Source: Candidatus Saccharimonadia bacterium (GTDB lineage: Bacteria > Patescibacteriota > Saccharimonadia > Saccharimonadales > UBA4665). From it: a stretch of DNA of 64,000 bases. The notes below the pieces were generated by a model. It ran no database searches and was not told where the DNA came from. It was given only the letters and a program-made list of their open reading frames with translations. How positions within the stretch are numbered: the first letter of the stretch is position 1; every line of letters starts with the position of its first letter. Location of the stretch: the NCBI GenBank assembly GCA_035479335.1, contig DATIIU010000002.1, positions 37,716 through 101,715 of the forward strand. Direction: 5' to 3'. The position numbers and the translations under genes are program-made. Shown piece by piece: positions 1 through 64,000 of this stretch.

Positions 1-103
1 CTTCCGTATTGCGGTCGCAAATAGTAATAACTGCACCCAGCTTATGCCAATAATCAAAAGCCGACTTACCTTCAACGCCAAAACCAACTATTGCAACATT
101 CAT
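1..103 (-). CDS. 5' end of a Mur-ligase-family gene (MurD-like N-terminus), cut by the window edge
   Basis: ATG at 103 with AGGAG about 9 nt upstream. Translation MNVAIVGFGVEGKSAFDYWHKLGAVITICDRNTE is a GxGxxG Rossmann-type N-terminus as in UDP-MurNAc-L-Ala:D-Glu ligases. Only 34 codons are visible. Confidence 0.4.
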   Translation of the reverse strand, partial: MNVAIVGFGVEGKSAFDYWHKLGAVITICDRNTE

Positions 104-223
104 TCAAGTAAGCTCCTGTTTATATACTCTCGTAATGGTACGCTCATCGCCCCTGTTTGCAAGAGATATTTTTGCTAAAAATTGTTACAGAAAAACACCG
201 GCTACATGTTAAGCAGGGTGCTG

Positions 224-598
224 CTAAGAGGCTAGCTCGGCTTTAACCATTTCTGCAACCTGCCGTGGTGTCATCTCGGCTTTAACGATAAAGCGGCGGA
301 CACCTAGTTTTTCCAAGATGTCAGGCGCTTCTTGTTCGCCGACATTGGTAAGTATGATAACTTTTGTGTGTTTGCCCCATGCCGTTGCGCGTAATTTCTT
401 TAGCATCTCATCGCCATTCATTTCCGGCATCATGAGATCTAAAAGAATAATATCGGGCCGCATCTTGCTAGCCAGTTCCAACCCGAGCTTGCCATTGTTT
501 GCTGTTTCAACCTCGTAACCCTCGGTCTCAAACTTAATCCGGTACATCTGTGAGATGGCCTGATCATCTTCGATAATTGCGATCTTTGCCATAACCAT
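224..598 (-). CDS. single-domain response regulator (CheY-like receiver)
   Basis: 124 aa. Acidic pocket IIEDD, phospho-acceptor Asp in IILLDLMMP, ILTN and VKAE motifs. No output domain. Confidence 0.85.
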   Translation of the reverse strand: MVMAKIAIIEDDQAISQMYRIKFETEGYEVETANNGKLGLELASKMRPDIILLDLMMPEMNGDEMLKKLRATAWGKHTKVIILTNVGEQEAPDILEKLGVRRFIVKAEMTPRQVAEMVKAELAS

Positions 599-618
599 AT
601 ACTACGAGGCCTTTCTAT

Positions 619-1026
619 TTAATTCAAATGAGCTGACTTAATATGCAGCACTTCATAAATTATTTCCACAATTTGACTGGGCGTGTGGTGCGCCTTTATC
701 GCATAGCGATCCACGCTTAAAAAGCGAAGCGTCATTGGCGCTTCGCTGCGGCTGATGTTGGTAAGGATAATTACGCGGACATCTGCTCCCCATTCTTCTG
801 CCCGCAGTTGCCGTAGCATCTCATCACCATTCATGCCGGGCATGAGCAGGTCGAGCAGGATCAGGTCGGGCGCAAAAGACCGCACAAGACTAAGGCCTTC
901 AGGGCCATTAGATGCGGTCTGTACGGCGAAGCCGCAGAGTTCGAGCTTTGTTTGGTATAAATTCCGGATGGCAAGCTCGTCCTCGACAACCGCAATTCGT
1001 AGTTGCCGGCTTTTGTTTTGTGCCAT
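619..1026 (-). CDS. single-domain response regulator (CheY-like receiver)
   Basis: 135 aa. VVEDE, LILLDLLMPGMNG, ILTN and IKAH motifs. Tandem with the previous receiver gene. Confidence 0.85.
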   Translation of the reverse strand: MAQNKSRQLRIAVVEDELAIRNLYQTKLELCGFAVQTASNGPEGLSLVRSFAPDLILLDLLMPGMNGDEMLRQLRAEEWGADVRVIILTNISRSEAPMTLRFLSVDRYAIKAHHTPSQIVEIIYEVLHIKSAHLN

Positions 1027-1189
1027 CCATTGGTTTTTATCACACTTATGCCGGATTTCAAATAGCTGGTATGCTTTCTGGTGATACCGGGGCGCGTACT
1101 GTGATATTTGTCACCTAATATGGCATAGTATTGTTTTATACTCATAAATGTACTACAATCCAACCAGATTGCACATTAGTAGCCAAGCA

Positions 1190-1232
1190 CGTAGCTGCCC
1201 TCAAAAAGGGAGTAGCTGCGTGTTTTTTATTT
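1190..1232 (+). terminator. orphan intrinsic terminator-like hairpin plus T6
   Basis: CACGTAGCTGCCCT / AGGGAGTAGCTGCGTG imperfect stem followed by TTTTTTATTT. No plus-strand ORF lies upstream of it. Confidence 0.4.
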
Positions 1233-1343
1233 ACCTTACAGCTTTATCGATGAGTTGATAATTTATATAAAACATGATATAATAAGTAAACTATGCACTA
1301 AGTATAGTCTTGTAAGAATTCTGAACTCCGGATAGAGGTTATC

Positions 1344-2504
1344 ATGTCGACAGTACAACCAGTACTAGAACAACCTAAGCGGTTAAATCGGAACCGCCTT
1401 GACAGCATTTTAAACGTGCCTAATCGGCAAACGCCCTTCATAGTCACCAACCTAAGCGTTGTAGAGGCTAAGGCTACTACGTTCCAAAAATTGCTCCCTA
1501 AAGTGGGCATATACTATGCGATTAAAGCTAATAACGACCCTGGGATTATTAAAACACTAGATAGATACGTAGAAGGGTATGATGTGGCCTCTCTTGGAGA
1601 AGTTAAGCATCTAATTAGCCTAGGGGTTCCGGCGAGTAAAATTGTTTATAGCAATCCTGTTAAAATTCCAGAGCATATAGTTGGAGCTTACGGAGTGGGT
1701 GTGCGGTATTTTGCATTCGATAGCCTAGCGGAGATCGAAAAGCTCGCCAAATACGCACCTGGTTCAAAAGTGTACCTACGGCTTAAGGTATCGGATTATG
1801 GTAGTAAGTTTCCGTTATCGCGCAAGTTTGGCGTTGATGCAACGTATGCTTTGGACTACTGCTCAATAGCCTCTGATTATGGATTACAAGTTGTAGGGGT
1901 AACATTCCATGTTGGGTCACAGTCTGAAAATTCACAAGTATGGAGCGAGGCTATAAAAACGGCCGGTGATGTGATCCAACAACTACGTGAAAAGGGTATT
2001 AATATAGAATTGTTGAATCTAGGTGGTGGTTTTCCGGCAGATTATGGGGATCCAGTGCCTGGCTTAGGCCAGGCTGCACGAGTCATTAAGGCGGCCCTAA
2101 GGGCGCATATTCCCAAAGACATTTGTGTTATAGCAGAGCCAGGACGATACATGGTGGCAAATGCAGGGAGTGTTGTGACGACTGTGATTGGCCGTGAGAA
2201 TCGCAGTGGTGTCGATTGGCTATACCTTGATATGGGTACATTCCAGGGGTTAATTGAACCACTTGAAATGCCAAACCTACGCTACCCAATAGTAACTGAT
2301 AAAAATCCTCGCTGTCGAAAAAGCACCTTTGTGCTTTCCGGTCCAAGCTGTGACGCGTACGACACACTAGGTGCAGATTACATTTTACCCGCTGACTTAA
2401 AGGTTGGTGACAGACTGTACATATGTGCTACCGGTGCGTATTCGCAAGTGTACGCCAGTAGTTTTAATGGATTTGAACCACCCAAGGTGTATCACGTAAA
2501 ATGA
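1344..2504 (+). CDS. type III PLP-dependent decarboxylase (ornithine/lysine/arginine decarboxylase family, ODC-like)
   Basis: 386 aa. PLP-lysine motif YYAIKANN, plus GGGFP, EPGRY and GPSCDAYD motifs typical of the Orn/DAP/Arg decarboxylase fold. Confidence 0.85.
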   Translation: MSTVQPVLEQPKRLNRNRLDSILNVPNRQTPFIVTNLSVVEAKATTFQKLLPKVGIYYAIKANNDPGIIKTLDRYVEGYDVASLGEVKHLISLGVPASKIVYSNPVKIPEHIVGAYGVGVRYFAFDSLAEIEKLAKYAPGSKVYLRLKVSDYGSKFPLSRKFGVDATYALDYCSIASDYGLQVVGVTFHVGSQSENSQVWSEAIKTAGDVIQQLREKGINIELLNLGGGFPADYGDPVPGLGQAARVIKAALRAHIPKDICVIAEPGRYMVANAGSVVTTVIGRENRSGVDWLYLDMGTFQGLIEPLEMPNLRYPIVTDKNPRCRKSTFVLSGPSCDAYDTLGADYILPADLKVGDRLYICATGAYSQVYASSFNGFEPPKVYHVK

Positions 2505-3829
2505 CACAAGAATATTACACACCTCCACAAGAAGAGGTAGTTAAATCTTCAATGGACTTTTATGCTGAAACGGCTACTGGTGCCCGACGCATAGGCATGT
2601 TAAGCTCAGATGCCCTTACCGAGGCATTACATGACTCTCGCACCATTACGGCGATGATTGATGATGGCCGAGAAGTTGTAGTTGCGGTCCCTATTGACTA
2701 TGCTGTGGACGCTGGATATGACGTTGAACGGTGTACGGAGCAGATCTTGCCTTCTGGGCATAGACATGAGACGTTCTTATATTTACCAAATGGTGGACTT
2801 TTTGACCATATGGATAGTCAATCATACGAAGCTCTTGTTGGACGTTTCACAGAACTCCGAGATGGCTACGTTTTTGCTAGTCATGATGAGCGTGATGTTG
2901 TGTCTGCACAGCAAGATCTCGATAGACTACTCCGTGACTCGGGTAAGGTACTTGCTGATGTGCCGCTGCGCGATTCTGGGGCGAAGCCAGAAAACGAACT
3001 TGCAAGCCTGAGTGTATATGCCGCGGATATGCCAAAACCGGAAGAATCCAAGGATTGCCCACTAATATCTTGGGATGATGTCTACATCACGTATATGAGC
3101 CATGTTAAAGATGGAACGTATCCGTACGACACCGAGAACGGTACTGTGCTTATGCGTGGAAGCGAGCTTAGTGACGGGCTAGCCGATGACATGTGGAAGG
3201 TCTATGAAGATCGCTTTCAAGAGCTTGGCGAAAACCACCCTATTAACATGGAAGATGCCAAGGAAGGCTTTATACACTTACTCCGTGGGGCTAATACGCT
3301 ATGCTCTATTCGCTTCCAAGATGGTAAGCCGTTGTGTTTTGCAGATCTTGTGAATGGCACAGAGGAACTCTACTGGCTGAATCAAGAGTTTCTGAAGGAC
3401 CCGGATTTAATTCAGCGTGCGCCAAATCAGCTCGCTGTCTTCTTCCCCGGCATTGTTGCCGGTAAAAAGGGCACTGCTAGCTCAGTCGAAGTCATCAGTT
3501 TGTTAACAAATGCCGCTCTTGATACGGGTGGTGCGATAAAAATACTTTTCGAAAATACCAATAGATCTGAGGGGTATATACCAGATATCGTTCAAGCAGT
3601 GATTAATCATACCGGACGTGTCTCTATAGACAGACCCAAACTGATTGATAAGACATATTATACATGCACGCAATTTTTGCAGAGGACGTACACCCAGGAG
3701 AGGGCTACAGAAGAGCCTACGCCAGTACTTACCGAGACTGGAATGCAGGTAGTAGCTGAGCGACCGCCAAAACGACTGCGTATACGCAGGCTCGCCACAG
3801 TACTAATAGCCGCGTTGCTGACTTCCTAG
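2501..3829 (+). CDS. hypothetical protein, translationally coupled to the decarboxylase, C-terminal TM anchor
   Basis: 442-aa ORF. Its ATG overlaps the upstream stop (ATGA). Backbone-type codon usage. I recognise no motif. Confidence 0.6.
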   Translation: MTQEYYTPPQEEVVKSSMDFYAETATGARRIGMLSSDALTEALHDSRTITAMIDDGREVVVAVPIDYAVDAGYDVERCTEQILPSGHRHETFLYLPNGGLFDHMDSQSYEALVGRFTELRDGYVFASHDERDVVSAQQDLDRLLRDSGKVLADVPLRDSGAKPENELASLSVYAADMPKPEESKDCPLISWDDVYITYMSHVKDGTYPYDTENGTVLMRGSELSDGLADDMWKVYEDRFQELGENHPINMEDAKEGFIHLLRGANTLCSIRFQDGKPLCFADLVNGTEELYWLNQEFLKDPDLIQRAPNQLAVFFPGIVAGKKGTASSVEVISLLTNAALDTGGAIKILFENTNRSEGYIPDIVQAVINHTGRVSIDRPKLIDKTYYTCTQFLQRTYTQERATEEPTPVLTETGMQVVAERPPKRLRIRRLATVLIAALLTS

Positions 3830-4761
3830 TTTTGCAAAGTTAACGCTGGTGTGACATTGTATTTCTTGAGCATGTGGTGTGGGCGCAATTTTAGCTTGAA
3901 GGTGCGTAGTCCAGGTATGCCAAGGTCTTGTTCGAAGTTCATGTACTTAATACCAGCTCTTGCAAGGCTACGGGCCAGCTCATGTGTTAAGTAGAGGGAG
4001 GTGTCACCATATAGATGGTTTGTTTTCAAATGATTTATTGCCACAACATTGTGATGGGGTAATCGTTGGTACAGAATGAAGCCTGCCATCTTACCCTTTA
4101 TGTTAATGCACATGCCTCCATAGTGAAGTTCTTTTGCGAGTTTGAAGGTTCTTTCAATAACCGGGATTTCTTGTGAAGCTGTCTCGTTACCTGAGAAAGC
4201 CTTATCCCAGTGTCGTAACTCGTTCTGTAAAGAGGTAGCGACATCTCTGTTGCTTAGATTGAGTTCATGTATTTCTATAGGTTCAGGTGTGTGACGTTCG
4301 TAGCTGTTGATGTCACGTCTTAAGTTTCGAGCTAATGAGCCGTCAAGCTGAGCTAAAAAGCTTGCGCTCATCACATACTCATCATTCTCGGGGTCTTCGG
4401 TAATTCGTAGCTTATTTGGCTCAACGATCTCTTTAATGGTAAAGTCTGGAACTCCTAGCAACTCTTGTTCCATATTATTTTGGTGCTGAAAATCAAAGAT
4501 ACTTTGTATGGTTTTGTCAACGAAGCTATTACCTAATATATTGAACATGACTCTGTCATCCATATACACGTTAGTGCAGCGTAAAATGATATTGTTATGC
4601 AGCTGTGACAACGATAAGTCATCGCGCTGATTAAGCCAGATCATGAGATTGCCAAAGCTAAAGTCGGCGTAAGGCTTGAAGCGAGCATAGATCTCGCTAT
4701 ACCAGGTATAATCCGCGAGTGAGATTGGTCGAAAGGCTGGGAATGAGGGGAGAGTGTCCAT
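3826..4761 (-). CDS. DUF2156 / lysyl-phosphatidylglycerol-synthase-C-like (GNAT-fold) protein
   Basis: 311 aa. The N-terminal pattern ISLADYTWYSEIY...YADFSFGNLMIWL resembles DUF2156 family members. The assignment is from memory of the family, not a search. Confidence 0.5.
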   Translation of the reverse strand: MDTLPSFPAFRPISLADYTWYSEIYARFKPYADFSFGNLMIWLNQRDDLSLSQLHNNIILRCTNVYMDDRVMFNILGNSFVDKTIQSIFDFQHQNNMEQELLGVPDFTIKEIVEPNKLRITEDPENDEYVMSASFLAQLDGSLARNLRRDINSYERHTPEPIEIHELNLSNRDVATSLQNELRHWDKAFSGNETASQEIPVIERTFKLAKELHYGGMCINIKGKMAGFILYQRLPHHNVVAINHLKTNHLYGDTSLYLTHELARSLARAGIKYMNFEQDLGIPGLRTFKLKLRPHHMLKKYNVTPALTLQN

Positions 4762-4808
4762 TAGTAGTGAATAACTTTAAGCGATAGTATAATTAAGCAT
4801 AACTGGCA

Positions 4809-7037
4809 TTGCCAACTATTAATATGCACATCCTTACTTCGCTTACATATATACCAGTAATTGTTGCAATCGTTATTGTAGCTGCCGCTACCTTTATTTA
4901 TCGAAGTCAAAAATACTTGGCATACTTTTCAGCGCTAGTCTTTATTACTGCACTTTGGTTACTTTGCCAATATATCGCACAGATGTCAATATTAAATGAT
5001 AGGGCGCTATGGACTATTCGTATCAGTAGTGCCTTATCCGGCCTGATCGCATATTTTTTTCTTCTGTTTGCAACGAGCTACACTGGATATCGCCGATGGC
5101 GCACGGTTCGAAACTTCTGTATATTGCCAATATTGGCGTTTGCGCCATTAAACTTTACGAATTTAATGATCCAGCGGGTTGTTACATCGTCCAGCGGTAT
5201 TAGTGTGAAAAGTGCCGGTACCTTATACCTTGTGCAAATTTTAGTGATTTCACTCTATTTTGTGGGTGGAATAGTTGAGTTAGTGCGTTCAACTCTAAAA
5301 GCGCCTCGATACGCGCGAGGCAAAGACTATCTACTAATCTTTGGTGTGGCACAGGCTGTAGTCCTTATTATCATTGCTGCTACCGTTTTTGCCTCGTCTG
5401 ATAAGGCACAGATTATTCTCCCTATCGCTATTTTACTGATGGTTCTCATTGTTGCGTTTGCCGTTATCCGTCATCGACTTTTCGACATTCGTACTGTTGT
5501 TGCGAAGACGCTCATTTATCTGACATCAATACTGTTTCTGGGAATAGTTTATGGTGCGATTTTTCTTGTTGTTGCGGGTGTAATTTTCCATGTCTCAATG
5601 AAATTAGATGTGCAGTTACTGCTAGGTACGGCATCGGCTATTGTTAGTATTTCATTTGCAAGTTTTAAGGATCGGTTCGATCGCCTTACAAGTCGAATAT
5701 TCTTTCAAGACTCATATGATGCTCAAGATCTTTTTGATCAGCTGAATCGTCAGCTTATTGCCACACTAAATCTGGATTTACTACTTCGTGAAGTGTCAAA
5801 AACACTCATCACACATATAAAGGCTCAATTTTGTGTTTTTGAAGTAGATGGTATGAAATACGCAGCGCGTAGAGTAGTGGGGGCGGAAAGTAAATTATCG
5901 GACGAAGATATGGCAGAACTCAAGGCTGCTATTGTGAAGATGGGTAGGCGAGCTGTTTTGGTTAGTGACGTTTTACCGAACAGCCCCATTAAAAGATTAA
6001 TGGATCGTAATGATGTATCAATGGTTTTGCTGCTTAACTCTGCATCAAATAAGCCAAAAGGTGCACTCGGTATGATCATGTTAGGTCCTAAAAAGAGCGG
6101 GAATCCCTATGCCCCTCAAGACATAGCAGTTTTAAGTTCTGTTGCTAATGAGCTAACTATTGCTATTCAGAACTCTCGGAGGTTTGAGGAAATTCAGAGC
6201 TTTAACAAGACTTTGCAGCAAAAGGTTGAACAGGCAACTAATGAGTTGCGCAGGACTAATGATCGGCTTAAGCTCCTAGATGAGACCAAAGACGAATTCA
6301 TCACCATGGCGAGCCACCAGCTGCGGACGCCGCTCACAAGTGTTAAAGGCTACTTAAGCATGGTGCTAGAAGGTGACGCCGGTAAGCTGAACGCTAATCA
6401 GGAAAAGCTGCTGGAACAGTCATATCTAAGCTCGCAGCGCATGGTGTATTTGATATCCGACCTTCTGAATCTGTCACGGCTTAATACTGGTAAATTTGTG
6501 ATCGAGCCGAGTGAAGTAGACTTAAGCGAAGTGGCGCAAGTAGAGGTGGATCAACTGGATGAGACGGCAAAAGCACGTAATCTAAATTTGATCTATGAGC
6601 GCCCAGATTCCTTCCCAAAGCTTATGCTGGATGAGACTAAGATCCATCAGGTGGTTATGAACTTTATAGACAATGCAATCTACTACACACCCAGTGGCGG
6701 CACTGTTACAGTAGCGCTGCGTGAGACACCGGCGGCAGTTGAGTACACAGTGAGAGACACAGGCATTGGTGTGCCAAAGGCAGTGCAACACAAGCTATTC
6801 ACTAAATTCTACCGAGCGGGCAATGCCCAGCAAGCACGTCCAGATGGCACTGGCTTGGGCCTGTTTATGGCTAAGAAAGTGGTAGCAGCGCAGGGCGGAG
6901 CGATCATATTTGAAAGCGAGGAAGGCAAGGGGAGTACCTTTGGTTTCCGGTTTAATAAAGCTGACCATGCTATCTCTGGTGCAGTAGGCAAAACAAACCA
7001 GCCTAAGGACGCGCACAAGCAGCCCTCGCATCATTAA
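4809..7037 (+). CDS. membrane sensor histidine kinase (multi-TM sensor, GAF-like region, HisKA, HATPase_c)
   Basis: 742 aa. About 7 N-terminal TM helices, H-box ASHQLRTPLTSVKGY, N-box NFIDNAIYYT, G-boxes RDTGIGV and GTGLGL. TTG at 4809; an in-frame ATG at 4824 is an alternative start. Confidence 0.9.
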   Translation: MPTINMHILTSLTYIPVIVAIVIVAAATFIYRSQKYLAYFSALVFITALWLLCQYIAQMSILNDRALWTIRISSALSGLIAYFFLLFATSYTGYRRWRTVRNFCILPILAFAPLNFTNLMIQRVVTSSSGISVKSAGTLYLVQILVISLYFVGGIVELVRSTLKAPRYARGKDYLLIFGVAQAVVLIIIAATVFASSDKAQIILPIAILLMVLIVAFAVIRHRLFDIRTVVAKTLIYLTSILFLGIVYGAIFLVVAGVIFHVSMKLDVQLLLGTASAIVSISFASFKDRFDRLTSRIFFQDSYDAQDLFDQLNRQLIATLNLDLLLREVSKTLITHIKAQFCVFEVDGMKYAARRVVGAESKLSDEDMAELKAAIVKMGRRAVLVSDVLPNSPIKRLMDRNDVSMVLLLNSASNKPKGALGMIMLGPKKSGNPYAPQDIAVLSSVANELTIAIQNSRRFEEIQSFNKTLQQKVEQATNELRRTNDRLKLLDETKDEFITMASHQLRTPLTSVKGYLSMVLEGDAGKLNANQEKLLEQSYLSSQRMVYLISDLLNLSRLNTGKFVIEPSEVDLSEVAQVEVDQLDETAKARNLNLIYERPDSFPKLMLDETKIHQVVMNFIDNAIYYTPSGGTVTVALRETPAAVEYTVRDTGIGVPKAVQHKLFTKFYRAGNAQQARPDGTGLGLFMAKKVVAAQGGAIIFESEEGKGSTFGFRFNKADHAISGAVGKTNQPKDAHKQPSHH

Positions 7038-7166
7038 ACTGCTTATGGTATAGCATTGACTTTTTAGCCTCCTTATGGTATATTTATAACATCCTTGTGA
7101 CGGAGCGTAAGAGATAACTCTGTGACTGGTGCGGCAGAAATGCTTTACAGATAGGAATAACAAAAA

Positions 7167-7193
7167 CAACAGATGGAAACGTCTGTTGCTTTT
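7167..7193 (+). terminator. intrinsic terminator of the kinase gene
   Basis: CAACAGA-tggaaacg-TCTGTTG hairpin followed by CTTTT. Confidence 0.6.
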
Positions 7194-7822
7194 ATGTTAA
7201 GACTACTGGGCCCACAGTTCCGCCTTCAGGGGTACTTTGACAAATCAGATCATTACAGTACATAACGCCTATATCTACCAAGATGTAGGTTGTTACGTGT
7301 ATATCAGGGCAGAACAGAGGTAGGGAAGGCTGGCTAGCATTATCCGGCTAGCGCTTGGCGCTAGTATTCCTTGTTTCTGGTCTGCTCTGGTTGAGCGTTT
7401 TTGTGAGGGCTATAACTAGCCATCCAATAGTAGCTCCCGTAGCAGAAAACTGTAACGCTTACTTTTAAATCTATGTGCTAATTAGGTAACTAACTAGAAC
7501 AATTGGTTTTGCAATTTTAGTGTATGGCAAAGCAACTATGTACAAAGATAGGAGTTTTCCTGAATGACTTTAGGAGAGGCAATTGTGCTCAGCTACAAAA
7601 ACAGTAGCCGGGTGCGGTTGCCTTTCCTATCGGCACAATAGGAATTACCTCGCTTTGTGCATTGCAGCCGCATGTACAAACTGAAGGACAAGCAGACAGA
7701 TTCACCAGCACCATCGTGCCGCAACTGTGCAAAAGACATCCGCGTCCTAGCGCAGACTCCCATCCGCCTGCTTCGGGAATCTCCCGAACAGACCGTCCGC
7801 AAGGACAGAGAAGGGTTACGCC

Positions 7823-8728
7823 ATGACCACCATGGACATCCGCGAGGAAGAGCTCCGCGAAGCTCTCGACTACCGCTCAACTGGCGGTGACGCCGGGTTC
7901 ATCGACGCGCTCTACCGTCGCGGCCACAGCGTCGAGACCATCCGGCGCGTGCTCGGCACGGTCAACAGCTACGACTCCGACTACTCGGACGAGGAGCTCA
8001 TCGCCGACCTGTTCGACTCGCACCGCGCCCTGAAGGACCGCGTCGACCGGCATGACATCATGTTCGCCGAAATCTTCCGTCGCCTCGACGACAAGGTCTC
8101 CAAGCGGACGTGGGCCGTCTCCATCATGGGATGGGCCGTGATGACCGTGCTGCTGTTCCTCCTCGACTGGCCCGGCACCAACGCGGCCGCGCACATCATC
8201 CAGGTGGTCTTCGGCTTCGGCGTGTTCTGCTTCGTGATCTACGCGGGTTCGCGCAACACGGAGCGCTCGTCCGACAACCGGAACCGCTGGACCCGTTCCA
8301 GGAACCGCTCCCGCGGCTCTCGCTCCGCTCACCCGGCACCCCGTCCCGCCGCTGTCCGCCCGCCGTCCCGCCCGGGTTCCGACACCGATCGTCCCGACCG
8401 CTCCCGCGGCTCGGCACGCTCGGGCGTCCTCCCTCGCGTCGGCGGCGAGCCCCGTACCTCCCTCGACGATCTCCTGGAAGGGTCTCACGTCGATGAGTAC
8501 CCCGTGGACGACGTCCATGAGGAGATCGAAGCTCGTCGCACCGACCCCAACGTGGGGAACGCCTTCGCCCACCTCGGCCCCGAGTCCGGCGTCGTCGGTT
8601 CCACCCCTGTCGGCTCCGGCCGTCCCGCCGCTGTCCGCCCGCCGTCCCGCCCGGGTTCCGACACCGGTGGCTCCCGTCCCACCCGCAGTCCCGCCGACGA
8701 CGTCTTCTTCAACCAGGACGAGGACTAG
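7823..8728 (+). CDS. high-GC hypothetical membrane protein with Arg/Pro/Ser-rich disordered tail (island A)
   Basis: 301 aa. GC3-rich codons, two central TM helices (WAVSIMGWAVMTVLLFLL, IIQVVFGFGVFCFVIYAG), repeated RPAAVRPPSRPGSDT. GAAGGG lies upstream of the ATG. Confidence 0.6.
   Translation: MTTMDIREEELREALDYRSTGGDAGFIDALYRRGHSVETIRRVLGTVNSYDSDYSDEELIADLFDSHRALKDRVDRHDIMFAEIFRRLDDKVSKRTWAVSIMGWAVMTVLLFLLDWPGTNAAAHIIQVVFGFGVFCFVIYAGSRNTERSSDNRNRWTRSRNRSRGSRSAHPAPRPAAVRPPSRPGSDTDRPDRSRGSARSGVLPRVGGEPRTSLDDLLEGSHVDEYPVDDVHEEIEARRTDPNVGNAFAHLGPESGVVGSTPVGSGRPAAVRPPSRPGSDTGGSRPTRSPADDVFFNQDED
8341..8676 (+). repeat. 47-bp perfect direct repeat (8341-8387 and 8630-8676) inside the island A ORF
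   Basis: CCGTCCCGCCGCTGTCCGCCCGCCGTCCCGCCCGGGTTCCGACACCG occurs twice, 289 bp apart, in the same frame. Confidence 0.9.
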
Positions 8729-8797
8729 TTGGTAGTTCGTACCACCTGACACTTGCGACCAGCGCCGCTGAGTTCGCCCGAACTAAGGAAGACAGTA

Positions 8798-10078
8798 ATG
8801 AGCAAAAGGACTTCGCGTTCCGGCGCCCTCATCGGCCTCGGATTCACGGCGGTGGCCGTGACTGCGCTCTGGCCGGCTATCAACAGCTCGGCTTCGGCCA
8901 ACGGCCCCGGCAAGCCCGGATCATCCGCCTCGGCCACGGCTTCCGCCACCGCCACCGGTTCGACCACCAGCCCGACGACCACCGTCACGACGTCCGCTCC
9001 GGCTCCCGCCGTGGCCAAGTCGTGCGACATCACCGGGATCGTGTTCTACCACAAGGATGCCACCGGCGACGACTTCGGCCCCAAGCCGACCGTCACCGAC
9101 TCGGCTTCAGCTGGGAAGCACTTCGAGGACAAGTTCTGTCCGTCCAAGGGCGCCAGTGACCCGTCGTTCGCCGCCGTGATCATCACTGCGCACGCACGAG
9201 CGGTCGCGACGCACACGAGCGGAGTCGACTCCACCACCGTCACCCAGGCGCAGGCTATGGCCACCGCGTGGGTCACCGGCAAGGACACCACCGACTGGAC
9301 CTCCAAGGTCACGGTCTTCGTGAAGACGATCGCCTCCTACGAGGTCAAGCAGGACAACAACCCGGTCTACTCCACCTTCAACATGCAGGGCGGCAAGGAC
9401 GGCCAGCCCACGCTGACCTTCACTGACAACGTGAACCACCCGGCCGGCCTGGTCGTGGTGATCCACTTCAACGACGGAACTCCGGACATGACGCTCCGGC
9501 TCGACTGCGACCTGCAGCCGACAACGGACGTCGCTGTGACGCCGAGCCCCACCACGGGTCCGACGACGCCGCAGCCGACGGGTTCCCAGGCGCCGCCCTG
9601 CACCACCTGCGGTGGCACCACGCCGTGCACGACCTGCAAGACCAGTACCACCCCGCCCCCGTGCGGAAGTGCGTGCAACCACACGACGCCGCCGACCACC
9701 CGGCCGACGACGCCGTCTTCACCGCCCCACAGCACCACCCCGCCCCCGCCGGCTCCCAAGCCCGCGCCGCTCATCGTCGACTACACTCGACTGAACGACG
9801 TGGACGCCGGACAGAGTTCACCCAACTACCGGGTGATCGTCCAGTTGGCCAGCGGCGACAGTGGCACACTGTGCATCAGCTCGGCCTACGGGTCGATCAG
9901 CACTCCGTGCTTCTCGGTCGGCGGCGGTGTCACCACCAAGTACGTGACCTACACGGCCCCGTACGACGCCGGCACCGGATCCGACACCATCACGATCAAC
10001 CTGACCGACAACACTCTCGGCAAGACGGTCTCGGCCTCGGACACCTTCAAGGTGAACCCGCCCCCGGTCCGGCCGTAG
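8798..10078 (+). CDS. high-GC secreted protein with Thr/Pro-rich and Cys-containing linker (island A)
   Basis: ATG at 8798 preceded by AAGGAAG. Signal peptide MSKRTSRSGALIGLGFTAVAVTALWPAINSSASA. The linker TPQPTGSQAPPCTTCGGTTPCTTCKTSTTPPPCGSAC separates two beta-rich halves. The ORF-track start at 8753 lacks an RBS. Confidence 0.65.
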   Translation: MSKRTSRSGALIGLGFTAVAVTALWPAINSSASANGPGKPGSSASATASATATGSTTSPTTTVTTSAPAPAVAKSCDITGIVFYHKDATGDDFGPKPTVTDSASAGKHFEDKFCPSKGASDPSFAAVIITAHARAVATHTSGVDSTTVTQAQAMATAWVTGKDTTDWTSKVTVFVKTIASYEVKQDNNPVYSTFNMQGGKDGQPTLTFTDNVNHPAGLVVVIHFNDGTPDMTLRLDCDLQPTTDVAVTPSPTTGPTTPQPTGSQAPPCTTCGGTTPCTTCKTSTTPPPCGSACNHTTPPTTRPTTPSSPPHSTTPPPPAPKPAPLIVDYTRLNDVDAGQSSPNYRVIVQLASGDSGTLCISSAYGSISTPCFSVGGGVTTKYVTYTAPYDAGTGSDTITINLTDNTLGKTVSASDTFKVNPPPVRP

Positions 10079-10091
10079 TACCCGGCGTGCC

Positions 10092-10183
10092 CCTCGGTGA
10101 GCTCACTGCTTCGGCAGCGGACGTTCGCTCAACGCTTCGGCGATGAGAAGACGGCCGTGGGATTCCCCATGAGCTCACCGGGG
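10092..10183 (+). terminator. GC-rich nested inverted repeat 3' of island A ORFs
   Basis: Outer 14-bp stem CCTCGGTGAGCTCA (10092-10105) / TGAGCTCACCGGGG (10170-10183, one G-T pair). Inner hairpin CTGC-TTCG-GCAG (10106-10117). No T-tail. Confidence 0.4.
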
Positions 10184-10417
10184 CCACCCGATGACAGTTA
10201 GTGATATTTAGTCACGCAATTCTCCCAATAGGGATCCGAGTTGCGTGTGAGCATATAGTACAAGAGTACAACAAGCGTTACAGGCGTGTGTTAGAGAGGG
10301 TAAGCGACAGCTTACATTTTGCCTTACGGCATCAAAAACTCTCTGCACTAACCCTTAATGTTTTGTAATGATCTGATTTGCAGAGAAGGTTTCAAGCTAG
10401 GTTACTAGCTCGCAATT

Positions 10418-10446
10418 TTGACAGATTATAATTATTATGCTACAAT
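10418..10446 (+). promoter_or_regulatory. sigma70-type promoter for the LPXTG gene
   Basis: TTGACA (10418-10423), 17-nt spacer, TACAAT (10441-10446). Confidence 0.45.
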
Positions 10447-10574
10447 CAACTCAACCATTAGCGTGGTTGGTGGGGATCTTTCAAGCAAGTGGCATTTGCA
10501 AGTTAACAATTTATCCTGTGTACCAACCCCTAATAACTTCTATCAATTGATATTTTAAGGAAGGAGACATAGCT

Positions 10575-11570
10575 ATGTCTAAATTTTCCAAGCTTGCTGC
10601 TTTAGTTGCAGCAGTTCCTATGCTTGCCTTTGCGGCACCAGTTTTGGCTGATAGCCCTGGTCAACTGCAAACTGGCCCAAACACGTACCTAGTAAAGAAC
10701 CTAACCCAAAAGGGTGGCTACGCTGCTACTGCCAGCGCAACTACTTGTAATGATGAAGTAGAGTACAGCATTGAGCTACACAACACTGAATACAGCAAGC
10801 TTTCTAGCATTGTAGTAAGTACTACGCTGCCAACAGGCACTACTAGCAAGTCAGACATGACTGCCACTCCAGCAAGTGGTGGTACAACTGGCACAAACGG
10901 CAGCGTTACCGTAACGGTTGGCACTAACCAGACTCTTACTTACGAAGCAGGTTCTACTCGTCTATACGATGGTAGCGCTAAGCTCATCAAGACTTTGCCT
11001 GATGGTATTACCACTAAGAACGGCGTAAATGCTGGCGACCTAGCCGGTTCTACGACTGAGTTCTTGAACTTTACTGCTAAGGTAACATGCCAAACCACTC
11101 CGCCCGTAACTCCAGCTTACAGTTGTGACCTACTACACGTAGTAGCTGACAACACTACTCGTAAAGTAACTGTTGACCAGTTTAAGACCACCGCAACAGG
11201 TGGCGCTACATTCCAGAACGCAGTGATCGACTGGGGTGACAAGGCTACAACTGGCTCTTTGACCGCACTTGTTGGTCAGGGCCACCAGTACACCGCAGAC
11301 GGTACCTACAAGATTGTTGCTACTGCTAACTTTAGTGTCGGTGGTGCAACCAAGACCGGTGCATGTACACAGACAGTAACGTTCACTAGCACTCCTACGC
11401 CTCCTGTAACACCTCCGGTGACTCCACCAGTTACCCCTCCTGTTACTCCTCCAACAACACAGTTGCCAAACACAGGTGCAGGTGATGTCATTGGCATCTT
11501 TGCTGGTGTTGTAGCTGTCGGTACTATTGGATATCGGCTGTTCTTGAGCCGCAAGCTTGCTCGTCGCTAG
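10575..11570 (+). CDS. sortase-anchored (LPXTG) surface protein with PKD-like domain
   Basis: Signal peptide. PKD-like VIDWGDKATTG...GHQYTADGTYKIVATAN. A (PPVT)4 linker. C-terminal LPNTG plus hydrophobic stretch plus RKLARR. Confidence 0.85.
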   Translation: MSKFSKLAALVAAVPMLAFAAPVLADSPGQLQTGPNTYLVKNLTQKGGYAATASATTCNDEVEYSIELHNTEYSKLSSIVVSTTLPTGTTSKSDMTATPASGGTTGTNGSVTVTVGTNQTLTYEAGSTRLYDGSAKLIKTLPDGITTKNGVNAGDLAGSTTEFLNFTAKVTCQTTPPVTPAYSCDLLHVVADNTTRKVTVDQFKTTATGGATFQNAVIDWGDKATTGSLTALVGQGHQYTADGTYKIVATANFSVGGATKTGACTQTVTFTSTPTPPVTPPVTPPVTPPVTPPTTQLPNTGAGDVIGIFAGVVAVGTIGYRLFLSRKLARR

Positions 11571-11631
11571 TCCTCTTCTAGATAGGTAGCGCAGCATACA
11601 GAGCAAGACTGACCGCTCAAAAAACTGCGAA

Positions 11632-11664
11632 AGCCCCGTGATCATAACGATGACGGGGCTTTTA
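11632..11664 (+). terminator. intrinsic terminator
   Basis: AGCCCCGT ... ACGGGGCT hairpin followed by TTTT. Confidence 0.65.
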
Positions 11665-11992
11665 CTATCTATAGGGCAATTATTGCCAAGTTGGCAAAGA
11701 CTGTGGACAAGTACTAGCGTAATACGTAAAACTATGCTAGTCTGTCACACAGAAGTAAAAAGAGAGTACTCGTGACTGACCGCTCTTAAATTCCCCTATG
11801 CTAGCGCAAGGGGATTTTATTTTTGTATCTGTTGTGATATAATTTTCGAGTCGTTTTTGTTATATAGAAACTGGCAGAATCTGGCTCATGCGCTTATGAC
11901 CCAGAAACCTTGGCCTCATATGCAAAGCATATGAACCCGTTCGCTCGGAAGATAATTTTATGTGAGCATAAAATGTGTCTTCCTTCGCTTAC

Positions 11993-12067
11993 GGCCTCAT
12001 CGTCTAGCGGCTAGGACACCGGGTTTTCATCCCGGCAACCGGAGTTCGATTCTCCGTGAGGTCACCA
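11993..12067 (+). tRNA. tRNA-Glu(UUC): tRNA-Glu (anticodon UUC), CCA encoded
   Basis: Cloverleaf folded by hand. Acceptor GGCCTCA/TGAGGTC, anticodon stem CCGGG/CCCGG with loop TTTTCAT, T-arm GGAGTTCGATTCTCC, 3' CCA. Close to the E. coli tRNA-Glu pattern. Confidence 0.93.
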
Positions 12068-12082
12068 ATTGAAATAATAGAT

Positions 12083-12167
12083 CAAAAAGAGTTCGACAAT
12101 TTATTTTGTCGAACTCTTCATTTTTCGCCATCTCTGTAAAATGAGTTTCGATTCACTTTGGGTGGCT
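12083..12167 (+). repeat. copy 1 of an ~85-bp imperfect direct repeat (terminator hairpin plus tRNA-3'-end-like remnant)
   Basis: CAAAAAGAGTTCGACAATTTATTTTGTCGAACTCTT...CTCTGTAAAATGAGTTTCGATTCACTTTGGGTGGC. The hairpin 12089-12116 plus T-run also acts as the tRNA terminator. Confidence 0.75.
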
Positions 12168-12294
12168 TCGCTCGTATTTTTAAGCCTAGCAATAGATGTT
12201 CGATTGGATAAATTAAGTCTGCAAAAGTACTTTATAGACACTAGACACTTGAGTGGTAGTACTTTATAATTCCAAGCAAGGACTATAAAGTACT

Positions 12295-13401
12295 ATGAAG
12301 CCAGATCCAACAAAACCCTACAACGCCTTACCTCACCTACCGCCTGAAGTGGACCTGAAAGATCAGCGATTATTGCTAGCTGCTTTAGAAGCAAGTGAGG
12401 CGATAGCCGAGCTTAAAACAATGCTGACATTAAGTAGTCGCAGCGTCAGTAATACTGTCGATTTGCTCTCACCTCTATTTGTCCCAGAAGCGGTTTCGAG
12501 TTCGGGTGTGGAGAATATTATTACGACGAATAATAGCGTTTACATAGCCAAAATCCTAGAAGAGCGTGAGTTGAGCCCTGCAGAGAAGGAGGCACTTAAC
12601 TATACGAGCGCGCTTGGAAGTGGTATCCAAATTCTAATAACTAAGGGTTTCTTGGCGACAAATGATTACATAAAAATGCAAGCAATATTGGAGCCCAACA
12701 AAAAAGGTGTTCGTAAATTGCCTGGTACGCAACTTGCGAATCCCGCAACCGGTGTCGTTTATTACACTCCTCCTGAAGGTGAAGAACGTATTCGTGGTTT
12801 ACTCAAAAATTTTGAGGATTACTTTAACGACGAGGCTCCCATTCACGAAGTATTTGCGCGAATGGCGATGCTGCACTATCAATTTGAGGCTATCCACCCC
12901 TTTAGTGATGGCAATGGGCGTACGGGTCGCATGCTCATGCCACTCTACCTTATGAAGCAAAAACGGCTTCCCCTACCAGTGTTATTCATTAGCCACTATA
13001 TCTTAGAACATCGTGATGAATATTATAAAAAGTTACGTGCCGTAACTTCAGACGGTAACTGGATGGAGTGGATTCTCTATATTACTATCGCAACTACCGA
13101 ACAAGCAAGGTATACATGTCAGATCCTAGAGAAGATAAGACGTGCTATTGAGTCGGTAAAAAAAACTCTGAAAGAAAAACTTCCTGCGGTCTATAGTTCA
13201 GAACTTATCGATTTCCTATTTTCAAACGCCTACTTCACACAGAAGGGTTTTGAAGAAGAAATAGGTGTTAGCCCCATGACGGCCCGCCGCTACCTCCAAG
13301 AGCTTGAGCGAGAGAAGGTGATAGTCAAGCAAAAACAGAATGGCAAGAATCGATATTTATACATCACGCCACGTTACATCGGCATTCTTAAGCAAGCTTA
13401 G
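12295..13401 (+). CDS. Fic family protein (AMPylator class with N-terminal inhibitory helix and C-terminal wHTH)
   Basis: 368 aa. Fic motif HPFSDGNGRTGR. N-terminal (S/T)xxxE(G/N) inhibitory motif SSGVEN. Confidence 0.92.
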   Translation: MKPDPTKPYNALPHLPPEVDLKDQRLLLAALEASEAIAELKTMLTLSSRSVSNTVDLLSPLFVPEAVSSSGVENIITTNNSVYIAKILEERELSPAEKEALNYTSALGSGIQILITKGFLATNDYIKMQAILEPNKKGVRKLPGTQLANPATGVVYYTPPEGEERIRGLLKNFEDYFNDEAPIHEVFARMAMLHYQFEAIHPFSDGNGRTGRMLMPLYLMKQKRLPLPVLFISHYILEHRDEYYKKLRAVTSDGNWMEWILYITIATTEQARYTCQILEKIRRAIESVKKTLKEKLPAVYSSELIDFLFSNAYFTQKGFEEEIGVSPMTARRYLQELEREKVIVKQKQNGKNRYLYITPRYIGILKQA

Positions 13402-13557
13402 TGAGCTGTAGGCTCATTCATTGGCGACCTAGGGTATATCGTTGCTCCTGGCTCAATCACGCCAAGCATCTTCAATCGTAACTCAATATATTTTACCTCA
13501 CTGAAGAGGGCTTCGACCCTAGCCACCCCTAGGTTCACCATATGAGATTTACAGAGA

Positions 13558-13638
13558 CAAAAGAGTTCGAAGATTTATTTTCTCGAACTCTTTTTGTTAT
13601 GTAACTCTGTTAGTCGGGTTCGATTCTGCTTGGGTCAC
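13558..13638 (+). repeat. copy 2 of the ~85-bp repeat
   Basis: CAAAAGAGTTCGAAGATTTATTTTCTCGAACTCTTTTT...CTCTGTTAGTCGGGTTCGATTCTGCTTGGGTCAC. The last 25 nt resemble the tRNA-Glu T-arm/acceptor GGAGTTCGATTCTCCGTGAGGTCAC. Confidence 0.75.
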
Positions 13639-13678
13639 ACGGCGATTAAATATATCAGCTAGATGGTATTATTAAAAA

Positions 13679-14209
13679 ATGAAAAAAGCCGTATTCGTCA
13701 CAGCCGTTTCGGGCTCTGGAAAAACGACAGTCTGCAAGGCTTTGGCTGAACTTGGTTACGAAGCGTACGATATCGAGAGTATCCCTGGCTTATTCTCGTT
13801 AGTCGATGAAGACACGGGTCAGATCATATCAAAAGAAATCGGTGACCTTAAAGAAGGTCTTAATGCCGATTGGGTGTGCGATATCCAAAAGCTAAAAACC
13901 ATAATCATCAATCAAAAAGCTGAGATAGCATTTTATTGCGGCGGTACAAGCCGTACCGAAGAGCTCATGGTGGCATTTGATTGCACAATCGTATTGCAAG
14001 TCTCGGACGAAACGACACGAGCAAGACTCGCTACCCGCGGAGCAGGTGAATTCGGGAGCACGGAAACGGTCAGGGACTGGGTCATAAGCTGGAAGCATAG
14101 AGTGGAGTCGGATTGGCTATCTGCGGGTGGAATTAGTGTTAACGCCGAACCAGAGCCTAGCGCAGTCGCTCAAAATATTATTGATCGATTCGCAAACGGC
14201 TCACAATAA
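13679..14209 (+). CDS. P-loop NTPase / small-molecule kinase-like protein
   Basis: 176 aa. Walker A VSGSGKTT near the N-terminus. Size and layout match adenylate/shikimate-kinase-like AAA proteins. Confidence 0.7.
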   Translation: MKKAVFVTAVSGSGKTTVCKALAELGYEAYDIESIPGLFSLVDEDTGQIISKEIGDLKEGLNADWVCDIQKLKTIIINQKAEIAFYCGGTSRTEELMVAFDCTIVLQVSDETTRARLATRGAGEFGSTETVRDWVISWKHRVESDWLSAGGISVNAEPEPSAVAQNIIDRFANGSQ

Positions 14210-14355
14210 TCGCTCAGCCTAGGAAGATAGCACTAACCTTGCCTCATACCAGCACATGATTTCTGCCGCAGCAACCTTATAAATCGGGTGGGCTAGGGCC
14301 ACTACGTAAGCGCATGCTTATTGACGAGAATAGTTTACAGTAGTACATATAAGTC

Positions 14356-14934
14356 ATGATGAAAATAAAAAACAAACAAGACGGCTTTACTCATATTCTA
14401 CTGCTAGCTGTAATAGGTGTGCTAGTAGTCGGTATCTTCAGCGTTGTTTATGTAAAAGTTAATAATGCCTCAGATAAAAAGAGCGTAAATAGTGATGCTA
14501 CTAAAAATACAAGTACGTCAAAAAAGACTACTGTTACCCCAGTTGCGCTTGCTCCGGCGGATAAAGCAACCACGGTGACTCCCAAAACGACGACAACAAC
14601 TCCTACCACTAACTCAACTCCCACGGTAACTCCTAAAAACGCTGCGCCGATTAAGACAAGCCCGGCATCAAACATCGTTCACCCCACAATCGCCAACTGT
14701 AATCGACAGAACTTCACTGTTTATGCTAGCGTACCTTCTGGGACACCGGCATACAGCGAAGGTAATTTTTCTCAAGTGCTTTACACGTGGCCGTATGGCT
14801 CAGCAATTACTGATGTGTACTGTGACTCCGGCGATAGCAAACAGATGGTCTTTCGCGTAGATAATCCGGGTTCCCCTGATACCACCCAGTACAGTGCCTA
14901 TCATTGGGCTGATGTGAGCTTAACCAAACCCTAA
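14356..14934 (+). CDS. membrane-anchored hypothetical protein with Thr-rich linker (prepilin-like N-terminus without Glu+5)
   Basis: 192 aa. KQDGFTHILLLAVIGVLVVGIF resembles a class III signal (G|FT) but lacks the conserved Glu. T/P-rich spacer and a Cys-containing globular C-terminus. Confidence 0.6.
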   Translation: MMKIKNKQDGFTHILLLAVIGVLVVGIFSVVYVKVNNASDKKSVNSDATKNTSTSKKTTVTPVALAPADKATTVTPKTTTTTPTTNSTPTVTPKNAAPIKTSPASNIVHPTIANCNRQNFTVYASVPSGTPAYSEGNFSQVLYTWPYGSAITDVYCDSGDSKQMVFRVDNPGSPDTTQYSAYHWADVSLTKP

Positions 14935-14973
14935 TTAGGAAGTAGTTTGACTCTGTGTGGGGCACACTATATA

Positions 14974-15516
14974 TTAGATGGCCTTTTGATGATAGCGGTA
15001 GGTTGGTGACTCTATAACTGTCATCGGAGATTTGAAGCCTACGGGGTTACGGGCATACAGCTGCCGATGAAGGCCATTCGTTGCAATAGGCGCATACTGA
15101 ATAGGCGCAACCTCTACTTTCGTGCCATTCTTACCCGGTGCATGCACGTACGACTCTGCGTCACGAACGATACCAATATGAGTAGGGAAAGTTCCATGAC
15201 GCGAAAAGAATATGAGGTCTCCAGATTCTTGTAGCCCGTCGTGAACAGTCGCACCATAATGGTCCCAGAAATCATTGGCATGACGTAAGGTTCGGCGAGC
15301 GTTATCCTGCCCGATAAAGTCTGGAATATGTAGTCCTGCTTCAGATAGAACAAATCGTACAAAGCCGGAACAATCAAAACCCGATGAAGGTGACTGTCCG
15401 CATTCAGGATGCTCGGGTACATATTTTATTGAAGGACGATCAATTAAACCATTAGCTACGCTAATGATTGCTTCGCGGTAATTTTCTGCAACACACTCCT
15501 CAGTAATTAGACGTTT
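14974..15516 (-). CDS. NlpC/P60 family cell-wall cysteine peptidase; open frame lacks ATG/GTG/TTG at its 5' end
   Basis: My own translation of the minus strand gives ...RPSIKYVPEHPECGQSPSSGFDCSGFVRFVLSEAG...GDLIFFSRHGTFPTHIGIVRDAESYVHAPGKNG... with the Cys-His-His signature. The frame is open from the stop at 15517-15519 to the TAA at 14974-14976. It is not in the supplied ORF track. The track's ORF 15114..15422 is the wrong frame of the same DNA. Confidence 0.7.
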   Translation of the reverse strand, partial: KRLITEECVAENYREAIISVANGLIDRPSIKYVPEHPECGQSPSSGFDCSGFVRFVLSEAGLHIPDFIGQDNARRTLRHANDFWDHYGATVHDGLQESGDLIFFSRHGTFPTHIGIVRDAESYVHAPGKNGTKVEVAPIQYAPIATNGLHRQLYARNPVGFKSPMTVIESPTYRYHQKAI

Positions 15517-15742
15517 TTAGAGAGAATGCAGCCTGACTACTGAAAACTTGACCAGGTCGTAGTGTGTTTATTGACTAACATAAGAAAGCACCAGCTTATA
15601 ATTTTCTTTAGTATACACGAAGGGCCACATCTACTAGCGCCTAACAGCGCATGCTAGCAAATGATTGCAACGATAATTGAGTATAAAACGGATGGCCTAG
15701 GGTCGCCATACAAGATCAGCAAACACCATAGCAGTGGCGATG

Positions 15743-15776
15743 AAACCTTCACATTTTGTGGAGGTTTTTATTATTT
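15743..15776 (+). terminator. orphan intrinsic terminator-like hairpin
   Basis: AAACCTTCACA-ttt-TGTGGAGGTTT followed by TTATTATTT. No annotated plus-strand gene lies upstream. Confidence 0.4.
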
Positions 15777-15860
15777 AAAGTGTAGTTGACCTTAGGCTCT
15801 TGAACTTGATAGTCTGAAGCACAGGCGATTTATATAAACATATGCAAAGTGAGGGGCTGT

Positions 15861-16502
15861 ATGGTAGAGGCTGTTTGTTTAGATGTTGGTGAAACGCTCA
15901 TAAATGAAAAACGAGTATGGGCTATGTGGGCCGATTGGCTCAAAGTACCCAAGCATACCTTTTCTGCTGCGCTGGGTGCGGCCATAGTTCGGAATGATTT
16001 TTTGAGTGTTTTCAAATCGTTTAGGTCTGATTTTGATCTTGAAGATGAGTTTGCAGCAAGGCGACGCGCGGGCAAGCTGTGGAAACCTGAAATAGCTGAT
16101 CTGTATGCTGATGCTCAGCCCGCAGTGCATCAACTTGGGGCGCTTGGGATACGTGTTTGTATCGCTGGCAATCAAGAAAGCAGTATGGGTTCATTCCTGG
16201 AAAGGGCATTCCCAACCGCTGACGTTATTGCAACATCTGAAGCATGGGGTGTTAGCAAACCATCGCCTGATTTTTTTGCAAAGGTATGCTATGTATTGGA
16301 TTTACCGCCCGAAAAGATTGTTCATGTTGGTGACCGGCCGGATAATGATGTATATCCGGCTCAGGAAGTCGGGATGCCGACCGTACAGGTGATGCGCGGA
16401 CCCTGGGCGTATATTCTCGATAAGCCTACAGGGCTTGCCTTGCCGCATGCGACTATCCAGTCTCTGGGCGAATTACCAGGTGTGCTTGCGGATCTTGGAT
16501 AG
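15861..16502 (+). CDS. HAD-superfamily hydrolase-like protein
   Basis: Motif I region CLDVGETL (second Asp replaced by Gly). Motif IV HVGDRPDNDV. ATG at 15861 follows GAGGGG. The track start at 15849 is a GTG without an RBS. Confidence 0.7.
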   Translation: MVEAVCLDVGETLINEKRVWAMWADWLKVPKHTFSAALGAAIVRNDFLSVFKSFRSDFDLEDEFAARRRAGKLWKPEIADLYADAQPAVHQLGALGIRVCIAGNQESSMGSFLERAFPTADVIATSEAWGVSKPSPDFFAKVCYVLDLPPEKIVHVGDRPDNDVYPAQEVGMPTVQVMRGPWAYILDKPTGLALPHATIQSLGELPGVLADLG

Positions 16503-16622
16503 TGTATTGCAGCTTGATGGTTCTTTGACTTGTTAGCAATTCACTAGAATTATTCCAAGTTAGAGAAGTTTGACGGATTGCTTTGTTGTATACTAGTATT
16601 CTTAAATACTTGAGGATACTGT

Positions 16623-17120
16623 ATGTCAATTGAAACAGATACGCAGGGTGAGTTTGGTGGCTATCTTTCAACAACTCTTGACGATCCTGGTAGATGGATG
16701 AGGTCGCGGATGGGAATATTGGTTTTATCTAGATCAACTGCGCCAAGTGGTAATCAGGTTGCTGTACGTTTTGGATTTCCAGATGTGGAATCCAGTATAA
16801 AAGGATTTAGAGATAGGCGAGGCTGGCTTGTAGCGTCAGAGATTGCAGGAAAACGGCGCCTTGATATCGTGCCGGACCAGTCTTACTTAGCAGACTATCG
16901 TGGTGGGATTCATCGACTTCCTGATGATACTACGGCGTTACGGAATATTGGACGTGGGATATTGCTCCTGACAACCAATCCCGATGAGGATGGTGTAGTT
17001 GTTGAGATGACAGTACCTTGCAACCACAGAATCAACGCACTAGATGTTGCTACATTAAATGGCGAATCTCTGATCCCATATGAATCGTTGCAGTTCGCAG
17101 AAGACCCCGTTGCTGATTGA
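16623..17120 (+). CDS. hypothetical protein
   Basis: 165-aa ORF with backbone composition. No motif recognised. Confidence 0.5.
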   Translation: MSIETDTQGEFGGYLSTTLDDPGRWMRSRMGILVLSRSTAPSGNQVAVRFGFPDVESSIKGFRDRRGWLVASEIAGKRRLDIVPDQSYLADYRGGIHRLPDDTTALRNIGRGILLLTTNPDEDGVVVEMTVPCNHRINALDVATLNGESLIPYESLQFAEDPVAD

Positions 17121-17289
17121 TTTCTCCCCAAAGAGTAGCAGAAATGCGCAATCTAGTATTTCCGAAGTCTCCGTTTTAGCTCAAAGGCTTCTTAGCGTGT
17201 TAATGTAACCTTTTCATGACAAGTTCACAATTCTTTGTAGCCGGTTCCAACGCTTATGGTAAAATATCAGAAAGAATAAGGGATATCAT

Positions 17290-20200
17290 ATGCCAGCGGC
17301 TCGCCTACCTGTTCCGGGTTCTGATGACAATGTATGGGGCGATTTACTCAACCAGTTCCTGCAGACCGAACACAACACTGATGGTACGCTCAAGATACGT
17401 ACTGATGGTACCTTCTACACTAAACCAAGTAGTGGGGTGCCTGCGACTGACCTTTCTGCCGCTGTCCAGGGCTCACTTAATAATGCCAATGCCGCTGCCC
17501 AAATAAGTGGTGATTTAGGTGGTACGAGTGCGACACCTCGCGTTGCTAAGTTGCAGAACGTAACGCTGAACGCAAGTACGCCAACCAATGGCCAGGTGTT
17601 AAACTTTAATGCTAGCGCTAATGCTTGGGTGCCCGGTACGGTCAGCTCGATGACTGTTAGCGATGCGACAACTACCACTAAGGGTATTGTTCAGCTTGCC
17701 GGAGATCTTGCGGGAGGTGGTGCTGGTGGGTCTTCGCTTGCTTCTAGTCCAGTCGTAGCCGCAGGTGTGATAACTGGCGGAGCTGGCGGCAAGATTGCAG
17801 CCGGAACGATTACTGATGCTAACATCGCAAGCTCAGCAGCTATTGCTAAGAGCAAGCTTGCTAATCTCGGTATTGTTGACAGTGATGTTGCGGCTATCTC
17901 TGAAAGTAAGATTACTAATCTGTCTACCGATCTGGCGGCGACCGAGAAGACTGCCAACAAAGGCGTGGCTAATGGCTATGCAGGTTTGGATGGTAGTAGT
18001 CTATTGCCAACCGCTAACCTTCCTGTTGTTCCTATCACAAAAATTCCAACGGGAACAACTGGTTCTACGGTTGTCATTGGGAATGACACTAGAGTAGTAG
18101 GGGCTGTGCAATCCTCAGTTGCAACAACCAAAGGAGATCTACTTGCTGCTACTGCGGCTAGTACTGTTGCAAGGCAAGGCATCGGGGCAGATGGACAAGT
18201 TTTAACCGCGGATTCTTCTCAGGGGACGGGGATGAAGTGGGGGAATCTGCCGAGTAACTTGCCACCAAGCGGTGCCGCAAGTGGTGATCTCACAGGAACA
18301 TACCCCGGCCCGGTGCTTGCAGCATCGGGTGTAGCCGCCAGTAGCTATGGGGATGCATCCCATGTCTCTCAAGTGACCTTTGATGTCAAAGGGCGCGCAA
18401 CAAGTGCAAGCAGTACTGCGATCCAGATTGCTGAATCACAAGTTACTAATCTTTCTACTGATCTTGCTAGCAAAGCACAGGCACTGACAACGGTAGCGGT
18501 TCAAACAGCTAGCCCATATAATGCATCGGTCGGACAGTTTATTCCATTAGACACAACCAATGGCAATATAACTGTTAACCTACCAAGTACACCTGCCGAC
18601 AAGTCGGTAGTAAGTATTAAGCTTATCGCGCAAGCATCCTCGAATACGGCAACGATTACTGCAGGCGGTTCTGATGTGTTCAATAAGGCCGGTGGTTCTA
18701 CGAGTCTGTCGCTTGGCTTAGTAAACCAAGCAGTAACTGCACAATACGCAAGTGCGTCGGGAATTTGGTATGTGCATGGTGATGATTTGCCGCTCTCAGA
18801 TCTTGATAGCCGGTATGTGCGACAGAATACCTTAGTGTATAACGTCAAAGACTACGGTGCGGTTGGTAATGGCACTACAGATGACACAACTGCGATTCAG
18901 AGTGCTCTAAACGCGGCACCAATTGGCGGAGTTGTGTACGTACCTACGGGAACATATGCCATCTCAGCGCCACTGGTCATCCCACCAATGATCACGCTAC
19001 AGGGTACTCACGGTAACCGTATCCAATATGCTACGGCAGTACAGAATACGACACTCATTAAGCCGCTCGCGAGTTTTTCGGGTATTGCTGCCCTGAGGCT
19101 ACTCGACAAGGAAGAAGGTGGCTATAGTGCTGACAATGGTGGCCAGCGTATTAACGATATTTCACTTGATGGTTCTGCGCTTGCAGGCGGCTCAAACATT
19201 AGTGGTCTGCGGGCAACAGGTATTGTCCGTGATGTAATGTTGCAGAGAGTGTGTATACAAAATTTTCCGAAAAATGGATTCTCGACCGCGTCGTATACTC
19301 GACTGGATTCATCTTCGGGTAATCCGTATTCATGGTATTGGTTTAGCTGTATTGCCAACGCCAATGCTAACATTGGATACTCCATTGCTGCCCTCACGGA
19401 CACAGCAGTTATTAACTGCGAAGCAATCGGCAACTTAGTATATGGTTTCTTTGTCTCAAGTATGGCTAACTGCGAAGTCACTAACTGTCGTGCCGAATGG
19501 AACGGCAACTATGGTTTCTATGTCACAGGTGGTACCGGGAATGGTGGTTGTACCTTTAACGGTATTAGCACTGACCGTAATGAAAAATCGGGTGTTTATA
19601 TTGATGCCACCGGTACAGCTCCGCTGCTCTTCAATGGTGTGCAGAATCGTCGCGATGGACGAAATGCTTCGCTCGGGGGCGGATCCTATGCAGGTTTTGA
19701 AGCTAACGGGGCGACTTGTCCAATTATTATTAATGGCATTACTTGCTACCCAGGTGTTAACGATGATGGGTCAGGAGTTAGCTCGCCTCAGTACGGTGCG
19801 AAGTTTACCAGCTGTACATTTGCACAGATTGATAACGCCTATCTACATGCGGCCACACAGGGCTTACGTAACAGCGGCAACAACACACAGCTTATCTTGG
19901 GTTCAACGATGACCTATGCAACAGGAGCTGCGAGTACACCAACACGGACATTTGGCGGCTATCAACTACTCAGGAAGTCAGCTGATACTGCTCGGACCTC
20001 AACGGCTAGCCCTACAGATGATCCTCACTTGACAACAACAGTTGAACCGAACGCTACGTATGAGGTTGAGATCTTCGCTCGTTACGATGGTGCAACCACC
20101 GGTGATTGGCAATTTGCTTTCGACGTTCCGGCAAGTGCAACCTTCCACTGGCAGGGCACGGGCCTTCAGTCTACCGCAACTGGCACGGTCGCCAGTGTCA

Positions 20201-20403
20201 AGATGAGCGCTGCTTCTGAAACAGGTGGTGATACATACGGTGCAGCGGGCGTTGGTACTAAGACTGGCGCAAATATTGCAGGGATTCTCATAACTAGTGC
20301 AACTGGTGGTACATTTGCGCTGAAATGGGCACAAGGTACCTCCGACCCAAGTGCAACTACGCTCTTTACGGATTCATATATGCGTCTCAGGCAAGTAGGT
20401 TAA
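17290..20403 (+). CDS. large tail-fibre/tailspike-like protein with right-handed beta-helix (pectate-lyase-superfamily) domain
   Basis: 1037 aa. The N-terminal third has phage tail-fibre-type motifs (GYAGLDGSSLLPTANLP; duplicated ES(K/Q)(I/V)TNLSTDLA). The motif YNVKDYGAVGNGTTDDTTAIQSALNAAP...VYVPTGTY starts at about nt 18838 and is typical of the Pectate_lyase_3/tailspike fold. Confidence 0.8.
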   Translation: MPAARLPVPGSDDNVWGDLLNQFLQTEHNTDGTLKIRTDGTFYTKPSSGVPATDLSAAVQGSLNNANAAAQISGDLGGTSATPRVAKLQNVTLNASTPTNGQVLNFNASANAWVPGTVSSMTVSDATTTTKGIVQLAGDLAGGGAGGSSLASSPVVAAGVITGGAGGKIAAGTITDANIASSAAIAKSKLANLGIVDSDVAAISESKITNLSTDLAATEKTANKGVANGYAGLDGSSLLPTANLPVVPITKIPTGTTGSTVVIGNDTRVVGAVQSSVATTKGDLLAATAASTVARQGIGADGQVLTADSSQGTGMKWGNLPSNLPPSGAASGDLTGTYPGPVLAASGVAASSYGDASHVSQVTFDVKGRATSASSTAIQIAESQVTNLSTDLASKAQALTTVAVQTASPYNASVGQFIPLDTTNGNITVNLPSTPADKSVVSIKLIAQASSNTATITAGGSDVFNKAGGSTSLSLGLVNQAVTAQYASASGIWYVHGDDLPLSDLDSRYVRQNTLVYNVKDYGAVGNGTTDDTTAIQSALNAAPIGGVVYVPTGTYAISAPLVIPPMITLQGTHGNRIQYATAVQNTTLIKPLASFSGIAALRLLDKEEGGYSADNGGQRINDISLDGSALAGGSNISGLRATGIVRDVMLQRVCIQNFPKNGFSTASYTRLDSSSGNPYSWYWFSCIANANANIGYSIAALTDTAVINCEAIGNLVYGFFVSSMANCEVTNCRAEWNGNYGFYVTGGTGNGGCTFNGISTDRNEKSGVYIDATGTAPLLFNGVQNRRDGRNASLGGGSYAGFEANGATCPIIINGITCYPGVNDDGSGVSSPQYGAKFTSCTFAQIDNAYLHAATQGLRNSGNNTQLILGSTMTYATGAASTPTRTFGGYQLLRKSADTARTSTASPTDDPHLTTTVEPNATYEVEIFARYDGATTGDWQFAFDVPASATFHWQGTGLQSTATGTVASVKMSAASETGGDTYGAAGVGTKTGANIAGILITSATGGTFALKWAQGTSDPSATTLFTDSYMRLRQVG

Positions 20404-20553
20404 TACCACTGACAACTAGAAAGTAGCGCACAGTACATCTGTTGTCGGGCTTTACTGGCTATTGTATAGTTATTGTTTTAATGGTACGGTAGCAACGTTA
20501 TTCACCTATACAGTGATAACAGGTCATTTGCAGTCGAGACAGGAAGGGATCCC

Positions 20554-22260
20554 GTGTCACCCCGCTTCAGGTACTTCCGCGATCCACCGGCGCAAGGTAA
20601 GAGATTGCCCACGCCGCCGACCAACTACGAGAGAAAGGTGTATGTACAACGGCGTCTATGGTGGCTGACGCCTCTGTCGATGGTGTCCTTTACGGGTATC
20701 ACCATCTCGCAGGTTCTGTTCGGGCTGCGTCATCCGGCGCTGTTCGTCTTCTTGCCCCTGACCGCCTTCACGGTCTTCTACTACATCATCAGCCTGATGG
20801 TGACAGTCGGGTCGAAGGACTTCGACTACGATCGTCATGTCGAGCTGGTGAGCGACTGGTGGGAGCGGGTGAAACTTGGTCATGGGATGACGGCGCCCAG
20901 CGTCGACATCCTTTTGCCGATCTGCGGCGAGCCGATCCAAGTGATCCTCAACACCTGGCGCTACGTCAAGGAGCTCACCTATCCCGGTGTCGTGAAGGTC
21001 TATGTCCTCAACGACGGCCCCGATGGCCAGGACGAGGCGTTCCTCAAGCAGGAGGCGGCAGATCTGGGCTTCGTCTACCTCCGTCGCCCGGCTCGGACCG
21101 AAGCGAACACCCTGAACTTCAGGGGTGCCGAGAAGAAGGCGGGCAACCTGCACCACGGTCTGACTTACAGCGATGAACACGACCCTGGTGAGCTCGTCGT
21201 CATCTTTGACGCGGACTTCGTGCCAGCGAACATGATGCTGATGCACATGGTGCCCTACTTCTGGCGCTACAAGGGCCGGGGACACGACAAGGGCCTGGGT
21301 CTCTTGCAAACACCGCAGTACTTCCGCACCTGGAGCTCGCACATGGGCTGGCTGGAGCGCGGTGCGGGTGCTGTGCAAGAGTGGTTCTACCGCATCTCGC
21401 AGACCAGTCGCGAGCGGTGGGACGCCTCGATCTGCGTGGGCACTTGTGCCATGTACAGTCGGAAGGCCTTGAAGGAAAACGGCTGGACGACACTGATCGA
21501 GCACTCCGAGGACGTGCACACCGGGTACGACCTGCGTCGACTCGAGTGGCAGCTGATGTACATCCCCGTCGCTCTGTCGACTGGGATCTGCCCGTCGGTG
21601 CGCTCCTCCTTCCTCGCACAGCAGTACCGTTGGTGCATGGGCTCAATGAGCCTGCTCACCAGCCGCAAGTTCTGGAGCCTCAAGATGCCAATCCGCGCTC
21701 GCGCGGGGTACCTGTCGGGCTTCAGCTACTACATCCACACCGCCATGTTGACGTTTGTGGCTCCGGCTATCCCGCTGGTGCTGCTCGTGTTCTACCCGGA
21801 GATGGTGTACGCCAAGAACTATCGGCTCATCACGCCGAGCTTGGTGTACACGCTCGTGGCGGTACCGCTCTGGCACCGTAGCAAGTTCGGCTTGTCTGCG
21901 TTCGCCGTAAAGATGGTGTACGGCTGGGCGCACGTGTTCGCACTGCTCGACAAGGTTCGCGGCCGCCAGAAGGGCTGGCAAGCGACCGGCAACGCTGGTT
22001 CTACCCGAGGGATGCTGGACAAGCATTTCCTCGTAGGTACGATCGGCTGGGGCTGTACAACGGCCCTGGCTTGGATCGGGCTCGCAGTGTGGCGTGCTAC
22101 TATCGCCCCTGGAGTCGGCTGGGTGAACTTCATGCCTATGCTGGCATCGGGCTTGGTCTACGCGGCGGTCGTCGGTAAGACGCTCACCAAGACTGAGAGG
22201 TCCGAAGATCCAGAGTCGGACGACCAACTGGTCATGGAGTTGAGTGACAGTGACCGCTAG
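20554..22260 (+). CDS. high-GC processive family-2 glycosyltransferase (cellulose-synthase-like BcsA/CesA type) (island B)
   Basis: 568 aa. GTG preceded by AGGAAGGG. Motifs VLNDG, VIFDADF (DxD), QTPQYF, HSEDVHTG (TED), QQYRWCMG (QxxRW). TM helices on both sides of the catalytic domain. Hand count for 21001-21060 is 39/60 GC. Confidence 0.88.
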   Translation: MSPRFRYFRDPPAQGKRLPTPPTNYERKVYVQRRLWWLTPLSMVSFTGITISQVLFGLRHPALFVFLPLTAFTVFYYIISLMVTVGSKDFDYDRHVELVSDWWERVKLGHGMTAPSVDILLPICGEPIQVILNTWRYVKELTYPGVVKVYVLNDGPDGQDEAFLKQEAADLGFVYLRRPARTEANTLNFRGAEKKAGNLHHGLTYSDEHDPGELVVIFDADFVPANMMLMHMVPYFWRYKGRGHDKGLGLLQTPQYFRTWSSHMGWLERGAGAVQEWFYRISQTSRERWDASICVGTCAMYSRKALKENGWTTLIEHSEDVHTGYDLRRLEWQLMYIPVALSTGICPSVRSSFLAQQYRWCMGSMSLLTSRKFWSLKMPIRARAGYLSGFSYYIHTAMLTFVAPAIPLVLLVFYPEMVYAKNYRLITPSLVYTLVAVPLWHRSKFGLSAFAVKMVYGWAHVFALLDKVRGRQKGWQATGNAGSTRGMLDKHFLVGTIGWGCTTALAWIGLAVWRATIAPGVGWVNFMPMLASGLVYAAVVGKTLTKTERSEDPESDDQLVMELSDSDR

Positions 22261-22287
22261 TTCCTGTCGCTAGTCGACAACGGAACT

Positions 22288-22323
22288 GAGGCGGGGGCGC
22301 AAACACCCACGCGCCCCTGCCTC
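22288..22323 (+). terminator. GC-rich hairpin 3' of the GT2 gene
   Basis: GAGGCGGGGGCGC-aaacacccac-GCGCCCCTGCCTC (13-bp stem, one G-T pair), no T-tail. Confidence 0.5.
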
Positions 22324-22420
22324 ACCCTAAGCGTTTATACGAGCTACGTGCTCATTCAAATGCTTAGGTTTTGCTTCCATGAATGTGTATTCATGCTGAT
22401 GAGTTCAAAAGAACGAAAAG

Positions 22421-22465
22421 CATCTCTAGGGTGTTCGATTGCCCACAACTCTATATGCTACTAAG
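22421..22465. repeat. degenerate copy of the 23051-23120 promoter/leader repeat
   Basis: CATCTCTAGGGTGTTCGATTGCCCACAACTCTATATGCTACTAAG aligns with CATCCTAGGGTGTGTTCGGGTCTCCGAAGAGATCTATATAGTATTAAA. Confidence 0.5.
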
Positions 22466-22473
22466 TTGTTGCC

Positions 22474-22515
22474 TCAACTAAATACTGCAGGATCGTTCCT
22501 GGAGTACTTAGTTGA
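22474..22515. terminator. 18-bp-stem hairpin beginning GCCTCAACTAAA (family-1 slot terminator)
   Basis: TCAACTAAATACTGCAGG-atcgtt-CCTGGAGTACTTAGTTGA, 16 of 18 positions paired. Its first 12 nt with the preceding GC are identical to the hairpin at 34559. Confidence 0.55.
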
Positions 22516-22543
22516 AGACAGATTGGATAGCAGTGACGCGCAT

Positions 22544-22603
22544 GGCGGTGGGTAGTGTCCGAAGACAACTGTAGACTGGGCTAATCCCAGGTTACCCACC
22601 GCC
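22544..22603 (-). terminator. GC-rich nested inverted repeat 3' of the cassette C ORF
   Basis: Outer perfect 11-bp stem GGCGGTGGGTA (22544-22554) / TACCCACCGCC (22593-22603). Inner hairpin CTGGG-ctaat-CCCAG. Confidence 0.45.
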
Positions 22604-22640
22604 CGCGCGACTACTGGTATCACGCTGCCCTCAGCTCGTA

Positions 22641-23045
22641 CTAGACGCTTGCTGACACGCCGTTCATCAGTTGCCGGAGGTTGTGCATGAGCGCGGCCAG
22701 GTCGACAGTGATGTCGCACGAGCTCTCTCCGGGCTGACGGAAGCGAGTCACCTCGATGTACATCTTGGCATCAGCGAGGGCATCCCCCGTGAAGCAGTCG
22801 ATGAGTGCGTCGATGGAGATCGGGGCATCGGTCTGGTCCGATGCCGTGATTGTGTACTGCCGGCTGCCTGGGGCCTGGTTCTCGCCAGTAGTGGTTGCTG
22901 AGGGGTGCTTCCCTTCCGTGAGTGTTGGGAGCATGCCCCAGACCGTGAGCGTCACCTCGTAGCCGGTGTCAGCCCATGAAGCCTGGAGATGCGCCTTACC
23001 CGTAGCCCGGCTGGACCTGCTGCGGTGTTGTTGAGAACGGAGCAT
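22641..23045 (-). CDS. high-GC hypothetical protein (cassette C cargo)
   Basis: 134-aa ORF with GC3-rich codons. The ATG is 7 nt downstream of the right inverted-repeat arm. No motif recognised. Confidence 0.5.
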   Translation of the reverse strand: MLRSQQHRSRSSRATGKAHLQASWADTGYEVTLTVWGMLPTLTEGKHPSATTTGENQAPGSRQYTITASDQTDAPISIDALIDCFTGDALADAKMYIEVTRFRQPGESSCDITVDLAALMHNLRQLMNGVSASV

Positions 23046-23050
23046 CGTGG

Positions 23051-23120
23051 TTCCAATCTGTTGTTAACACATCCTAGGGTGTGTTCGGGTCTCCGAAGAG
23101 ATCTATATAGTATTAAAACA
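23051..23120. repeat. promoter/leader repeat, full copy (upstream of cassette C cargo)
   Basis: The 40-nt core GTGTTCGGGTCTCCGAAGAGATCTATATAGTATTAAAACA (23081-23120) is 37/40 identical to 25094-25133. On the minus strand it reads TTAAGA-18-TATATA followed by a hairpin leader. Confidence 0.8.
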
Positions 23121-23201
23121 CTTTTTGTCTTAAATGACCACTGGCATGAGCCAGCATAATTTATTTACACAATAAAATAAAAGTGATACTTTAAAGTTAT
23201 C

Positions 23202-24503
23202 ATGGTGACCGAAGCGGCGCTCACACCTCAAAATATCCCTGAGTATGTCCGCGGTCAAATTCCACTCGTAGCTGAACTTGCTCGTCACTCATCCAACGGT
23301 GAAGCACTTGGAGTTTTGGCGTGTACAATTATTGCGATTGATGGAAATGTTGCTTCGGGTCGTGCCTTTGCAGAAGAGCAGATTGCATTAGGGCATACTG
23401 TTGCCAAACCTTTATGGCCAGTCGATGCAGAAGGCGTTGTAGCTGAAGGACGGGCAGAGATTATTAGTCGTGAGGATTTTCCAGCTTATGAACAGGCCGA
23501 TATTTGGAAGTGGCTTGGTTGGAAAGGTGATGAGGAAGCACGAGATAAAGCCTGGGAGCTACTTGATGATGCTGTTCTAGCCGTTAGGCGAAGCTATTCA
23601 GAGAAAGGTCTTTTTGATCAGATCACACAGGATGAAGCCGCACAGACTGCCGCAGTTGCATATTCGCTTGTTCGCGGGTATGACAACCGGCCAGAAAGCC
23701 TCCAGAGAGCTCGTGATATAGCTGCGCTTGCTGCAGAAGCTGGAAGTCCGCAGCATTTGGCGCTTTTATACGACCAAGGTGATGACGAAAGCTTTAACAG
23801 AGAGATTGAAATCTTTGATACCCAAATCCAGCAAGCTACTTCTGAAGCAGGAGAAGAGAAAATCCGCTTTGAACACAGCTACACACTATACGATTTAGCG
23901 CTTAAGGCTGTCGCCCGTGATAATTTTGATCAAGCTACACAAGCCATGGATCGCCTTACGGATGATAGCTTGAAGGTGAGCATTCACGCTGCGCTATTTG
24001 GCAAAGATCCAACTGGGCCACTGCCACCATTCATTGAGAATTTCTTAAGCCGTACAGATCTAAGAGGGGGATGGACACCGTCAGTAACGCGTGCACTAGC
24101 AATAGCCCAATATTCACCGGCAATTGAGCGCTTGAGAGTATCGACGGAAGGTAGGCGAGAAATGCAGCTGCATGCATTATTAGATGCCGGTGTTGAAGGT
24201 GCGCGCGAGCAATTGCTGGCATGTGTTGCTGATCCAGAAAAAGGGGCGGTCGGCCTATGTAGTGAGCTTGACGATCTTACGAAGCACGGCCTTAAGGAAG
24301 AGGCGCTGCAAATTGCTAAAGAGCGATACGCAGAGAAAGACGAAGCGAGCATTGCGTATTGGATTTGGATGCACGAGGCTACGCCCGACATTACTCTGTG
24401 GCCCCGTGCTTATGCGGGTGCGCACGAGCATCGAGGGATTAGGGCGGCATATGCACTGCATAAACTTGCGCGACTAGCAACTCAGGCAACAGCTGAAGCG
24501 TAG
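23202..24503 (+). CDS. hypothetical protein (helical, no recognised motif)
   Basis: 433-aa ORF with backbone composition. Confidence 0.6.
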   Translation: MVTEAALTPQNIPEYVRGQIPLVAELARHSSNGEALGVLACTIIAIDGNVASGRAFAEEQIALGHTVAKPLWPVDAEGVVAEGRAEIISREDFPAYEQADIWKWLGWKGDEEARDKAWELLDDAVLAVRRSYSEKGLFDQITQDEAAQTAAVAYSLVRGYDNRPESLQRARDIAALAAEAGSPQHLALLYDQGDDESFNREIEIFDTQIQQATSEAGEEKIRFEHSYTLYDLALKAVARDNFDQATQAMDRLTDDSLKVSIHAALFGKDPTGPLPPFIENFLSRTDLRGGWTPSVTRALAIAQYSPAIERLRVSTEGRREMQLHALLDAGVEGAREQLLACVADPEKGAVGLCSELDDLTKHGLKEEALQIAKERYAEKDEASIAYWIWMHEATPDITLWPRAYAGAHEHRGIRAAYALHKLARLATQATAEA

Positions 24504-24591
24504 AGGATTCTAGGACATACCATTAAACAATGATGGGTACGTGTAGTTACCTTATTTCTGGTATTCTGGAGTAAAGGGAGACTACGAACGA

Positions 24592-25050
24592 ATGATTAAA
24601 GTTGCAGTGCTGTGGATTTTAAATGAGCAAAATGAGACCTTGTTAGCTCAGCGAGCACTTAATAAATCGCAGGACCCAGGTGTATGGGGACCAGCCGTCA
24701 CTGGTAAGCTAGAATTGGGCGAGAGTTTTGATGAGGCGCTAGTACGTGAGGTAGAGGAAGAGCTTTCTTTGAAGCCTACGGACTATACACCCCGATTTTT
24801 GTTTGAAAGAGATTATAACCACCCAGATGGTGAGGTTCGTAAGTTTGGGACTTATGTAGCTAGGATACCCAAGGCCAAAACAGTTGATATCCAGATAGAC
24901 CCAAATGAAGTGGCGGGGATACAATGGTTTGGCGTTGACGAGCTTTTAGAAAAGATGGCATCAGTGCCAAATGAACTGGTGCCGTCGGCGAATTCGGTGT
25001 GGCCTGAGACCTTTAAGGCTATCTGGCCGAATATGATGGGTGGAGGCTGA
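24592..25050 (+). CDS. Nudix hydrolase
   Basis: Nudix box GKLELGESFDEALVREVEEELSL. Confidence 0.85.
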   Translation: MIKVAVLWILNEQNETLLAQRALNKSQDPGVWGPAVTGKLELGESFDEALVREVEEELSLKPTDYTPRFLFERDYNHPDGEVRKFGTYVARIPKAKTVDIQIDPNEVAGIQWFGVDELLEKMASVPNELVPSANSVWPETFKAIWPNMMGGG

Positions 25051-25081
25051 CCTATCTTATTTATGGATGCTAGCTAGTCTA

Positions 25082-25133
25082 TTCCAATACTTTGTGTTCG
25101 GGTCTCCAAGGAGATCTATATAGTCTTAAAACA
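25082..25133. repeat. solo copy of the promoter/leader repeat with no cargo ORF
   Basis: TTCCAATACTTTGTGTTCGGGTCTCCAAGGAGATCTATATAGTCTTAAAACA. It lacks the CTGT of the inverted-repeat arm and a 17-nt segment present in the 23051 copy. Confidence 0.8.
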
Positions 25134-25265
25134 TATTCTATTAAAGATTGGAAGATTGATCAATCTAACGAGATGCATAAGCTTCGGTATGACCCTCCTC
25201 TTTGCTCTCTTCGGTGCAGAAGCGCTTGCAAGAAGTAAACATAAGCGAGTACACTTAAGGGGAAA

Positions 25266-26705
25266 ATGAGTGAACAAAAACACACGCGGGTTGTGCCTCT
25301 ACAAGAGTATAAGCGTACAAAAATAATTGCCACAGTTGGGCCGGCAACGCATAGCTACGAAGCTATTAAACGGTTAATTATGAGTGGTGCGAATGGTCTG
25401 CGACTTAATTTTAGTCACGGAACGCACGAACAAAAGGCTGAAGAAATTGCATGGATTCGCAAGGCCAGCAAGGAGCTAAAGAAGCCAGTGGCGATCATCC
25501 AGGATTTGCAAGGACCCAAGATTCGCCTGGGTGACTTTGATGACATTATCCAGGTGCAAAAAGGGCAGACGCTGCGATTTGGCTACAGGCGTGACTGGGT
25601 GACGGATGGTATTATTCCAACCCAGTACGATTTAAGCACTAAGATAAAGCGTGGTGAGCGACTGTATTTATATGATGGCAAAGTACGTACCACCGTTACT
25701 AGTGTGAAAGATGGGGTGGTATACGCCGAGGCTAACAACAACGGCATTTTAATAGCCCGTAAGGGTATGAATCTGCCAGACACTGATTTTTCGGGTGATG
25801 TGATTACCAAGAAAGATAAAACCGACATCGCCTTTGGCAGTCAATATGATATTGATTATGTGGCAATGAGCTTTGTACAGACAGCAAGTGATATCGAGCA
25901 TATGCAGCGACTGATTAAAAACCTGGGAAGCCCACGTAAGCTGATCGCCAAAATTGAAACGCCCATGGCGGTGGAAAATATCGAAACCATTATGCAAGTG
26001 GCTGATGCGGCTATGGTAGCTCGTGGTGATCTGGCTGTCGAAACGCTGCCTGAAAGTGTACCGATTGTGCAGCGCAAAATTATTGGGCTAGGGCTCAAGT
26101 ATGGCAAACCGACCATTGTGGCAACGCAGATGCTGGCTAGTATGACTGAAATGCCCGAGCCAACCCGGGCTGAAGTAAGCGATGTGGCAACGGCAGTGCT
26201 GGTCGGCGCAGACTGTGTGATGCTGAGCGAGGAGACGGCTAACGGGCAGTATCCTATTGAAGCGGTAGAGATTATGAAGCGGGTTATTTTATACACGCAG
26301 GCACATGCATCGGTACAAGCAACGCTTTCAGACCGGGACGAGCGGACAATGTCCCGCCAGCTGGCGATTAGCCAAGGTGTAATTAGCCTGGCTACTGGTG
26401 TCCAGGCGGCAGCAATTGTGGCTGAGACTAAGTCTGGCGCAACGGCAGTACAGATTGCTTCCGAGAGGCCAACTATCCCATTAATTGCGGTAACGGATGA
26501 CCCAAGAACGGCTCAGCAACTAGCAATTGTCTATAATGTGAAGAGCTATGTGCGTCCAGTTAGCCGTGAAGCGGCCGTAAAGCTCACTGATCTTCTACGT
26601 GAGAGCCGAGTACTTAAGAAAGGTGACATCGTGGTGACGGCTAGTGGCCAGTACCCAGGTGTCGTAGGTACTACTGATACGATAAAAATCCGCCAACTTG
26701 ACTAG
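25266..26705 (+). CDS. pyk: pyruvate kinase
   Basis: 479 aa. KIIATVGPAT, LRLNFSHG, IAKIETP and MVARGDLAVE motifs. Confidence 0.95.
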   Translation: MSEQKHTRVVPLQEYKRTKIIATVGPATHSYEAIKRLIMSGANGLRLNFSHGTHEQKAEEIAWIRKASKELKKPVAIIQDLQGPKIRLGDFDDIIQVQKGQTLRFGYRRDWVTDGIIPTQYDLSTKIKRGERLYLYDGKVRTTVTSVKDGVVYAEANNNGILIARKGMNLPDTDFSGDVITKKDKTDIAFGSQYDIDYVAMSFVQTASDIEHMQRLIKNLGSPRKLIAKIETPMAVENIETIMQVADAAMVARGDLAVETLPESVPIVQRKIIGLGLKYGKPTIVATQMLASMTEMPEPTRAEVSDVATAVLVGADCVMLSEETANGQYPIEAVEIMKRVILYTQAHASVQATLSDRDERTMSRQLAISQGVISLATGVQAAAIVAETKSGATAVQIASERPTIPLIAVTDDPRTAQQLAIVYNVKSYVRPVSREAAVKLTDLLRESRVLKKGDIVVTASGQYPGVVGTTDTIKIRQLD

Positions 26706-26801
26706 GGTATTTCTGGATCACGATTTCTAGGGTATAGTAAAAACATAAGCAAAACATAAGTCTTTAGTCGGCTCCGAGTAAGCCGTTATCCAGGGGGTGG
26801 C

Positions 26802-28091
26802 ATGAGTTTCTATAAAAAGACAATCCGCGATATCGACCTAAATGGTAAACGGGTATTATTGCGCGCGGATTATAATGTGCCGCTGAATGACCGGGGTGAT
26901 ATAACCGACGACTACCGCGTGCAGCAAAGCCTGCCAACCCTCCGTTTTTTATTGGGCCAGGGTGCGTCAGTAATTGTATGCTCGCATCTGGGTCGGCCGG
27001 ACGGCAAACCGGACCCAAAATATAGTTTGTTACCAGTGGCGAAACGCCTCAAAGAACTACTAGGAATGAACGTAGAGTTTGCCCTTGACTGTGTGGGCGA
27101 ACGTGCACAGAAGGCGGCTGAAAATCTGCAACCGGGGCAGGTATTGCTGCTTGAAAACTTGCGCTTTCACGAGGAAGAGGAAACCAATGATTCTGAGTTT
27201 GCACGGCAGTTAGCTAGTCTGGCGCAAATTTTTGTGCAAGACGGCTTTGGTGTGGTACACCGAGCACATGCTAGTACCGAGGGAGTGACACGCTTTTTGC
27301 CCAGTGTAGCTGGACTACTACTGGAGCGCGAAGTTGATACGATAACCAGTGTTATGGAAAATCCAACCAAGCCACTGATTGCGGTTGTGGGCGGCGCTAA
27401 GATTGCTGATAAAATTGATGTTCTGAAGCGTTTTATCGATATCGCGGATGTAGTCGCGGTGGGTGGCGCCATGGCCAACACCTTTTTACAAGCTACCGGG
27501 CTCAAGATTGGTAAGAGCAAAACTGAGCCAGACGATATTCCGCTAGCCAAACAGATACTAGAGCTAGCTAAAGAAAAGTCACGGAACGGTAAATTTGTAT
27601 TTTATATGCCCCAAGACGGTGTGGTGGCTAGTAAGGTGGACAAGACGGCACCAACGCGCATTGTGGATTGGAGCGCACACGTGATCGCTAGTATCGAAAA
27701 CTACCCCAAGCGACCAGAGCGCGACACCAGCCAAGTGGGGCATGACGAAATGATTCTAGATGTTGGACCATTTAGCGGTGCTTTTATTGCGGGCGCCTTG
27801 CAGCTGGCAGGTACGGTGGTATGGAATGGTGCGCTGGGTGTAACCGAAACAACTGGTTTGCAGGGGCCAATCGGACCATTCGCTCATGGTACTGAACTGC
27901 TGGTTGAGGCTATGACAGGACAGTTTGGTAATCGTCCGTTCAGCTTGGTAGGCGGCGGCGATACAGTTGGCTATATTGAAAGCAGAGGAATGCTACAGGC
28001 CTTTAATCATGTGTCAACCGGTGGTGGTGCCAGCTTAGAGTTAATGAGTGGACGTAAGCTGCCCGGCGTAGAAGCGCTAGAAAATAAATAA
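26802..28091 (+). CDS. pgk: phosphoglycerate kinase
   Basis: 429 aa. RVLLRADYNVPL, CSHLGRP, GGAKIADKI and GGGDT motifs. Confidence 0.95.
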   Translation: MSFYKKTIRDIDLNGKRVLLRADYNVPLNDRGDITDDYRVQQSLPTLRFLLGQGASVIVCSHLGRPDGKPDPKYSLLPVAKRLKELLGMNVEFALDCVGERAQKAAENLQPGQVLLLENLRFHEEEETNDSEFARQLASLAQIFVQDGFGVVHRAHASTEGVTRFLPSVAGLLLEREVDTITSVMENPTKPLIAVVGGAKIADKIDVLKRFIDIADVVAVGGAMANTFLQATGLKIGKSKTEPDDIPLAKQILELAKEKSRNGKFVFYMPQDGVVASKVDKTAPTRIVDWSAHVIASIENYPKRPERDTSQVGHDEMILDVGPFSGAFIAGALQLAGTVVWNGALGVTETTGLQGPIGPFAHGTELLVEAMTGQFGNRPFSLVGGGDTVGYIESRGMLQAFNHVSTGGGASLELMSGRKLPGVEALENK

Positions 28092-28117
28092 GTGGTATAG
28101 TTTAAAGCAGAAGCAGT

Positions 28118-28903
28118 ATGAATTCACATAAGAAAACCATTATTGTAGGTAATTGGAAGATGCACTTGAATGTGCACCAGTCGAGCTTGCTAGTGCATCG
28201 GCTTAATGAGCGACTTAAAATTCACCGTGATATTGAGGTGGTTTTAGCGCCAAGTATGCTTTCCTTGCAGCCCTTATCGCAACAAATTAATCGTCGTAAA
28301 TTTCACTTAAGCGCTCAAGATGCCTACCCGGCTGACGACGGTGCGTTTACGGGCGAAGTTAGTTTTGCCATGATGGCAGGTCTGGCAGAATATTGTATTG
28401 TAGGACATTCTGCCCGGCGTATTTATTTTGGGGAAACCCTTGAGACAGTGCGTGATAAAGTACAAGCGGCAGTACGCAATGACATTATTCCGATTATTTG
28501 TATAGGTGAGACGAAACAGGACCGCGATGCTGGCGAAGGTCGCCAGGTTATTCATGACCAGCTAACCACTGCCCTTATGAACGTTACGAGCCGTGAGCTG
28601 GACAAAGTTGTGTTGGTGTACGAGCCGGTATGGGCAATTAGCACGTTTGATGGCATTATGGCTAAACCAAGTGATGTTGCCGAGTCCGTTGCCTATATGC
28701 GAATGCAAGTTCGTGAGCTATATGGTGAGCGGGCGGCAAATAATGTCTACATACTATACGGTGGTAGTGTTGATGAGCACGATGTACGTGGCTACCTAGA
28801 TGTGCCTGGTGTTGACGGGGCGCTTGTAGGGGCGGCTAGTCTAAACTACCATAAATTTGCAGCTATAGTTGACGCCGCCTATCGTATGCGTATTGAGGCA
28901 TAG
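28118..28903 (+). CDS. tpiA: triosephosphate isomerase
   Basis: 261 aa. VGNWKMH, VGHSARR, YEPVWAI and LYGGSV motifs. Confidence 0.93.
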   Translation: MNSHKKTIIVGNWKMHLNVHQSSLLVHRLNERLKIHRDIEVVLAPSMLSLQPLSQQINRRKFHLSAQDAYPADDGAFTGEVSFAMMAGLAEYCIVGHSARRIYFGETLETVRDKVQAAVRNDIIPIICIGETKQDRDAGEGRQVIHDQLTTALMNVTSRELDKVVLVYEPVWAISTFDGIMAKPSDVAESVAYMRMQVRELYGERAANNVYILYGGSVDEHDVRGYLDVPGVDGALVGAASLNYHKFAAIVDAAYRMRIEA

Positions 28904-28907
28904 CCAT

Positions 28908-29660
28908 ATGGCAGAAAAACCCACCAAAATAGATGATGTAAAACGGCCAGGCAAGTCGGCACCGTTGCCAACCAGTCGACCGATAGTAGTTACTAATCGT
29001 CCGATGCTTGCTAATGATCCAATGGTAGTTTCGACAGTGCAAGAGTCTGATGATGCAAAGTCGGCAGCAGTAGCAACTCGAATGGCCAAAGTCATTAAGC
29101 CGCTCGATAGCACTCTAGCTGCCGATTCGTCTGCTTCTGAAACGGCATCAGATCCAAAAGAGCCAGATACACCTACACCTAGTACAGTCCCAGAGCTGGC
29201 AGTAGATATTGATGCTTTGCATGAGCAAAAAGAACCGAGCGCTGACGCTAAACCTGTCGCTCAGGCAGTGCCAGCAGAAGTAGCGTCTAAGGTAGACAAT
29301 GTGGTGGCGAAATCCGAGGCAGCGGCCGGGATTACTACCAGCGAAAAGATAGCCACTTCATCCAATGTGAAACTCGAGCGTGATCCCGAAGCAGAGCTAA
29401 CTGCTGAAGAAATTGCAGCAGCCGAGGCAAAGGCTAAACGTGACCTGGAACTAGAGCAGGTCATTACCAGCGGCAAATACCATGTGCCTATCAATGCGGT
29501 GCAGCGACGACGGTCGCGTATGCACATTTTGCTGCTCTGTGTTATCGGCGCAATTCTTGTAGTCGTACTTGTTGACGTAGTCATCGACGCGGGCTTTGTA
29601 AAACTGCCCGTTAGCCTTCCACATACGCATTTCTTTTCTACTACAGCTGCAAGTGCTTAA
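28908..29660 (+). CDS. hypothetical acidic protein with C-terminal TM anchor
   Basis: ATG at 28908 directly after the tpiA stop. Low-complexity Ala/Glu/Lys-rich region, then ILLLCVIGAILVVVLVDVVI. The track start at 28869 overlaps tpiA. Confidence 0.55.
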   Translation: MAEKPTKIDDVKRPGKSAPLPTSRPIVVTNRPMLANDPMVVSTVQESDDAKSAAVATRMAKVIKPLDSTLAADSSASETASDPKEPDTPTPSTVPELAVDIDALHEQKEPSADAKPVAQAVPAEVASKVDNVVAKSEAAAGITTSEKIATSSNVKLERDPEAELTAEEIAAAEAKAKRDLELEQVITSGKYHVPINAVQRRRSRMHILLLCVIGAILVVVLVDVVIDAGFVKLPVSLPHTHFFSTTAASA

Positions 29661-29686
29661 GATTGCTTGCAGTTTGCTAAAATAAG

Positions 29687-31879
29687 GTGATGCAAGATCT
29701 TTTGGAGGGGCTTAACCCAGAGCAACAACGTGCCGTTGAGACTACTGAAGGGCCGCTGCTGATTCAGGCTGGGGCCGGTAGCGGCAAGACCAAAACCTTA
29801 ACACATCGCATCGCACATCTGATTGCAACGCACAAAGCAACGCCCTACAACATCTTGGCGGTTACATTTACCAACAAAGCCGCTCGAGAAATGCGTGAGC
29901 GAGTGGCACAATTGCTCGGTCAGGACGCTGAGAATCGTGGCTTCATGCCCTACATGGGCACATTCCACTCCATTTGCGTGCGTATCTTGCGTATGGATGG
30001 CGAGCACATTGGCATTCCGCGCTCCTATGTTATTTTTGATGAAGCCGATCGGCTCAGTGCCGTTAAGCAGGCCAGTAAGCGGCTAGGGTTGGACGAGAAG
30101 ACCTTTCCACCTCGGGTAATTGCGGGACTCATCAGCAGCGCTAAGAATGAGCTGGTAACACCAGATGAGTATGACCGAGCGGGCGGTAGTCCGGCCACTC
30201 GAGCGGCTAGCGAAGTATATCCGCTGTATCAAAGTATTCTAAAAGATAGTGGTGCGCTTGATTTTGACGACCTTATCGGTCGTACGGTGCAGCTGCTGCA
30301 AACAGTTCCAGAAATTCGCGCCAAATGGCAGCAGCAATTTGCCTACATCATGATTGACGAGTATCAGGATACAAATGCTGCGCAGTATAAACTTGTGAAG
30401 CTATTGACAAACGAAGCGAATAATATTGCGGTCGTGGGCGACGATTGGCAGTCGATATACAGTTGGAGAGGCGCTGATTTCCGCAATATCTTAAAGTTTG
30501 AAAGCGATTACCCTAATTGTGCTGTCATCAAGCTGGAACAAAATTACCGCAGTACCGGCCATATTTTAAATGCTGCACATGGTGTGGTGACCCGCAATCA
30601 ACAGCGTAGCGATAAGAGGTTGTGGACAGCGGCCGGTGAAGGCAAACCCGTACAGATTCTGCAGGTTGGCAATGAACGAGCCGAAGCCGAAGCAATAGTG
30701 CGTCGGGTAAAGTTAGGTGTAGATAGCGGCCGGCATTTCAGCGATTTTGCAGTGCTGTATCGTACTAATGCTCAAAGTCGCAGCGTAGAAGAGACATTCA
30801 TCCAATATGGTATTCCATATCGTATCGTGGGTGGGGTGCGCTTTTATGACCGCAAAGAGATTAAAGATCTAGTAGCGTATTTACGACTACTGTACCAGCC
30901 TGAAGACCGCATCAGTTTTGAACGAATTGTGAATATACCCACCCGCGGTATTGGTGCGAAGAGTCTGCAAAATTTCTATAGCTGGTATGAAGGTTTGGGT
31001 CTTGCTTTAAGCGAAGCGCTCCTGCAAGCGGCCAATTGTGGTGCTGTAACCGGAAAGGCTAAAAAAGGCCTAGTAGAACTAGGTGATATCTTGAAGAGTC
31101 TCCGTGAATTGATTGATGAGGTGCCGCCTGCAGCGCTGATTGATTCACTAGTGCGTCGCCTTAATTACCTAGGCTATCTAGATGATGGCACTGTACAGGC
31201 TGAAAGTCGCCAGGAAAACGTACGAGAGTTTATGGGTGTAGCGCAAGGCTATCAAGAGCTGGGCCTTGCTAATTTCCTAGAAGAAATCGCTCTGATTTCT
31301 GACTTAGATACTGCAGACATGAATGGCAATGCGGTAACGCTCATGACGCTACATGCCGCTAAGGGTCTGGAGTTTCCGGTGGTCTTTATGACCGGCATGG
31401 AAGAAACCATCTTTCCGCATACTCGCGCACTCTACGACCAGACCGAGATGGAAGAAGAGCGTCGGCTTTGCTATGTAGGCATGACTCGTGCTCGCGAAGA
31501 ACTCTATATGATCTACGCTACTTCGCGAATGCTGTACGGCGGAGTACAGCACAATGTGCCCAGCCGGTTCTTAAGTGAAATAGATGCCGCATATAGTGAA
31601 GAAACCGCTATGGGTGTCAGCTTTGGTTCGAGTCTAGCCGGTAGCCGACCGTACCAGCCGGAACGGTATGATGACAGTCAATATGTTGCACCAGCACCGC
31701 CAAAAACAGACGGTGAACCTCATTATGTACCAGATTTTGAGATTGGTGATGGTGTACGGCATCAGCTATTTGGCAATGGCACAATTGTAGAGCTTGAGGG
31801 AGAAACGGCTACTATCTATTTCCAAGGTAAGGGCCCTAAGAAGTTGAATATTGCATTTGCTCCGTTGGAGAAATTGTAA
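29687..31879 (+). CDS. pcrA: ATP-dependent DNA helicase, UvrD/PcrA family
   Basis: 730 aa. AGAGSGKT (Walker A), DEYQDTN, NYRS, VLYRTN, TLHAAKGLEF and the C-terminal Tudor-like tail. Confidence 0.92.
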   Translation: MMQDLLEGLNPEQQRAVETTEGPLLIQAGAGSGKTKTLTHRIAHLIATHKATPYNILAVTFTNKAAREMRERVAQLLGQDAENRGFMPYMGTFHSICVRILRMDGEHIGIPRSYVIFDEADRLSAVKQASKRLGLDEKTFPPRVIAGLISSAKNELVTPDEYDRAGGSPATRAASEVYPLYQSILKDSGALDFDDLIGRTVQLLQTVPEIRAKWQQQFAYIMIDEYQDTNAAQYKLVKLLTNEANNIAVVGDDWQSIYSWRGADFRNILKFESDYPNCAVIKLEQNYRSTGHILNAAHGVVTRNQQRSDKRLWTAAGEGKPVQILQVGNERAEAEAIVRRVKLGVDSGRHFSDFAVLYRTNAQSRSVEETFIQYGIPYRIVGGVRFYDRKEIKDLVAYLRLLYQPEDRISFERIVNIPTRGIGAKSLQNFYSWYEGLGLALSEALLQAANCGAVTGKAKKGLVELGDILKSLRELIDEVPPAALIDSLVRRLNYLGYLDDGTVQAESRQENVREFMGVAQGYQELGLANFLEEIALISDLDTADMNGNAVTLMTLHAAKGLEFPVVFMTGMEETIFPHTRALYDQTEMEEERRLCYVGMTRAREELYMIYATSRMLYGGVQHNVPSRFLSEIDAAYSEETAMGVSFGSSLAGSRPYQPERYDDSQYVAPAPPKTDGEPHYVPDFEIGDGVRHQLFGNGTIVELEGETATIYFQGKGPKKLNIAFAPLEKL

Positions 31880-32335
31880 ATGCTGAAACGTGTGCTCTTC
31901 TGGTTGCTGTGGCCAGGGTTGTTTATGTATTTTCGCGCAAGTCGACGGGCTCGCGTAGTATTGATTGACGGAGACTATAATATATTGCTAGTCAAAGACC
32001 GTTTTTTACTATGGTTTAATAAGGACCAATGGGCGCTACCGGGCGGTGGTCTACGCCGGTTTGAAACGCCAGAGGCTGGTGCGATTCGTGAACTACAGGA
32101 AGAGCTTGGCGTGCGTTTACATGCACCTAAACTAACGCTCCTTGGGCGTAGCCGGATCAGCACATACGGTTTACGCTACCAAGCTTATTTTTTACTAGCT
32201 CACGTTTCTCGCACCATTTCTTTGCGGCTCAAGACATCTGAAGTTGCAGTTGCCGAGTGGCATAAAATCAGCACGTTGGAAGCCAAGACGCTAAAACCTG
32301 AGGTGCTTGAAGCGGTTCGTCTTTTAAGGGCCTAA
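31880..32335 (+). CDS. Nudix hydrolase
   Basis: Nudix box GGGLRRFETPEAGAIRELQEELGV. The ATG abuts the pcrA stop. Confidence 0.8.
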   Translation: MLKRVLFWLLWPGLFMYFRASRRARVVLIDGDYNILLVKDRFLLWFNKDQWALPGGGLRRFETPEAGAIRELQEELGVRLHAPKLTLLGRSRISTYGLRYQAYFLLAHVSRTISLRLKTSEVAVAEWHKISTLEAKTLKPEVLEAVRLLRA

Positions 32336-32436
32336 AAATGCTACATCCGGCAACTTTACCGACCCGTTTGCTATACTTACTATAACGCTTTGGTCCGCAT
32401 GGACGTTATTTTGAAACCGGACTTAAGGCTGTAGTT

Positions 32437-33720
32437 ATGCAGAAAATTTGGAGAGTACTAACAAGCTCAAAGCAAATGCACATTCAGCGTTTTCATCGCT
32501 GGCGCAAGCATCCGCTAGGCTTACCTATTGCAGTATTTTTGGGACTCCTTGTGATAAGTGGTGGTATTTTGTCACTACTTGCACAAACGCACCATTCTGT
32601 AGCCTTTCATCCTGACACCAGCTATATTGCGATTATTTCGTATGACCACCAACAACAGACAGTTCCTACGAATGAGCCCACCGTTGGGGCGCTGCTAGAC
32701 AAGCTTGCCATACCGCTTGGCTCACGTGATCGGGTGGAGCCAAGCTTGACCACGGCTATTGATCAGGATAATTTTCGTATTAATATCTACCGTGCCGTGC
32801 CAGTTACGATTACTGATGGCACGATGACGGCAACTACATATAGTGCTGCTGCAACGCCGCGAAGTATCGTAGCCGATGCGGGACTGCCGTTATACGCCGA
32901 GGATACTGTAATTTCACAGCCAGTTGAGAATTTAGTGTCACAGCAAGCTATTGGTGAGCGAATCGTTATCAATCGCTCAGTACCTATAACGCTTAACGAT
33001 TATGGAACACTAGTGACTTTGCGAACTCATGCCAAAACGGTCAGCGAGTTGCTGGCGGACAAGGGCATACGGCTTAAGTCCGCGGATACAGTTATACCGA
33101 CAGTTGTTACACCGATTGTGCCGAATCTGCAGATTTTTGTTGCGCGTAAGGGCACTAAAATTGTGACGGTAACCCAGCCTATCGCAGCGCCGCTACAGAC
33201 GGTAACTGATAATTCGCTGTCATTCGGTACTAGCGCTACGCGCCAGCAAGGGAGTGCTGGTACCCAAGTGCTAACCTACCAGATAAACACGGTAAATGGC
33301 GTTGAAGTTGGTCGCACGCTACTGCAAACGGTGGTAACCGTGCAGCCAGTGCCGCAGATTATCGCTCGTGGGCAAGCAGTCAGTATTCCGGCCGATAAAC
33401 AGGCGGTGATGGCGCAAGCAGGCATCGCGGAATCAGACTATAAGTATGTTGATTACATTGCTAGCCATGAAGGTGGATGGTGTCCCACCAAGATCCAGGG
33501 CACGCATAACTGCCCAGGCTATATGAACCCAAGTGATGTGCCCGCGCACGGTGGCTATGGCATATTCCAGGCTACGCCAGGGAGCAAGATGGCTTCTGCG
33601 GGTAGTGACTGGGCAACTAGCGCCGTAACGCAAATTCGCTGGGCAACTGGCTATGCCGTAGGCCGCTATGGTAGCTGGGGGGGCGCTTATAATCACTGGA
33701 CGGTTAGCCACAACTGGTAA
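32437..33720 (+). CDS. RpfB-like cell-wall protein (DUF348 repeats, G5 domain, C-terminal lytic-transglycosylase-like domain)
   Basis: 427 aa. N-terminal TM. The G5-type segment is ...QQGSAGTQVLTYQINTVNGVEVGRTLLQTVVTVQPVPQIIARG. The C-terminus GGYGIFQATPGSKMASAGSDW...RYGSWGGAYNHW resembles Gram-positive muralytic domains. Confidence 0.7.
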   Translation: MQKIWRVLTSSKQMHIQRFHRWRKHPLGLPIAVFLGLLVISGGILSLLAQTHHSVAFHPDTSYIAIISYDHQQQTVPTNEPTVGALLDKLAIPLGSRDRVEPSLTTAIDQDNFRINIYRAVPVTITDGTMTATTYSAAATPRSIVADAGLPLYAEDTVISQPVENLVSQQAIGERIVINRSVPITLNDYGTLVTLRTHAKTVSELLADKGIRLKSADTVIPTVVTPIVPNLQIFVARKGTKIVTVTQPIAAPLQTVTDNSLSFGTSATRQQGSAGTQVLTYQINTVNGVEVGRTLLQTVVTVQPVPQIIARGQAVSIPADKQAVMAQAGIAESDYKYVDYIASHEGGWCPTKIQGTHNCPGYMNPSDVPAHGGYGIFQATPGSKMASAGSDWATSAVTQIRWATGYAVGRYGSWGGAYNHWTVSHNW

Positions 33721-33752
33721 AACAGGGGTGAAAGTGCTACGATTTAGCAAAT

Positions 33753-34559
33753 ATGTCATTTAATCCTACACCAAAGAAATCACTTGGGCAGCACTGGCTG
33801 TATGACGAGCGAACGCTTGAATCTATCTGCGATGCCGCAAATGTGCAGACTGGTGATACGGTGTTGGAGGTCGGACCGGGGCTAGGGACACTCACTAAGC
33901 GTTTATTGGCACGTGGTGCTAAAGTAACTGCTGTTGAATTTGATGATACCTTAGCAGCGAATCTAGTTAAAAATGTCCAGGACGCTGGAGTTTCTACTAA
34001 AGACCTCACGGTCGTCCACGAAGATATTTTGCGTTTTGATCTTACTAAGCTGCCTGCAAACTATAAAGTAGTAGCGAATATCCCGTATTACCTAACGAGC
34101 AATCTCATTCGTGTTTTGTGTGAAAGTACTAATCCATTTGACACCGCTGCAATACTAATCCAAAAAGAGGTTGCCGAACGAGTGGCCGCAAAACCTGGAA
34201 ATATGTCGCTGCTCAGCATCAGCGCGCAGTTTTATTGTGAGGCATTTTTGGACGTATCAGTTCCGGCAATGTTATTTACGCCTCCGCCTAAAGTGGACAG
34301 TCAAGTATTGGTGCTAAAATATCGCACGGAAGCACTCTATGAAGATGTAGATACAAAACAATTTTTTCGTATAGTGCGCGCTGGTTTCAGTCAAAAGCGT
34401 AAGACGCTCGCGAATTCTCTCAGTGGGGGGCTAGCAATTGATAAAGATGAAGCTCGTACTATGCTCCAAGCAGCAGATATTCCCGATAATGCACGAGCAC
34501 AGACCCTTTCACTTGACGATTGGTATGCACTCTACGAAGTAGTTACGCAAGCTCGATAG
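33753..34559 (+). CDS. rsmA: 16S rRNA (adenine1518/1519-N6)-dimethyltransferase
   Basis: 268 aa. KKSLGQHWL, VLEVGPGLGTLT and VANIPYYLTS motifs. Confidence 0.93.
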   Translation: MSFNPTPKKSLGQHWLYDERTLESICDAANVQTGDTVLEVGPGLGTLTKRLLARGAKVTAVEFDDTLAANLVKNVQDAGVSTKDLTVVHEDILRFDLTKLPANYKVVANIPYYLTSNLIRVLCESTNPFDTAAILIQKEVAERVAAKPGNMSLLSISAQFYCEAFLDVSVPAMLFTPPPKVDSQVLVLKYRTEALYEDVDTKQFFRIVRAGFSQKRKTLANSLSGGLAIDKDEARTMLQAADIPDNARAQTLSLDDWYALYEVVTQAR

Positions 34560-34562
34560 CCT

Positions 34563-34602
34563 CAACTAAACAGTACAAGATTTGTGTTGTACTGCTTGGT
34601 TG
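34563..34602. terminator. 16-bp-stem hairpin beginning GCCTCAACTAAA (family-1 slot terminator)
   Basis: CAACTAAACAGTACAA-gatttgtg-TTGTACTGCTTGGTTG, 14 Watson-Crick pairs plus one G-T out of 16. It starts at the rsmA stop codon. Confidence 0.55.
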
Positions 34603-34632
34603 GGGACAGATCAGGAGGGGCTATGGCGCGCA

Positions 34633-34692
34633 GTGCGGCGGGCGGTGTCAGAAGACACCATATCCGGACGTATGTCCAGACTCCCGCCGCAC
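34633..34692 (-). terminator. GC-rich nested inverted repeat 3' of the cassette D ORF
   Basis: Outer 10-bp stem GTGCGGCGGG / CCCGCCGCAC. Inner hairpin GGTGTC-agaa-GACACC. Confidence 0.45.
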
Positions 34693-34713
34693 GCACGACT
34701 AGCTGCTCTGTCC

Positions 34714-35235
34714 TCAGATGATCGCCGTCGCGGTGGCCTCGTCGGGAGTGGTCCCGGCCGTGCGCATCATGTCTGCTGCCATGAGGCTTCCCAGGGCGCG
34801 GACCGTCTTGAGGTTCACCCGGAGCGTTGTGGACTGGTCGGGGTCCTGGGCGGTGGCTTGCAGGGCACGGCGACGGTTCTTGTTGCCGGCGATGCGGCTC
34901 AGCACAGCCTCCATGGCGGCCCCGTTGACAGTCTCGGCGACGCTCAGCACGGCGTCGCAGTTTTGAACGGTCAGACGGTAGGGGCTGACCTCGGGGTTGT
35001 GCCTCTCGTTGTAGGCGTAGGCCTCGACCTCCGTGGGCTCGCCGAGCTGGTAGTTCACATGGGGGTGGTCCGTCGGCAGCTCACGCTCGGCGAGCAGTTC
35101 GTGGTTGACGAACGCGAAGTCTGTGGTCATCGTGCCATCGTCAGACGGTCGCTGGACGATCGTCATCTCCACCCTGGTGGGCAGCATGCACGTCACGGCG
35201 GAACGGCCGAATTGGATGATGTCCGCGAAAGCCAT
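34714..35235 (-). CDS. high-GC hypothetical protein (cassette D cargo)
   Basis: 173-aa ORF with GC3-rich codons. AGGAGG lies 7 nt upstream of the ATG. No motif recognised. Confidence 0.5.
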   Translation of the reverse strand: MAFADIIQFGRSAVTCMLPTRVEMTIVQRPSDDGTMTTDFAFVNHELLAERELPTDHPHVNYQLGEPTEVEAYAYNERHNPEVSPYRLTVQNCDAVLSVAETVNGAAMEAVLSRIAGNKNRRRALQATAQDPDQSTTLRVNLKTVRALGSLMAADMMRTAGTTPDEATATAII

Positions 35236-35302
35236 GAGGCTTCCTCCTGATCTGTTGGTCTGCTTGAAGCAGATGCTGTATACCCAGAGGGTACTATATG
35301 GT

Positions 35303-35331
35303 ATTATAAAATATTCTTATTATATTCACAA
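35303..35331 (-). promoter_or_regulatory. sigma70-type promoter reading into cassette D
   Basis: Minus strand TTGTGA (35331-35326), 17-nt spacer, TATAAT (35308-35303). It lies back-to-back with the tmRNA promoter. Confidence 0.45.
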
Positions 35332-35396
35332 TGTCTTTGCTTATTTTTGTGGTATAATACCTCACTGAGAGCAATGCGCTCTTACTTATATAACTT

Positions 35397-35784
35397 GGGG
35401 CTGAATTTTAAGCTCGACGTTGGTACGTTACGGTTAGATCAGCAGGTCGCTTGCTAAGCGTTATATGGCACAATTTTTAAATGCAAAAACTGCATTCTTG
35501 GACAAGTTCAAGAGCTTGAAGAACTTCAACGCTCAGTTGGCTTTCCAAACAGCCTAATTATTTATTAGGCAACGCCTTTCGCGACGTCAGATAGCGAAAT
35601 ACGCGTTCTATATTTCTGAACGCTCGGATGGGCCTATCTAACCCAACCGCTAAGATTAGGATTGCTCGCATGCAATGTTTGTCGATTTCGATACGCATGC
35701 GCTAAGACGGCAAAACCGACTAAGCCTGTAGACGACTAACTTATACGCCGACGGACCCGGGGGCAGTACCCGGCAGCTCCACCA
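35397..35784 (+). ncRNA. ssrA: tmRNA (ssrA)
   Basis: The 5' GGGGCTGAATTTTAAGCTCGACG and 3' GGACCCGGGGGCAGTACCCGGCAGCTCCACCA form the tRNA-like domain. The tag frame runs from GCA 35483 to TAA 35555-35557 and encodes AKTAFLDKFKSLKNFNAQLAFQTA. The stop lies in the GCCTAAT/ATTAGGC helix. An extended -10 TGGTATAAT sits at 35350-35358. Confidence 0.9.
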
Positions 35785-35796
35785 AGCATAAGGATT

Positions 35797-35827
35797 ATGA
35801 CCTCCATAAAATGAGGTCATTTTTGTT
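35797..35827 (+). terminator. intrinsic terminator of ssrA
   Basis: ATGACCTC-cataaaat-GAGGTCAT followed by TTTTGTTT. Confidence 0.7.
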
Positions 35828-35864
35828 TGCAAAAACGTACAGACAACGTATGCTGTTGTTAATT

Positions 35865-36683
35865 ATGGATAACCGACAAGCTCAAGCCGTCGAACGATTG
35901 AGAAATGCAAAATCCCAAGGGCTTAGCTACTACGATGCAACTCAAAGCCTAGCCAAGCAAGGTTTTACACAAGAGGAGATTAAGCAAGCATCCTACCGAT
36001 TCCCATATAATGAAGCCGCTCAAACGGCAGATAGCACCAGCTCCTCGGCTACTGCTGATCAAGTTTTTGCTGAAGCTGTCGTCCATGAGGAAGCGATTGA
36101 TAATGCTAGACAAGAACTTCATAAGGATGTTGCTAAGGGGTTGCTCGGTGGCAGGAGTATATTTGGCGGGTATTACCAGAATAAGGCTATTGGCGATTAC
36201 ACTGCATTGAAAGATTTAGAGCAAGGCAAATCGCTAGATAGTCCTAATGACGTTACACAGAATGCGAACAGCGGTAACCGTGTCTTCCAACGAAACCGTG
36301 CGATTAGAATATATGCTTTTCTATCGTTGATACCATTACTGTTCTTGACGCCTTACTTCATACTCATGTTCCCAAATCTATCACGCGTCGTTGATTATCT
36401 ATTTCACCACCATACCGCTACTGCATTTGCTAGTGTTGGCATGTATTTGTGGTCGGCCGGTGGCTACATTGCATACATAAGTATTGCGTTAGTTCTGTTC
36501 TTTGCACATAAAGAGTCAACTATCATACGAACAATCTACGCGGTTATCGGAGCCGACCTTGCCTTATTCGTTTTATTCGCAATCCTCTTTAAGTCGCCAG
36601 TGTTCCTTGGTTTTGGCGTGATCAGCGTGTTACCAGCCCTTTGGATTAGTAGGCGAGTTGGCCTATTGATGCAGCTAAGCTAG
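35865..36683 (+). CDS. hypothetical membrane protein
   Basis: The soluble N-terminal half is followed by about 4 TM helices. The track start at 35811 lies inside the ssrA terminator, so ATG 35865 (or 35850) is preferred. Confidence 0.55.
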   Translation: MDNRQAQAVERLRNAKSQGLSYYDATQSLAKQGFTQEEIKQASYRFPYNEAAQTADSTSSSATADQVFAEAVVHEEAIDNARQELHKDVAKGLLGGRSIFGGYYQNKAIGDYTALKDLEQGKSLDSPNDVTQNANSGNRVFQRNRAIRIYAFLSLIPLLFLTPYFILMFPNLSRVVDYLFHHHTATAFASVGMYLWSAGGYIAYISIALVLFFAHKESTIIRTIYAVIGADLALFVLFAILFKSPVFLGFGVISVLPALWISRRVGLLMQLS

Positions 36684-36834
36684 AGCGCCCCTAGGCCTTA
36701 TATGCCAGTCTGTTACGCTCATTCTCTTGCTTGTACTCTTATGTAATAAGACTATATAACTTTTAATTGTATTGTGAGACGCAATGAGATAAAGGATATT
36801 GCTTGATGGAATTGGTATAAATCTTTGAATCGTC

Positions 36835-36913
36835 GGGTGGTGTGTTGCGCTAGCTGGGGGCTGTGGGTGTCCTTGTGGACAACCATAACCCTCGCTCGCG
36901 CGACACACCACCC
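36835..36913 (-). terminator. GC-rich nested inverted repeat 3' of the island E ORF
   Basis: 16-bp stem GGGTGGTGTGTTGCGC (36835-36850) / GCGCGACACACCACCC (36898-36913), one G-T pair. Inner hairpin GTCC-ttgt-GGAC. It lies 8 nt after the stop codon. Confidence 0.45.
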
Positions 36914-36920
36914 TGACGGC

Positions 36921-37655
36921 TCAGACCTGCAGGTCGTTCTTCCCACCGATGTTCATGGACGTCACCTTCAGGTCGGGCAGCTGGTCAGTCACCATGCTGA
37001 GGAGGTTCTGGACCGTCGGGTCCGACAGCCAGACGCCGGAGGACACCTCGATCAGGTACGACGTGTCACCGGTGGTGTACACGAAGAGCAGGTCGAAGGC
37101 GGTCGGCTTGTTGTTGCGGTCGTTCCAGATGGTCTCGACCTGCTGGTCGAAGATCTTGCCGCTGGCGGCGTGGAACTTCCACGTGCTCGCGATGCCGTCC
37201 GGCCAGAGGCTGGCGACGACGGGGCCGCGGAGGTGGAACGTGAAGCCGTCCGAGATGGTCTGGCGCGAGCCGTAGCCCATGATGGTGAAGCTCGCCAGAG
37301 CGTCCGTGGAGATCCCTCCCGACGGGGTCGTGGTCACCATGGCGTACTGGCAGTTGTCCTCGTAGTCGCCGGTCTTGGTCGGGTCGTTGCCGGACGGGAG
37401 CAGATCGGCCATGTTGACGGCGAGGTCAGGCGCGATGTTGTTCACCGCTTTCACCGGCAGCAGCGCGCAGGTGTCGATCCTGTGGTCGTTGTTGTAGACG
37501 GACCTCTGGGTCGGCGCGGCGCTGGTGCTGGTCGCGGTCGGCGGGATGGAGGCCTGGCGCTGCTGCGGCTGGCTGGTCTGAACGGCGCCGAAGGCGGCCA
37601 GGCCACCAATGGCGAGCAGTGCGATGATGCTGAGGCGACGGCGGATGTTGCGCAT
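36921..37655 (-). CDS. high-GC secreted protein, possibly DUF3558-like (island E)
   Basis: 244 aa. Signal peptide MRNIRRRLSIIALLAIGGLAAFGA. IDTCALLPVKAVNNIA and a second conserved Cys resemble actinobacterial DUF3558 proteins (from memory). Hand count for 37381-37440 is 40/60 GC. Confidence 0.6.
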   Translation of the reverse strand: MRNIRRRLSIIALLAIGGLAAFGAVQTSQPQQRQASIPPTATSTSAAPTQRSVYNNDHRIDTCALLPVKAVNNIAPDLAVNMADLLPSGNDPTKTGDYEDNCQYAMVTTTPSGGISTDALASFTIMGYGSRQTISDGFTFHLRGPVVASLWPDGIASTWKFHAASGKIFDQQVETIWNDRNNKPTAFDLLFVYTTGDTSYLIEVSSGVWLSDPTVQNLLSMVTDQLPDLKVTSMNIGGKNDLQV

Positions 37656-37844
37656 CTTGCGGGGCTCCCTGGGTAGGTGTGGTGGAATGTGCAGGACTGA
37701 ACTGTCTCGTGTAGCCAGTAGGCTAACTTAATTACTATAACACAATTTTATTAAAAGTAAATACCTCCCCCAAAAAACACTTGTAATGGCTAGAAGAAAA
37801 GAATTGTTTTTCATGTAGCCGTTAAGAGCGCCCTTTCATGCTTC

Positions 37845-38798
37845 TTGTCATATAGCATAAGCGATATACTAAAGAAGATGGAATGGTGGCGAGCGAACTG
37901 GTCCGCCAAGTGGAGGCGGCTTAATCTGCAAACAATGGCTACTGCTGCGGCAGTAGCCCTCATAGCTGCAGCATTAGCCTTTGGCTACTACATCAATAAT
38001 GTTGCAACTTTAGCGGCACCCCCTAAGAGTGTGGCAACTGTCGCACCAGATAAGCAACTACCGCAACCTACGCCTGATCCCGTGGTAGACCCCTTAACTT
38101 CGCTACCTGCTGATGTAAATGCAATTATTACCGCTCAAACAACACTTTCGGCTTCGGCTACAGTTATCAATTTGGACACCGGCAGAGAATATGACGCTGG
38201 CAATTATACCCAGACGTATGAAGCGGCTAGTACCAGCAAGTTAGTGGCGGTTTTTGACTATATACACCAGGTTGAGCTCGGTAAGGCGTCGCTGAGCCAG
38301 ACGATAGAAGGTGACCAGGCGCAGGATATTATTATGCGTATGATTGTGAATAGCGATAATGATGCCTGGGATAAACTGAATCACTATCTGAGGCTAAGCG
38401 GTGAGCAAAAGTATCTAAATAGTATTGGGGTGAATGGCCTCATGACATCCGCCAACATTCAGTTTTCAACTCCGGCTATGGCAAAGCTGCTACAGTTGTT
38501 TTATCAAGGCAAGCTTATGAATGCTGCCCACCAGAGTTTGATTTACGGCTACATGGCACACACTACTATGAATAAACTGATTCCGGCGGCAGTGCCAACG
38601 GGTAGTATGGTGTATCACAAATATGGCGAAATTGATGGTGTGTTGCACGATGCAGCGATTATTCAGTATCAGGGACATAATTTTGTGTTGGTGGTATATA
38701 CCAATAATCCGGCCAACAATATGGGTCAGTATGGCGTGCAGGTAAAGCTGATACATGCAATTACGACTACGGTATGTGCCGATATGGCGAAAGCGTAG
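37845..38798 (+). CDS. class A beta-lactamase-like serine hydrolase
   Basis: SxxK (STSK), SDN (NSDND) and a KTG-like HKYGE motif. N-terminal TM/signal. TTG at 37845; ATG 37878 is an alternative start. Confidence 0.72.
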   Translation: MSYSISDILKKMEWWRANWSAKWRRLNLQTMATAAAVALIAAALAFGYYINNVATLAAPPKSVATVAPDKQLPQPTPDPVVDPLTSLPADVNAIITAQTTLSASATVINLDTGREYDAGNYTQTYEAASTSKLVAVFDYIHQVELGKASLSQTIEGDQAQDIIMRMIVNSDNDAWDKLNHYLRLSGEQKYLNSIGVNGLMTSANIQFSTPAMAKLLQLFYQGKLMNAAHQSLIYGYMAHTTMNKLIPAAVPTGSMVYHKYGEIDGVLHDAAIIQYQGHNFVLVVYTNNPANNMGQYGVQVKLIHAITTTVCADMAKA

Positions 38799-38816
38799 CT
38801 TGCTATACTACACTAT

Positions 38817-39389
38817 ATGCAAAATAGGCCGCTAGTTTTTGTTGATGTTGAAACCACTGGTGGTATGGCTTGGAGCAGCCGCATTTTAGAAATTGGTGCG
38901 CTGCGTGTAGAAAGGGGCAAAGTGGTAGCGCATATGAACCAAGTACTGGACCCCGAAGAGTCGGTGCCAAGTTGGATCACTAATCTAACTGGTATTGAGC
39001 CGCACGAAACGCTTGGTCAGCCGGTCTTTGCAGCCGTACTACCGGAGCTAACCCGGTTATTTGATGGTGCTTTGTTTGTGGCGCATAACGTAAATTTTGA
39101 TTATAGTTTTTTCCGCGAAGAATATCGTCGCACTGGGCAGATATTTGCAATGGATAAATTATGCACGGTGCGGCTCAGTCGCAAGTTGTATCCAAGTGAG
39201 CGAAGTCATCGGTTGGACGAAGTGATACGGCGTGGTGGCTACCAAGTCGCCAATCGTCATCGTGCATATGACGACGCTGAAGTGCTTTATAAATTTTGGC
39301 ATGATGCCTTAGAGCGACTTGGGAGTGGGCTGTTTTATCCAATTGCAAACAAGCTGCTAGAGACCAGCCAACAAAAAAAGGTAATTTAG
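38817..39389 (+). CDS. DEDDh 3'-5' exonuclease (DNA polymerase III epsilon-like)
   Basis: Exo I VFVDVETTG, Exo II FVAHNVNFDYSF, Exo III HRAYDDAEV. Confidence 0.85.
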   Translation: MQNRPLVFVDVETTGGMAWSSRILEIGALRVERGKVVAHMNQVLDPEESVPSWITNLTGIEPHETLGQPVFAAVLPELTRLFDGALFVAHNVNFDYSFFREEYRRTGQIFAMDKLCTVRLSRKLYPSERSHRLDEVIRRGGYQVANRHRAYDDAEVLYKFWHDALERLGSGLFYPIANKLLETSQQKKVI

Positions 39390-39455
39390 TAAAAACGCTT
39401 ATAGCGAAACTGCAGGTTTTGGTGGCATAGTACATTTTGTAAGGAGGACCTTGCA

Positions 39456-39818
39456 ATGATTTACCGTGATCTTATCCGACGTATAAAAGACGCTGCCGGT
39501 GCTAGTTACGATTCGGCCCAGGATGCCTTGGAGCTAGTGGTTGAAAAAGTGGCAGTACACCTTAGCGATCAGACCCGCCGCGAATTTGCTGCAGGACTAC
39601 CAAAAGAACTGCAGAGTGCTGCTCGTATGGTGCCAACAGTGCATCATTTGGACGAAGATATCGTGGAGCAACTAATGGATTTGGAAGATATTGACGAAAC
39701 GGGCGCCCGGGCCCGTATAAAAGCGGCTTGGCAGGCCGTGTGCGATATGTTTGACCACCGTGAAGTAGACGAAATAACTGCCGAGTTACCGCACCAAATT
39801 GTTGCAGCATTGGAGTAA
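39456..39818 (+). CDS. DUF2267-like protein
   Basis: 120 aa. AGGAGG upstream. The helical pattern ...AQDALELVVEKVAVHLSDQTRREFAAGLPKEL resembles DUF2267 (from memory). Confidence 0.55.
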   Translation: MIYRDLIRRIKDAAGASYDSAQDALELVVEKVAVHLSDQTRREFAAGLPKELQSAARMVPTVHHLDEDIVEQLMDLEDIDETGARARIKAAWQAVCDMFDHREVDEITAELPHQIVAALE

Positions 39819-39851
39819 AATAAAAGTACCAGATAAGGAGGGTCAGCAACA

Positions 39852-40025
39852 ATGTCCATGGCAGAACGCAACCGTCACTTAACACACAAAGGGGGAAGTA
39901 AGGCGCATAGTGCGGCGCACAAATACGATACCCATAAAATGACTACCGTAGTCAACCATGTCCACTTTGAGCGGCACCACGGGTTCGAGAGCACAAAGCA
40001 CCCAGAGAAGAAGACGACAGTATAA
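39852..40025 (+). CDS. small basic His-rich protein (57 aa), below the ORF-track cutoff
   Basis: AAGGAGG lies 9 nt upstream of ATG 39852. Translation is MSMAERNRHLTHKGGSKAHSAAHKYDTHKMTTVVNHVHFERHHGFESTKHPEKKTTV. Confidence 0.5.
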   Translation: MSMAERNRHLTHKGGSKAHSAAHKYDTHKMTTVVNHVHFERHHGFESTKHPEKKTTV

Positions 40026-40200
40026 TTTCCCCGTCAAGGTAGGTTCTTATAAAATGGCTTTTAGAGAAGATCTAGAAGGATAAGAAAACCCACAAACAGC
40101 AACATACAACAAACAAAACACAAAAGTGCACCCGGTGGGCATCACTCGTCATTGACCGACGAGATACTTCCGGCCTGGCTCATCACATGAGTTATGAGCG

Positions 40201-40659
40201 TCAGCTCTCGTCGTCAGTGGTGACGGCAGGGAGCGTGATCTCCGCACTGCTCGTGATCTCGATCCACTCGGTGGTCTTCGCGAGCTGAGCGTGAGCCACC
40301 GGGAACCGGGCCGCGAAGACCTCGGCGTTCAGGTAGGTCAGGAGCTCACCCGTGCCGAGTCCGCCGCGCCCGGAGATGGTGCGGTTGTAGACGAAGACGT
40401 GCCCGTCGGCCTCGCCTATGGTGTCGAAGAGCTCGTGGATGTGCTGGAGCTCCTCGTAGCAAGGGAGGCAGATGGCCGAGGTGGTGCCGTCGTTCATCGG
40501 GAGGACCGCCCTGCCGTCGATCTCGTGCTCCATGAGCTCGCCCCAGGCGTTGGCAGCCCTCTGGCTGTTGAAGACCAAGGCCAGGTCGCCGGTCTCGATG
40601 AAGCCCGGGCCCTTGTGGGTGAGTGCGACGTGGCAGTGGAACGGGTGCCCGGTAGACAT
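40201..40659 (-). CDS. high-GC hypothetical protein (island F)
   Basis: ATG 40659 is preceded by AAAGGAA (translation starts MSTGHPFHCHV...). GC3-rich codons. A terminator-like GCCCACCGGGTGC plus T-rich run lies at 40126-40145 on the minus strand. Confidence 0.5.
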   Translation of the reverse strand: MSTGHPFHCHVALTHKGPGFIETGDLALVFNSQRAANAWGELMEHEIDGRAVLPMNDGTTSAICLPCYEELQHIHELFDTIGEADGHVFVYNRTISGRGGLGTGELLTYLNAEVFAARFPVAHAQLAKTTEWIEITSSAEITLPAVTTDDES

Positions 40660-41130
40660 GGTGTGGTTCCTTTCGGTTTGCACGGAGTCTCTTCTGTCAC
40701 TCAACTCTCACAAGGGAGGTGTCGGGCTGTGTCTTGAAATTGCATGGTAAGACACCAACAAGAAGAGTAAGAGGCTACTACGTTGTCCGTAATTTTCTCA
40801 TACCCTTCTTGGTAGCTAGTAGTGTAGGCGGTATTGTATCAGTCTACGCTATACCATATGTTGCTGTTTGTGAAGGTACGGTTGGAGTGTTGGAGCATGG
40901 AGCCCCTTCCTCGACAACGCTAAATGAAAGCAGGTGCTCTCACCGTGATTATTATATAATAATTTATAATCTAGAGCAAGAATCATGAATGTGGCTAGTA
41001 TGCAAAAAATGGATATGGCGCGTCTGCTAGATGAGCTTAAACATGTAATCTTGACACGACTTTTAGACTGCATCAAGATGGATGGATGGGTTGAGCGACT
41101 GCTCCCCATGTAAGTCTCAGTGCACGACTA

Positions 41131-41182
41131 ATTAGGCCTGGGAATCTGTTCACCACTTGGCTAATAGATTCCCAGGCCTAAT
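41131..41182. repeat. 17-bp perfect inverted repeat with 18-nt loop at the left edge of island G
   Basis: ATTAGGCCTGGGAATCT (41131-41147) ... AGATTCCCAGGCCTAAT (41166-41182). Confidence 0.85.
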
Positions 41183-41249
41183 ATGGTTTTGAGAAACTGC
41201 CACCAAATGGAGGCGGTACCTAGTAGCTCCTGGGAGAAAAGGTCTGTCC

Positions 41250-41651
41250 ATGAGAAAGCTCATGGCGGTTCTGGCGGTGAGCGCAGTTATGGCTGTGCTT
41301 GGCGGCTGCGCAAAGTCGGGCTCGAGTGCTCCTCCGCCCTCGATTCCGTACTCCATCGAGAGTAGCGCTCCGTCATCCACTGCGGCGCAGTCAAGCTCCG
41401 CACCCGTACCCGCGTCCACGCCGACAACCTTCGATGCTGCCACGATCGCGCAGCTAGGAGATGAGGCCGCATTCGTCAAGCAGCTCAATGACCAGGCGTT
41501 TGCGAACCGGCAGCCGCTGAGTGGGAAGGACGCCACAAGGTGCGAGGCACAAGCGTATAAGTACAACGACACTGTGAAGCGCCTTCACCTGACAGCCGAC
41601 CAGCTCGGGGGGCAACTGTTGCCGCCCAGTCTCGCTTGCGAGACGAAGTGA
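41250..41651 (+). CDS. high-GC lipoprotein (island G)
   Basis: Lipobox AVLGGC after MRKLMAVLAVSAVM. Ser/Pro/Ala-rich linker. Hand count for 41281-41340 is 40/60 GC. Confidence 0.65.
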   Translation: MRKLMAVLAVSAVMAVLGGCAKSGSSAPPPSIPYSIESSAPSSTAAQSSSAPVPASTPTTFDAATIAQLGDEAAFVKQLNDQAFANRQPLSGKDATRCEAQAYKYNDTVKRLHLTADQLGGQLLPPSLACETK

Positions 41652-41749
41652 GCTAGTCTGCTCTAGCCCAGATAAGCTGTAGGTAAGCGAGGTCATGCGC
41701 GATAAGGCTACATCGCGCCCACTAGTGACGCGTACATGTGACCTGGCGT

Positions 41750-41810
41750 GGGGACGAGAAGACAAAGAACTCCGGGCAAGCCAGCCTGTTGAGATCCTCT
41801 TCTCGTCCTC
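41750..41810 (+). terminator. GC-rich long-range inverted repeat 3' of the island G ORF
   Basis: GGGGACGAGAAGA (41750-41762) / TCTTCTCGTCCTC (41798-41810), 13 bp with one G-T pair. Confidence 0.4.
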
Positions 41811-42022
41811 ACGTTTGCACTACCTTTATCCAATGTTCAGAACTAAGGAACGCAAGCTCTTGCAGCTACTTTGATGTATTACTGCCTACGCCCCACTATT
41901 TGATAGTAATGTTTCGTGAAGACAAAACATCGTCGGTATAAATGACGATGTCGTTTGGATTGCTACCTTCGTCGGACTACTTGACTCTTCCTGTGTCGGT
42001 CAGAGTACGAATAGCGCGGCGA

Positions 42023-42099
42023 TGGTGGAGCTACAGGGACTCAAACCCTGGACCTCTTCCATGCCATGGAAGCGCTCTAATCAACTGAGCTACAGCCCC
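42023..42099 (-). tRNA. tRNA-Ala(GGC): tRNA-Ala (anticodon GGC), CCA encoded
   Basis: The reverse complement GGGGCTGTAGCTCAGTTGATTAGAGCGCTTCCATGGCATGGAAGAGGTCCAGGGTTTGAGTCCCTGTAGCTCCACCA folds as a cloverleaf. The G3-U70 identity pair is present. Confidence 0.92.
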
Positions 42100-42142
42100 A
42101 TATTTTTAACAGAGAGATTGTAGCGTACTTTGCGGAAAAATT

Positions 42143-42589
42143 CTAGTGGTCGTTGCCGTGATGTCCGTGGCCAATCCCGAAGCGGACCATCAAAAATCTA
42201 TTGACGGGCACGGTAATAATAAAGGCAACGGCCAAAGATAACGCCATGCTCCACCAAAATAACCAGCTAATAACTACGGCGTTCATCGCACCAGGGATGA
42301 GCCACTCCAGCGTATTATCAATGATTTCCATAGAGATGATCGATACAGTGTCAGTGCGTAGTGCGGTGTCCCGTGCGCCAGTGGCGCTAAGGCCCATACG
42401 TCGGGCGCCGCGAAAAGTTAAGCCGTAGCCAAACAAAAATGCTAGAAATACGGCAAGTATAGTTTGGAGTACATTGGGCCAGTTAAAGGCAGTACCGATA
42501 GCCGAGCCGAGTATTTCGCCAGTTCCACAGCCTATCAGGCAGTGAAGTGTGTGTTGGATAGCCTGTTTCGTAACTGTGTCAATGGACAT
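42143..42589 (-). CDS. DUF4396-like small membrane protein
   Basis: 148 aa. HTLHCLIGCGTGEILG motif plus 3-4 TM helices. The family assignment is from memory. Confidence 0.6.
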   Translation of the reverse strand: MSIDTVTKQAIQHTLHCLIGCGTGEILGSAIGTAFNWPNVLQTILAVFLAFLFGYGLTFRGARRMGLSATGARDTALRTDTVSIISMEIIDNTLEWLIPGAMNAVVISWLFWWSMALSLAVAFIITVPVNRFLMVRFGIGHGHHGNDH

Positions 42590-42680
42590 GGTACCAAGTA
42601 TAAACCAATTGATGGATAGTAAAACGCTTGTGGATTGCTGAAGTGTCGCTTATAGTGAACCTATCTAACCACAAACATAA

Positions 42681-44213
42681 ATGGAGCTTAAGACTATGGA
42701 GCCACAGGGTACACCTACGCCTTCCGAAAAACCTAACGAAATGCCCGAGGCTGCTAGTCAACCGGCAGATAGCTCGCTAGTAAACTCTAGTCCAAATGTC
42801 GAGGAGCCAAGCCAACCGGTAGTCGTACCCTCTTCTGCGCAATCAACAACCGAACCAGCGGTTGAGACTCCACAAGCTACCCCACAGGAGCCAGCTAGCC
42901 CAGTACAGTCTGCTAGCCAGCCAGTAGCCGATATGCCACAGCCAACGGTGCAGCCAGTTGTTGGTGGTATGCCGGTTTCTCCAGTATCTAGCCCTAAATC
43001 AAGAAAGCGGTGGTTCTTGCCACTCGTAGCCGTAGTGGCGATTGCGCTTTTAGCAGGTGGTGGGTATGTATTTGCATTTTATTTACCCAATCAGCCTGGC
43101 GCCATATATTCCTCGAGCCTAAAACGTACTGGTGAAGCAGTGGATACACTAGTGAATTACTCTAATACCCAGACCGAGAAACACTATAAGAGTTATGGCC
43201 TAGACGGCAAATTGACCGTCACGGCTGACGGTACTAATTTTGACGCTACACTAAATGGCAGTGCTGACGTCCAGGGAAACGCCACGGGTACATTGAAAGC
43301 GGATGTGATGGGTAGCCACGTTACAGTAGACCTAAGAAGTATTCATGTGGCAGATAGCGCCAGTCCGGACCTATATTTTCGCGCAAGTGGTGTAAAGACG
43401 GCACTTGATGCGGCAGGTGCGAGCAGCTTAGATGGGCTGGATGGACAGTGGCTAAGCGTTGACCATACGCTCCTTAACTCGTATGCAACAAACTACGGCG
43501 GCAAGGCCTCAGTTATCACGGGTAGCATGCCTACGGCCGCGGAATCCCACGACGCGTTTGCTAAGGCACAGACCGTCAATAAGCAGTACTTGTTTACCAC
43601 CGATAAGACCCATGCAGTTCTACAAAATAAAAAATATGTAGGTAAAGAAACTAAAGATGGCCGCAGTGTGTACCACTATACGGTTGGGTACGATAAAGCT
43701 CATCTAAAGGCCTACATTGACGCACTCGGTAGTGCGCTAGATAAAAGTAGCCTTAACGATTGGTCTAAGAAAGTTAATGATAGCAAGAGTTTAAGTGAGA
43801 CGTTAGACATTAGCTCCTTAAAGTCATCCATTGATAGCGCCAAATCCAATTATACTTTTGACGCGTGGGTCGACGCCAAGACCAAGCTTATTCAGTCAAT
43901 ACAATTCAGCGATACAGCCAATCCTGGCTCAACATTTACATTGGCGCAAAACTATGTAAGCGGTACTAACTATCCATTTACCTTTAGCTACCAAGGAAAA
44001 AAGGACGGCACTACAGAATCTACTAGCTTAAAGCTGGCGGTCGACACGGCAACCGATAAAGAAACAGGTGCAATAACGGTGAATTCAGGTAGTGTAAAGC
44101 TAGGTCTTACCTTTACGGTTACTCCGTCAACTAATGGTGTGCAAGTGGCCGCACCAAGTGGCGCCCAGTCAGTGCTAGACTTGCTGTCTGGCCTGGGTTT
44201 GGGTAGTTTTTAG
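42681..44213 (+). CDS. hypothetical membrane-anchored extracellular protein
   Basis: 510 aa. Pro/Gln/Ser-rich N-terminus, a single TM (WFLPLVAVVAIALLAGGGYVFAF), and a large beta-rich ectodomain. Confidence 0.6.
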   Translation: MELKTMEPQGTPTPSEKPNEMPEAASQPADSSLVNSSPNVEEPSQPVVVPSSAQSTTEPAVETPQATPQEPASPVQSASQPVADMPQPTVQPVVGGMPVSPVSSPKSRKRWFLPLVAVVAIALLAGGGYVFAFYLPNQPGAIYSSSLKRTGEAVDTLVNYSNTQTEKHYKSYGLDGKLTVTADGTNFDATLNGSADVQGNATGTLKADVMGSHVTVDLRSIHVADSASPDLYFRASGVKTALDAAGASSLDGLDGQWLSVDHTLLNSYATNYGGKASVITGSMPTAAESHDAFAKAQTVNKQYLFTTDKTHAVLQNKKYVGKETKDGRSVYHYTVGYDKAHLKAYIDALGSALDKSSLNDWSKKVNDSKSLSETLDISSLKSSIDSAKSNYTFDAWVDAKTKLIQSIQFSDTANPGSTFTLAQNYVSGTNYPFTFSYQGKKDGTTESTSLKLAVDTATDKETGAITVNSGSVKLGLTFTVTPSTNGVQVAAPSGAQSVLDLLSGLGLGSF

Positions 44214-44230
44214 ATCGTTGTTCTGGGTGA

Positions 44231-45895
44231 TTGCAGCTGCGGGTCAAAAATGAAACAATAGTTGAGAAACGTATGAACATTCGTGCCATTTTCGCCTTGT
44301 ACAAGCCGACGTTTGCCATAAACGTGCTCGCCGAGCTTAAGGGTCGACACTATTCTGGGTGGCGGCTTCTAAGCTGGCTATGGCACACCGGAACATTTGA
44401 GAGTGAGGTGCCGCTTTCGGAGGTTGAGCGGTCCGCGGCTGTTTTCTTGGGGCTTGTGATGCTGGGGCAACTAGCACTTGGTATAGGATTTTTGGTGGAA
44501 TGGGCGCGCTATGGCACTGTTGGAGCCTGGGAACTTGGCGTGGCGTTGATTCTTTCCTATTCACTCCTCTGGGCACATGTAGTGGTAGTGCTGGCCTGGA
44601 TTTGGAACCTGACCTGGGCTATAGCACACCCCAAAAAAGCTGCACGTAGTTTGGTGTGTAATGTATTGGAATGGCAAGTGCGCCAACTGCGCGCGCGGCA
44701 CCATTTTAAGGTGGTGGCAGTAGCTGGTTCGGTTGGCAAAACTACTACAAAGCTAGCCATTGCTGATTTGCTGGCGGGCAGTGGCTTGCGGGTTCGGTCA
44801 CAGTCAGGCAACTATAATGATCGTGTCACAGTGCCACTGGTATTTTTTGGGCTTAAAGAGCCAAGCCTCTACAACGTATTTGCGTGGTTGAAGGTTCTTG
44901 GAACGACTCAATCGGAAATTGCTATGCCGTACCCATACGATGTTGTTGTGGTGGAGCTTGGCACTGACGGTCCTGGACAGCTAGAGCAATTTGCCTATCT
45001 TAAGCCGAACGTAGCAGTTGTAACAGCAGTTGCGCCGGAGCATATGGAGTATTTTGGCACTCTTGATGCTGTCGCCGCCGAAGAGCTACAGGTGTTCGCT
45101 TTTAGTAAACAAGTGCTAGTAAGTGCAGACGACATTGCTGGCGAGTACTTAGCTGGCCGGGAGTTTGCCGACTATAGCTTAACGAGTACACAGTCCCGGT
45201 ATGGTGCTAAAATTGCCCACAAGAACTTAGAGGGGCAGATGTTAGACATTCGCTTGCCAAAGGGCGTGTTCTCGGCACAGATCCAGCATATAGGTGAGCC
45301 TGGTGCTAAGGCGGCTTTGGCAGCAATTGGGGTGGCTGAGATGCTTGAAATCCCAGCGGCAGCTATCCAAAAAGGTCTTGGGGCGCTAAAGCCGTTTGCT
45401 GGTCGGATGCAGCTATTGAAGGGCATAAAGGATAGTAAGCTAATAGATGACACCTATAATGCTAGCCCCATTTCTACGTGCGCTGCGCTCGATGTGTTAT
45501 ACGCTGCTCGTACAAAACAACGGATTGCAATTTTAGGGAGCATGAACGAGCTGGGTGAGTACGCAAAAGCTGCCCACGAAGAAGTTGGCGCCTATTGTGA
45601 ACCCAAGAAATTAGCTGTTGTGGTTACCATTGGGCAAGATGCTAAGAAATGGTTGGCGCCGGTTGCACGGGCGCGTGGGTGCACGGTGCATTCCTTTATG
45701 AGCCCTTATGATGCGGGCGCATATGTGTCTCGCAAATTGGAAAAAGGTGCTGTGATTCTTGCTAAGGGCTCACAAAATGGTGTTTTTGCCGAGGAGGCGT
45801 TGAAACTACTACTGGCAGACCCTGAGGATGGCGCAAAGCTGGTGCGACAGAGCGATTACTGGGTAAAGATTAAAAACCAGCAATTTCCTCAGTAA
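44231..45895 (+). CDS. murF: Mur ligase, MurF-like (UDP-MurNAc-tripeptide:D-Ala-D-Ala ligase) with hydrophobic N-terminal extension
   Basis: VAVAGSVGKTTTK P-loop and IDDTYNASP motif. The first ~125 aa are TM-like helices instead of the usual MurF domain 1. TTG at 44231; ATG 44273 is an alternative start. Confidence 0.75.
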   Translation: MQLRVKNETIVEKRMNIRAIFALYKPTFAINVLAELKGRHYSGWRLLSWLWHTGTFESEVPLSEVERSAAVFLGLVMLGQLALGIGFLVEWARYGTVGAWELGVALILSYSLLWAHVVVVLAWIWNLTWAIAHPKKAARSLVCNVLEWQVRQLRARHHFKVVAVAGSVGKTTTKLAIADLLAGSGLRVRSQSGNYNDRVTVPLVFFGLKEPSLYNVFAWLKVLGTTQSEIAMPYPYDVVVVELGTDGPGQLEQFAYLKPNVAVVTAVAPEHMEYFGTLDAVAAEELQVFAFSKQVLVSADDIAGEYLAGREFADYSLTSTQSRYGAKIAHKNLEGQMLDIRLPKGVFSAQIQHIGEPGAKAALAAIGVAEMLEIPAAAIQKGLGALKPFAGRMQLLKGIKDSKLIDDTYNASPISTCAALDVLYAARTKQRIAILGSMNELGEYAKAAHEEVGAYCEPKKLAVVVTIGQDAKKWLAPVARARGCTVHSFMSPYDAGAYVSRKLEKGAVILAKGSQNGVFAEEALKLLLADPEDGAKLVRQSDYWVKIKNQQFPQ

Positions 45896-46030
45896 CGGTT
45901 CCTATGGTATAGTAACCATACGTATGAGTAAGAAGCTTCTTCCTAGTCTTAATCTCCTCGCCCAGTAGGGCAGTATTTATTTTTATCCAGTATAATTTTT
46001 GAAGAAGATCCACTAAGGAGTTTTACACCT

Positions 46031-48523
46031 ATGCAACGCTACAATCCAAAAGATATCGAGCCCAAGTGGCAAGCCATTTGGGATGAAACTGGTATGTATA
46101 CTGTCGACCTAAATAGCTCAAAGCCAAAATACCTAGCTATGAGCATGTTTAACTACCCAAGTGGTGCCGGTATTCACATTGGTCATGCTATGAACTACAC
46201 CATTAGTGATGTAAAAGCCCGCTTTAAGCGTCAGCAGGGCTATGAAAGTTACCATCCAATTGGCTGGGATGCCTTTGGCTTGCCTGCTGAAAACTACGCC
46301 ATTAAGTCCGGCGTAAGCCCACAGGAAAGTATGGCCACCATTATTCCCGGCTATCACAAGCAGTACAAAGCTATGGGGTGGAGCAATGACTGGGAAAAGG
46401 AAATTGCTACTCATTTGCCCGAGTATTACAAATGGACGCAGTGGATCTTTAGCGAAATGTACCGGAATGGCCTGGCATATCAAGATAGCCGTATGCAGTG
46501 GTGGTGCGCTAAGGACAATACTGTGCTTGCTAACGAGCAGGTGATCGATGGCAAGTGCTGGCGCCATGATAGCCCCGAGGACCCTCTAGTTGAGAAAAAG
46601 GAAATCAAGCAGTGGTTTTTCAAGATCACTGATTATGCAGATGAGCTGCTAGAGGCTACTGATGGCCTAGACTGGACCGACACTGTTAAATTGGCGCAAA
46701 AGAATTGGATTGGCCGTTCTGAGGGTATAAACATTGATTACAAAGTAGTTGGTAGTGACAAAAAGCTCACGTGCTTTACCACTACGCCGGTCAATTACGG
46801 GATGACATTTATCGTCATTGCGCCTGAGCATGACATGATCGCCGAGTTGACCACGCCTGAACAAAAAGAAGCTGTTGAAACGTATGTTGCCGCATGTCTT
46901 AAAAAGACCGAACTCGAACGCCAGCAGGAAGGCAAAGAAAAAACAGGCGTATTTACCGGTAGTTATGTCAAGAACCACTTAACCGGCGAGCAGGTCCCTG
47001 TCTGGGTAGCTGACTTTGTGTTAGCGGGCTTTGGTACCGGTGCAGTACAAGGCTGTCCGGCTCATGACGAGCGTGATTTTGAATTTGCGGCTAAGTTCGG
47101 CTTGCCTATTGTTAGGGTAGTTGAAGGTCCAAATGGCGAGACTGCTCGTGAAGTTGACCCAAAGACAGAATCGGTTGACCAGGTAAAGATCAAGCATGGT
47201 ATCACTCGGCCAATGGTTAATTCTGGCCAGTTTGATGGTCTGCCATTTGACGAGGGTATGCAGAAGACCATGGACCACCTTGAGCAGCAGGGCTGGGGCA
47301 AGCGCAAGGTTAACTATCGTATGCGTGACTGGAGTGTCAGTAGGCAGCGTTACTGGGGTGCCCCAATTCCAATTATTCACTGCTCCAAGTGTGGACCGGT
47401 ATTAGTATCAGACGAACAGCTGCCAGTAGTGTTACCGGAACTTGATGATTTCGCACCGAGCGGTGATGGCCGTAGCGCATTAGCTCGAGCCAAGGATTGG
47501 CTGACGGTGGAGTGTCCTGATTGTGGTGGTCCAGCCGAGCGCGAAACTGACACGCTCGATACCTACATTTGTAGTAGCTGGTACATGTATCGCTACATGG
47601 ATCCACACAATCAGCAGCAAATTTTCGACCCTAAGTTAGTACAAAAATGGGAACCCGTAGATTTCTATAACGGTGCCGACCATGCGACAGCGCACTTGCT
47701 GTATGCACGTTTCATCGGCCACTTCTTTAAGAAGCTAGGCCTTGTAAACAATCCAGAGCCTTTCAAGCAGTTTGTGTTTAATGGCAAGGTTACTGCTAGT
47801 GATGGCCAGATGTTCAGCAAGAGCAAGGGTAATGGTGTTGATCCACTCGAGATTATTAATCAAGGGTATGGTGCTGATGCGTTGCGTACCTATCTGATGT
47901 TTGCCGCACCGCTCGAGGTGTGGGCTCGCTGGGATCCGCAAGGTGTGCCTGGTACGCATCGGTTCCTAAATCGCATATGGAATTTGGTTGGTGAATACAA
48001 TGAAGCCGCGCCAGTAACTCTGACTGAAAACCAGCAAAAAGCCATCCGTCTATCAGTGCACACGATGATCCGTAAAATGACTGAAGATATCGAGGCTAAT
48101 CGCTACAACACGGCGATTGCTGCCAGTATGACCTGTGTAAACGACTTGTATAAGTTAAAAGTAGAGGCATTTGGCCAGAATGATGTCTGGCACGAAGCGC
48201 TTATGGCTGTAGTGGCTTGCGTTGCACCGTTTGCGCCACATACCAGCGAGGATCTATGGCATCAGCTAGGGCATTCTACCTCTGTACACCATGACACGTG
48301 GCCGAAATATAACGATCAGTACTTGACGCAGGACACTATAACACTGGCTGTCCAGGTAAATGGTAAACTTCGTGGCACTATACAAGTACCAGCAGATAGC
48401 AATGAAGCTACAGCTGTACAACAAGCCAAGGCGGACGCCAAAATCGCGAACCATTTAGATGGTAAGCAAATTGTAAAAACTATCTACGTAGCAAATAAGC
48501 TGCTTAATTTTGTCGTACGATAA
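46031..48523 (+). CDS. leuS: leucyl-tRNA synthetase
   Basis: 830 aa. HIGH motif (HIGHAMNY), KMSKS variant (MFSKSKGNG), CP1 editing domain, zinc knuckles. Confidence 0.97.
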   Translation: MQRYNPKDIEPKWQAIWDETGMYTVDLNSSKPKYLAMSMFNYPSGAGIHIGHAMNYTISDVKARFKRQQGYESYHPIGWDAFGLPAENYAIKSGVSPQESMATIIPGYHKQYKAMGWSNDWEKEIATHLPEYYKWTQWIFSEMYRNGLAYQDSRMQWWCAKDNTVLANEQVIDGKCWRHDSPEDPLVEKKEIKQWFFKITDYADELLEATDGLDWTDTVKLAQKNWIGRSEGINIDYKVVGSDKKLTCFTTTPVNYGMTFIVIAPEHDMIAELTTPEQKEAVETYVAACLKKTELERQQEGKEKTGVFTGSYVKNHLTGEQVPVWVADFVLAGFGTGAVQGCPAHDERDFEFAAKFGLPIVRVVEGPNGETAREVDPKTESVDQVKIKHGITRPMVNSGQFDGLPFDEGMQKTMDHLEQQGWGKRKVNYRMRDWSVSRQRYWGAPIPIIHCSKCGPVLVSDEQLPVVLPELDDFAPSGDGRSALARAKDWLTVECPDCGGPAERETDTLDTYICSSWYMYRYMDPHNQQQIFDPKLVQKWEPVDFYNGADHATAHLLYARFIGHFFKKLGLVNNPEPFKQFVFNGKVTASDGQMFSKSKGNGVDPLEIINQGYGADALRTYLMFAAPLEVWARWDPQGVPGTHRFLNRIWNLVGEYNEAAPVTLTENQQKAIRLSVHTMIRKMTEDIEANRYNTAIAASMTCVNDLYKLKVEAFGQNDVWHEALMAVVACVAPFAPHTSEDLWHQLGHSTSVHHDTWPKYNDQYLTQDTITLAVQVNGKLRGTIQVPADSNEATAVQQAKADAKIANHLDGKQIVKTIYVANKLLNFVVR

Positions 48524-48600
48524 AGCTAGGGCGCTGATTCCCAAACACTGTCTATCCGAGAGGGGATACAAGAAAGATAGTAGACAATACTATTGAATGT

Positions 48601-49794
48601 CTATGATGCTGGCTGTATTGAACTAAGTAGAGGAATACGCAAGCTACCTAGTGACAACGCCCCAGCCGCAAGGGAACTGCGCGTCATTCGTTGAGCTTCT
48701 TGTATGTATGTCTTCATTGGCGTTGGATCAACCTCAACCACGAGAGTCTCAGTATCTCCTCGGTTTACAAGGATCTCGATTAGTTCAAGTTCTTTGTGTC
48801 TAGGGTCTCTTGTTTCTATGTTGCCACAAGTGTAGGATACTCTTCGTATATTATAGAGCTCGGCTGCTTTACCAAGCATATCTGGCGTAACAAGGGGTTG
48901 AGGGTCAAGGTGGGGCATGCTGCACTCACCTGTTATGGGATCAACAGTGATCCATCCCCAGCCTATAGAATAGTAGTACCCTACGCCGTTGACTGCTTCT
49001 GTAAAGCCGTGGTTGATACAGATGGCGTTATATTGGTCGAGCCATATGAGGGGACCGCCGGTGCCTGCCTTATCCTCATTCCACTTTACTTTTGGTATAG
49101 ACATTCTTTGATCTATTCTAAGCCCCTGAGACGTTTCGCTCAGTAGAAGCCATGTGTGGCTGTTTTCCTTACCTTCCAAGCGGTGAAAATATTTGACCTC
49201 AGAGTTCCGTCCCCGTGGGTCTAGTGGAAATTTATTGGGATTAAAGTTTTTTCCATCAAGAGATATTCTTCTCCTACTATGATCAACTTCTGCACTACGG
49301 AATGGTGTTATTGTGACTCGACCTTTCATAAGCGCATCAAGAGATGGAGACTGCCATTTTGCAGGTGAGGGTATAAATTTTGTTAGCCCGCTTACGATGT
49401 CGTGTTCCTCTCTAACGTCGCAGGCACCGGCTACAAGGCCTTCAGGTGTCCATATGGCACGCCAATCTTCGGTTCGTCTTTTCTGACGAGGGTCGTCTGG
49501 TTCGGGTGCCCTCAAGATAGTCGTGATAGCATCAGGCCCTAGTTTGCCGCCGTACCCTCGCACGAGCCGCATGGCATCAAGGTCGCTTGTGTCTGGTGTA
49601 CCCCATTCGACGCTATGTAGTCTTTGACGTCCGATGCCAATGGTCTGGCCGTCAGCTTGAGTGACACCCATATTAAAATGGTTGTCTGATAAAAGATAAA
49701 TACGCTCAACGGCAGGATGGGGTTGTTGGGCAAAGTCGGGTGTTTCAGGATGAGGAATATTTGATTGCAGAGGAGCTTGTAACGCCTCAGACAT
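48601..49794 (-). CDS. hypothetical protein
   Basis: 397-aa ORF with backbone composition. No motif recognised. Confidence 0.6.
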   Translation of the reverse strand: MSEALQAPLQSNIPHPETPDFAQQPHPAVERIYLLSDNHFNMGVTQADGQTIGIGRQRLHSVEWGTPDTSDLDAMRLVRGYGGKLGPDAITTILRAPEPDDPRQKRRTEDWRAIWTPEGLVAGACDVREEHDIVSGLTKFIPSPAKWQSPSLDALMKGRVTITPFRSAEVDHSRRRISLDGKNFNPNKFPLDPRGRNSEVKYFHRLEGKENSHTWLLLSETSQGLRIDQRMSIPKVKWNEDKAGTGGPLIWLDQYNAICINHGFTEAVNGVGYYYSIGWGWITVDPITGECSMPHLDPQPLVTPDMLGKAAELYNIRRVSYTCGNIETRDPRHKELELIEILVNRGDTETLVVEVDPTPMKTYIQEAQRMTRSSLAAGALSLGSLRIPLLSSIQPAS

Positions 49795-49988
49795 ATGGAA
49801 TACCTGCCCCTGTACGGTGAATAATTTGGGTGAATGCGGCTTTCATAATACATTTATAACACAGTCGTAGCACTAGACAACTGTGTGTAGGATTTATCAC
49901 AACCTTCAGTATTCTCCCGCTACAACTGGCCTCTCTGTAAATGAAAGTAGCTAAGTTTTAAGCAATCCCTTAGGGTAAGGCACGTGAG

Positions 49989-50429
49989 CTATAAACTTTC
50001 CTCTGGGACATTGCCAGCAAGTTCACCTGGTACCTCAGCATCGACAAGAATCTCAACCAAGGCATCCATTGGCAAGAATGACGCTCCGATTGCCGCTCGA
50101 GGTGGACGTTCTTCCGGGGCAACGCCTGCATTATTTAAATAGTCGACATATGCTTCGGTAATCGCCCCAGAGTCTTCTCTCTGGGTGTGGAATATAAGCA
50201 CGCGTCCTAACGTTCTTCGCCGCAACTCACCACCTGCTGCCAGTACTGCGGCCTCAGCGTAGCCCATTGCATATGTCATTTGCTCTCCAGCGGTTTCAGC
50301 GAGCCTTGGTGGGTCGCTGTCTGGGATGATTCCAACAAAACCGGCAGTTTTGATCCCGCCTCTCGTATCTCTGGATGCATGTGTTAAGAAGCTAAAGTTT
50401 GGGAATTCCTTTGTGTTGAAGTACTGCAT
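49989..50429 (-). CDS. possible RidA/YjgF-family protein
   Basis: 146 aa. The C-terminal pattern PRAAIGASFLPMDALVEILVDAEV resembles the RidA PAR..V.V..LP...vEI signature. Weak call. Confidence 0.4.
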   Translation of the reverse strand: MQYFNTKEFPNFSFLTHASRDTRGGIKTAGFVGIIPDSDPPRLAETAGEQMTYAMGYAEAAVLAAGGELRRRTLGRVLIFHTQREDSGAITEAYVDYLNNAGVAPEERPPRAAIGASFLPMDALVEILVDAEVPGELAGNVPEESL

Positions 50430-50539
50430 AGTAGGTAATCCCTCCTTCTAGATAAAAATTAATGAGATTAGTTAATTGTTAGCACTTTATAGTAAGTGGT
50501 TCAAGTCGTCATCCTCAATTTAGTAAGGGGCTTAACTAG

Positions 50540-50568
50540 TTGAGACTTACAGCAGAACAGGGTATAAT
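50540..50568 (+). promoter_or_regulatory. sigma70-type promoter of rpmF-nusB
   Basis: TTGAGA (50540-50545), 17-nt spacer, TATAAT (50563-50568). Confidence 0.5.
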
Positions 50569-50614
50569 ACGGCATAATTACAAACCAAAAGACTCTAAAA
50601 GGAGTTAGTACATC

Positions 50615-50782
50615 ATGGGTAAACCAAAGAAACGAACCAGCCCTCGTGCCACCGGCGCGCGTCGTAGTCATCTAATTGTTAAACTGGCTCGTGCTGTTAA
50701 CAAAAAGTCTCCCGTAAAGGCCGTTACAACTCGTCGCGAGACCGGTAAAAAGCTTGCAGCAGCTACTAAGAAGAGTAAATAG
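50615..50782 (+). CDS. rpmF: 50S ribosomal protein bL32 (55 aa), below the ORF-track cutoff
   Basis: AAGGAG lies 9 nt upstream. MGKPKKRTSPRATGARRSHLIV... matches the L32 N-terminal KKRTS...RRSH signature. Confidence 0.8.
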   Translation: MGKPKKRTSPRATGARRSHLIVKLARAVNKKSPVKAVTTRRETGKKLAAATKKSK

Positions 50783-50807
50783 AGCCTTAAGGAAGGTCGC
50801 TTAAGTA

Positions 50808-51269
50808 ATGGCAAGCAACCGTCATCTTGGTCGTATCGTCGCTCTGCAGACACTGTATGAGCAGGATTTTCGCCGCGAAGCCGGTGATGAGTCGTTCGAT
50901 CTTGGTGTTGTGCTTAAGCGCAACATTGCCCGCTATGAGTCTACGGTAGACGACGTCTTCTTTATAGAAGAGCTTGTCAAAGGCGTCGCTAAGCATGAGG
51001 CTGAGCTTGACGATGTGTTACGCCCATTGGCTCCCGAATGGCCAATTGAGCAAATCGCCCGCATGGACCGTGTAGTACTTCGCATGGGCCTTTACGAGCT
51101 TACCTACGCCAAAGATGTACCACCCAAAGTGGTTATTAACGAAGCGGTCGAGCTTGCTAAGGCTTTCGGTGGCGACAACTCTAGTAAGTTTGTGAATGGT
51201 GTGCTTGGCACGGCACTCAAAAAGCTAAACGGCGAGCCAACTGAAACAGAAAGCGAGAAGGCGGCTTAG
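50808..51269 (+). CDS. nusB: transcription antitermination factor NusB
   Basis: 153 aa. [13 protein letters not shown] and [25 protein letters not shown] motifs. Confidence 0.92.
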
Positions 51270-51400
51270 ATGATTACCATAAGCCCTGTGCCCCGGCTCC
51301 AATCCCAGCCAGCGGCATCGGGTAGTTTTTTTGTGTGGTTAAAGAATATAGCCGTTGCAGTGCGTAGCCATGGCTCACGCTTACCCAAAGGAGTGATGAT

Positions 51401-51997
51401 ATGAGTGCTATGAAACGTCGCCCACGCCCCAACCATGATGCTAAGAAAGCGGAAGAACCAGCAGCTGCACCCTCGCCTGTTGCTTCGCGCAATCCCATCA
51501 GCAACATTCGTAAACCTATTGAGGGCATTCGTAAGTTTGTAACTCGTAGGCCGGCGATTGAGGAGGTGGTACACGAGACTACTTCGGGCGGTATAGTATT
51601 TCGTCGTAACCAAAAAAATAACAACCTTGAGATTTTGCTGATAAAAGATGCTAAAAACCGCTGGACCATCCCAAAAGGTCACGTAGAGGAAGGCGAAGAG
51701 CCAAAAGACACCGCTGAGCGCGAAATCCGCGAAGAGACGGGTCTGCAGGAAATGTTAATGCATGATTGGCTTGGCAAGGTTAATTTTCGGTATCGCCGCA
51801 ATCATACGCTAGTACTCATGACTATGCATATTTACTTAGTGCAAGGTCAAGGTAATACTGATCGTTTGCACCCCGAGGATTGGCTGAGTGATATTCAGTG
51901 GTTGCCAGCCACTACGGCAGTGGACAGTATTGCCTATGAGGACATTGGTAAATTAATGCTGCTGGGAATGAAAAAGATTAGGGATCAGAAGTTATAA
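51401..51997 (+). CDS. Nudix hydrolase with basic N-terminal extension
   Basis: Nudix box GHVEEGEEPKDTAEREIREETGL. Confidence 0.8.
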   Translation: MSAMKRRPRPNHDAKKAEEPAAAPSPVASRNPISNIRKPIEGIRKFVTRRPAIEEVVHETTSGGIVFRRNQKNNNLEILLIKDAKNRWTIPKGHVEEGEEPKDTAEREIREETGLQEMLMHDWLGKVNFRYRRNHTLVLMTMHIYLVQGQGNTDRLHPEDWLSDIQWLPATTAVDSIAYEDIGKLMLLGMKKIRDQKL

Positions 51998-52109
51998 GAA
52001 AGGATATTTTAGAGTAAATTATAGTTTCTCGTTCAGCGTTTATCGGCCACTATGGCCGTTTGCGGTAAGCGCAAAACGATACACAATAGATTACAAGCTA
52101 TCAGCTATT

Positions 52110-52817
52110 ATGGATACGACCGCATACCAACAACTAGCAAAAGAAAAACTAGGTGGTGAATTTAAGAATCTTGATCTCCTGATCACGGCTTTGACGCACC
52201 GCAGCTACTTAAATGAGCACCGTAACACGGTAAAAGAACATAATGAACGTTTGGAATTTTTAGGCGATGCGGTGCTTGAACTAGTCGTGACTGAATTTTT
52301 GTATGGTAACTACACCGAGCCGGAAGGAATTCTAACCAACTGGCGAAGCAGCTTGGTACGGACCGAATCAATCGGAGCGGCTGCGGATCGGCTTGGTTTT
52401 GAGTCGCTGCTGCGTTTAAGTCGCGGCGAAAAGCGTGGGACCGAGCGCGCTCGAGCTCAAATATTAGCTAATAGCTTTGAGGCGGTCACCGGTGCTCTGT
52501 ACCTAGATAAGGGCTACGAGGCTGCCAAGACCTTCATTACCGATAATATTTTAAGTACCTTTAGCGAGATTTTAAAAAGTGGCTCCTGGATGGATCCCAA
52601 GAGTCACCTACAGGAGGTAGTGCAGGCACAAGGTGGCTCAACGCCGCAGTATAAGGTTATGGCGGAAGAGGGACCTGATCACGATAAGACCTTTACCGTC
52701 GGTGCCTATGTTGATGGTGTGATACAAGGGCAAGGTGTTGGACCTAGTAAGCAAGCAGCACAAGTCGCTGCCGCCACTGCTGCGCTTAAAAAATATGCCA
52801 ATAAGCAGGATAATTGA
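52110..52817 (+). CDS. rnc: ribonuclease III
   Basis: Signature ERLEFLGDAVLELVV plus a C-terminal dsRBD. Confidence 0.95.
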   Translation: MDTTAYQQLAKEKLGGEFKNLDLLITALTHRSYLNEHRNTVKEHNERLEFLGDAVLELVVTEFLYGNYTEPEGILTNWRSSLVRTESIGAAADRLGFESLLRLSRGEKRGTERARAQILANSFEAVTGALYLDKGYEAAKTFITDNILSTFSEILKSGSWMDPKSHLQEVVQAQGGSTPQYKVMAEEGPDHDKTFTVGAYVDGVIQGQGVGPSKQAAQVAAATAALKKYANKQDN

Positions 52818-52922
52818 CAATAGGGGTCGTTATCTGTAAAATAGGTTCCAGTCTAGTAATAATAAGAAATCTGCCTAGGTCCTCCACTGGCAGAAGAATA
52901 AGAAGAGAGATTTGAGAGAAAT

Positions 52923-53300
52923 ATGTTAGCTATTCGTCTGCAACGTACTGGTCGCAAGGGCCACGCGATGTTCCGTGTGGTGGTTCAAGACAGCCGTCGT
53001 ACTCCAACCAGCGGTAAAATTGTCGCTCAGCTTGGTACATACGACCCGCACAGCAAGGCGGTAGTACTGAACGGCGAAAAGGCTAGCTTCTATCTCTCAA
53101 ATGGCGCTCAGCCTAGTCCACGTGCTGTTCGCCTGCTTCAGGGCGAAGGCGTAAAGCTGCCAGACTGGGTAGCTGTATCTGACAAAAAGTCAGGTGCAAT
53201 CCGTAACCCTGAAAAGCTGCGTCGCAATCAGCCTAAGGAAGAGGCTGTCAGCGAGCCTGCAGGTGTCGAGGGAGAGTCGGCAGCTGTTTCAGCTGAATAA
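52923..53300 (+). CDS. rpsP: 30S ribosomal protein bS16
   Basis: MLAIRLQRTGRKGHAMFRVVVQDSRR...GTYDP. Confidence 0.95.
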   Translation: MLAIRLQRTGRKGHAMFRVVVQDSRRTPTSGKIVAQLGTYDPHSKAVVLNGEKASFYLSNGAQPSPRAVRLLQGEGVKLPDWVAVSDKKSGAIRNPEKLRRNQPKEEAVSEPAGVEGESAAVSAE

Positions 53301-53427
53301 TCAGTGGGCAGAGTAAAGAAGCTTTGGACGTGCTTCATTTATAAAATGTAATAATTCAGGCTATACTGCGCTGCGCTGTTTGCTATAATGCGCAGTGGAC
53401 AACCTGAATAAGGAGGTACTTACTGAC

Positions 53428-53835
53428 ATGACGACTAGTATCGATCAGCAATTTGTCGAATTTATAGTAAAGTCACTCGTAAATAATCCAGACGCCGTTA
53501 AAATTGATCGTCGGATTGACGAAAAGGGCGTTCTACTGGAGCTTACGGTGGACGCCGAAGATCTGGGCCGTGTTATCGGCAAGCGAGGCGCAACTGCCCA
53601 AAGCTTGCGTACGCTACTGCGAGCGCTTGGAACAAAAAACGAAGCTCGTTATAATCTAAAAATCGTTGACGTTGATCGCCCCGAGGGTGATCGTGGTACG
53701 AGCTATAGCACTACCACAAGTACAAGCGATGACGATGATGATACCACTGATGCACAGAGCGTAAGCGGATCTGAAAATGATGCCGTAGCGCGTACCCGCA
53801 AAGAACTCGCGGATCTCGATGACCTCGACATTTAA
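53428..53835 (+). CDS. KH-domain RNA-binding protein (YlqC-like) with acidic tail
   Basis: ATG 53428 is preceded by AAGGAGG. It carries the GRVIGKRGATAQSLRTLL KH motif. The track start at 53395 is a GTG inside the leader. Confidence 0.85.
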   Translation: MTTSIDQQFVEFIVKSLVNNPDAVKIDRRIDEKGVLLELTVDAEDLGRVIGKRGATAQSLRTLLRALGTKNEARYNLKIVDVDRPEGDRGTSYSTTTSTSDDDDDTTDAQSVSGSENDAVARTRKELADLDDLDI

Positions 53836-53982
53836 ATAATTAATTTTTATACTTGCCAAAAGCAGTATCGTAAGCGTATAGTTTAACATAAGCTTCTTCA
53901 ACTAGAAGTGGTTCCTAGAAAAACAAAAATAGGTACAAAAAAGCTCATTGCGAGCCAACTCCGGTTGGGAGCTTTATGTGGC

Positions 53983-54013
53983 AAAAACACCCTGACTTAG
54001 TCAGGGTGTTTTT
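53983..54013. terminator. bidirectional intrinsic terminator
   Basis: AAAAACACCCTGAC-tta-GTCAGGGTGTTTTT, a perfect 14-bp stem that includes the A and T runs. Confidence 0.75.
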
Positions 54014-54375
54014 GTATAGAGTAAACGCTTTCTAGGATTTATGTGCCTGTGCTTTGCCTTGCGAGAGCACAGAGTGCTAATGCTGCATTAATAGGACACG
54101 ACATACTACATGTACCCTCGAGAGTACTTGCGGGAGTCTCCTCCGAGAAGGCTCCTTGGTAAACATAGGGCTGCTTACTATTCGTTGATCGTTCTGCATT
54201 CTGATCATCTAGCCGCTCTGTTGCTCGGAGGTCGGCTACTAGCACGGCAGCTACCTGGCGACACATGGCATCCATTTCATGCCTGAATCCGTCACATGAT
54301 GAAGTGTTAATTTCTTTGATTTACATACATTATCATAATTGTAATGTGTTAGCAAATATTCTATAATACGTAACA

Positions 54376-55032
54376 GTGAAAAAGATACAAATAATAACAT
54401 TGTTCCCAGAAATGTTTACTGGCGTACTGGGCAATAGCATGCTTTGGAAGGCCAGTGACCGCGCAATAGTAGAATATTCTTGCATTAATTTGCGTGATTT
54501 TGGATTGGGTCCACGCAAACAGGTTGATGATACACCGTACGGTGGTGGCGATGGTATGCTGCTTAAACCCGAGCCGTTAATAGTGGCTATAGAATATGCA
54601 AAGCAACAGGATCCAACCGCACTAGTTTTACTGCCAACACCACGCGGTGCTGTTTATAAACAGTCAGATGCTAAGGAGCTGGCAGCAAGTGAACACGGGC
54701 TAATCATCGTTTGCCCCCGTTACGAGGGCTATGATGAGCGCATTGTTGCGTATGTTGACCGGCTATATTGCATAGGCAATTACATCCTAACCGGTGGTGA
54801 ACTGCCGGCTATGGTTCTAATTGACAGCGTTGTGCGCTTGTTGCCCGGAGTGCTTGGCGGTGAAACAAGTACCGAGATTGAATCGTTCCAGCAAGATGAC
54901 GAAAACATTGAATTTCCACAATATACTCGTCCCGAAGATTTTCGCGGCGTCAAAGTCCCTGGAGTACTGCTTAACGGTCATCATGCTGAGATAGCTCAGT
55001 GGCGCGCTCAAAATGCACAACGACCCAAATGA
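54376..55032 (+). CDS. trmD: tRNA (guanine37-N1)-methyltransferase
   Basis: MKKIQIITLFPEMF..., DDTPYGGGDGML, GRYEGYDER-type motifs. The GTG start lies 8 nt after a TATAAT box (54362-54367) and has no SD. Confidence 0.93.
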   Translation: MKKIQIITLFPEMFTGVLGNSMLWKASDRAIVEYSCINLRDFGLGPRKQVDDTPYGGGDGMLLKPEPLIVAIEYAKQQDPTALVLLPTPRGAVYKQSDAKELAASEHGLIIVCPRYEGYDERIVAYVDRLYCIGNYILTGGELPAMVLIDSVVRLLPGVLGGETSTEIESFQQDDENIEFPQYTRPEDFRGVKVPGVLLNGHHAEIAQWRAQNAQRPK

Positions 55033-55033
55033 T

Positions 55034-55855
55034 TTATGCTTTTGCAACTGTTAGGACTGTACGAAACTCGTCGAAACTATCCGCTATCAGGTCTGGGGCA
55101 ACCTCCGAGCTAGAAAAAGCTTCCCGCGAGAAGACATTAGTAATCGCACAGGCATAGAGTCCGGCAGCCTTGGCGGATGCGATCCCACGGGGATTATCTT
55201 CAAAAGCCAATACTTGTCCACGTGCATCATTGGGTAGGCCTAAGCTCTTGAAGGCCTTATAGAACGCCTCTGGATGAGGTTTGGTATGCGTTACAGCATC
55301 TTTAGCAATAATACGTTCGGTCGGAAAGTACTGTTTGAGATCTGTCATCTCCAAAAAGATGTTTATGTCTCTGCGAATGGCAGTGCTGGCTATGGCCATG
55401 TGGTGTGCCAAGCCCTGGTCACCTAACCACTGTACGAACTCAATTGCGCCGGGTAGGGCTTTACCTTCAGTACGCAGTAGTGTCTCATATAGTTCATCCT
55501 TACGGACTACAATTTCCTGAAGTAGCTGGTTGTCAGGGTCAATTATGTCGGTAGCGACTACCCCTACAGTAAATAAAAGATGCCAGACAGCACCTTCTAG
55601 CGAATGAACGGGAGCTTCTAGAAAACCTGCCAGATTTTGTTCGGGCGTGATCGCAAGCAGCTCAGGTAAGTTGTGTCGCGTACCTGCCTCATGGATTGCC
55701 TGCAAACGGGCACGCTCGTGGAGTGGCTGGTCAAGCTTACTAAAACGGCCGTTGCCATTATCTAGTAAGGTTTCATCAACATCAAAAATAACACCTTTGA
55801 CATTAGTAATTGAAAGCATGGAGCTCATTGTAACAGGGTGCTCTAGGATGTACAC
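55034..55855 (-). CDS. HAD-superfamily hydrolase (beta-phosphoglucomutase-like subfamily IA)
   Basis: Motif I VIFDVDETLLDN and motif IV FEDNPRGIASAKAAG. Confidence 0.85.
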   Translation of the reverse strand: MYILEHPVTMSSMLSITNVKGVIFDVDETLLDNGNGRFSKLDQPLHERARLQAIHEAGTRHNLPELLAITPEQNLAGFLEAPVHSLEGAVWHLLFTVGVVATDIIDPDNQLLQEIVVRKDELYETLLRTEGKALPGAIEFVQWLGDQGLAHHMAIASTAIRRDINIFLEMTDLKQYFPTERIIAKDAVTHTKPHPEAFYKAFKSLGLPNDARGQVLAFEDNPRGIASAKAAGLYACAITNVFSREAFSSSEVAPDLIADSFDEFRTVLTVAKA

Positions 55856-55882
55856 TGGATGCAGCTAAAGGAGGGAAATCTT

Positions 55883-56266
55883 ATGAAGGTACCATTTGTA
55901 AAGTCGGTGTATGCACACTGTGATCTGCCGTGTGGCGTGTATGATCCTGCTCAGGCACGTATTGAAGCGCAGAGTGTGAAAGCTATTATGGACAAAATGG
56001 CTAATTATGAAGGCGATGATCGCATGCGCGCATTGTTTATTAAAGAAGAACGAGCTGAACTAGTAAAGCATCACCTCTGGGTGCTGTGGACCGATTATTT
56101 CAAGCCAGAACACCTCGAGAAATACCCAGACTTGCATGACAAATTCTGGAAAGCAACCAAGCAGGCAGGCGAGTGTAAACATCACGGCGAACCGGCTGAA
56201 GGTCAAAAACTGCTGGACATGATTGATGAGATCGCGGAAATCTTCTGGGCTACGAAAAAGGCCTAG
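55883..56266 (+). CDS. sodN: nickel-containing superoxide dismutase precursor
   Basis: Ni-hook HCDLPCGVYDPAQARIEAQSV directly after an 11-aa propeptide MKVPFVKSVYA. The C-terminus ...IFWATKKA is as in Streptomyces NiSOD. AAGGAGGG lies upstream of ATG 55883. Confidence 0.9.
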   Translation: MKVPFVKSVYAHCDLPCGVYDPAQARIEAQSVKAIMDKMANYEGDDRMRALFIKEERAELVKHHLWVLWTDYFKPEHLEKYPDLHDKFWKATKQAGECKHHGEPAEGQKLLDMIDEIAEIFWATKKA

Positions 56267-56543
56267 CAAACAGTTTATTGTCCGGCAAGTTGAAGGCGAT
56301 AGCATGTCGCCTTCGCTTAAAGCCGGACAACTGGTAATTGGTCGGCAAACCCGAGAGCTAAAGCCCGGCGATGTAGTGATAGTAAGTCATGACGGGCTTG
56401 AAAAGATAAAGCGTATCGAAAGGCAGCAGGGCGACTTGATCTATCTACTGGGCGACAACGCTAGTGCCAGTACCGATAGCCGAAGCTTTGGCTGGGTACA
56501 GGCAAAAACGATTATTGCAAAAGTAGTCTGGCCGAAACTGTAG
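56223..56543 (+). CDS. sodX: S26-family signal-peptidase-like NiSOD maturation protease
   Basis: GDSMSPSL catalytic-Ser motif and GDNASASTDSRSFG box. The ORF overlaps the sodN 3' end by 44 nt, and no canonical start exists after the sodN stop. Confidence 0.78.
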   Translation: MMRSRKSSGLRKRPSKQFIVRQVEGDSMSPSLKAGQLVIGRQTRELKPGDVVIVSHDGLEKIKRIERQQGDLIYLLGDNASASTDSRSFGWVQAKTIIAKVVWPKL

Positions 56544-56588
56544 AAAGAGCGCGTCGATATGACGCTCTCTTTCTTTAAGGAAGCAACT

Positions 56589-57335
56589 TTATGCTTCAAT
56601 GTGGCGGAAGCGATAGGCGCCGAAGATTACTAAAACTACCACTGAAGTACACAGCACTAGCAAATCTTTGACAAGGCCAAAATGCGACTGATTAATTAAT
56701 ACGCTGCGCATAGCATCAACGGCGTAACTCATTGGGTTGCATTCCGAAACGATACGGAGCCATGTTGGCACATGCTGCAAGGGATACAAGGCACCACTCA
56801 AGAAATATAGCGGAAATACCAAGAATTGGTTGATGGCCTGAAAGCCTTGCATGTCTTGCACAAATGAACCAATACCGGAGCTAAAACTGGCGATTGCAAT
56901 GGCCAGCAGGCTCAGGATAAGTACTGCAACTGGCACTAGTGCCCAGTTGTGCGGTCGAAAGCCCAAGAACAATGAAATGAACAGTACGAGTAGACCTTGT
57001 AGTGTTGCAGTAGTGGCACCACCAAGTGCTCCACCAAACATGATTTTGAAACGTGACACTGGTGCTACTAAGGTTTCTTTTAAGAAACCGAATTGCTTAT
57101 CAAACATGATCATAGCGCCAAAAAACATAGCTGCAAACAAAACGGTTTGCGCCATAATGCCTGGTACTAGGAATTCGATATAGCTACCTTGGCCGGCTGT
57201 TGAATATACCGAGCCAATACCAAAACCAAGCGCTACTAAAAACAATAATGGCTGCCCTATAGCACCGAGGATGCGTGACTTAGCGCGGAAAAAACGCTTG
57301 GTTTGTCGCAGCCACAATATGTAGAGAACTCTCAT
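56589..57335 (-). CDS. ABC-2 type transporter permease
   Basis: 248 aa with 6 TM helices. The 4-nt overlap (ATGA) with the ATPase gene indicates coupling. Confidence 0.85.
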   Translation of the reverse strand: MRVLYILWLRQTKRFFRAKSRILGAIGQPLLFLVALGFGIGSVYSTAGQGSYIEFLVPGIMAQTVLFAAMFFGAMIMFDKQFGFLKETLVAPVSRFKIMFGGALGGATTATLQGLLVLFISLFLGFRPHNWALVPVAVLILSLLAIAIASFSSGIGSFVQDMQGFQAINQFLVFPLYFLSGALYPLQHVPTWLRIVSECNPMSYAVDAMRSVLINQSHFGLVKDLLVLCTSVVVLVIFGAYRFRHIEA

Positions 57336-58153
57336 CGCATGCTCCTTGCTCGGTGCATTGCGCGCCAGGTTTCGCGGGAGTCGGCTTTTTCGTCGCGTAC
57401 TGTTTTGCCGGTTAACTCCAGATAGGCTTGCTCCAGTGTTTTAGTGCCGGTTTGCTTAGTAAGCTCTGCGGTGGTGCCGAGCGCAATTAATTTACCATGG
57501 TCGATGATAGCAATGCGATTAGCTACTGCTTCAGCTTCTTCCAAATAATGCGTGGTAAAGAATACGGTCATGCCTTCATCATGATTGAGCTTACGAACGT
57601 AGTCCCAGAGTAAATTGCGGGTCTGAGTGTCGAGTCCAAGCGTAGGCTCGTCTAGAAACAAAATGTGGGGGTGATGTAGCAGGCCTCGAGCAATTTCTAA
57701 GCGGCGCTTCATGCCACCTGAAAAATTCTTAACTAGCGTATCTTTGCGGTCCCAAAGCTCTACAAGTGTCATAAGGTCTTGAATACGTGCTTTAGCATCG
57801 GTTGTTTTTATACCATACAGCGCAGCGTGTAGTTCCATATTTTCGTAAGCGCTCATTTCGGTGTCAAGGCTCGGGTCTTGGAACACAATACCAAAGCTTT
57901 TGCGCGCATCATCTTTTGCCTTTGTAACATCGTGACCAGCTAGCGTAAGTTCGCCACCGGTTGGCTTGAGCAGGGTAGTAAGCATTTTAATGGTAGTACT
58001 TTTGCCAGCGCCATTGGGGCCAAGCAGTGCAAAAAGCTCGCCTTGCCGTACACTAAAGCTTACGTCGTCGACAGCTGTGAAGTCGCCAAACTTTTTGGTG
58101 AGACTAGTGACGCTAATTGCAATCTTGGACGTAGTGTCTATTTTAGATGTCAT
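57332..58153 (-). CDS. ABC transporter ATP-binding protein (DrrA-like)
   Basis: Walker A GPNGAGKSTT, signature FSGGMKRRLE, Walker B LFLDEPTLGLD. ATG 58153 lies 1 nt after the MFS stop. The track start at 58174 overlaps that gene. Confidence 0.9.
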   Translation of the reverse strand: MTSKIDTTSKIAISVTSLTKKFGDFTAVDDVSFSVRQGELFALLGPNGAGKSTTIKMLTTLLKPTGGELTLAGHDVTKAKDDARKSFGIVFQDPSLDTEMSAYENMELHAALYGIKTTDAKARIQDLMTLVELWDRKDTLVKNFSGGMKRRLEIARGLLHHPHILFLDEPTLGLDTQTRNLLWDYVRKLNHDEGMTVFFTTHYLEEAEAVANRIAIIDHGKLIALGTTAELTKQTGTKTLEQAYLELTGKTVRDEKADSRETWRAMHRARSMR

Positions 58154-58154
58154 G

Positions 58155-59774
58155 TTAAACTTCCAATCCTTCACCTTCAGCCTCAGCTTTGGCAGAAGAC
58201 CGTAGTGGTGATTCTTTTAAGAAAAGGGCAACTAGGAATGCTAGCGCTGCGAACGGTATGCCTACTAGGAATACGTCATGGAATGAATGGGCAAAAGCGG
58301 TTAGGACTTTCTCAACGACGCTTGGTGATAGTTTGTGCAATGCGCTGGCACTACTGCTCAGTCCTTTGGCGGCGCTTGCAGCCGCAGCGTGTGGCAAGGT
58401 CTGGCTTAGATGGAAAGTGAGACGGTTTACGATGATAGCACCAAAGATCGCAGCACCAAGCGAGCTGCCAATACTGCGGAAAAAGGTGACCGACGATGTA
58501 GCTGTGCCTAAGTTCTTACGGTCTACGGCGTTTTGTACGGCCAGGGTTAGCACCGGCATGACCATGCCAATACCCATGCCGAGTACCACCATCCACACGC
58601 CAAGTATAGCCCGGTTGGTATGCACGGCAATATGGCTAAAAAGCCAGAAGGCAAAGGTGATCATAGCGGTACCGATAATTGGGAAACGGCGGTAGTGTCC
58701 TAGCTTGGAAATAAGGCGTCCAGAAGTTACCGAGGCAGTCATAAGGCCGGCTATCATTGGCAGGAGCATCAAGCCTGACTTAGTAGCCGAATCACCGCGT
58801 ACGATCTGTTGATATTCAGGTAAGAATATCAGGGCGCCAAACATTACAATGCCAATAATGAAGCTGAGTAGACTAGCGACGCTAAAAACCTCATTGCGGA
58901 ACAGGCTTAGTGGAATGATCGGCTCCTTGGCTAGCTTCTCGCGCCAAATAAACAGCAGAGAGCCAACAATGGTTGTAGCGAACAGGCTGATAATTTGGAT
59001 TGAGGTCCATGCATAGTCAACGCCACCCCACACGGTGGCAAGGAGTAAGCTCACGACACTAATAGCTAGAAGCAGCGCACCCGGAAAGTCAATCTTATGG
59101 GGTGATTTTCGTACAGGCAAATGTAATCGAGCACCAATTGCAGAAAGCGCTAGCAGGCCGATAGGTAGGTTAATATAGAATACCCAGCGCCAGCTTAGGT
59201 GGTCCGTAAACAGGCCACCAAGTAGTGGTCCAATAACGCTTGAAATAGCAAATACAGCACCAAAATATCCTTGGTAGCGGCCGCGCTGACGCGGTGATAC
59301 GATGTCGCCAATGATGGCAAAAACAAGCGTCATGAGTCCACCGGCACCAATACCTTGCAGGCCGCGGAAGAGGATTAGCTGGTTCATACTTTGAGCAGCA
59401 CCACAAAGTGCCGAGCCAACTAAGAAGATGATAATAGCTGTTTGGAAGATCTTTTTTCGGCCAAACATGTCGCTGATCTTGCCGTATAGTGGCGTCGCAA
59501 CAGCACTAGTTAGTAGGTATGCCGTAGCCACCCAAGAGTATTTGCTGAGTCCGTGTAAATCGCTAGCAATTTTAGGTAAGGCGGTTGAGACAATGGTTTG
59601 ATCTAGAGCTGCTAACAGCATGGCTAGCATTAATGCACTTACTACCACCATGATTTCGCCGTGACTGCGTTCTTCGAAATGGTCTGGCGCCGGCTCGCTA
59701 ATAGCTGCATCTGGTGCGACATCGGCAGACATGCTGCGGGCTGTTTTTAGGCGTTGCTGTTTTCTAAATATCAT
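58155..59774 (-). CDS. MFS transporter, 14-TM drug:H+ antiporter (DHA2/EmrB-QacA-like)
   Basis: 539 aa with about 14 TM helices. Motif A-like GKISDMFGRKK. Confidence 0.88.
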   Translation of the reverse strand: MIFRKQQRLKTARSMSADVAPDAAISEPAPDHFEERSHGEIMVVVSALMLAMLLAALDQTIVSTALPKIASDLHGLSKYSWVATAYLLTSAVATPLYGKISDMFGRKKIFQTAIIIFLVGSALCGAAQSMNQLILFRGLQGIGAGGLMTLVFAIIGDIVSPRQRGRYQGYFGAVFAISSVIGPLLGGLFTDHLSWRWVFYINLPIGLLALSAIGARLHLPVRKSPHKIDFPGALLLAISVVSLLLATVWGGVDYAWTSIQIISLFATTIVGSLLFIWREKLAKEPIIPLSLFRNEVFSVASLLSFIIGIVMFGALIFLPEYQQIVRGDSATKSGLMLLPMIAGLMTASVTSGRLISKLGHYRRFPIIGTAMITFAFWLFSHIAVHTNRAILGVWMVVLGMGIGMVMPVLTLAVQNAVDRKNLGTATSSVTFFRSIGSSLGAAIFGAIIVNRLTFHLSQTLPHAAAASAAKGLSSSASALHKLSPSVVEKVLTAFAHSFHDVFLVGIPFAALAFLVALFLKESPLRSSAKAEAEGEGLEV

Positions 59775-60247
59775 AGGGTCTCCTTTTTGTGCTGGTCTGT
59801 CTGGCGCTTCTCAAACTGCTCTAAGAATTTCTTGTGTATTCGTAGCCAGAGCTCAAGCTCTTCATCAGTAAGGCTGGTCATGACATCTTCCATGATGCTT
59901 CGTCGGTAGTTTTCAATTTGCTTGATGAGCTTTATGCCTTCAGCTGAAACCTCAAGACACTGAATACGTCGGTCTTTTGGGTCGGCTTGTCTGGTTATGA
60001 GCTTGTGCTGCTCAAGTCCCTCAACAAGCTGCGAAACAGCGCCTGGTGTGAGATATAGCTGACGAGCAAGTTGTTTAAAATTTACCGGCTGTCCGTGGTA
60101 GATAGTGAAAAGCAGCTCAAGTTGGCCATGTGAAACAGGGCAGTCTTTGTTGCTGGGCTGCCAGCGTCCAGCAATACCACGTTTCATGGTACTCATACTT
60201 TCAAAGATGCTTTGGATTAATTGGGCTCGGTGATCACTGTTTTTCAT
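59771..60247 (-). CDS. MarR-family transcriptional regulator
   Basis: 158 aa. wHTH LARQLYLTPGAVSQLVEGLEQHKLITR...DRR. The ATGA overlap links it to the MFS gene. Confidence 0.88.
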   Translation of the reverse strand: MKNSDHRAQLIQSIFESMSTMKRGIAGRWQPSNKDCPVSHGQLELLFTIYHGQPVNFKQLARQLYLTPGAVSQLVEGLEQHKLITRQADPKDRRIQCLEVSAEGIKLIKQIENYRRSIMEDVMTSLTDEELELWLRIHKKFLEQFEKRQTDQHKKETL

Positions 60248-60251
60248 AATA

Positions 60252-60266
60252 GTTTAGTTACTAAAC
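60252..60266. promoter_or_regulatory. palindrome, candidate MarR operator
   Basis: GTTTAGT-t-ACTAAAC lies 5-19 nt upstream of the marR ATG. Confidence 0.35.
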
Positions 60267-60383
60267 AGTATAGGAATTGACTCGGGCTATGTCAAGTGTC
60301 GTCCCTGGGCATACAGTGAGATATCTCATAGATGCTTCGCTTCGACGAGCATACACTAAAAACATATAAGGAGGGCGCGCGAC

Positions 60384-60620
60384 ATGGCAGAGGCGAACGG
60401 TAAGGGTTGGCACGGAGATCCAGAAGGGCATGCCCGTGCAGGCCGCAAGGGCGGTATGATAAGCTCCGGTAATTTCAAACATGACCCCGCGCGTGCAGCT
60501 GCAGCCGGCAAACAGGGTGGCAGTGTTAGCCCTGGAAACTTCAAATATAATTTGGAACGCGCTAAAGCAGCCGGTCGCAAGGGCGGTAGCAAAAAGCCGC
60601 CCGAAACTGAGGGCGGATAG
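60384..60620 (+). CDS. KGG-repeat general stress protein (YciG/GsiB-like)
   Basis: Three repeats of the ...A(G)RKGG...SPGNFK... type. AAGGAGGG lies upstream. Confidence 0.8.
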   Translation: MAEANGKGWHGDPEGHARAGRKGGMISSGNFKHDPARAAAAGKQGGSVSPGNFKYNLERAKAAGRKGGSKKPPETEGG

Positions 60621-60681
60621 GCACGTTAGCCACAACAGTTAGTGGTTTGCAGCAGTAACATATAAGCAGGAGCTCAACACT

Positions 60682-60891
60682 ATGCCACCAAGCGATCAGC
60701 ATTACACCTACAACACGCTCAGCAACGAAGATAAAGAGCTACTAATGCGCTACGGCTATCGACCTGGTGAGCTGCAACCTGAAGAAGAGCGCGATTTGCT
60801 TGGTGATTTGCGGGCTCAGATTGCTAACGATGAAGACGGTGATCGTTTGAGCGGCGATATTCCGGCGGATGAACGCGACGGCACCGAGTAA
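60682..60891 (+). CDS. small acidic hypothetical protein
   Basis: 69 aa. AGGAG lies 9 nt upstream. The bidirectional terminator follows it. Confidence 0.5.
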   Translation: MPPSDQHYTYNTLSNEDKELLMRYGYRPGELQPEEERDLLGDLRAQIANDEDGDRLSGDIPADERDGTE

Positions 60892-60903
60892 GTAGTTGTT
60901 TTT

Positions 60904-60933
60904 AAAAAGAGCCCAGTACTCTGGGCTCTTTTT
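60904..60933. terminator. bidirectional intrinsic terminator
   Basis: AAAAAGAGCCCAG-tact-CTGGGCTCTTTTT. Confidence 0.8.
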
Positions 60934-61087
60934 ATATCATTCCTTGTTCTTTATTCTCTTTGTGCTGCTTTTCGGCCTTAGTGGCAGCTTGCTGCATTTC
61001 TTTTGCTTTGTCCTCAATTACAGCCTTTTGCTGGCGCTTATCTTCCGCTTTTTTGCCTAGTTCGTCCATGTAGTTATAAAGTCCCAT
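60932..61087 (-). CDS. small Lys/Glu-rich helical protein (51 aa), below the ORF-track cutoff
   Basis: GAAGGAG lies 8 nt upstream of the ATG (61087). Translation is MGLYNYMDELGKKAEDKRQQKAVIEDKAKEMQQAATKAEKQHKENKEQGMI. Confidence 0.5.
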   Translation of the reverse strand: MGLYNYMDELGKKAEDKRQQKAVIEDKAKEMQQAATKAEKQHKENKEQGMI

Positions 61088-61126
61088 GTATAAATCTCCT
61101 TCAATATATTCCTTGCGTTGCTAGTG

Positions 61127-61633
61127 CTAAGCAGGTACTCCTTGATGATTATCGGCTCCGAGGCGCTCCAACATGGTGGCCAGTTCACGAGTTTCTAGTT
61201 TACTGCAATCAATCTGCCGTTGCAGTGCAATCACGTAGCCTTGCAGAACGCGCTTAAGCCGCTTGGCTTCGGCTCGCCAAAACCGTCCAATAGTGTATGA
61301 TTGGTCATCGTTGAGCACGCGGCTTACGATGGTTACGGTCCCAAAGATAGGTCCAACCGTGCATGTGGCATTAAGTATGTCCTCAATCTGCATACTCATT
61401 ACCTCAGCCATACGGTAGAAGCTACGTTTGGTAATAGTAACCTTGGCCCGATCTATTGTCATAGTATCGGGGAAGAGCGCTAATAACGTTGTTCCCTGGG
61501 CTAGAATCTCATTTGATCCTTGAATGGCTTGCTGCAATTCCTTACGTGTTTCGGTAGCGGTTACCTGCCTTTTGGGTGTTCGCTCAGTTGGCGGTGAGAT
61601 TTGTGTTTGGCTCGCTGACGTTTGATTAGCCAT
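61127..61633 (-). CDS. hypothetical protein
   Basis: 168-aa ORF. AGGAG lies upstream. No secure motif. Confidence 0.6.
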   Translation of the reverse strand: MANQTSASQTQISPPTERTPKRQVTATETRKELQQAIQGSNEILAQGTTLLALFPDTMTIDRAKVTITKRSFYRMAEVMSMQIEDILNATCTVGPIFGTVTIVSRVLNDDQSYTIGRFWRAEAKRLKRVLQGYVIALQRQIDCSKLETRELATMLERLGADNHQGVPA

Positions 61634-61735
61634 AGCAATACTCCTCGACTATCCATAGTTACAAGTATAAAGAAAGAGGTAAATGAGTGATGTAAAAGAA
61701 TTTACAGGCTGTAGAATTTAGTAGTCTTAAGGGTG

Positions 61736-62239
61736 TTAATGTATAAGGCTCTCGGCAGTAATAATATGACGAACCCCAATGGCATGTGATAAAGATCGTA
61801 TGGCGGCCTGGTGTACATTTTCGCCGTGTAGAGTGGCAACGCAGTCTCCTATTACGCTGACTGGTATGCCTAGGTCAAAGATTTCCATGGCGGTTACTGC
61901 AACACTGATGTCAGTAAAAACACCCGCAATATAAATATGATCATGTTTTTTGATAAGTGGCAGTATCTCGGGCGTTAGGCAAGAGTACGTTTCACGCCAA
62001 TATATAGGAAGATTGAGCTTAGCAATCTCTGGTATCTGATCAACATCAGGCGATTTCATAAAACCATCCCAACGAAGCTGTTTGTAAAATAGGCTGGCAG
62101 CGTTATTGCGAAAGCAACAGTGGATCACGTCACCCTTAAATTGTTTGCACAATGTAACCGTATCAAGCATAACTTGCTCGGTGGCTGTTTTGTGTCGCCA
62201 CCCCTTTTGCAGGTCGATAACTAGTAGTAATGCAGACAT
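61736..62239 (-). CDS. isochorismatase-family (cysteine-hydrolase fold) protein
   Basis: LLVIDLQKGW (catalytic Asp region) and IYIAGVFTDISVAVTA. The position normally held by the nucleophilic Cys is Ser. Confidence 0.78.
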   Translation of the reverse strand: MSALLLVIDLQKGWRHKTATEQVMLDTVTLCKQFKGDVIHCCFRNNAASLFYKQLRWDGFMKSPDVDQIPEIAKLNLPIYWRETYSCLTPEILPLIKKHDHIYIAGVFTDISVAVTAMEIFDLGIPVSVIGDCVATLHGENVHQAAIRSLSHAIGVRHIITAESLIH

Positions 62240-62465
62240 ACCTTTTTAGTGTAGCGCATATGTACCATGAATTGGGCGGTTATAGTTTGTAAGGATCAAA
62301 TACAGCGGGCTCTCCGCGTAAATATAACAACTGAGTTTACCTAGTAAAATTACATTTGAGAGGTCTGTCCTCCCAACTGTAATTAAGCAATGTCTAAAGA
62401 GGATAGGGCATTGGTAATTGGTGGCGGCACAGCGTACACTGAAGCTATTAAACGAGGATAGCTTC

Positions 62466-63038
62466 ATGGGTAGGTTAGTTGTTTCTGAGTTTATAACACT
62501 TGACGGAGTATTCGAGGACCCGGGTGGTACTGAGGGGAAGGCGTATGGTGGCTGGCAGACTTCGCTGACTGGCGAGGAAGAGATTGCTTTTAAACTGGAT
62601 GAGCTTAAGCAAGCGGATGCGCTACTTGTAGGCCGTGTCACTTATGAAGGGTTTGCATCGGCTCGTTTAGGGGCGGGGGACAAAGACAAAATTGGTATAC
62701 TTATGGATACAATGCCAAAGTACGTTGCTACGCTCACCGTTTCTGAATTTAACTGGCAGAATTCGCAGGCGCTGGCACCGAACGTGTATGCTGCAGTAAG
62801 TCAGTTAAAACAGCAATATGCGCGTGATATTTTAGTGGTTGGCAGTGGCCAATTAGTGGCCTCGCTGCTCGAAAACGATTTAGTTGATGAGCTACGTCTA
62901 ATGACGTATCCGATTTTACTTGGTCAGGGGCGTCGTCTATTTGATGGGGCGCCGCATAAAAAACTGCAGTATGTGTCCACTCAGGCGTTTGGTGGAGGCG
63001 CAGTGCTTTTGACATATAGCCAACGAGCAAATCACTAG
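62466..63038 (+). CDS. dihydrofolate-reductase-like (RibD C-terminal domain) family protein
   Basis: MGRLVVSEFITLDGVFEDPGG..., VGRVTYEGF, VVGSGQLV and DELRLMTYPILLGQGRRLF motifs. ATG 62466 follows GAGGA. Confidence 0.8.
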   Translation: MGRLVVSEFITLDGVFEDPGGTEGKAYGGWQTSLTGEEEIAFKLDELKQADALLVGRVTYEGFASARLGAGDKDKIGILMDTMPKYVATLTVSEFNWQNSQALAPNVYAAVSQLKQQYARDILVVGSGQLVASLLENDLVDELRLMTYPILLGQGRRLFDGAPHKKLQYVSTQAFGGGAVLLTYSQRANH

Positions 63039-63051
63039 CCTAATTCAAAAC

Positions 63052-63156
63052 ATGAAAAAAGCCGCGTCGAGTTTCTAAGATAATGTTGTGTATGGGGTAA
63101 AGCATTCTTTGTGCTTTATAACAAACAACTCTACTCAAGTAACTTTCGTGCGGCTT
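63052..63156 (-). repeat. family-2 terminator module, copy A (105 nt)
   Basis: The minus strand reads AAGCCGC-N-AATGCTTTACC-N-ACGCGGCTTTTTTCATG, a 7-bp outer stem plus T6. It abuts the GC-rich hairpin of cassette H. Confidence 0.7.
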
Positions 63157-63216
63157 AAGCCCAACTGCTCTGCGTACGCGCGTGTTCGCGTGCAGCTCCT
63201 TTGTGGAGTTGGGCTT
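63157..63216 (-). terminator. GC-rich nested inverted repeat 3' of the cassette H ORF
   Basis: Perfect 10-bp stem AAGCCCAACT / AGTTGGGCTT with a GC-rich structured 40-nt loop. Confidence 0.45.
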
Positions 63217-63229
63217 GTTCGTCGGCGGA

Positions 63230-63535
63230 TCAGTCGTCGTGGTTGGTGTCCTGCGCGTTGACCTGGGCGGCCAGCTGCCTACGGAGCACGTCCATGGACA
63301 GGTGGATCGGCAGGCCGATCGCGACCGCGAACATGGCGACTGCGAAGGCGAGGATGGGCATGCCGGACCAGGAGAGGCGCACCACGTAGTCCTGGAAGCC
63401 GGAGCTGGAGTTGGCGATCGAGCTGAGCCAACCAGCGGCCATGACACCATAGGTCAGGGCTACGAAGGTGACAACCAGCGCGAGTTTGGGACGGCGCACC
63501 AGGAAGGTGGCGGTGAATCTGACGAACGACAGCAT
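63230..63535 (-). CDS. high-GC small membrane protein (cassette H cargo)
   Basis: 101 aa with about 3 TM helices. GAGAGGAAA lies upstream of the ATG. GC3-rich codons. Confidence 0.55.
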   Translation of the reverse strand: MLSFVRFTATFLVRRPKLALVVTFVALTYGVMAAGWLSSIANSSSGFQDYVVRLSWSGMPILAFAVAMFAVAIGLPIHLSMDVLRRQLAAQVNAQDTNHDD

Positions 63536-63575
63536 TGCTGTTTCCTCTCGGGTTGTGAGGCGGTGCCTCGCTAAC

Positions 63576-63604
63576 GAACTTATATATTATAGTATAATGT
63601 ATAA
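63576..63604 (-). promoter_or_regulatory. consensus sigma70 promoter reading into cassette H
   Basis: Minus strand TTGACA (63604-63599), exactly 17 nt, TATAAT (63581-63576). It sits in AT-rich DNA directly abutting the GC-rich leader. Confidence 0.55.
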
Positions 63605-63668
63605 ACTCTGTCAACTTTCCCTCAGAGATAAGAGTTGAGGATATTGTCGGCTGCGAAGGTGTATTTGG

Positions 63669-63769
63669 GCATGAAAAAAGCCGCGTGGAATTGTTGATGG
63701 TGGTACAGGTAAAGCATCTAATAGGACGCTAATAACAATTGTACGTTCCAATCCGCATTTTGGCGGCTT
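63669..63769 (-). repeat. family-2 terminator module, copy B (101 nt)
   Basis: The minus strand reads AAGCCGC-N-GATGCTTTACC-N-ACGCGGCTTTTTTCATG. The ends and the central ATGCTTTACC block match copy A. Confidence 0.7.
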
Positions 63770-63770
63770 G

Positions 63771-63812
63771 CCCCAGGGGTCCAACAGTGACTTGGAGTCT
63801 TTCACCCTGGGG
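63771..63812 (-). terminator. GC-rich inverted repeat 3' of the cassette I ORF
   Basis: CCCCAGGG / CCCTGGGG with inner TCCAA/TTGGA hairpin. Confidence 0.4.
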
Positions 63813-63838
63813 ACTTCGTTTGTAGAGTGGCCGTAGTG

Positions 63839-64000
63839 CTACTCCCAGCGCCACATCAGCGCCTTCATGGCTGCCCTCTGGACCGCTTTGTACGCTTGGT
63901 AGAACATCAGCTTGGTCCGGAGCAGGCACGCGAATGCACCCACCCACAGAGCTGCGCCTACTATCAGGTAGATAGTTGCGAACAGCCAGTTCGTGAGCGT
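63839..64000 (-). CDS. 3' end of a GC-rich membrane-protein gene (cassette I cargo), 5' part outside the window
   Basis: My own translation from position 64000 in frame gives TLTNWLFATIYLIVGAALWVGAFACLLRTKLMFYQAYKAVQRAAMKALMWRWE, then a stop (TAG at 63841-63839). The track's 63729..63947 ORF is a different frame. Confidence 0.5.
   Translation of the reverse strand, partial: TLTNWLFATIYLIVGAALWVGAFACLLRTKLMFYQAYKAVQRAAMKALMWRWE

Follow-up and report, generated by a model that had tools for sequence, protein, structure and literature searches.

Gene neighborhood and GC-rich islands

The window (that is, the whole stretch of 64,000 nucleotides from a Candidatus Saccharimonadia bacterium that was analyzed here) has an overall GC content of 49%, and a 100-nt GC profile reveals discrete blocks of 60-67% GC within it, located at 7686-10218, 20517-22364, 22517-23065 (cassette C; 60.7% GC), 34582-35273 (cassette D), 36819-37730, 40128-40708, 41209-41815, and 63139-63581. 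The surrounding genes are housekeeping genes, including those for pyruvate kinase, PGK, TIM, PcrA, RsmA, tmRNA, and LeuRS. Considering that each GC-rich block has one reading frame with a GC3 of 0.71-0.94 (0.38-0.48 in resident genes), these blocks represent genuine high-GC coding sequences. The codon composition of their ORFs is foreign-like and resembles that of actinomycetes, which agrees with an earlier note on this DNA in which the ORF of cassette C had been called foreign. Cassette C is adjoined by a glycosyltransferase gene (20554-22260), whose closest relatives beyond Saccharimonadia-like contigs are CslA-like enzymes from Streptomyces/Streptosporangiales (47-50% identity), making an actinomycete-type origin of the GC islands plausible on sequence grounds.

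The abrupt junctions of the two cassettes, for which assembly joins had been named as a possible explanation, are genuine. Cassette C together with both of its arms is covered at 100% identity by Logan unitigs L001 and L002 (from two runs), all of cassette D is covered by one Logan unitig (L006), the window is also found on the 367-kb contig CAZBGX010000001.1 of GCA_964491855.1, the 134-aa protein of cassette C is identical to a hypothetical protein from a Candidatus Saccharimonadia bacterium MAG, and the same proteins are carried in a second NCBI assembly. Because two NCBI MAG assemblies, the unitigs of both runs, and the orthologous locus of a further MAG are concordant, the cassette junctions are not assembly joins.

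Organization of cassettes C and D

Cassette C is delimited by a perfect inverted repeat of 10 bp (ACAGATTGGA, 22518-22527; TCCAATCTGT, 23052-23061), which has no other exact copies in the window. As the earlier note had described, the repeat coincides exactly with the GC step; it encloses a 134-aa minus-strand ORF and a branched, GC-rich hairpin. Read along the minus strand, the unit begins with a candidate promoter (23104-23133), consisting of TTAAGA (23133-23128) and TATATA (23109-23104) separated by 18 nt, which is 85% identical in the orthologous locus (L015, see below). It is followed by a 5' leader (23066-23103) with two small hairpins (23088-23103 and 23066-23085), both kept in L015 via compensatory changes. 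Of the promoter and hairpin leader proposed previously, the hairpins hold, and the two promoter-like hexamers are present but fail a sigma-70 consensus scan. The upstream arm (23052-23061; mRNA 5'-ACAGAUUGGA-3') overlaps a weak Shine-Dalgarno (SD) sequence and lies 6 nt, rather than the previously reported 7 nt, before the AUG. The cargo ORF (22641-23045, minus strand, ATG at 23043-23045) has GC contents of 0.585, 0.511, and 0.763 at the three codon positions, and its GC3 of ~0.76 supports the minus strand and the called frame. Its 3' untranslated region (UTR) contains a GC-rich Y-shaped (three-way) structure (22537-22609, minus strand), which includes a nested inverted repeat (22544-22554/22593-22603, 11/11) and is homologous, with compensatory pairs, to the copies in cassette D and L015. 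Next comes the downstream arm (22518-22527, minus strand; mRNA 5'-UCCAAUCUGU-3'), the anti-SD partner of the upstream arm. An AT-rich hairpin between convergent genes (22471-22515), beginning with GCCTCAACTAAA, closes the unit; it is terminator-like, has 19-nt arms (22474-22492/22497-22515) that are 89% complementary, and ends 2 nt before the left arm of the repeat, the distance given in the earlier note. Exact matches to GCCTCAACTAAA occur twice in the window, at 22471 and 34559.

Cassette D, also on the minus strand, shows the same order of elements: a promoter (TTGTGA-17-TATAAT, 35303-35331) with 10/12 matches to the sigma-70 consensus, a 5' leader with two hairpins (35258-35296), an upstream arm (35243-35255; 5'-ACAGAUCAGGAGG-3') containing an AGGAGG SD sequence 7 nt before the AUG, an orphan cargo ORF of 173 aa (34714-35235; GC3 of 0.862 on the minus strand), a Y-shaped 3' UTR structure (34628-34698), and an anti-SD downstream arm (34606-34618; 5'-CCUCCUGAUCUGU-3') that is complementary to the upstream arm at 13/13 positions. 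A terminator-like hairpin shared with the end of rsmA (34560-34605) follows at 0 nt from the downstream arm. No U-tract is present in the closing hairpin of either cassette. These closing hairpins fold on either strand, the sense strand is predicted to give the more stable Y domain, by a small to a clear margin, and the leader hairpins are predicted to be more stable on the antisense strand.

The previously noticed match between the two cassettes is borne out, and it in fact reflects homology of their 3' modules (Y structure, downstream arm, and hairpin; ~147 nt aligned, z=15.8). Their coding regions show no similarity (z=-0.8), and the resemblance of the 5' modules is confined to a promoter core of 16 nt, the presence and order of two hairpins, and an ACAGAT immediately preceding the ribosome-binding site. 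A 40-nt block of the cassette C leader is repeated at 25094-25133 (minus strand) as a solo copy of the leader/promoter block, with neither an ORF nor a 3' module, and a degenerate copy of the same block at 22426-22465 is only 41% conserved in L015. The block CTATAT(A/G)GTATTA, previously suggested as a search key for further cassettes, does recur but is a general promoter-like motif of the genome, mostly found before plus-strand genes, and is not cassette-specific.

No match to the proteins encoded by ORFs C and D was found in Pfam, PHROGs, PADLOC, NCBIfam, or PDB sequences, and neither ORF has relatives in IMG/VR; ORF D yielded only self-matches in the protein search. The two proteins show no detectable relation to each other (BLASTP E=0.15; hhalign probability 0.3%), and are alike only in the order of their secondary-structure elements. 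The AlphaFold2 model of C (pLDDT 69, pTM 0.62) has a small beta-beta-beta-alpha-alpha-beta-alpha fold, for which no Foldseek match in PDB was obtained below E=0.27; that of D is unreliable (pLDDT 40).

Conservation and recurrence of the architecture

An exhaustive HMMER search of 1.84 billion representative proteins identified a single homologue of ORF C (P0003, 40% identity). It is encoded in another Saccharimonadia MAG (GCA_964478195.1, L015) within the same neighborhood (tail-fibre-like gene, glycosyltransferase, and convergent small ORF), where the whole architecture of cassette C is also found. Both 10-nt arms are identical at 10/10 positions in L015, and identity is 85% in the promoter region, 77% in the Y structure, 78% in the closing hairpin, and 61% at the nucleotide and 40% at the amino acid level in the coding sequence (flanks 41-85%). 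The leader hairpins, the Y stems, and the closing hairpin vary between the two loci by compensatory changes. ORF C is thus 40% identical between species whose glycolytic enzymes are >90% identical, and its dN/dS of 0.55 exceeds the values of the glycosyltransferase (0.16) and of resident genes (0.01-0.05), dS in this comparison being affected by composition bias. Four-fold degenerate sites differ at 39% in the glycosyltransferase and at ~60% in resident genes; given the 39% divergence, conservation of 20/20 arm positions has a p of ~4e-5, which is far from the neutral expectation. Alternative cargo or empty slots, for which a comparison of relatives had been proposed, were not found: the ortholog retains the same cargo in the same slot and in the same orientation.

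The length of the repeat in cassette C carries little weight. Approximately 43 k-mer matches are expected per window for perfect 10-bp inverted repeats 300-1000 nt apart, a score of 10 is reached by 13% of 400 random pseudo-islands, and by itself the cassette C repeat is not beyond chance. Its significance comes from conservation in the ortholog and covariation with cassette D, whose own 13/13 repeat (34606-34618/35243-35255) is reached by only 0.25% of controls (p ~0.0025). The arms of both cassettes start with ACAGAT/ATCTGT and differ in their inner part, which is UGGA/UCCA in C and CAGGAGG/CCUCCUG in D. At the 10 arm positions shared by C and D there are three double-sided compensatory changes and no disruptions, in a sample of three sequences of which two are independent, and all 33 arm pairs are Watson-Crick pairs with no G-U. 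Compensatory changes are seen at eight pairs in the 3' modules. Judging from these sequence comparisons, the recurrence of the architecture is real and selected.

Other GC islands in the window are bracketed by inverted repeats as well, including A (11/11), E36 (15/18), and F40, whose perfect 16-bp repeat (40091-40106/40857-40872) is longer than that in any of the 400 controls (0/400 reach 16) and whose left arm seems to fall beyond its terminator. F40 may, with low probability, hint at a DNA-level cause of bracketing in this genome.

The family to which C and D belong is small, with two copies in ~81 kb of genome. A covariance model of the 3' module (R1) recovered only C, D, and the ortholog, and gave no match in the additional 17 kb of flanking sequence and the six related contigs that were scanned; the 3' hairpins of islands E36, G41, and H63, considered as further members, were undetected by this model. 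When a junction-plus-hairpin pattern was searched among 185,579 species-representative GTDB genomes, the L015 ortholog was the sole match, and the same pattern gave no match in JGI metagenomes and only chance matches in IMG/VR. The earlier suggestion of a recurrent element or insertion mechanism is therefore upheld with respect to recurrence, which exceeds chance, but not with respect to insertion, for which no evidence of mobility was obtained.

A predicted type III hammerhead ribozyme (22370-22424, plus strand) was detected beside cassette C, with CUGANGA and GAAA cores, a UH cleavage site, and three helices. It is a full-length match with all core nucleotides, scoring 35.1 bits (below the gathering threshold of 48.5; E=8e-4 for the window). 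In the window, L015, L017, L021, and L149 alike, it lies 3' of the glycosyltransferase gene. Compensatory changes maintain its stems in L021 and L149, and when the window is compared with L015 and L021 the core differs only at N7 and H17; L149 likewise varies at N7, and its cleavage site is less clearly assigned. From its sequence and position, this putative ribozyme is assigned to the 3' end of the glycosyltransferase gene and not to the cassette. A hammerhead within the Y structure was also considered and rejected, as the CUGAGG box there is not conserved and the true hammerhead is a separate plus-strand element. A metagenome search with the hammerhead-core pattern returned >120 unrelated hammerheads, mostly on aquatic contigs, and no cassette.

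A predicted self-pairing mRNA and its alternatives

The anatomy, conservation, and covariation described above, together with thermodynamic prediction, constitute the results on which the following interpretation is built. All three units (C, D, and L015) have an upstream arm that overlaps the ribosome-binding site, at 6-7 nt from the AUG, and a downstream arm that is separated by 0-2 nt from the closing hairpin, and this placement suggests that both arms are inside the predicted transcript. Transcription across both arms is what we infer from the promoter-like sites and the closing hairpins. An RNA-level role of the arms is favored because they would be part of the transcript, with the upstream arm on the ribosome-binding site and the downstream arm abutting the closing hairpin. 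In each cassette, a 3' UTR segment is complementary to the SD region of its own mRNA (UCCAAUCUGU versus ACAGAUUGGA in C, and CCUCCUGAUCUGU versus ACAGAUCAGGAGG, including AGGAGG, in D). Predicted folds of the full-length mRNAs (637-738 nt) contain the long-range helix in the minimum free energy structure of all three units, with pair probabilities of 0.83-1.0 (0.89-1.0 for the arms of cassette D), and the fraction of the SD-AUG region predicted to be unpaired increases from 0.22-0.32 to 0.42-0.55 when the downstream arm is mutated or deleted in silico; neither ribosomes nor co-transcriptional folding are taken into account in such equilibrium calculations on mRNAs of 640-740 nt. The downstream arm can also pair, less strongly, with a local ACAG-like box shortly past the stop codon (-14 to -19 kcal/mol), which, as a speculation based on these folds, could form a switch.

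We consider it only slightly better than an even bet that C and D are paralogous transcription units in which a panhandle between the 5' UTR and the 3' UTR masks the SD sequence, rather than mobile cassettes. Each unit would comprise a promoter, a two-hairpin leader, ACAGAU plus the SD sequence, and a fast-evolving GC-rich orphan ORF, followed by a 3' UTR containing the GC-rich Y-shaped domain, an anti-SD sequence ending in AUCUGU, and the closing hairpin. The inverted repeat would then reflect, at the DNA level, a long-range RNA helix joining the two UTRs, which would loop the whole ORF and hide the ribosome-binding site, so that any regulatory effect would consist in the full-length mRNA being, most likely, poorly translated and/or protected until the helix is opened. 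Candidate openers may include 3' processing, a helicase or RNase III-type cleavage, and competition by the ACAG-like box after the stop codon. The GC-rich cargo might represent an old acquisition from a high-GC (actinomycete-type) source, as supported by the neighboring glycosyltransferase. Several observations count against the panhandle: the promoter of cassette C fails the consensus scan, neither closing hairpin has a U-tract, the leader hairpins fold more stably in antisense, arms free of G-U pairs are equally expected of a DNA-level site, the shared ACAGAT could be the core of a protein or recombinase site, and F40 has its 16-bp bracketing with the left arm apparently past the terminator.

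It is possible, yet unlikely, that the arms are instead DNA-level recombination sites, which would make each segment an invertible ON/OFF switch or provide the ends of gene-capture cassettes through a recombinase recognizing an ACAGAT core. Such sites would account for repeats that are perfect and without wobble pairs, identical within each element and different between elements as in invertons, and coincident with the GC step, as well as for the bracketing of islands F40, A, and E36 and for unrelated ORFs beside homologous 3' modules; but they give no reason for an arm on the ribosome-binding site in both paralogs. The same orientation and cargo are present in two NCBI assemblies, in unitigs from two runs across both arms, and in the ortholog from another species, further copies were not found, and neither attC R'/R'' cores nor target-site duplications are recognizable. 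No recombinase, integrase, transposase, or reverse transcriptase (RT) was detected in the window or 17 kb of extra flank, where invertase genes are likewise absent. Specific element types were considered individually. An integron/attC system is excluded on the features covered: RYYYAAC and GTTRRRY are absent from both strands of all three 3' modules, window ORFs and annotated flanks contain no integrase domain, and the units are 12 kb apart and form no array. An inverton is improbable, with only a single orientation and no break at the arms seen in the unitigs, the two MAG assemblies, and the ortholog. A transposon or MITE is unlikely, as target-site duplications and a transposase are missing, the sequences outside the arms are unrelated, and the arms differ among C, D, and F40. 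A retron/RT-13 RNA (RF03017) was rejected, as it matched D only, at 27.5 bits versus a gathering threshold of 69.1, with no RT in the window. A bolder version, to which we assign the lowest probability of all the readings considered, would regard the scaffold as an expression and capture platform of an episymbiotic Patescibacterium, in which host-derived GC-rich ORFs, each with a promoter supplied by its cassette, would be exchanged by a novel recombination at ACAGAT-anchored repeats, the Y structure would serve as an attC-analogous folded recombination site with different chemistry, and the bracketing of F40, A, and E36 would be traces of the same process. The stable cargo of the ortholog contradicts such an exchange.

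In hok, a type I toxin mRNA is closed by the tac/fbi 5'-3' helix that hides its ribosome-binding site. C and D might similarly be type I toxin-antitoxin-like or antisense modules, with a harmful ORF, an mRNA that its 5'-3' helix holds inactive, and an antisense RNA over the 3' module that would arise on the plus strand from rsmA read-through (D) or from the degenerate promoter block at 22426-22465 (C). We regard this as quite improbable: the products of 134 and 173 aa are soluble-looking rather than small hydrophobic peptides, they match no toxin, antitoxin, or defence family, and the degenerate block is just 41% conserved in the ortholog. It would nevertheless agree with the SD-masking helix, whose logic is that of hok tac/fbi and aapA1 (PMC5416894), with a convergent plus-strand gene or promoter-like block facing the 3' module in both cassettes, with closing hairpins that work on both strands, and with a weak resemblance between D and the RelJ/YefM antitoxin, which is not significant (E=0.68). 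There is an even slimmer chance that the repeats are functionless, being due to foreign DNA inserted in the loop of an old palindromic terminator, or to chance or a neutral relic, with subsequent duplication of the unit. Repeats of 10 bp at such spacing are common by chance and the arms lie in AT-rich, native-like sequence beside another hairpin, but both arms are fully conserved across species against ~60% neutral identity, complementarity survives the three compensatory changes between the paralogs as well as extending to 13/13 in D (p ~0.0025), and no palindrome partner accompanies the solo copy of the leader at 25.1 kb.

Comparison with known systems and implications

Pairing between distant parts of one mRNA is known from several bacteria. 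The icaR mRNA of Staphylococcus aureus has a 3' UTR with complementarity to its own SD region (PMC3868564), the hbs mRNA of Bacillus subtilis shows anti-SD pairing between its 5' and 3' UTRs (PMC5737220), long-distance 5'-3' pairing occurs in the type I toxin mRNA of the Helicobacter aapA1/IsoA1 system (PMC5416894, PMC6733600), and a general effect has been described for distal anti-ribosome-binding-site sequences (PMC12697547). Like icaR and hbs, C and D have an SD-complementary 3' UTR and an ORF-spanning pairing proposed to limit translation and control decay, and, as is expected of an icaR-type interaction, this pairing is conserved and covaries in relatives, here in a set of three sequences. 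In contrast to icaR and hbs, the pairing in C and D is predicted only, its arms are perfect over 10-13 bp, the 3' UTR contains a conserved Y-shaped GC-rich domain, and the scaffold is common to two unrelated ORFs, in Patescibacteria. As predicted for C and D, type I toxin mRNAs have their ribosome-binding site hidden by a 5'-3' helix whose 3' partner adjoins the terminal hairpin, but they encode membrane peptides of ~30-50 aa instead of products of 134-173 aa.

Integron cassettes also consist of a variable ORF followed by a structured imperfect palindrome, with unrelated cargo beside related structured sites; unlike them, C and D have no R''/R' cores, integrase, attI, or array, are dispersed, and keep their cargo stable across species, and, while integron cassettes are promoterless, each unit has its own promoter-like site (of consensus grade in D only). 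Invertons such as fimS share short perfect inverted repeats around a functional segment beside a fixed promoter, but C and D are found in one orientation in every assembly and in the ortholog, with no recombinase nearby and with a repeat that overlaps the ribosome-binding site instead of enclosing a promoter. Phage morons are likewise autonomous transcription units of foreign composition between resident genes; in contrast, C and D lie amid chromosomal housekeeping genes and have no phage relative, and 5'-3' complementarity is no feature of morons.

Taken together, the best reading is that the scaffold of C and D represents a novel form of known 5'/3' UTR control and not a mobile cassette system, and a false lead is thereby removed, since no integron-like cassette system is evident in the window and its flanks. 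C and D also form a tiny family of very fast-evolving genes with actinomycete-like codon usage. The organism lives on actinomycete-type hosts, and these genes are candidates for host-interaction functions. To our knowledge, hardly any work has addressed post-transcriptional control in Saccharimonadia or the candidate phyla radiation. Should the panhandle prove genuine, it would rank with the earliest regulatory mRNA architectures reported from these bacteria, and with it would come a branched and conserved 3' UTR domain that lies outside every Rfam family.

GC-rich islands and the gene in cassette D

Beyond the two cassettes (GC-rich, minus-strand orphan ORFs bracketed by inverted repeats), a further orphan ORF of high GC (40201-40659, minus strand) is flanked by a perfect 16-bp inverted repeat, CACAAACAGCAACATA, at 40091-40106 and 40857-40872, a repeat length that was reached by none of the 400 control pseudo-islands. 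The left arm of this repeat (40091-40106) lies beyond a terminator-like hairpin at 40129-40141 and may therefore be absent from the mRNA. Four additional GC-rich islands were detected in the window (7686-10218, 36819-37730, 41209-41815, and 63139-63581), each of which contains one or two ORFs that match no family, closely followed on the 3' side by a GC-rich hairpin. Among their ORFs are a signal-peptide protein (36921-37655) and a lipoprotein-like ORF (41250-41651), the island of the latter being located about 200 nt from a tRNA-Ala gene (42023-42099), and the island at 7686-10218 is also found in the related MAG GCA_964478195.1.

Cassette D, at about 34.6 kb, immediately adjoins the tmRNA gene (35397-35784). 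The NCBI annotation places a 192-aa ORF here on the plus strand (34672-35250). However, codon-position GC values of 0.63/0.47/0.86 for the 173-aa ORF on the minus strand (34714-35235) indicate that the latter is the real cassette D gene.

Promoter side of cassette C

A 40-nt leader/promoter block of cassette C recurs at 25094-25133 with 3 of 40 positions different; this copy has the NUDIX gene on one side and the pyruvate kinase gene on the other, without an ORF behind it, and a third, degenerate copy (22426-22465) follows the cassette C hairpin. In addition, CTATATRGTATTA-like blocks (e.g., at 12283-12295 and 13659-13671) are enriched in the window (11 vs 2.4 expected), nearly all of them on the plus strand. 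Several are situated only a few nucleotides 5' of start codons, which suggests that they serve as -10 elements for genes with a short leader or none in Candidatus Saccharimonadia bacterium.

L015, the contig of the related Saccharimonadia MAG GCA_964478195.1 that carries the cassette C ortholog, has on the cassette promoter side (9239-9850) a tRNA-Glu gene and a putative fragment, read from the translation by eye, which we take to resemble the N-terminus of an IS5-type transposase. The corresponding position in the window is taken by a 433-aa gene, so the two genomes differ by a rearrangement here.

Hammerhead ribozyme and glycosyltransferase

About 110 nt 3' of the GC-rich, cslA-like glycosyltransferase gene (20554-22260), a candidate type III hammerhead ribozyme was identified on the plus strand (22370-22424), which scores 35.1 bits, below the Rfam gathering threshold of 48.5, with every core nucleotide present. 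The same linkage is preserved in no fewer than four further Saccharimonadia-like contigs (L015, 10650-10705, minus strand; L021, about 7661-7710; L149, about 7680-7740; and L017, about 7760-7960), where stem changes are compensatory and, in one contig, stem II carries an insertion of about 190 nt.

Two Logan unitigs from different runs both end at position 22375, within 3 nt of where the hammerhead is predicted to cleave (22377|22378). The shared stop may represent a graph branch from a related strain.

Directly upstream of the glycosyltransferase gene, and in the same adjacency in related contigs, is a gene for a 1037-aa protein (17290-20403) with a strong match to phage minor tail/tail-spike families (phrog_11699, E=4e-79; pectate-lyase fold). 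At 4-fold sites, divergence between the two MAGs is lower for the glycosyltransferase (0.39) than for resident genes (about 0.60). Glycosyltransferase GC3 stays at 0.77-0.94 in every Saccharimonadia-like contig (L015, L017, L021, L148, and L149), against a contig GC of about 50% and despite a protein identity of only about 54% between lineages. The high GC of this gene is thus old and maintained and does not indicate a recent transfer.

Follow-up and report, generated by a model that had tools for sequence, protein, structure and literature searches.

The window analysed here is a stretch of 64,000 nucleotides from a Candidatus Saccharimonadia bacterium (assembly GCA_035479335.1, contig DATIIU010000002.1, positions 37,716 to 101,715 of the forward strand), whose genome comprises 1.15 Mb in 8 contigs with a GC content of 47-48%. 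It contains two closely similar short sequences, copies A and B, on the two sides of a block of 1946 bp (23136-25081, plus strand). The block carries its own predicted promoter (TTTACA-17-TACTTT) and two genes, ORF433 (433 aa, 23202-24503) and a Nudix gene (24592-25050). Copy A sits between a minus-strand gene for a protein of 134 amino acids (22641-23045) and the plus-strand ORF433. Copy B sits between the Nudix gene and the gene of pyruvate kinase (pyk). The 134-aa gene is a GC-rich orphan, the cargo of a unit termed cassette C, and is served by copy A.

The genes around the copies differ in how widely they are shared. ORF433 has no Pfam match, and none of the 13 other genomes of the genus contains it. 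Its sole homolog (45% identity) occupies a different place, adjoining tRNA-Glu in L017, a JGI contig, and has in common with ORF433 a proximal promoter-like box beginning TTTACACAA. For pyk, a (G)TACACT box is located about 12 nt before the start codon (window 25242-25265) and recurs in four of five same-genus species, being absent in L014. From its sequence, this GTACACT box is likely a -10 element with a very short leader. Beyond the box, the sequence ahead of pyk varies between four other species of the genus, and a conserved pyk regulatory element was rejected as the relatives share only the TACACT box.

A word-based search of 5.8 billion proteins returned no homolog of the 134-aa protein, although one with 39% identity occupies the same place in G207, the nearest of the same-genus genomes examined for this locus (identities of 91% for pyk and 96% for pgk). 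The two proteins share MLRS.., VTLT.W.M, EN.APG and I..LI.CF, and the inverted repeat around the gene is also conserved in G207. The gene is therefore real and evolves fast. The protein of another GC-rich unit, cassette D (34714-35235, minus strand), finds its nearest relatives, within the species-genome collection, in Streptomyces and Wenjunlia (30-39% identity over part of the protein, E ~1e-6 within the candidate set), which hints at an actinobacterial origin of that gene.

A candidate type III hammerhead ribozyme (22370-22424, plus strand) lies just after the GC-rich GT2 glycosyltransferase gene; it has the full core (CUGAUGAG..CGAAA) and scores 35.1 bits, under the Rfam cut-off of 48.5. 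A second genomic hammerhead (C5:230288-230342, minus strand) is identical to it at 46 of 51 positions, likewise follows a GC-rich gene and shows a compensatory change in stem II (GTTC/GAAC to GTCC/GGAC). The ortholog in G207 (L040 11166-11220, minus strand) scores 31.8 bits, and a decayed hammerhead-like stretch is seen in that genome about 150 nt before pyk. The Logan contigs of two runs both start at 22375, three bases before the predicted cleavage site 22377/22378; this may be coincidence.

The two copies and their module

The core of copy B (25093-25133) matches that of copy A (23080-23120) at 38 of 41 positions without a gap (about 93%). The original prediction had reported 37/40 for 25094-25133 and 23081-23120, which agrees with the present result except that its coordinates are shifted by one base. 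Allowing a single 2-nt gap lengthens the alignment to 55 columns, of which 47 are identical (85%); the longest identical run is 15 nt. Zero matches of this quality are expected in shuffled sequence. Two of the three core differences fall in the hairpin loop, as had been predicted, with CGAA in A and CAAG in B (GGTCTC-CGAA-GAGATC in A and GGTCTCC-AAG-GGAGATC in B). The third is an A to C change, GTATTAAAAC vs GTCTTAAAAC. The motif TTCCAAT, described beforehand as an edge that copy B had kept, is indeed present at 25082-25088 on the B side, and at 23051-23057 on the A side; copy A has 22 nt between motif and core, copy B 4 nt. Copy B is without some 18 nt of A, including CTGT and the 5' arm of a second hairpin. 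The loss of CTGT had been foreseen correctly, along with that of a segment put at 17 nt. Over both copies the window is matched at 100% identity by Logan contigs from SRR9179560 and SRR9179562; as these two independent contigs agree, an assembly artefact does not explain the arrangement of A and B.

Read on the minus strand, the copies are probably parts of a promoter with a 5' leader, as judged by the position and the order of the elements: an AT-rich box, hairpin 1, hairpin 2, CAACAGAT, a ribosome-binding site and ATG. We infer the promoter hexamers, the transcription start and the strand of this module from sequence. The same order is found at cassette D, whose box holds the near-consensus pair TTGTGA-17-TATAAT, and B and D align with 24 of 29 positions identical (p<0.002).

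The core of copy B, which scores 66.6 bits with covariance model R1, carries on the minus strand a putative AT-rich promoter box (TGTTTTAAGACTATATAG), hairpin 1 (GATCTCC-TTG-GAGACC) and CCGAACACA. It is limited on one side by 25082-25092, TTCCAAT plus ACTT (ATTGGAA on the minus strand), an apparent remnant of a ribosome-binding site with hairpin 2 deleted and no start codon. On the other side, alignment with G207 and a promoter scan place the putative distal promoter of the ancestral module at 25134-25174, a segment that exists only beside B. It includes AGATTGGAAG, with TTCCAA at the -35 position of the minus strand, and the scan returns a consensus-like pair, TTGATC-17-TAGAAT, pointing from B into the Nudix gene.

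The core of copy A, with its gene still attached, shows hairpin 1 with the loop cUUCGg on the minus strand. The leader that follows (23046-23079), found only at this copy, comprises the ribosome-binding arm TCCAATCTGT and hairpin 2 (AACACA/TGTGTT) and ends where the 134-aa gene begins with its start codon. On its distal side copy A has a short stretch that is still homologous to the module (23121-23135, ..TTTTGTCTTAAAT), at the end of which the homology stops. At this junction TGACCA (TGGTCA on the minus strand) occupies the -35 position, so that the 134-aa gene may have kept a usable promoter.

The stem of hairpin 1 is identical in A, B and G207, with the loops UUCG, CUUGG and CUAG, and hairpin 2 differs on both sides of its stem, AACACA/TGTGTT in A vs CGTGC/GCACG in G207. 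These patterns suggest a structured leader. The conservation of the 134-aa gene together with its leader in a second species, with hairpin 2 changed on both sides, supports the GC-rich cassettes as real, regulated genes. The folding energies of the leader are no better than those of shuffles, and hairpin 1 is weak on the minus strand (-2.4 to -5.1 kcal/mol). On the plus strand the core folds better than this hairpin, forming a helix of 12 bp, four of them G.U pairs (-8.6 and -9.9 kcal/mol, z -1.7 and -2.0). We give the plus-strand fold less weight because G207 keeps neither its outer helix (TGTGT/ATATA) nor the palindrome CTATATAG, having CACG and CTCTTTAG.

Each cassette holds TTCCAAT/ATTGGAA at three sites: one follows the gene, one falls at the ribosome-binding site and one lies upstream of the promoter. 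G207 has kept all three. The sites in the window are 25147-25153 and 25082-25088, and 22518-22527 and 23052-23061. The copy upstream of the promoter lies outside the mRNA, so pairing of the mRNA ends fails to account for it. This copy may instead represent a -35 region or a protein-binding site.

Pattern search, blastn-short and the covariance model agree that the genome holds exactly two copies of the repeat, A and B. The repeat was not found in 200 genomes of the same family, nor, by a 21-base pattern, in public metagenome and genome contig collections. A looser 19-base pattern gave five matches with unrelated flanks, which we read as chance. The wider AT-rich box TAAKACYATATAG is present three times in the genome, once at each copy and once ahead of the cassette D gene, with a near-match at 36735-36758, and does not occur in 13 other same-genus genomes. 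The palindrome CTATATAG has 21 sites against about 22 by a rough composition-based estimate, and the contexts of the other sites are unrelated. A generic promoter family, which the original prediction had named as the outcome that would speak against it, was therefore rejected: there are two copies, the palindrome is not enriched and the longer box is confined to A, B, D and 36747. The repeat is equally not a family of slots. The near-match at 36735-36758 (plus strand) is an AT-rich box, TATGTAATAAGACTATATA, identical to copy B at 17 of 19 positions. It has no ORF downstream and is directed towards the 3' end of a GC-rich minus-strand gene (36921-37655) and its terminator hairpin.

The third, degenerate copy claimed at 22421-22465 (plus strand) could not be established. 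It aligns at 34 of 48 positions with 3 gaps, at the edge of chance (p ~0.001 under lenient and ~0.05 under strict scoring), its score is equalled by one unrelated place in the window, and the resemblance is absent at the orthologous place in G207. Its assignment to a hammerhead module was rejected too, as the homology of the two hammerheads ends at 22421. Another module-like repeat, at 17147-17225, has p 0.03 and was set aside as noise.

One unsplit module in G207

Comparison with G207 provides the key to the relation between A and B. Covariance model R1 was built from A and B. In a search of 14 genomes of the genus its one additional homolog is that of G207 (33.4 bits, E 1e-4); a weak match in G187 (20 bits) falls in coding-like sequence and was read as chance. 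The G207 homolog is located directly upstream of the 134-aa gene homolog, in the same run of genes as here: tailspike-like (82% identical), GT2 glycosyltransferase (81%), hammerhead ribozyme and the 134-aa homolog. It forms a single module in the order TCTTCCAAT - TTAAAACAAAATATGTTATTAATACTAAAGA - GATCTCCTAGGAGACC - CGAACGTGCCTTTGTGCACG - ATAACAGATTGGAACCGCT - ATG. ORF433 is missing there, and no Nudix ortholog was found in G207, in which only distant Nudix paralogs are seen.

The two sides of this single module are divided between the copies of the window. From 22202 the window aligns continuously with the G207 cassette through copy A and ends at 23135, and the G207 leader, with its ribosome-binding arm and second hairpin, is matched only by the left flank of A. 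The right part of the G207 module, a putative distal promoter with ATTGGAAGA, continues only from copy B; the right flank of A has nothing comparable to it. Copy B and its right flank (25096-25155) align with the G207 module at 83.6% over 61 columns (E 3.7e-12), and the homology goes on through TTGGAAGA (8/8) and then ATCTAA.G.GAT to about 25174. As the left flank of A and the right flank of B are the two flanks of one G207 module, A and B are junction duplicates of one module, which is duplicated here over 65-85 nt (23051-23135 and 25082-25146).

The changes relative to G207 are unevenly distributed along the copies. In the core, A and B agree with each other against G207 at 6 sites and show 2 private changes; the next 15 nt beyond it have 8 private changes and none that are shared (Fisher one-sided p 0.0035). 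Shared changes in the core with none in the adjacent distal parts argue for recombination or conversion in the core. Judged by this tally, the core is either a crossover between diverged modules (Campbell-type, the block having brought its own module copy) or was homogenised later. A plain staggered-cut duplication followed by even decay does not fit such a mosaic.

The region has also been rearranged on a larger scale. A segment of about 6 kb (17233-23135), with the tailspike-like gene, GT2 gene, hammerhead and cassette C, is located in G207 between an ORF331 homolog and tRNA-Glu; here it lies 5.6 kb further on, after tRNA-Glu and a Fic gene. The different places indicate that the segment was translocated between the two species of the genus. 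The repeat at 17147-17225 mentioned above adjoins its left end, and its right end is the promoter-leader module.

Origin of copy B

A basis for the presence of a promoter-leader without a gene can now be proposed. Copy B is probably the orphaned distal part of the cassette C promoter-leader module, a junction repeat or scar. The ancestral module would have consisted, on the minus strand, of a distal promoter containing TTCCAA, the AT-rich box, hairpin 1, hairpin 2, CAACAGATTGGAACC and ATG. A rearrangement would have placed the 1946-bp block with ORF433 and the Nudix gene inside it, duplicating 65-85 nt, and the likeliest event would be insertion of the block through recombination within the conserved core. 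The leader and the gene would have stayed with copy A, where the junction supplied a new -35-like hexamer; copy B would have kept the original distal promoter and lost hairpin 2, the start codon and the gene. Copy B today has the ancestral distal promoter, a box with TAAGAC for TAATAC, hairpin 1 and the ATTGGAA remnant. From this remnant to the Nudix stop (25050) there are 33 nt, in which the minus strand offers neither a start codon nor an ORF. The original prediction had described copy B in just these terms, as having no ORF downstream and facing the 3' end of a Nudix gene, and the neighbour is confirmed as such (PF00293, E 1.9e-20). If the promoter of B still fires, its sole product would be a short transcript, antisense to the Nudix gene at its 3' end.

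We infer the direction of the event (insertion here, not loss in G207), the assignment of promoter and start, and any present activity. The polarity is argued from parsimony and one close relative, and had G207 instead lost the block, by a recombination event joining A to B, the outcome would likewise be one hybrid module. The scar reading also has to accommodate a duplication of 65-85 nt, far longer than ordinary target-site duplications, and a block without an integrase.

The identity of the core (93%, against about 50% in the adjacent sequence) may mean that the core is under selection and that B is functional. On this alternative, A and B would be a selected cis element: a plus-strand RNA hairpin, which could be a processing or 3'-end element flanking an ORF433-Nudix transcript, an operator, or the promoter of an anti-Nudix RNA. 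The 12-bp plus-strand helix with its four G.U pairs, the constant stem of hairpin 1 with its differing loops, and the consensus-like pair pointing from B into the Nudix gene are all in keeping with such a role. We nevertheless hold it to be unlikely, as the outer plus-strand helix and the CTATATAG palindrome are not kept in G207 and the folding energies fall inside the shuffle range. An Rfam 15 search at copy B returned just Afu_294 over 25095-25167, at noise level (17 bits, E 4.4), and the two copies, with their three differences, lend no support by covariation.

The reading put forward in the original prediction, that the copies are slots, survives in part. As was claimed, copy B is paralogous to the cassette C promoter-leader and lacks cargo; its promoter box, hairpin 1 and ribosome-binding remnant are arranged in the expected order. 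That it is an independent, pre-existing slot, from which cargo was deleted or at which it never arrived, is in our view quite improbable. Weaker paralogous boxes at cassette D and at 36735-36758, the latter also without cargo, and the variation upstream of pyk between species of the genus would suit a slot. Against this, the flanks of the single G207 module are those on the left of A and on the right of B, as expected of a split module, the 33 nt before the Nudix stop hold no trace of an ORF, and no solo copy was seen in any other genome searched. The simpler history of a split module, backed by this comparison, replaces the idea of pre-made empty slots awaiting cargo.

A more speculative proposal, to which we attach little credence, is that the module is a portable expression adaptor of these bacteria with small genomes, and its core a homology patch for recombinational swapping of gene blocks. 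If it were true, mosaic modules such as A, B, the box of cassette D and that at 36735-36758 would be expected, with occasional cargo-less copies left behind, and the locus would represent an undescribed, recombinase-independent form of cassette shuffling that wires foreign-looking GC-rich genes into expression.

It is very improbable that A and B are att-like sites of active recombination, in an integron-like or Xer-dependent exchange of cassettes. Such sites would account for direct repeats around a block that lacks an ortholog in the sister species, itself with a single site, for the mosaic pointing to a crossover in the core and for the translocation of the neighbouring 6-kb segment. Yet the one tyrosine recombinase of the genome (PF00589) is encoded on contig C1, outside the window, integron core sites were not seen on inspection, and A and B share an identical run of 15 nt at most; there is no third site, and no other genome searched has the repeat. 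Finally, a short protein-coding exon, suggested by same-phase frames open across both cores (22989-23159 and 25092-25238, the latter of 48 aa), is scarcely credible, since all three base differences alter the residue (R to Q, R to G, I to L), the frame ends are unrelated and the A frame starts within the antisense of the GC-rich gene.

Comparison with known systems

Putative mobile promoters have been defined by an identity of 80% or more across 50 nt or more, the adjacent genes not being paralogous (Matus-Garcia, Nijveen and van Passel 2012; PMC3575422). The A/B pair, identical at 47 of 55 columns including a 2-nt gap and at 38 of 41 in the core, reaches this identity, and the genes downstream on the plus strand, ORF433 and the pyruvate kinase gene, are not paralogs; on the minus strand there is a gene only at A. 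Measured from the 134-aa gene, copy A occupies -35 to -75, compared with -150 to -50 in that definition, and B is without a gene on this strand. On the plus strand the copies are at about -82 to -122 from ORF433 and at -133 to -173 from pyk, both of which have their own proximal boxes. The likeness to mobile promoters is one of similar non-coding stretches upstream of non-homologous genes with no known mobile element. The difference is that the origin is traceable here: one module was split by a block, and no promoter was newly recruited.

The attL and attR sites of Campbell-type integration resemble the locus in having direct repeats around a block, a relative with an unsplit site and signs of crossover in the core. 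As in an integrated island, A and B flank 23136-25081, and G207 has a single module with neither ORF433 nor a Nudix ortholog. The present repeats differ in being imperfect and in occupying a promoter-leader rather than a tRNA or dif site, with no integrase or excisionase; ORF433 and the Nudix gene are all that the block encodes, without a recombinase of its own. An integron is similarly not indicated, as the single PF00589 match of the genome gives no IntI in the window, the ends read TTCCAAT/ATTGGAA and not RYYYAAC/GTTRRRY as in attC, and cassette C, unlike the promoterless cassettes of integrons, has its own promoter-like box. REP, REPIN and MITE sequences are marked by many dispersed copies, and this repeat has two in the genome.

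Phage morons are comparable to cassette C, which is self-contained, with promoter, leader and terminator hairpin, and has a composition off that of the genome. They differ from the locus in that it contains a gene-less promoter-leader fragment and has no phage context.

Stem-loops at the 5' end stabilise some bacterial mRNAs, such as those of ompA in E. coli and aprE in B. subtilis. Hairpin 1 is alike in following directly on the predicted -10 box, where it would form the 5' end of the mRNA, and in its conserved stem. It is unlike them in being weak on the gene strand and in following a transcription start that is predicted.

Set against these systems, the A/B pair is a new example of promoter duplication with junction repeats, and not a new kind of system. 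These junction repeats mark a rearrangement hot spot upstream of the pyruvate kinase gene in a reduced genome.

What the first reader, a model, noticed from the sequence alone, without database searches (positions are those of the whole stretch)
34559..35331. Cassette D: 13-bp perfect inverted repeat ACAGATCAGGAGG bracketing a foreign ORF next to the tmRNA gene
ACAGATCAGGAGG (34606-34618) and CCTCCTGATCTGT (35243-35255) delimit the GC-rich block exactly. A 13-mer perfect inverted repeat at both edges is very unlikely by chance. Each arm carries an AGGAGG followed by an inward-facing ATG. The right one starts the 173-aa ORF; the left one opens only a 32-codon frame. The layout matches cassette C. 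A long hairpin starts with the same 12 nt, GCCTCAACTAAA (34559-34602), 3 nt from the left arm. A nested GC-rich inverted repeat (34633-34692) follows the ORF. An AT-rich TTGTGA-17-TATAAT promoter lies about 50 nt outside the right arm. The block CTATATGGTATTA sits 39 nt from the arm, versus CTATATAGTATTA at 42 nt in cassette C. The inverted-repeat arms of C and D and the 5' junction of island A (7696 ACAGATTCACC) all begin with ACAGAT. The cassette lies between rsmA and ssrA and shares a divergent promoter region with ssrA.
Basis: seen in the sequence. Interest (0 to 1): 0.82.

Follow-up and report, generated by a model that had tools for sequence, protein, structure and literature searches.

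The report
Stem-closed gene cassette beside tmRNA
The 13-base inverted repeat is real. It belongs to a small, undescribed family of self-contained gene cassettes in soil Saccharimonadia, in which a stretch of the 3' untranslated region is complementary to the ribosome-binding site of a fast-evolving, GC-rich orphan gene.

Summary
ACAGATCAGGAGG (34606-34618) and its reverse complement (35243-35255) bracket a GC-rich block. The real gene there is the minus-strand 173-aa ORF, with GC3 0.87 against about 0.4 in its neighbours.

I found eight complete cassettes of this design, two of them in this window (C and D). Each runs: promoter, two 5'UTR hairpins, 5' arm overlapping the Shine-Dalgarno, orphan ORF, Y-shaped GC-rich 3' structure, 3' arm, terminal hairpin. 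The arms differ between cassettes but match within each one. Cognate arm duplexes average -24.7 kcal/mol against -15.4 for non-cognate pairs.

Similarity between copies extends beyond the arms, so the arms are not the ends of a mobile element. The hexamer ACAGAT is not enriched in the window.

Related genomes show empty rsmA-ssrA sites, a single cassette, or an array of three. The ORFs evolve at dN/dS about 1, against 0.05-0.08 for rsmA.

My best reading is a long-range mRNA stem that masks the ribosome-binding site (confidence about 0.5). A DNA-level recombination signal is not excluded. How the cassettes move and what their proteins do remain unknown.

The parts
33753..34559 (+). rsmA (16S rRNA dimethyltransferase), the upstream flank. 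It is convergent with the cassette ORF.
   Evidence: Pfam RrnaAD, E = 3.7e-56. Synteny with ssrA is conserved in more than 40 Saccharimonadia loci.
34560..34605 (.). Terminal hairpin (CCTCAACTAAACAGTACAA / TTGTACTGCTTGGTTGGGG). It forms the 3' end of the cassette and starts 1 nt after the rsmA stop codon. It has no U-tract and may act as a bidirectional terminator.
   Evidence: Inverted repeat I4. It is helix 5 of model R1: 18 pairs, 10 of them with changes on both sides, 93% of cells paired across 8 cassettes. It is present in cassette C and L005 away from rsmA, so it belongs to the cassette.
34606..34618 (-). 3' arm of the closing stem. On the mRNA it reads CCUCCUGAUCUGU, which is an anti-Shine-Dalgarno sequence.
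   Evidence: It pairs with the 5' arm at probability 0.99 in the folded 742-nt transcript.
34626..34699 (-). Y-shaped GC-rich 3'UTR structure: an outer stem (GUGCGGCGGG / CCCGCCGCAC) enclosing two small hairpins.
   Evidence: Consensus folding. Model R1 hits range from E = 1e-32 to 3e-13 in 8 cassettes. In helix 1, 10 of 16 pairs show changes on both sides. There is a weak sub-threshold Rfam RT-13 match in D only.
34714..35235 (-). 173-aa orphan ORF (NCBI tag VLG92_03005). GC3 is 0.87 and the function is unknown.
   Evidence: The only relative is the 172-aa protein at the same site in L003/L004, 49-51% identical. dN/dS is 1.03 and the only indels are in frame. No hits in Pfam, NCBIfam, PADLOC or PDB; one PHROG match above threshold (E = 0.016, family of unknown function).
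35243..35255 (-). 5' arm of the closing stem. On the mRNA it reads ACAGAUCAGGAGG. It contains the AGGAGG Shine-Dalgarno, 7 nt upstream of the ATG.
35259..35294 (-). Two small 5'UTR hairpins: hp2 at 35259-35273 and hp1 at 35280-35294.
   Evidence: Both the MFE and centroid structures contain them. The same two-hairpin layout, with different sequences, is seen in L004, L005, C and L084.
35303..35331 (-). Sigma-70-like promoter of the cassette, TTGTGA-17-TATAAT. It is back to back with the tmRNA promoter.
   Evidence: 10 of 12 matches. The -10 region and the start region are homologous in cassette C (CTATATRGTATTA).
35397..35784 (+). ssrA (tmRNA), the downstream flank.
   Evidence: Rfam RF00023, 66.4 bits.
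22471..23115 (-). Cassette C, a paralogous cassette at another locus. Parts: terminal hairpin 22472-22517; 3' arm 22518-22527; Y-structure 22536-22611; 134-aa orphan ORF 22641-23045; 5' arm 23052-23061 (ACAGATTGGA); 5'UTR and promoter region up to about 23115.

Best explanation
The region 34560-35331 is one copy of a lineage-restricted, self-contained gene cassette inserted antisense between rsmA and the tmRNA gene.

**Layout.** It carries, in order:
- its own promoter;
- a 5'UTR with two hairpins;
- a GC-rich, very fast-evolving orphan ORF;
- a Y-shaped 3'UTR structure;
- a terminal hairpin.

**What the repeat is.** The two 13-nt arms are the two strands of a long-range stem in the cassette's own mRNA. 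The 3'UTR segment CCUCCUGAUCUGU pairs with ACAGAUCAGGAGG in the 5'UTR, which contains the Shine-Dalgarno sequence.

**Proposed effect.** The full-length transcript would be closed into a loop with its ribosome-binding site masked. I infer that this keeps the mRNA translationally silent and/or protected from nucleases until the stem is opened. Opening could come from ribosomes translating during transcription, from 3' trimming, from RNase cleavage or from a trans-acting factor.

**Shown versus inferred.**
- Shown: the anatomy, its recurrence in eight cassettes, arm-to-arm covariation, structural covariation of the 3' elements, presence/absence polymorphism at the site, and the evolutionary rates.
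- Inferred: that both arms are transcribed into one RNA, that the stem forms in vivo, and that it represses translation.
- Unknown: the function of the protein and the route of cassette gain and loss.
For: 1. **Recurrence.** Eight complete cassettes share the architecture but have six mutually unrelated ORFs. They are D and C in the window, plus L004, L005, L084 and L094 c1-c3.
2. **Matched arms.** Each cassette has its own matched pair:
   - D: ACAGATCAGGAGG
   - L004: GATTAGGAGGG
   - L005: ACAGATCGGAAGAA
   - C: ACAGATTGGA
   - L084: ACAGATGTA(A)GAAGGG
   - L094 c1: CGAATTGGAAAGG
   - L094 c2: ACAGATCA(T)AGATAGG
   - L094 c3: AUAGAUGUA(C)GAA, including one U.G pair in the mRNA sense

   Cognate 5'/3' duplexes average -24.7 kcal/mol, against -15.4 (sd 5.0) for non-cognate pairs. 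The cognate partner ranks first or second in every row, and the second places are orthologues.
3. **Position on the Shine-Dalgarno.** In all eight, the 5' arm ends on or in the purine-rich Shine-Dalgarno, 6-11 nt (18 nt in L094 c3) before the start codon.
4. **Inside the transcript.** Both arms lie between the promoter-like site and the terminal hairpin.
5. **Predicted to form.** Folding the full 615-786-nt transcripts gives the closing stem in the MFE structure and at pair probability 0.94-1.00 in all eight.
6. **Structured neighbours.** The adjacent 3' elements are supported by covariation: 91% of cells paired, 25 of 41 pairs changed on both sides, 0 of 500 shuffles as good, and slid controls about 37% paired.
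7. **Arms are not element ends.** Similarity between copies runs beyond them.
8. **Orientation is constant.** It is the same in all eight cassettes and in every independent assembly seen.
9. **A second case.** The unrelated GC-rich cassette F in the window is also closed by a perfect 16-nt inverted repeat (probability 0.94).
Against: - No transcript data exist. The promoter and the transcript ends are consensus-level predictions, and no canonical terminator was found.
- The arm pairs are almost all Watson-Crick. I saw one U.G among roughly 100 pairs, whereas RNA stems usually tolerate more wobble. In L004 the ACA/CAC end would pair (as G.U) only on the plus strand.
- The 3' structures show no strand bias: 18 G.U pairs on the mRNA strand against 15 A.C pairs, which would be G.U on the other strand. 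Fold energies do not favour either strand. DNA-level or both-strand function therefore fits those elements equally well.
- ACAGAT is conserved on both arms in 6 of 8 cassettes. That looks like sequence-specific recognition rather than pairing alone.
- In cassette F the 5' arm lies about 200 nt upstream of the start codon, so closing stems here need not act through the Shine-Dalgarno.
- Equilibrium folding ignores translation during transcription, which could prevent a 3' element from ever competing with ribosomes.
Confidence: 0.5

Rival explanations
1. The arms are a DNA-level signal. They, perhaps together with the Y-structure and the hairpin folded in single-stranded DNA, would be sites for a recombinase or transposase encoded elsewhere. 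That enzyme would insert, excise, invert or exchange the cassette. Comparable systems are terminal inverted repeats, an inverton, or an attC-like folded site used after natural transformation.
For: - The site is polymorphic: empty, one cassette, or three in an array.
- A paralogous cassette sits at a second locus in the same genome.
- Synonymous divergence of the cassette (dS 0.41) is 4-5 times lower than that of the adjacent rsmA (dS at least 1.5). This suggests lateral movement after the genomes split.
- The arm pairs are almost entirely Watson-Crick, and the 3' structures show no strand bias.
- ACAGAT and the stem sequence of the terminal hairpin (CCTCAACYAAG / CTTRGTTGAGG) are conserved between loci. 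That pattern is typical of protein recognition.
Against: - Similarity between copies extends beyond both arms, so the arms are not the termini.
- No target-site duplication was seen.
- The arms differ between cassettes, which a shared trans-acting enzyme would not favour.
- No integrase, transposase, invertase or reverse transcriptase turned up. I tested 20 of the larger window ORFs and also checked the Pfam-annotated 20-kb syntenic locus.
- There are no attC R''/R' core motifs in the sequence.
- The cassettes carry their own promoters.
- Orientation is identical in every assembly.
- There is no DNA similarity to plasmids or phages and no viral-contig match.
Confidence: 0.22
2. The stem acts on the opposite (plus-strand) RNA. 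Read-through from rsmA, or from the gene upstream of cassette C, would cross the antisense cassette. The matched arms would fold the whole insert into a stem-loop that is processed or terminated. This would insulate downstream host genes such as ssrA from the insertion.
For: - All cassettes are antisense to the flanking host genes.
- The terminal hairpin begins 1 nt after the rsmA stop codon.
- Pairing of an inverted repeat is strand-symmetric, and the 3' structures show no strand bias.
- L004's diverged ACA end pairs (as G.U) only on the plus strand.
Against: - It does not explain why the arm always coincides with the cassette's Shine-Dalgarno.
- L094 c3 has a U.G pair only on the mRNA strand.
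- The tmRNA gene has its own conserved promoter immediately downstream, so read-through is not needed or obviously harmful.
Confidence: 0.1
3. The arms are a relic of how the insert arose. Foreign DNA would have landed in the loop of a pre-existing palindrome, such as a terminator hairpin, and split its stem into two flanking arms. On this reading they have no present function.
For: The arms delimit the GC-rich block closely in C, D and F. Intergenic hairpins are common at such sites.
Against: - The Y-structure inside the arms is homologous between cassettes with different arms and different ORFs, so the cassettes share one origin rather than arising from independent insertions.
- The arms stay complementary while diverging between orthologous cassettes. 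D and L004 carry a C-to-T change on both arms, and L084 and L094 c3 also differ. That requires ongoing selection or homogenisation.
Confidence: 0.05
4. It is a chance repeat, helped by two AGGAGG-like purine runs.
For: About 0.7 inverted repeats of 13 nt within 1 kb are expected per window.
Against: It recurs with matched, cassette-specific arms in eight cassettes.
Confidence: 0.02

Closest known systems
icaR mRNA of Staphylococcus aureus (5'UTR-3'UTR pairing; PMC3868564) and B. subtilis hbs mRNA (5'/3'-UTR interaction; PMC5737220)
   Same: A 3'UTR segment complementary to the Shine-Dalgarno region of the same mRNA. A long-range intramolecular duplex is proposed to block ribosome binding and control decay.
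   Different: Those are single conserved chromosomal genes with experimental proof. Here the feature is a module shared by a family of variable cassettes. Its arm sequences co-vary from copy to copy, and it comes with a Y-shaped 3' structure and a terminal hairpin. Nothing here has been tested experimentally.
hok/sok-type type I toxin mRNAs (fold-back inhibition, 5'-3' pairing; from my own knowledge)
   Same: The full-length mRNA is locked by pairing of its two ends, with translation signals masked. Activation by 3' processing is a plausible analogue.
   Different: Type I toxins are hydrophobic peptides shorter than 60 aa with a cis-encoded antisense RNA. These ORFs are 134-183 aa, are not hydrophobic, and no antisense promoter or RNA was found.
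Integron gene cassettes with attC sites (from my own knowledge; Escudero et al. 2015, reference 52 in PMC5737381)
   Same: - Small, mostly orphan ORFs of alien composition.
- Each is followed by an imperfect palindromic structure with a branched tip.
- They are found singly or in arrays at one hot spot.
- Numbers vary between strains.
   Different: - No intI or attI was found.
- There are no R''/R' core sites.
- Every cassette has its own promoter and terminator.
- The 3' structure is conserved in sequence as well as in shape.
- An additional long-range repeat encloses the ORF.
MITE / mobile insertion cassette with terminal inverted repeats (from my own knowledge)
   Same: A short inverted repeat flanks a passenger ORF, with no transposase inside. 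There are multiple copies per genome.
   Different: The repeat is internal to the conserved unit. No target-site duplication was seen. The repeat sequence differs between copies.
Retron non-coding RNA (a1/a2 closing repeat) / Rfam RT-13 motif (RF03017; PMC5737381)
   Same: A closing inverted repeat lies around a GC-rich structured element. The Y-structure of D gives a full-length but weak RT-13 match (27.5 bits, E about 0.001-0.005).
   Different: - The score is far below the gathering threshold of 69.1 bits.
- No match appears in the other cassettes at E up to 10.
- No reverse transcriptase is nearby.
- The repeat encloses a whole ORF.

Membership tests
5'UTR-3'UTR anti-Shine-Dalgarno pairing (icaR-like) | A 3'UTR segment complementary to the Shine-Dalgarno region of the same gene | tested here: met
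   There are 10-15 bp of complementarity overlapping or abutting the Shine-Dalgarno in 8 of 8 cassettes.
5'UTR-3'UTR anti-Shine-Dalgarno pairing (icaR-like) | The pairing is maintained by compensatory change | tested here: met
   Arms differ between cassettes and match within each. Cognate duplexes average -24.7 kcal/mol against -15.4 for non-cognate pairs.
5'UTR-3'UTR anti-Shine-Dalgarno pairing (icaR-like) | Both segments lie on one transcript, and the duplex lowers translation or stability | not testable with these tools
   Only a promoter-like site and equilibrium folding are available.
Transposon / MITE / mobile insertion cassette with terminal inverted repeats | The inverted repeats are the outermost ends of the repeated unit | tested here: not met
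   C-D similarity continues 47 nt beyond the left arm and about 60 nt beyond the right arm.
Transposon / MITE / mobile insertion cassette with terminal inverted repeats | Target-site duplication flanking the element | tested here: not met
   No direct repeat lies at the arm edges or at the edges of the homologous unit. This comes from comparing filled and empty sites.
Transposon / MITE / mobile insertion cassette with terminal inverted repeats | A cognate transposase in the genome shares the same terminal repeats | tested here: inconclusive
   None was found among 20 window ORFs or in the 20-kb syntenic locus. The whole genome was not available.
Integron cassette | attC with R''(RYYYAAC)...R'(GTTRRRY) cores | tested here: not met
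   Neither core is present in the 3' structures of C or D, on reading the sequence.
Integron cassette | Adjacent intI integrase, attI and Pc, with promoterless cassettes | tested here: not met
   No integrase domain appears in the window ORFs tested or in L094 within 10 kb either side. The cassettes carry their own promoter-like sites.
Inverton (invertible segment) | Both orientations are present in populations or assemblies | tested here: not met
   The ORF is antisense to rsmA in all eight cassettes and in independent assemblies. Read-level data were not available.
Retron / RT-13 RNA | Rfam match at or above the gathering score, with a neighbouring reverse transcriptase | tested here: not met
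   The score is 27.5 bits against 69.1, in D only. No reverse transcriptase was found.
Diversity-generating retroelement target | Variable repeat at the 3' end of the ORF matched by a template repeat, with variation confined to it | tested here: not met
   No repeat of any cassette ORF exists in the 64-kb window. D and L004 differ along the whole protein. A remote template repeat cannot be excluded.
Type I toxin-antitoxin (hok-like) | A small hydrophobic toxin with an overlapping antisense RNA | tested here: not met
   The ORFs are 134-183 aa and not hydrophobic. No antisense promoter was found.

The most novel reading that the evidence does not exclude
Some soil Saccharimonadia may carry an undescribed cassette system. 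It would consist of autonomous promoter-to-terminator modules encoding GC-rich, diversifying orphan proteins. These modules accumulate in variable arrays upstream of ssrA and at other sites, and spread laterally between lineages. Each module's mRNA would be kept closed by its own 5'-3' stem.

On this reading, the conserved Y-structure and the sequence-conserved terminal hairpin are the handles for a capture or exchange mechanism. That mechanism might act on single-stranded DNA taken up by natural transformation. The result would be an integron-like reservoir without an integron integrase, possibly supplying proteins for host interaction or defence.
Probability: 0.22. Interest if true: 0.85.

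Novelty: new variant of a known kind. Interest (0 to 1): 0.66.

Why it matters
Saccharimonadia (CPR/Patescibacteria) are obligate epibionts with tiny genomes, and how they gain and control accessory genes is largely unknown.

This finding defines a compact, recognisable module whose parts can be searched for with a covariance model. It marks a hot spot next to the tmRNA gene where strains differ by zero to three cassettes. It also holds proteins evolving at dN/dS about 1 while keeping an alien, high-GC codon usage.

If the closing stem works as proposed, it would be a rare bacterial case of 3'UTR-mediated masking of the ribosome-binding site. It would be unusual in being built into a family of exchangeable genes, and in having natural compensatory variants already available for testing.

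If the structures are instead recombination handles, this would be a new route of gene capture in a naturally competent, reduced-genome lineage.

Tried and rejected
- **Assembly chimera:** rejected. Two Logan assemblies are identical across both junctions, and the same design appears in JGI and ENA assemblies from other samples.
- **Plus-strand 222-aa ORF or the 32-codon left-arm ORF as genes:** rejected on codon-position GC and on non-conservation.
- **ACAGAT as a genome-wide junction motif:** rejected, 31 observed against 33 expected.
- **Function of the ORF:**
  - Pfam, NCBIfam, PADLOC and PDB sequence search found nothing. PHROGs gave one match above threshold (E = 0.016, family of unknown function).
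  - The word-indexed search of 5.8 billion proteins found only the protein itself, for both D and C.
  - The exhaustive HMMER search of 1.84 billion representatives found one real relative, at the same site in a sister strain. It also returned two repeat-protein false positives.
  - AlphaFold2 gave pLDDT 47, too poor for a fold search, so none was run.
- **Homology between cassette ORF families:** BLASTP and hhalign found nothing. I cannot tell whether the ORFs were replaced or diverged beyond recognition.
- **Which strand carries the functional structure:** inconclusive from fold energies and from G.U against A.C counts.
- **Known RNA families:** nothing reaches gathering score except the tmRNA and two tRNAs. 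There is one weak RT-13 hit in D only.
- **Diversity-generating retroelement:** no template-like repeat in the window.
- **Plasmid or phage origin:** no DNA match, and no viral-contig match to the junction pattern.
- **GC-rich blocks E and G and island A:** they do not share the scaffold.
- **Literature:** searches found no description of such cassettes in Saccharibacteria.
Full report
**What is in the sequence**

The window is a Candidatus Saccharimonadia metagenome-assembled genome (source names). It is 49% GC and most genes are on the plus strand.

- rsmA is at 33753-34559 (Pfam RrnaAD).
- The tmRNA gene is at 35397-35784 (Rfam, 66 bits).
- Between them lies a 64% GC block, 34575-35266.
- The coding frame is the minus-strand 173-aa ORF, 34714-35235. 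Its GC by codon position is 0.63/0.46/0.87, against about 0.4 at third positions in the neighbouring genes.
- Two Logan assemblies from different runs are identical to the window across both junctions, so this is not an assembly chimera.

**Is it more than chance?**

Taken alone, only weakly. Perfect inverted repeats of at least 13 nt within 1 kb occur at three loci in the window, against 0.67 hits per shuffle. The hexamer ACAGAT is at its expected frequency, 31 against 33.

The case rests on recurrence. Cassette C (22471-23115) has the same layout, and its non-coding left flank is 68% identical to D's over 145 nt (E = 5e-13). The two ORFs are unrelated.

I then collected related loci three ways:
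- a scan for rsmA relatives in 185,579 species genomes;
- one metagenome pattern scan;
- contig look-ups for close rsmA homologues.

Together these gave six more complete cassettes:
- L004/L003: an orthologue of D's ORF, 49-51% identical.
- L005.
- L084.
- L094: three in tandem between rsmA and the tmRNA gene (L094 is part of a 1.2-Mb contig).

A truncated ninth copy is in L089.

**Anatomy of the family** (mRNA sense)

In order:
1. a sigma-70-like promoter (in D, TTGTGA-17-TATAAT at 35331-35303);
2. two small 5'UTR hairpins;
3. the 5' arm, usually beginning ACAGAT and running into a purine-rich Shine-Dalgarno;
4. a start codon 6-11 nt (18 nt in L094 c3) later;
5. an ORF of 134-183 aa with GC3 0.75-0.91;
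6. a Y-shaped GC-rich structure;
7. the 3' arm;
8. a terminal hairpin with a conserved stem sequence (CCTCAACYAAG / CTTRGTTGAGG).

A covariance model of items 6-8 recovers eight copies at E = 1e-32 to 3e-13. It finds nothing else in about 960 kb of related loci. On that alignment, 91% of cells are paired and 25 of 41 pairs show changes on both sides. No shuffle out of 500 does as well, and slid controls pair at about 37%.

**The arms**

Every cassette has its own arm sequence, matched on both sides:

| Cassette | Arm |
|---|---|
| D | ACAGATCAGGAGG |
| L004 | GATTAGGAGGG |
| L005 | ACAGATCGGAAGAA |
| C | ACAGATTGGA |
| L084 | ACAGATGTA(A)GAAGGG |
| L094 c1 | CGAATTGGAAAGG |
| L094 c2 | ACAGATCA(T)AGATAGG |
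| L094 c3 | AUAGAUGUA(C)GAA, with one U.G pair |

- Cognate 5'/3' duplex energies average -24.7 kcal/mol, against -15.4 (sd 5.0) for non-cognate pairs.
- The cognate partner is best or second best in each row. The second-best cases are orthologous cassettes.
- Folding the whole predicted transcripts (615-786 nt) puts the closing stem in the MFE structure. Its pair probability is 0.94-1.00 in all eight.

So the repeat is under selection, or some homogenising process, as a pair.

**Why the arms are not the ends of a mobile element**

- Similarity between copies at different loci extends beyond both arms, into the terminal hairpin on one side and the two 5'UTR hairpins plus the -10 region on the other.
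- At empty sites, rsmA is followed directly by the tmRNA promoter with no hairpin. These are L008, L010, L011, L013, L014, L036, L042, L064, L076 and L097, with gaps of 59-160 nt. The inserted unit is therefore the whole promoter-to-hairpin module.
- I saw no target-site duplication.
- No integrase, transposase or reverse-transcriptase domain was found among 20 window ORFs or in the annotated 20-kb syntenic locus.
- There are no attC core motifs.
- There is no similarity to plasmids, phages or viral contigs.
- Orientation is the same in every cassette and assembly, which argues against an invertible switch.

**The ORFs**

- All are orphans. There are no hits in Pfam, NCBIfam, PADLOC or PDB, and only one PHROG match above threshold (E = 0.016).
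- For D and C, the only identical or related proteins among 5.8 billion clusters and 1.84 billion representatives are the protein itself and D's orthologue in a sister strain.
- The ORF families are mutually unrecognisable, even by profile comparison.
- They are genuine coding sequences. They show strong three-base periodicity, and D and L004 differ only by in-frame indels.
- They evolve very differently from their neighbours:

| Comparison | dN/dS | dS |
|---|---|---|
| Cassette ORF, D vs L004 | 1.03 | 0.41 |
| Cassette ORF, L084 vs L094 c3 | 0.80 | 0.81 |
| rsmA and the G5 protein, same genome pairs | 0.04-0.08 | 1.5-2.2 |

Rapid amino-acid change with a preserved frame points to diversifying selection or relaxed constraint. 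The low synonymous divergence points to cassette spread after the host lineages split. GC-biased gene conversion at a recombination hot spot would be an alternative explanation for both the low dS and the high GC3.

The GC-rich Y-structure is shared by cassettes with unrelated ORFs. High GC is therefore a family trait, not proof of independent capture from high-GC donors.

**Mechanism**

The best-supported reading is RNA-level. The 3' arm is an anti-Shine-Dalgarno sequence that closes the mRNA and masks its ribosome-binding site. Known analogues are:
- the icaR 5'-3' UTR interaction (PMC3868564);
- the hbs 5'/3'-UTR interaction (PMC5737220);
- fold-back inhibition in hok mRNAs (from my own knowledge).

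Four things favour it: the invariable overlap with the Shine-Dalgarno, the position inside the predicted transcript, compensatory divergence, and tolerance of bulges and one wobble pair.

Several things count against certainty:
- there is no expression data;
- the arms are almost purely Watson-Crick;
- ACAGAT is conserved on both arms;
- the neighbouring structures show no strand bias (18 G.U against 15 A.C).

A DNA-level role, such as recombination or capture on folded single strands, therefore remains a serious rival. I also consider a role on read-through plus-strand RNA. A relic of insertion into a palindrome is possible but unlikely.

**Comparison with known systems**

The module works most like 5'-3' UTR pairing systems, but it is a portable module on variable genes. 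It resembles integron cassettes in its ecology: orphan ORFs, a 3' palindromic structure, arrays at a hot spot. It fails every defining test for them, and likewise for terminal-inverted-repeat elements, invertons, retrons, diversity-generating retroelement targets and type I toxins (see the membership table). The only Rfam lead is a full-length but weak RT-13 match on D's Y-structure (27.5 bits against a gathering score of 69.1). It is not reproduced in the other cassettes.

**Verdict**

This is a real, conserved and apparently undescribed cassette family. Its inverted repeat is best explained as a cassette-specific mRNA closing stem over the ribosome-binding site. The mode of mobility and the protein functions are open.

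Interest is 0.66. Novelty: a new variant of a known kind.

Noticed in passing
window 40060-40900 (inverted repeat at 40091-40106 and 40857-40872; ORF 40201-40704, minus strand): A second, unrelated GC-rich orphan cassette ('F', GC3 0.91) is bracketed by a perfect 16-nt inverted repeat, CACAAACAGCAACATA. The repeat is predicted to close its transcript (probability 0.94). Here the 5' arm lies about 200 nt upstream of the start codon and the 3' arm is followed by a U-rich run. Closing repeats may be a general feature of minus-strand GC-rich genes in this genome.
   Followed up: partly
L094 10805-14060 (also L085-L088, L093): In a 1.2-Mb contig (the same locus lies on 1.17-1.2-Mb contigs in L086-L088) of a relative (rsmA 84% identical), the rsmA-ssrA gap holds three cassettes of this family in tandem. 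They are interrupted by one AT-rich 173-aa membrane-like gene. Cassette c3 is orthologous to the single cassette of L084 (39% amino-acid identity).
   Followed up: yes
window 25085-25135: An orphan copy of cassette C's promoter -10 region, start region and first 5'UTR hairpin lies between a NUDIX gene and pyruvate kinase. It is 85-93% identical over 41-55 nt and has no GC-rich ORF. It could be a remnant of a lost cassette or a small-RNA promoter.
   Followed up: partly
window 34778-34791 and 35231-35244: There is a perfect 14-nt direct repeat, GCCATGAGGCTTCC. On the mRNA, the start-codon context GGAAGCCUCAUGGC recurs in frame inside ORF D at codon 152. It is not present in the L004 orthologue. 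It may be an internal start or a recombination scar.
   Followed up: no
window 7702-10211: Island A (67% GC) encodes two plus-strand Pro/Thr/Arg-rich proteins of actinobacterial style (301 and 441 aa). It lacks the cassette scaffold and flanking repeat. The ACAGAT at 7696 appears coincidental.
   Followed up: partly
window 36820-37725 and 41209-41722: Two further GC-rich genes encode lipoprotein-like products with signal peptides: 244 aa on the minus strand (GC3 0.95) and 133 aa on the plus strand (GC3 0.71). The first is followed by a long GC-rich hairpin (36835-36913) that loosely recalls the Y-structure but is not hit by model R1.
   Followed up: partly
window 34628-34698 (minus strand): There is a sub-threshold, full-length Rfam match of D's Y-structure to RT-13 RNA (RF03017), a motif described near reverse-transcriptase genes. 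The score is 27.5 bits against a gathering score of 69.1. It is absent from the other cassettes, and no reverse transcriptase was found nearby.
   Followed up: partly
window 35397-35784: ARAGORN did not report the tmRNA gene that Rfam detects at 66 bits. The tmRNA promoter (TGTGGTATAAT, with an upstream CAAAAYG box) is conserved across Saccharimonadia at both empty and filled sites.
   Followed up: partly
window 26823-26836 and 27436-27449: A perfect 14-nt inverted repeat lies inside the phosphoglycerate kinase gene. It is probably chance.
   Followed up: no
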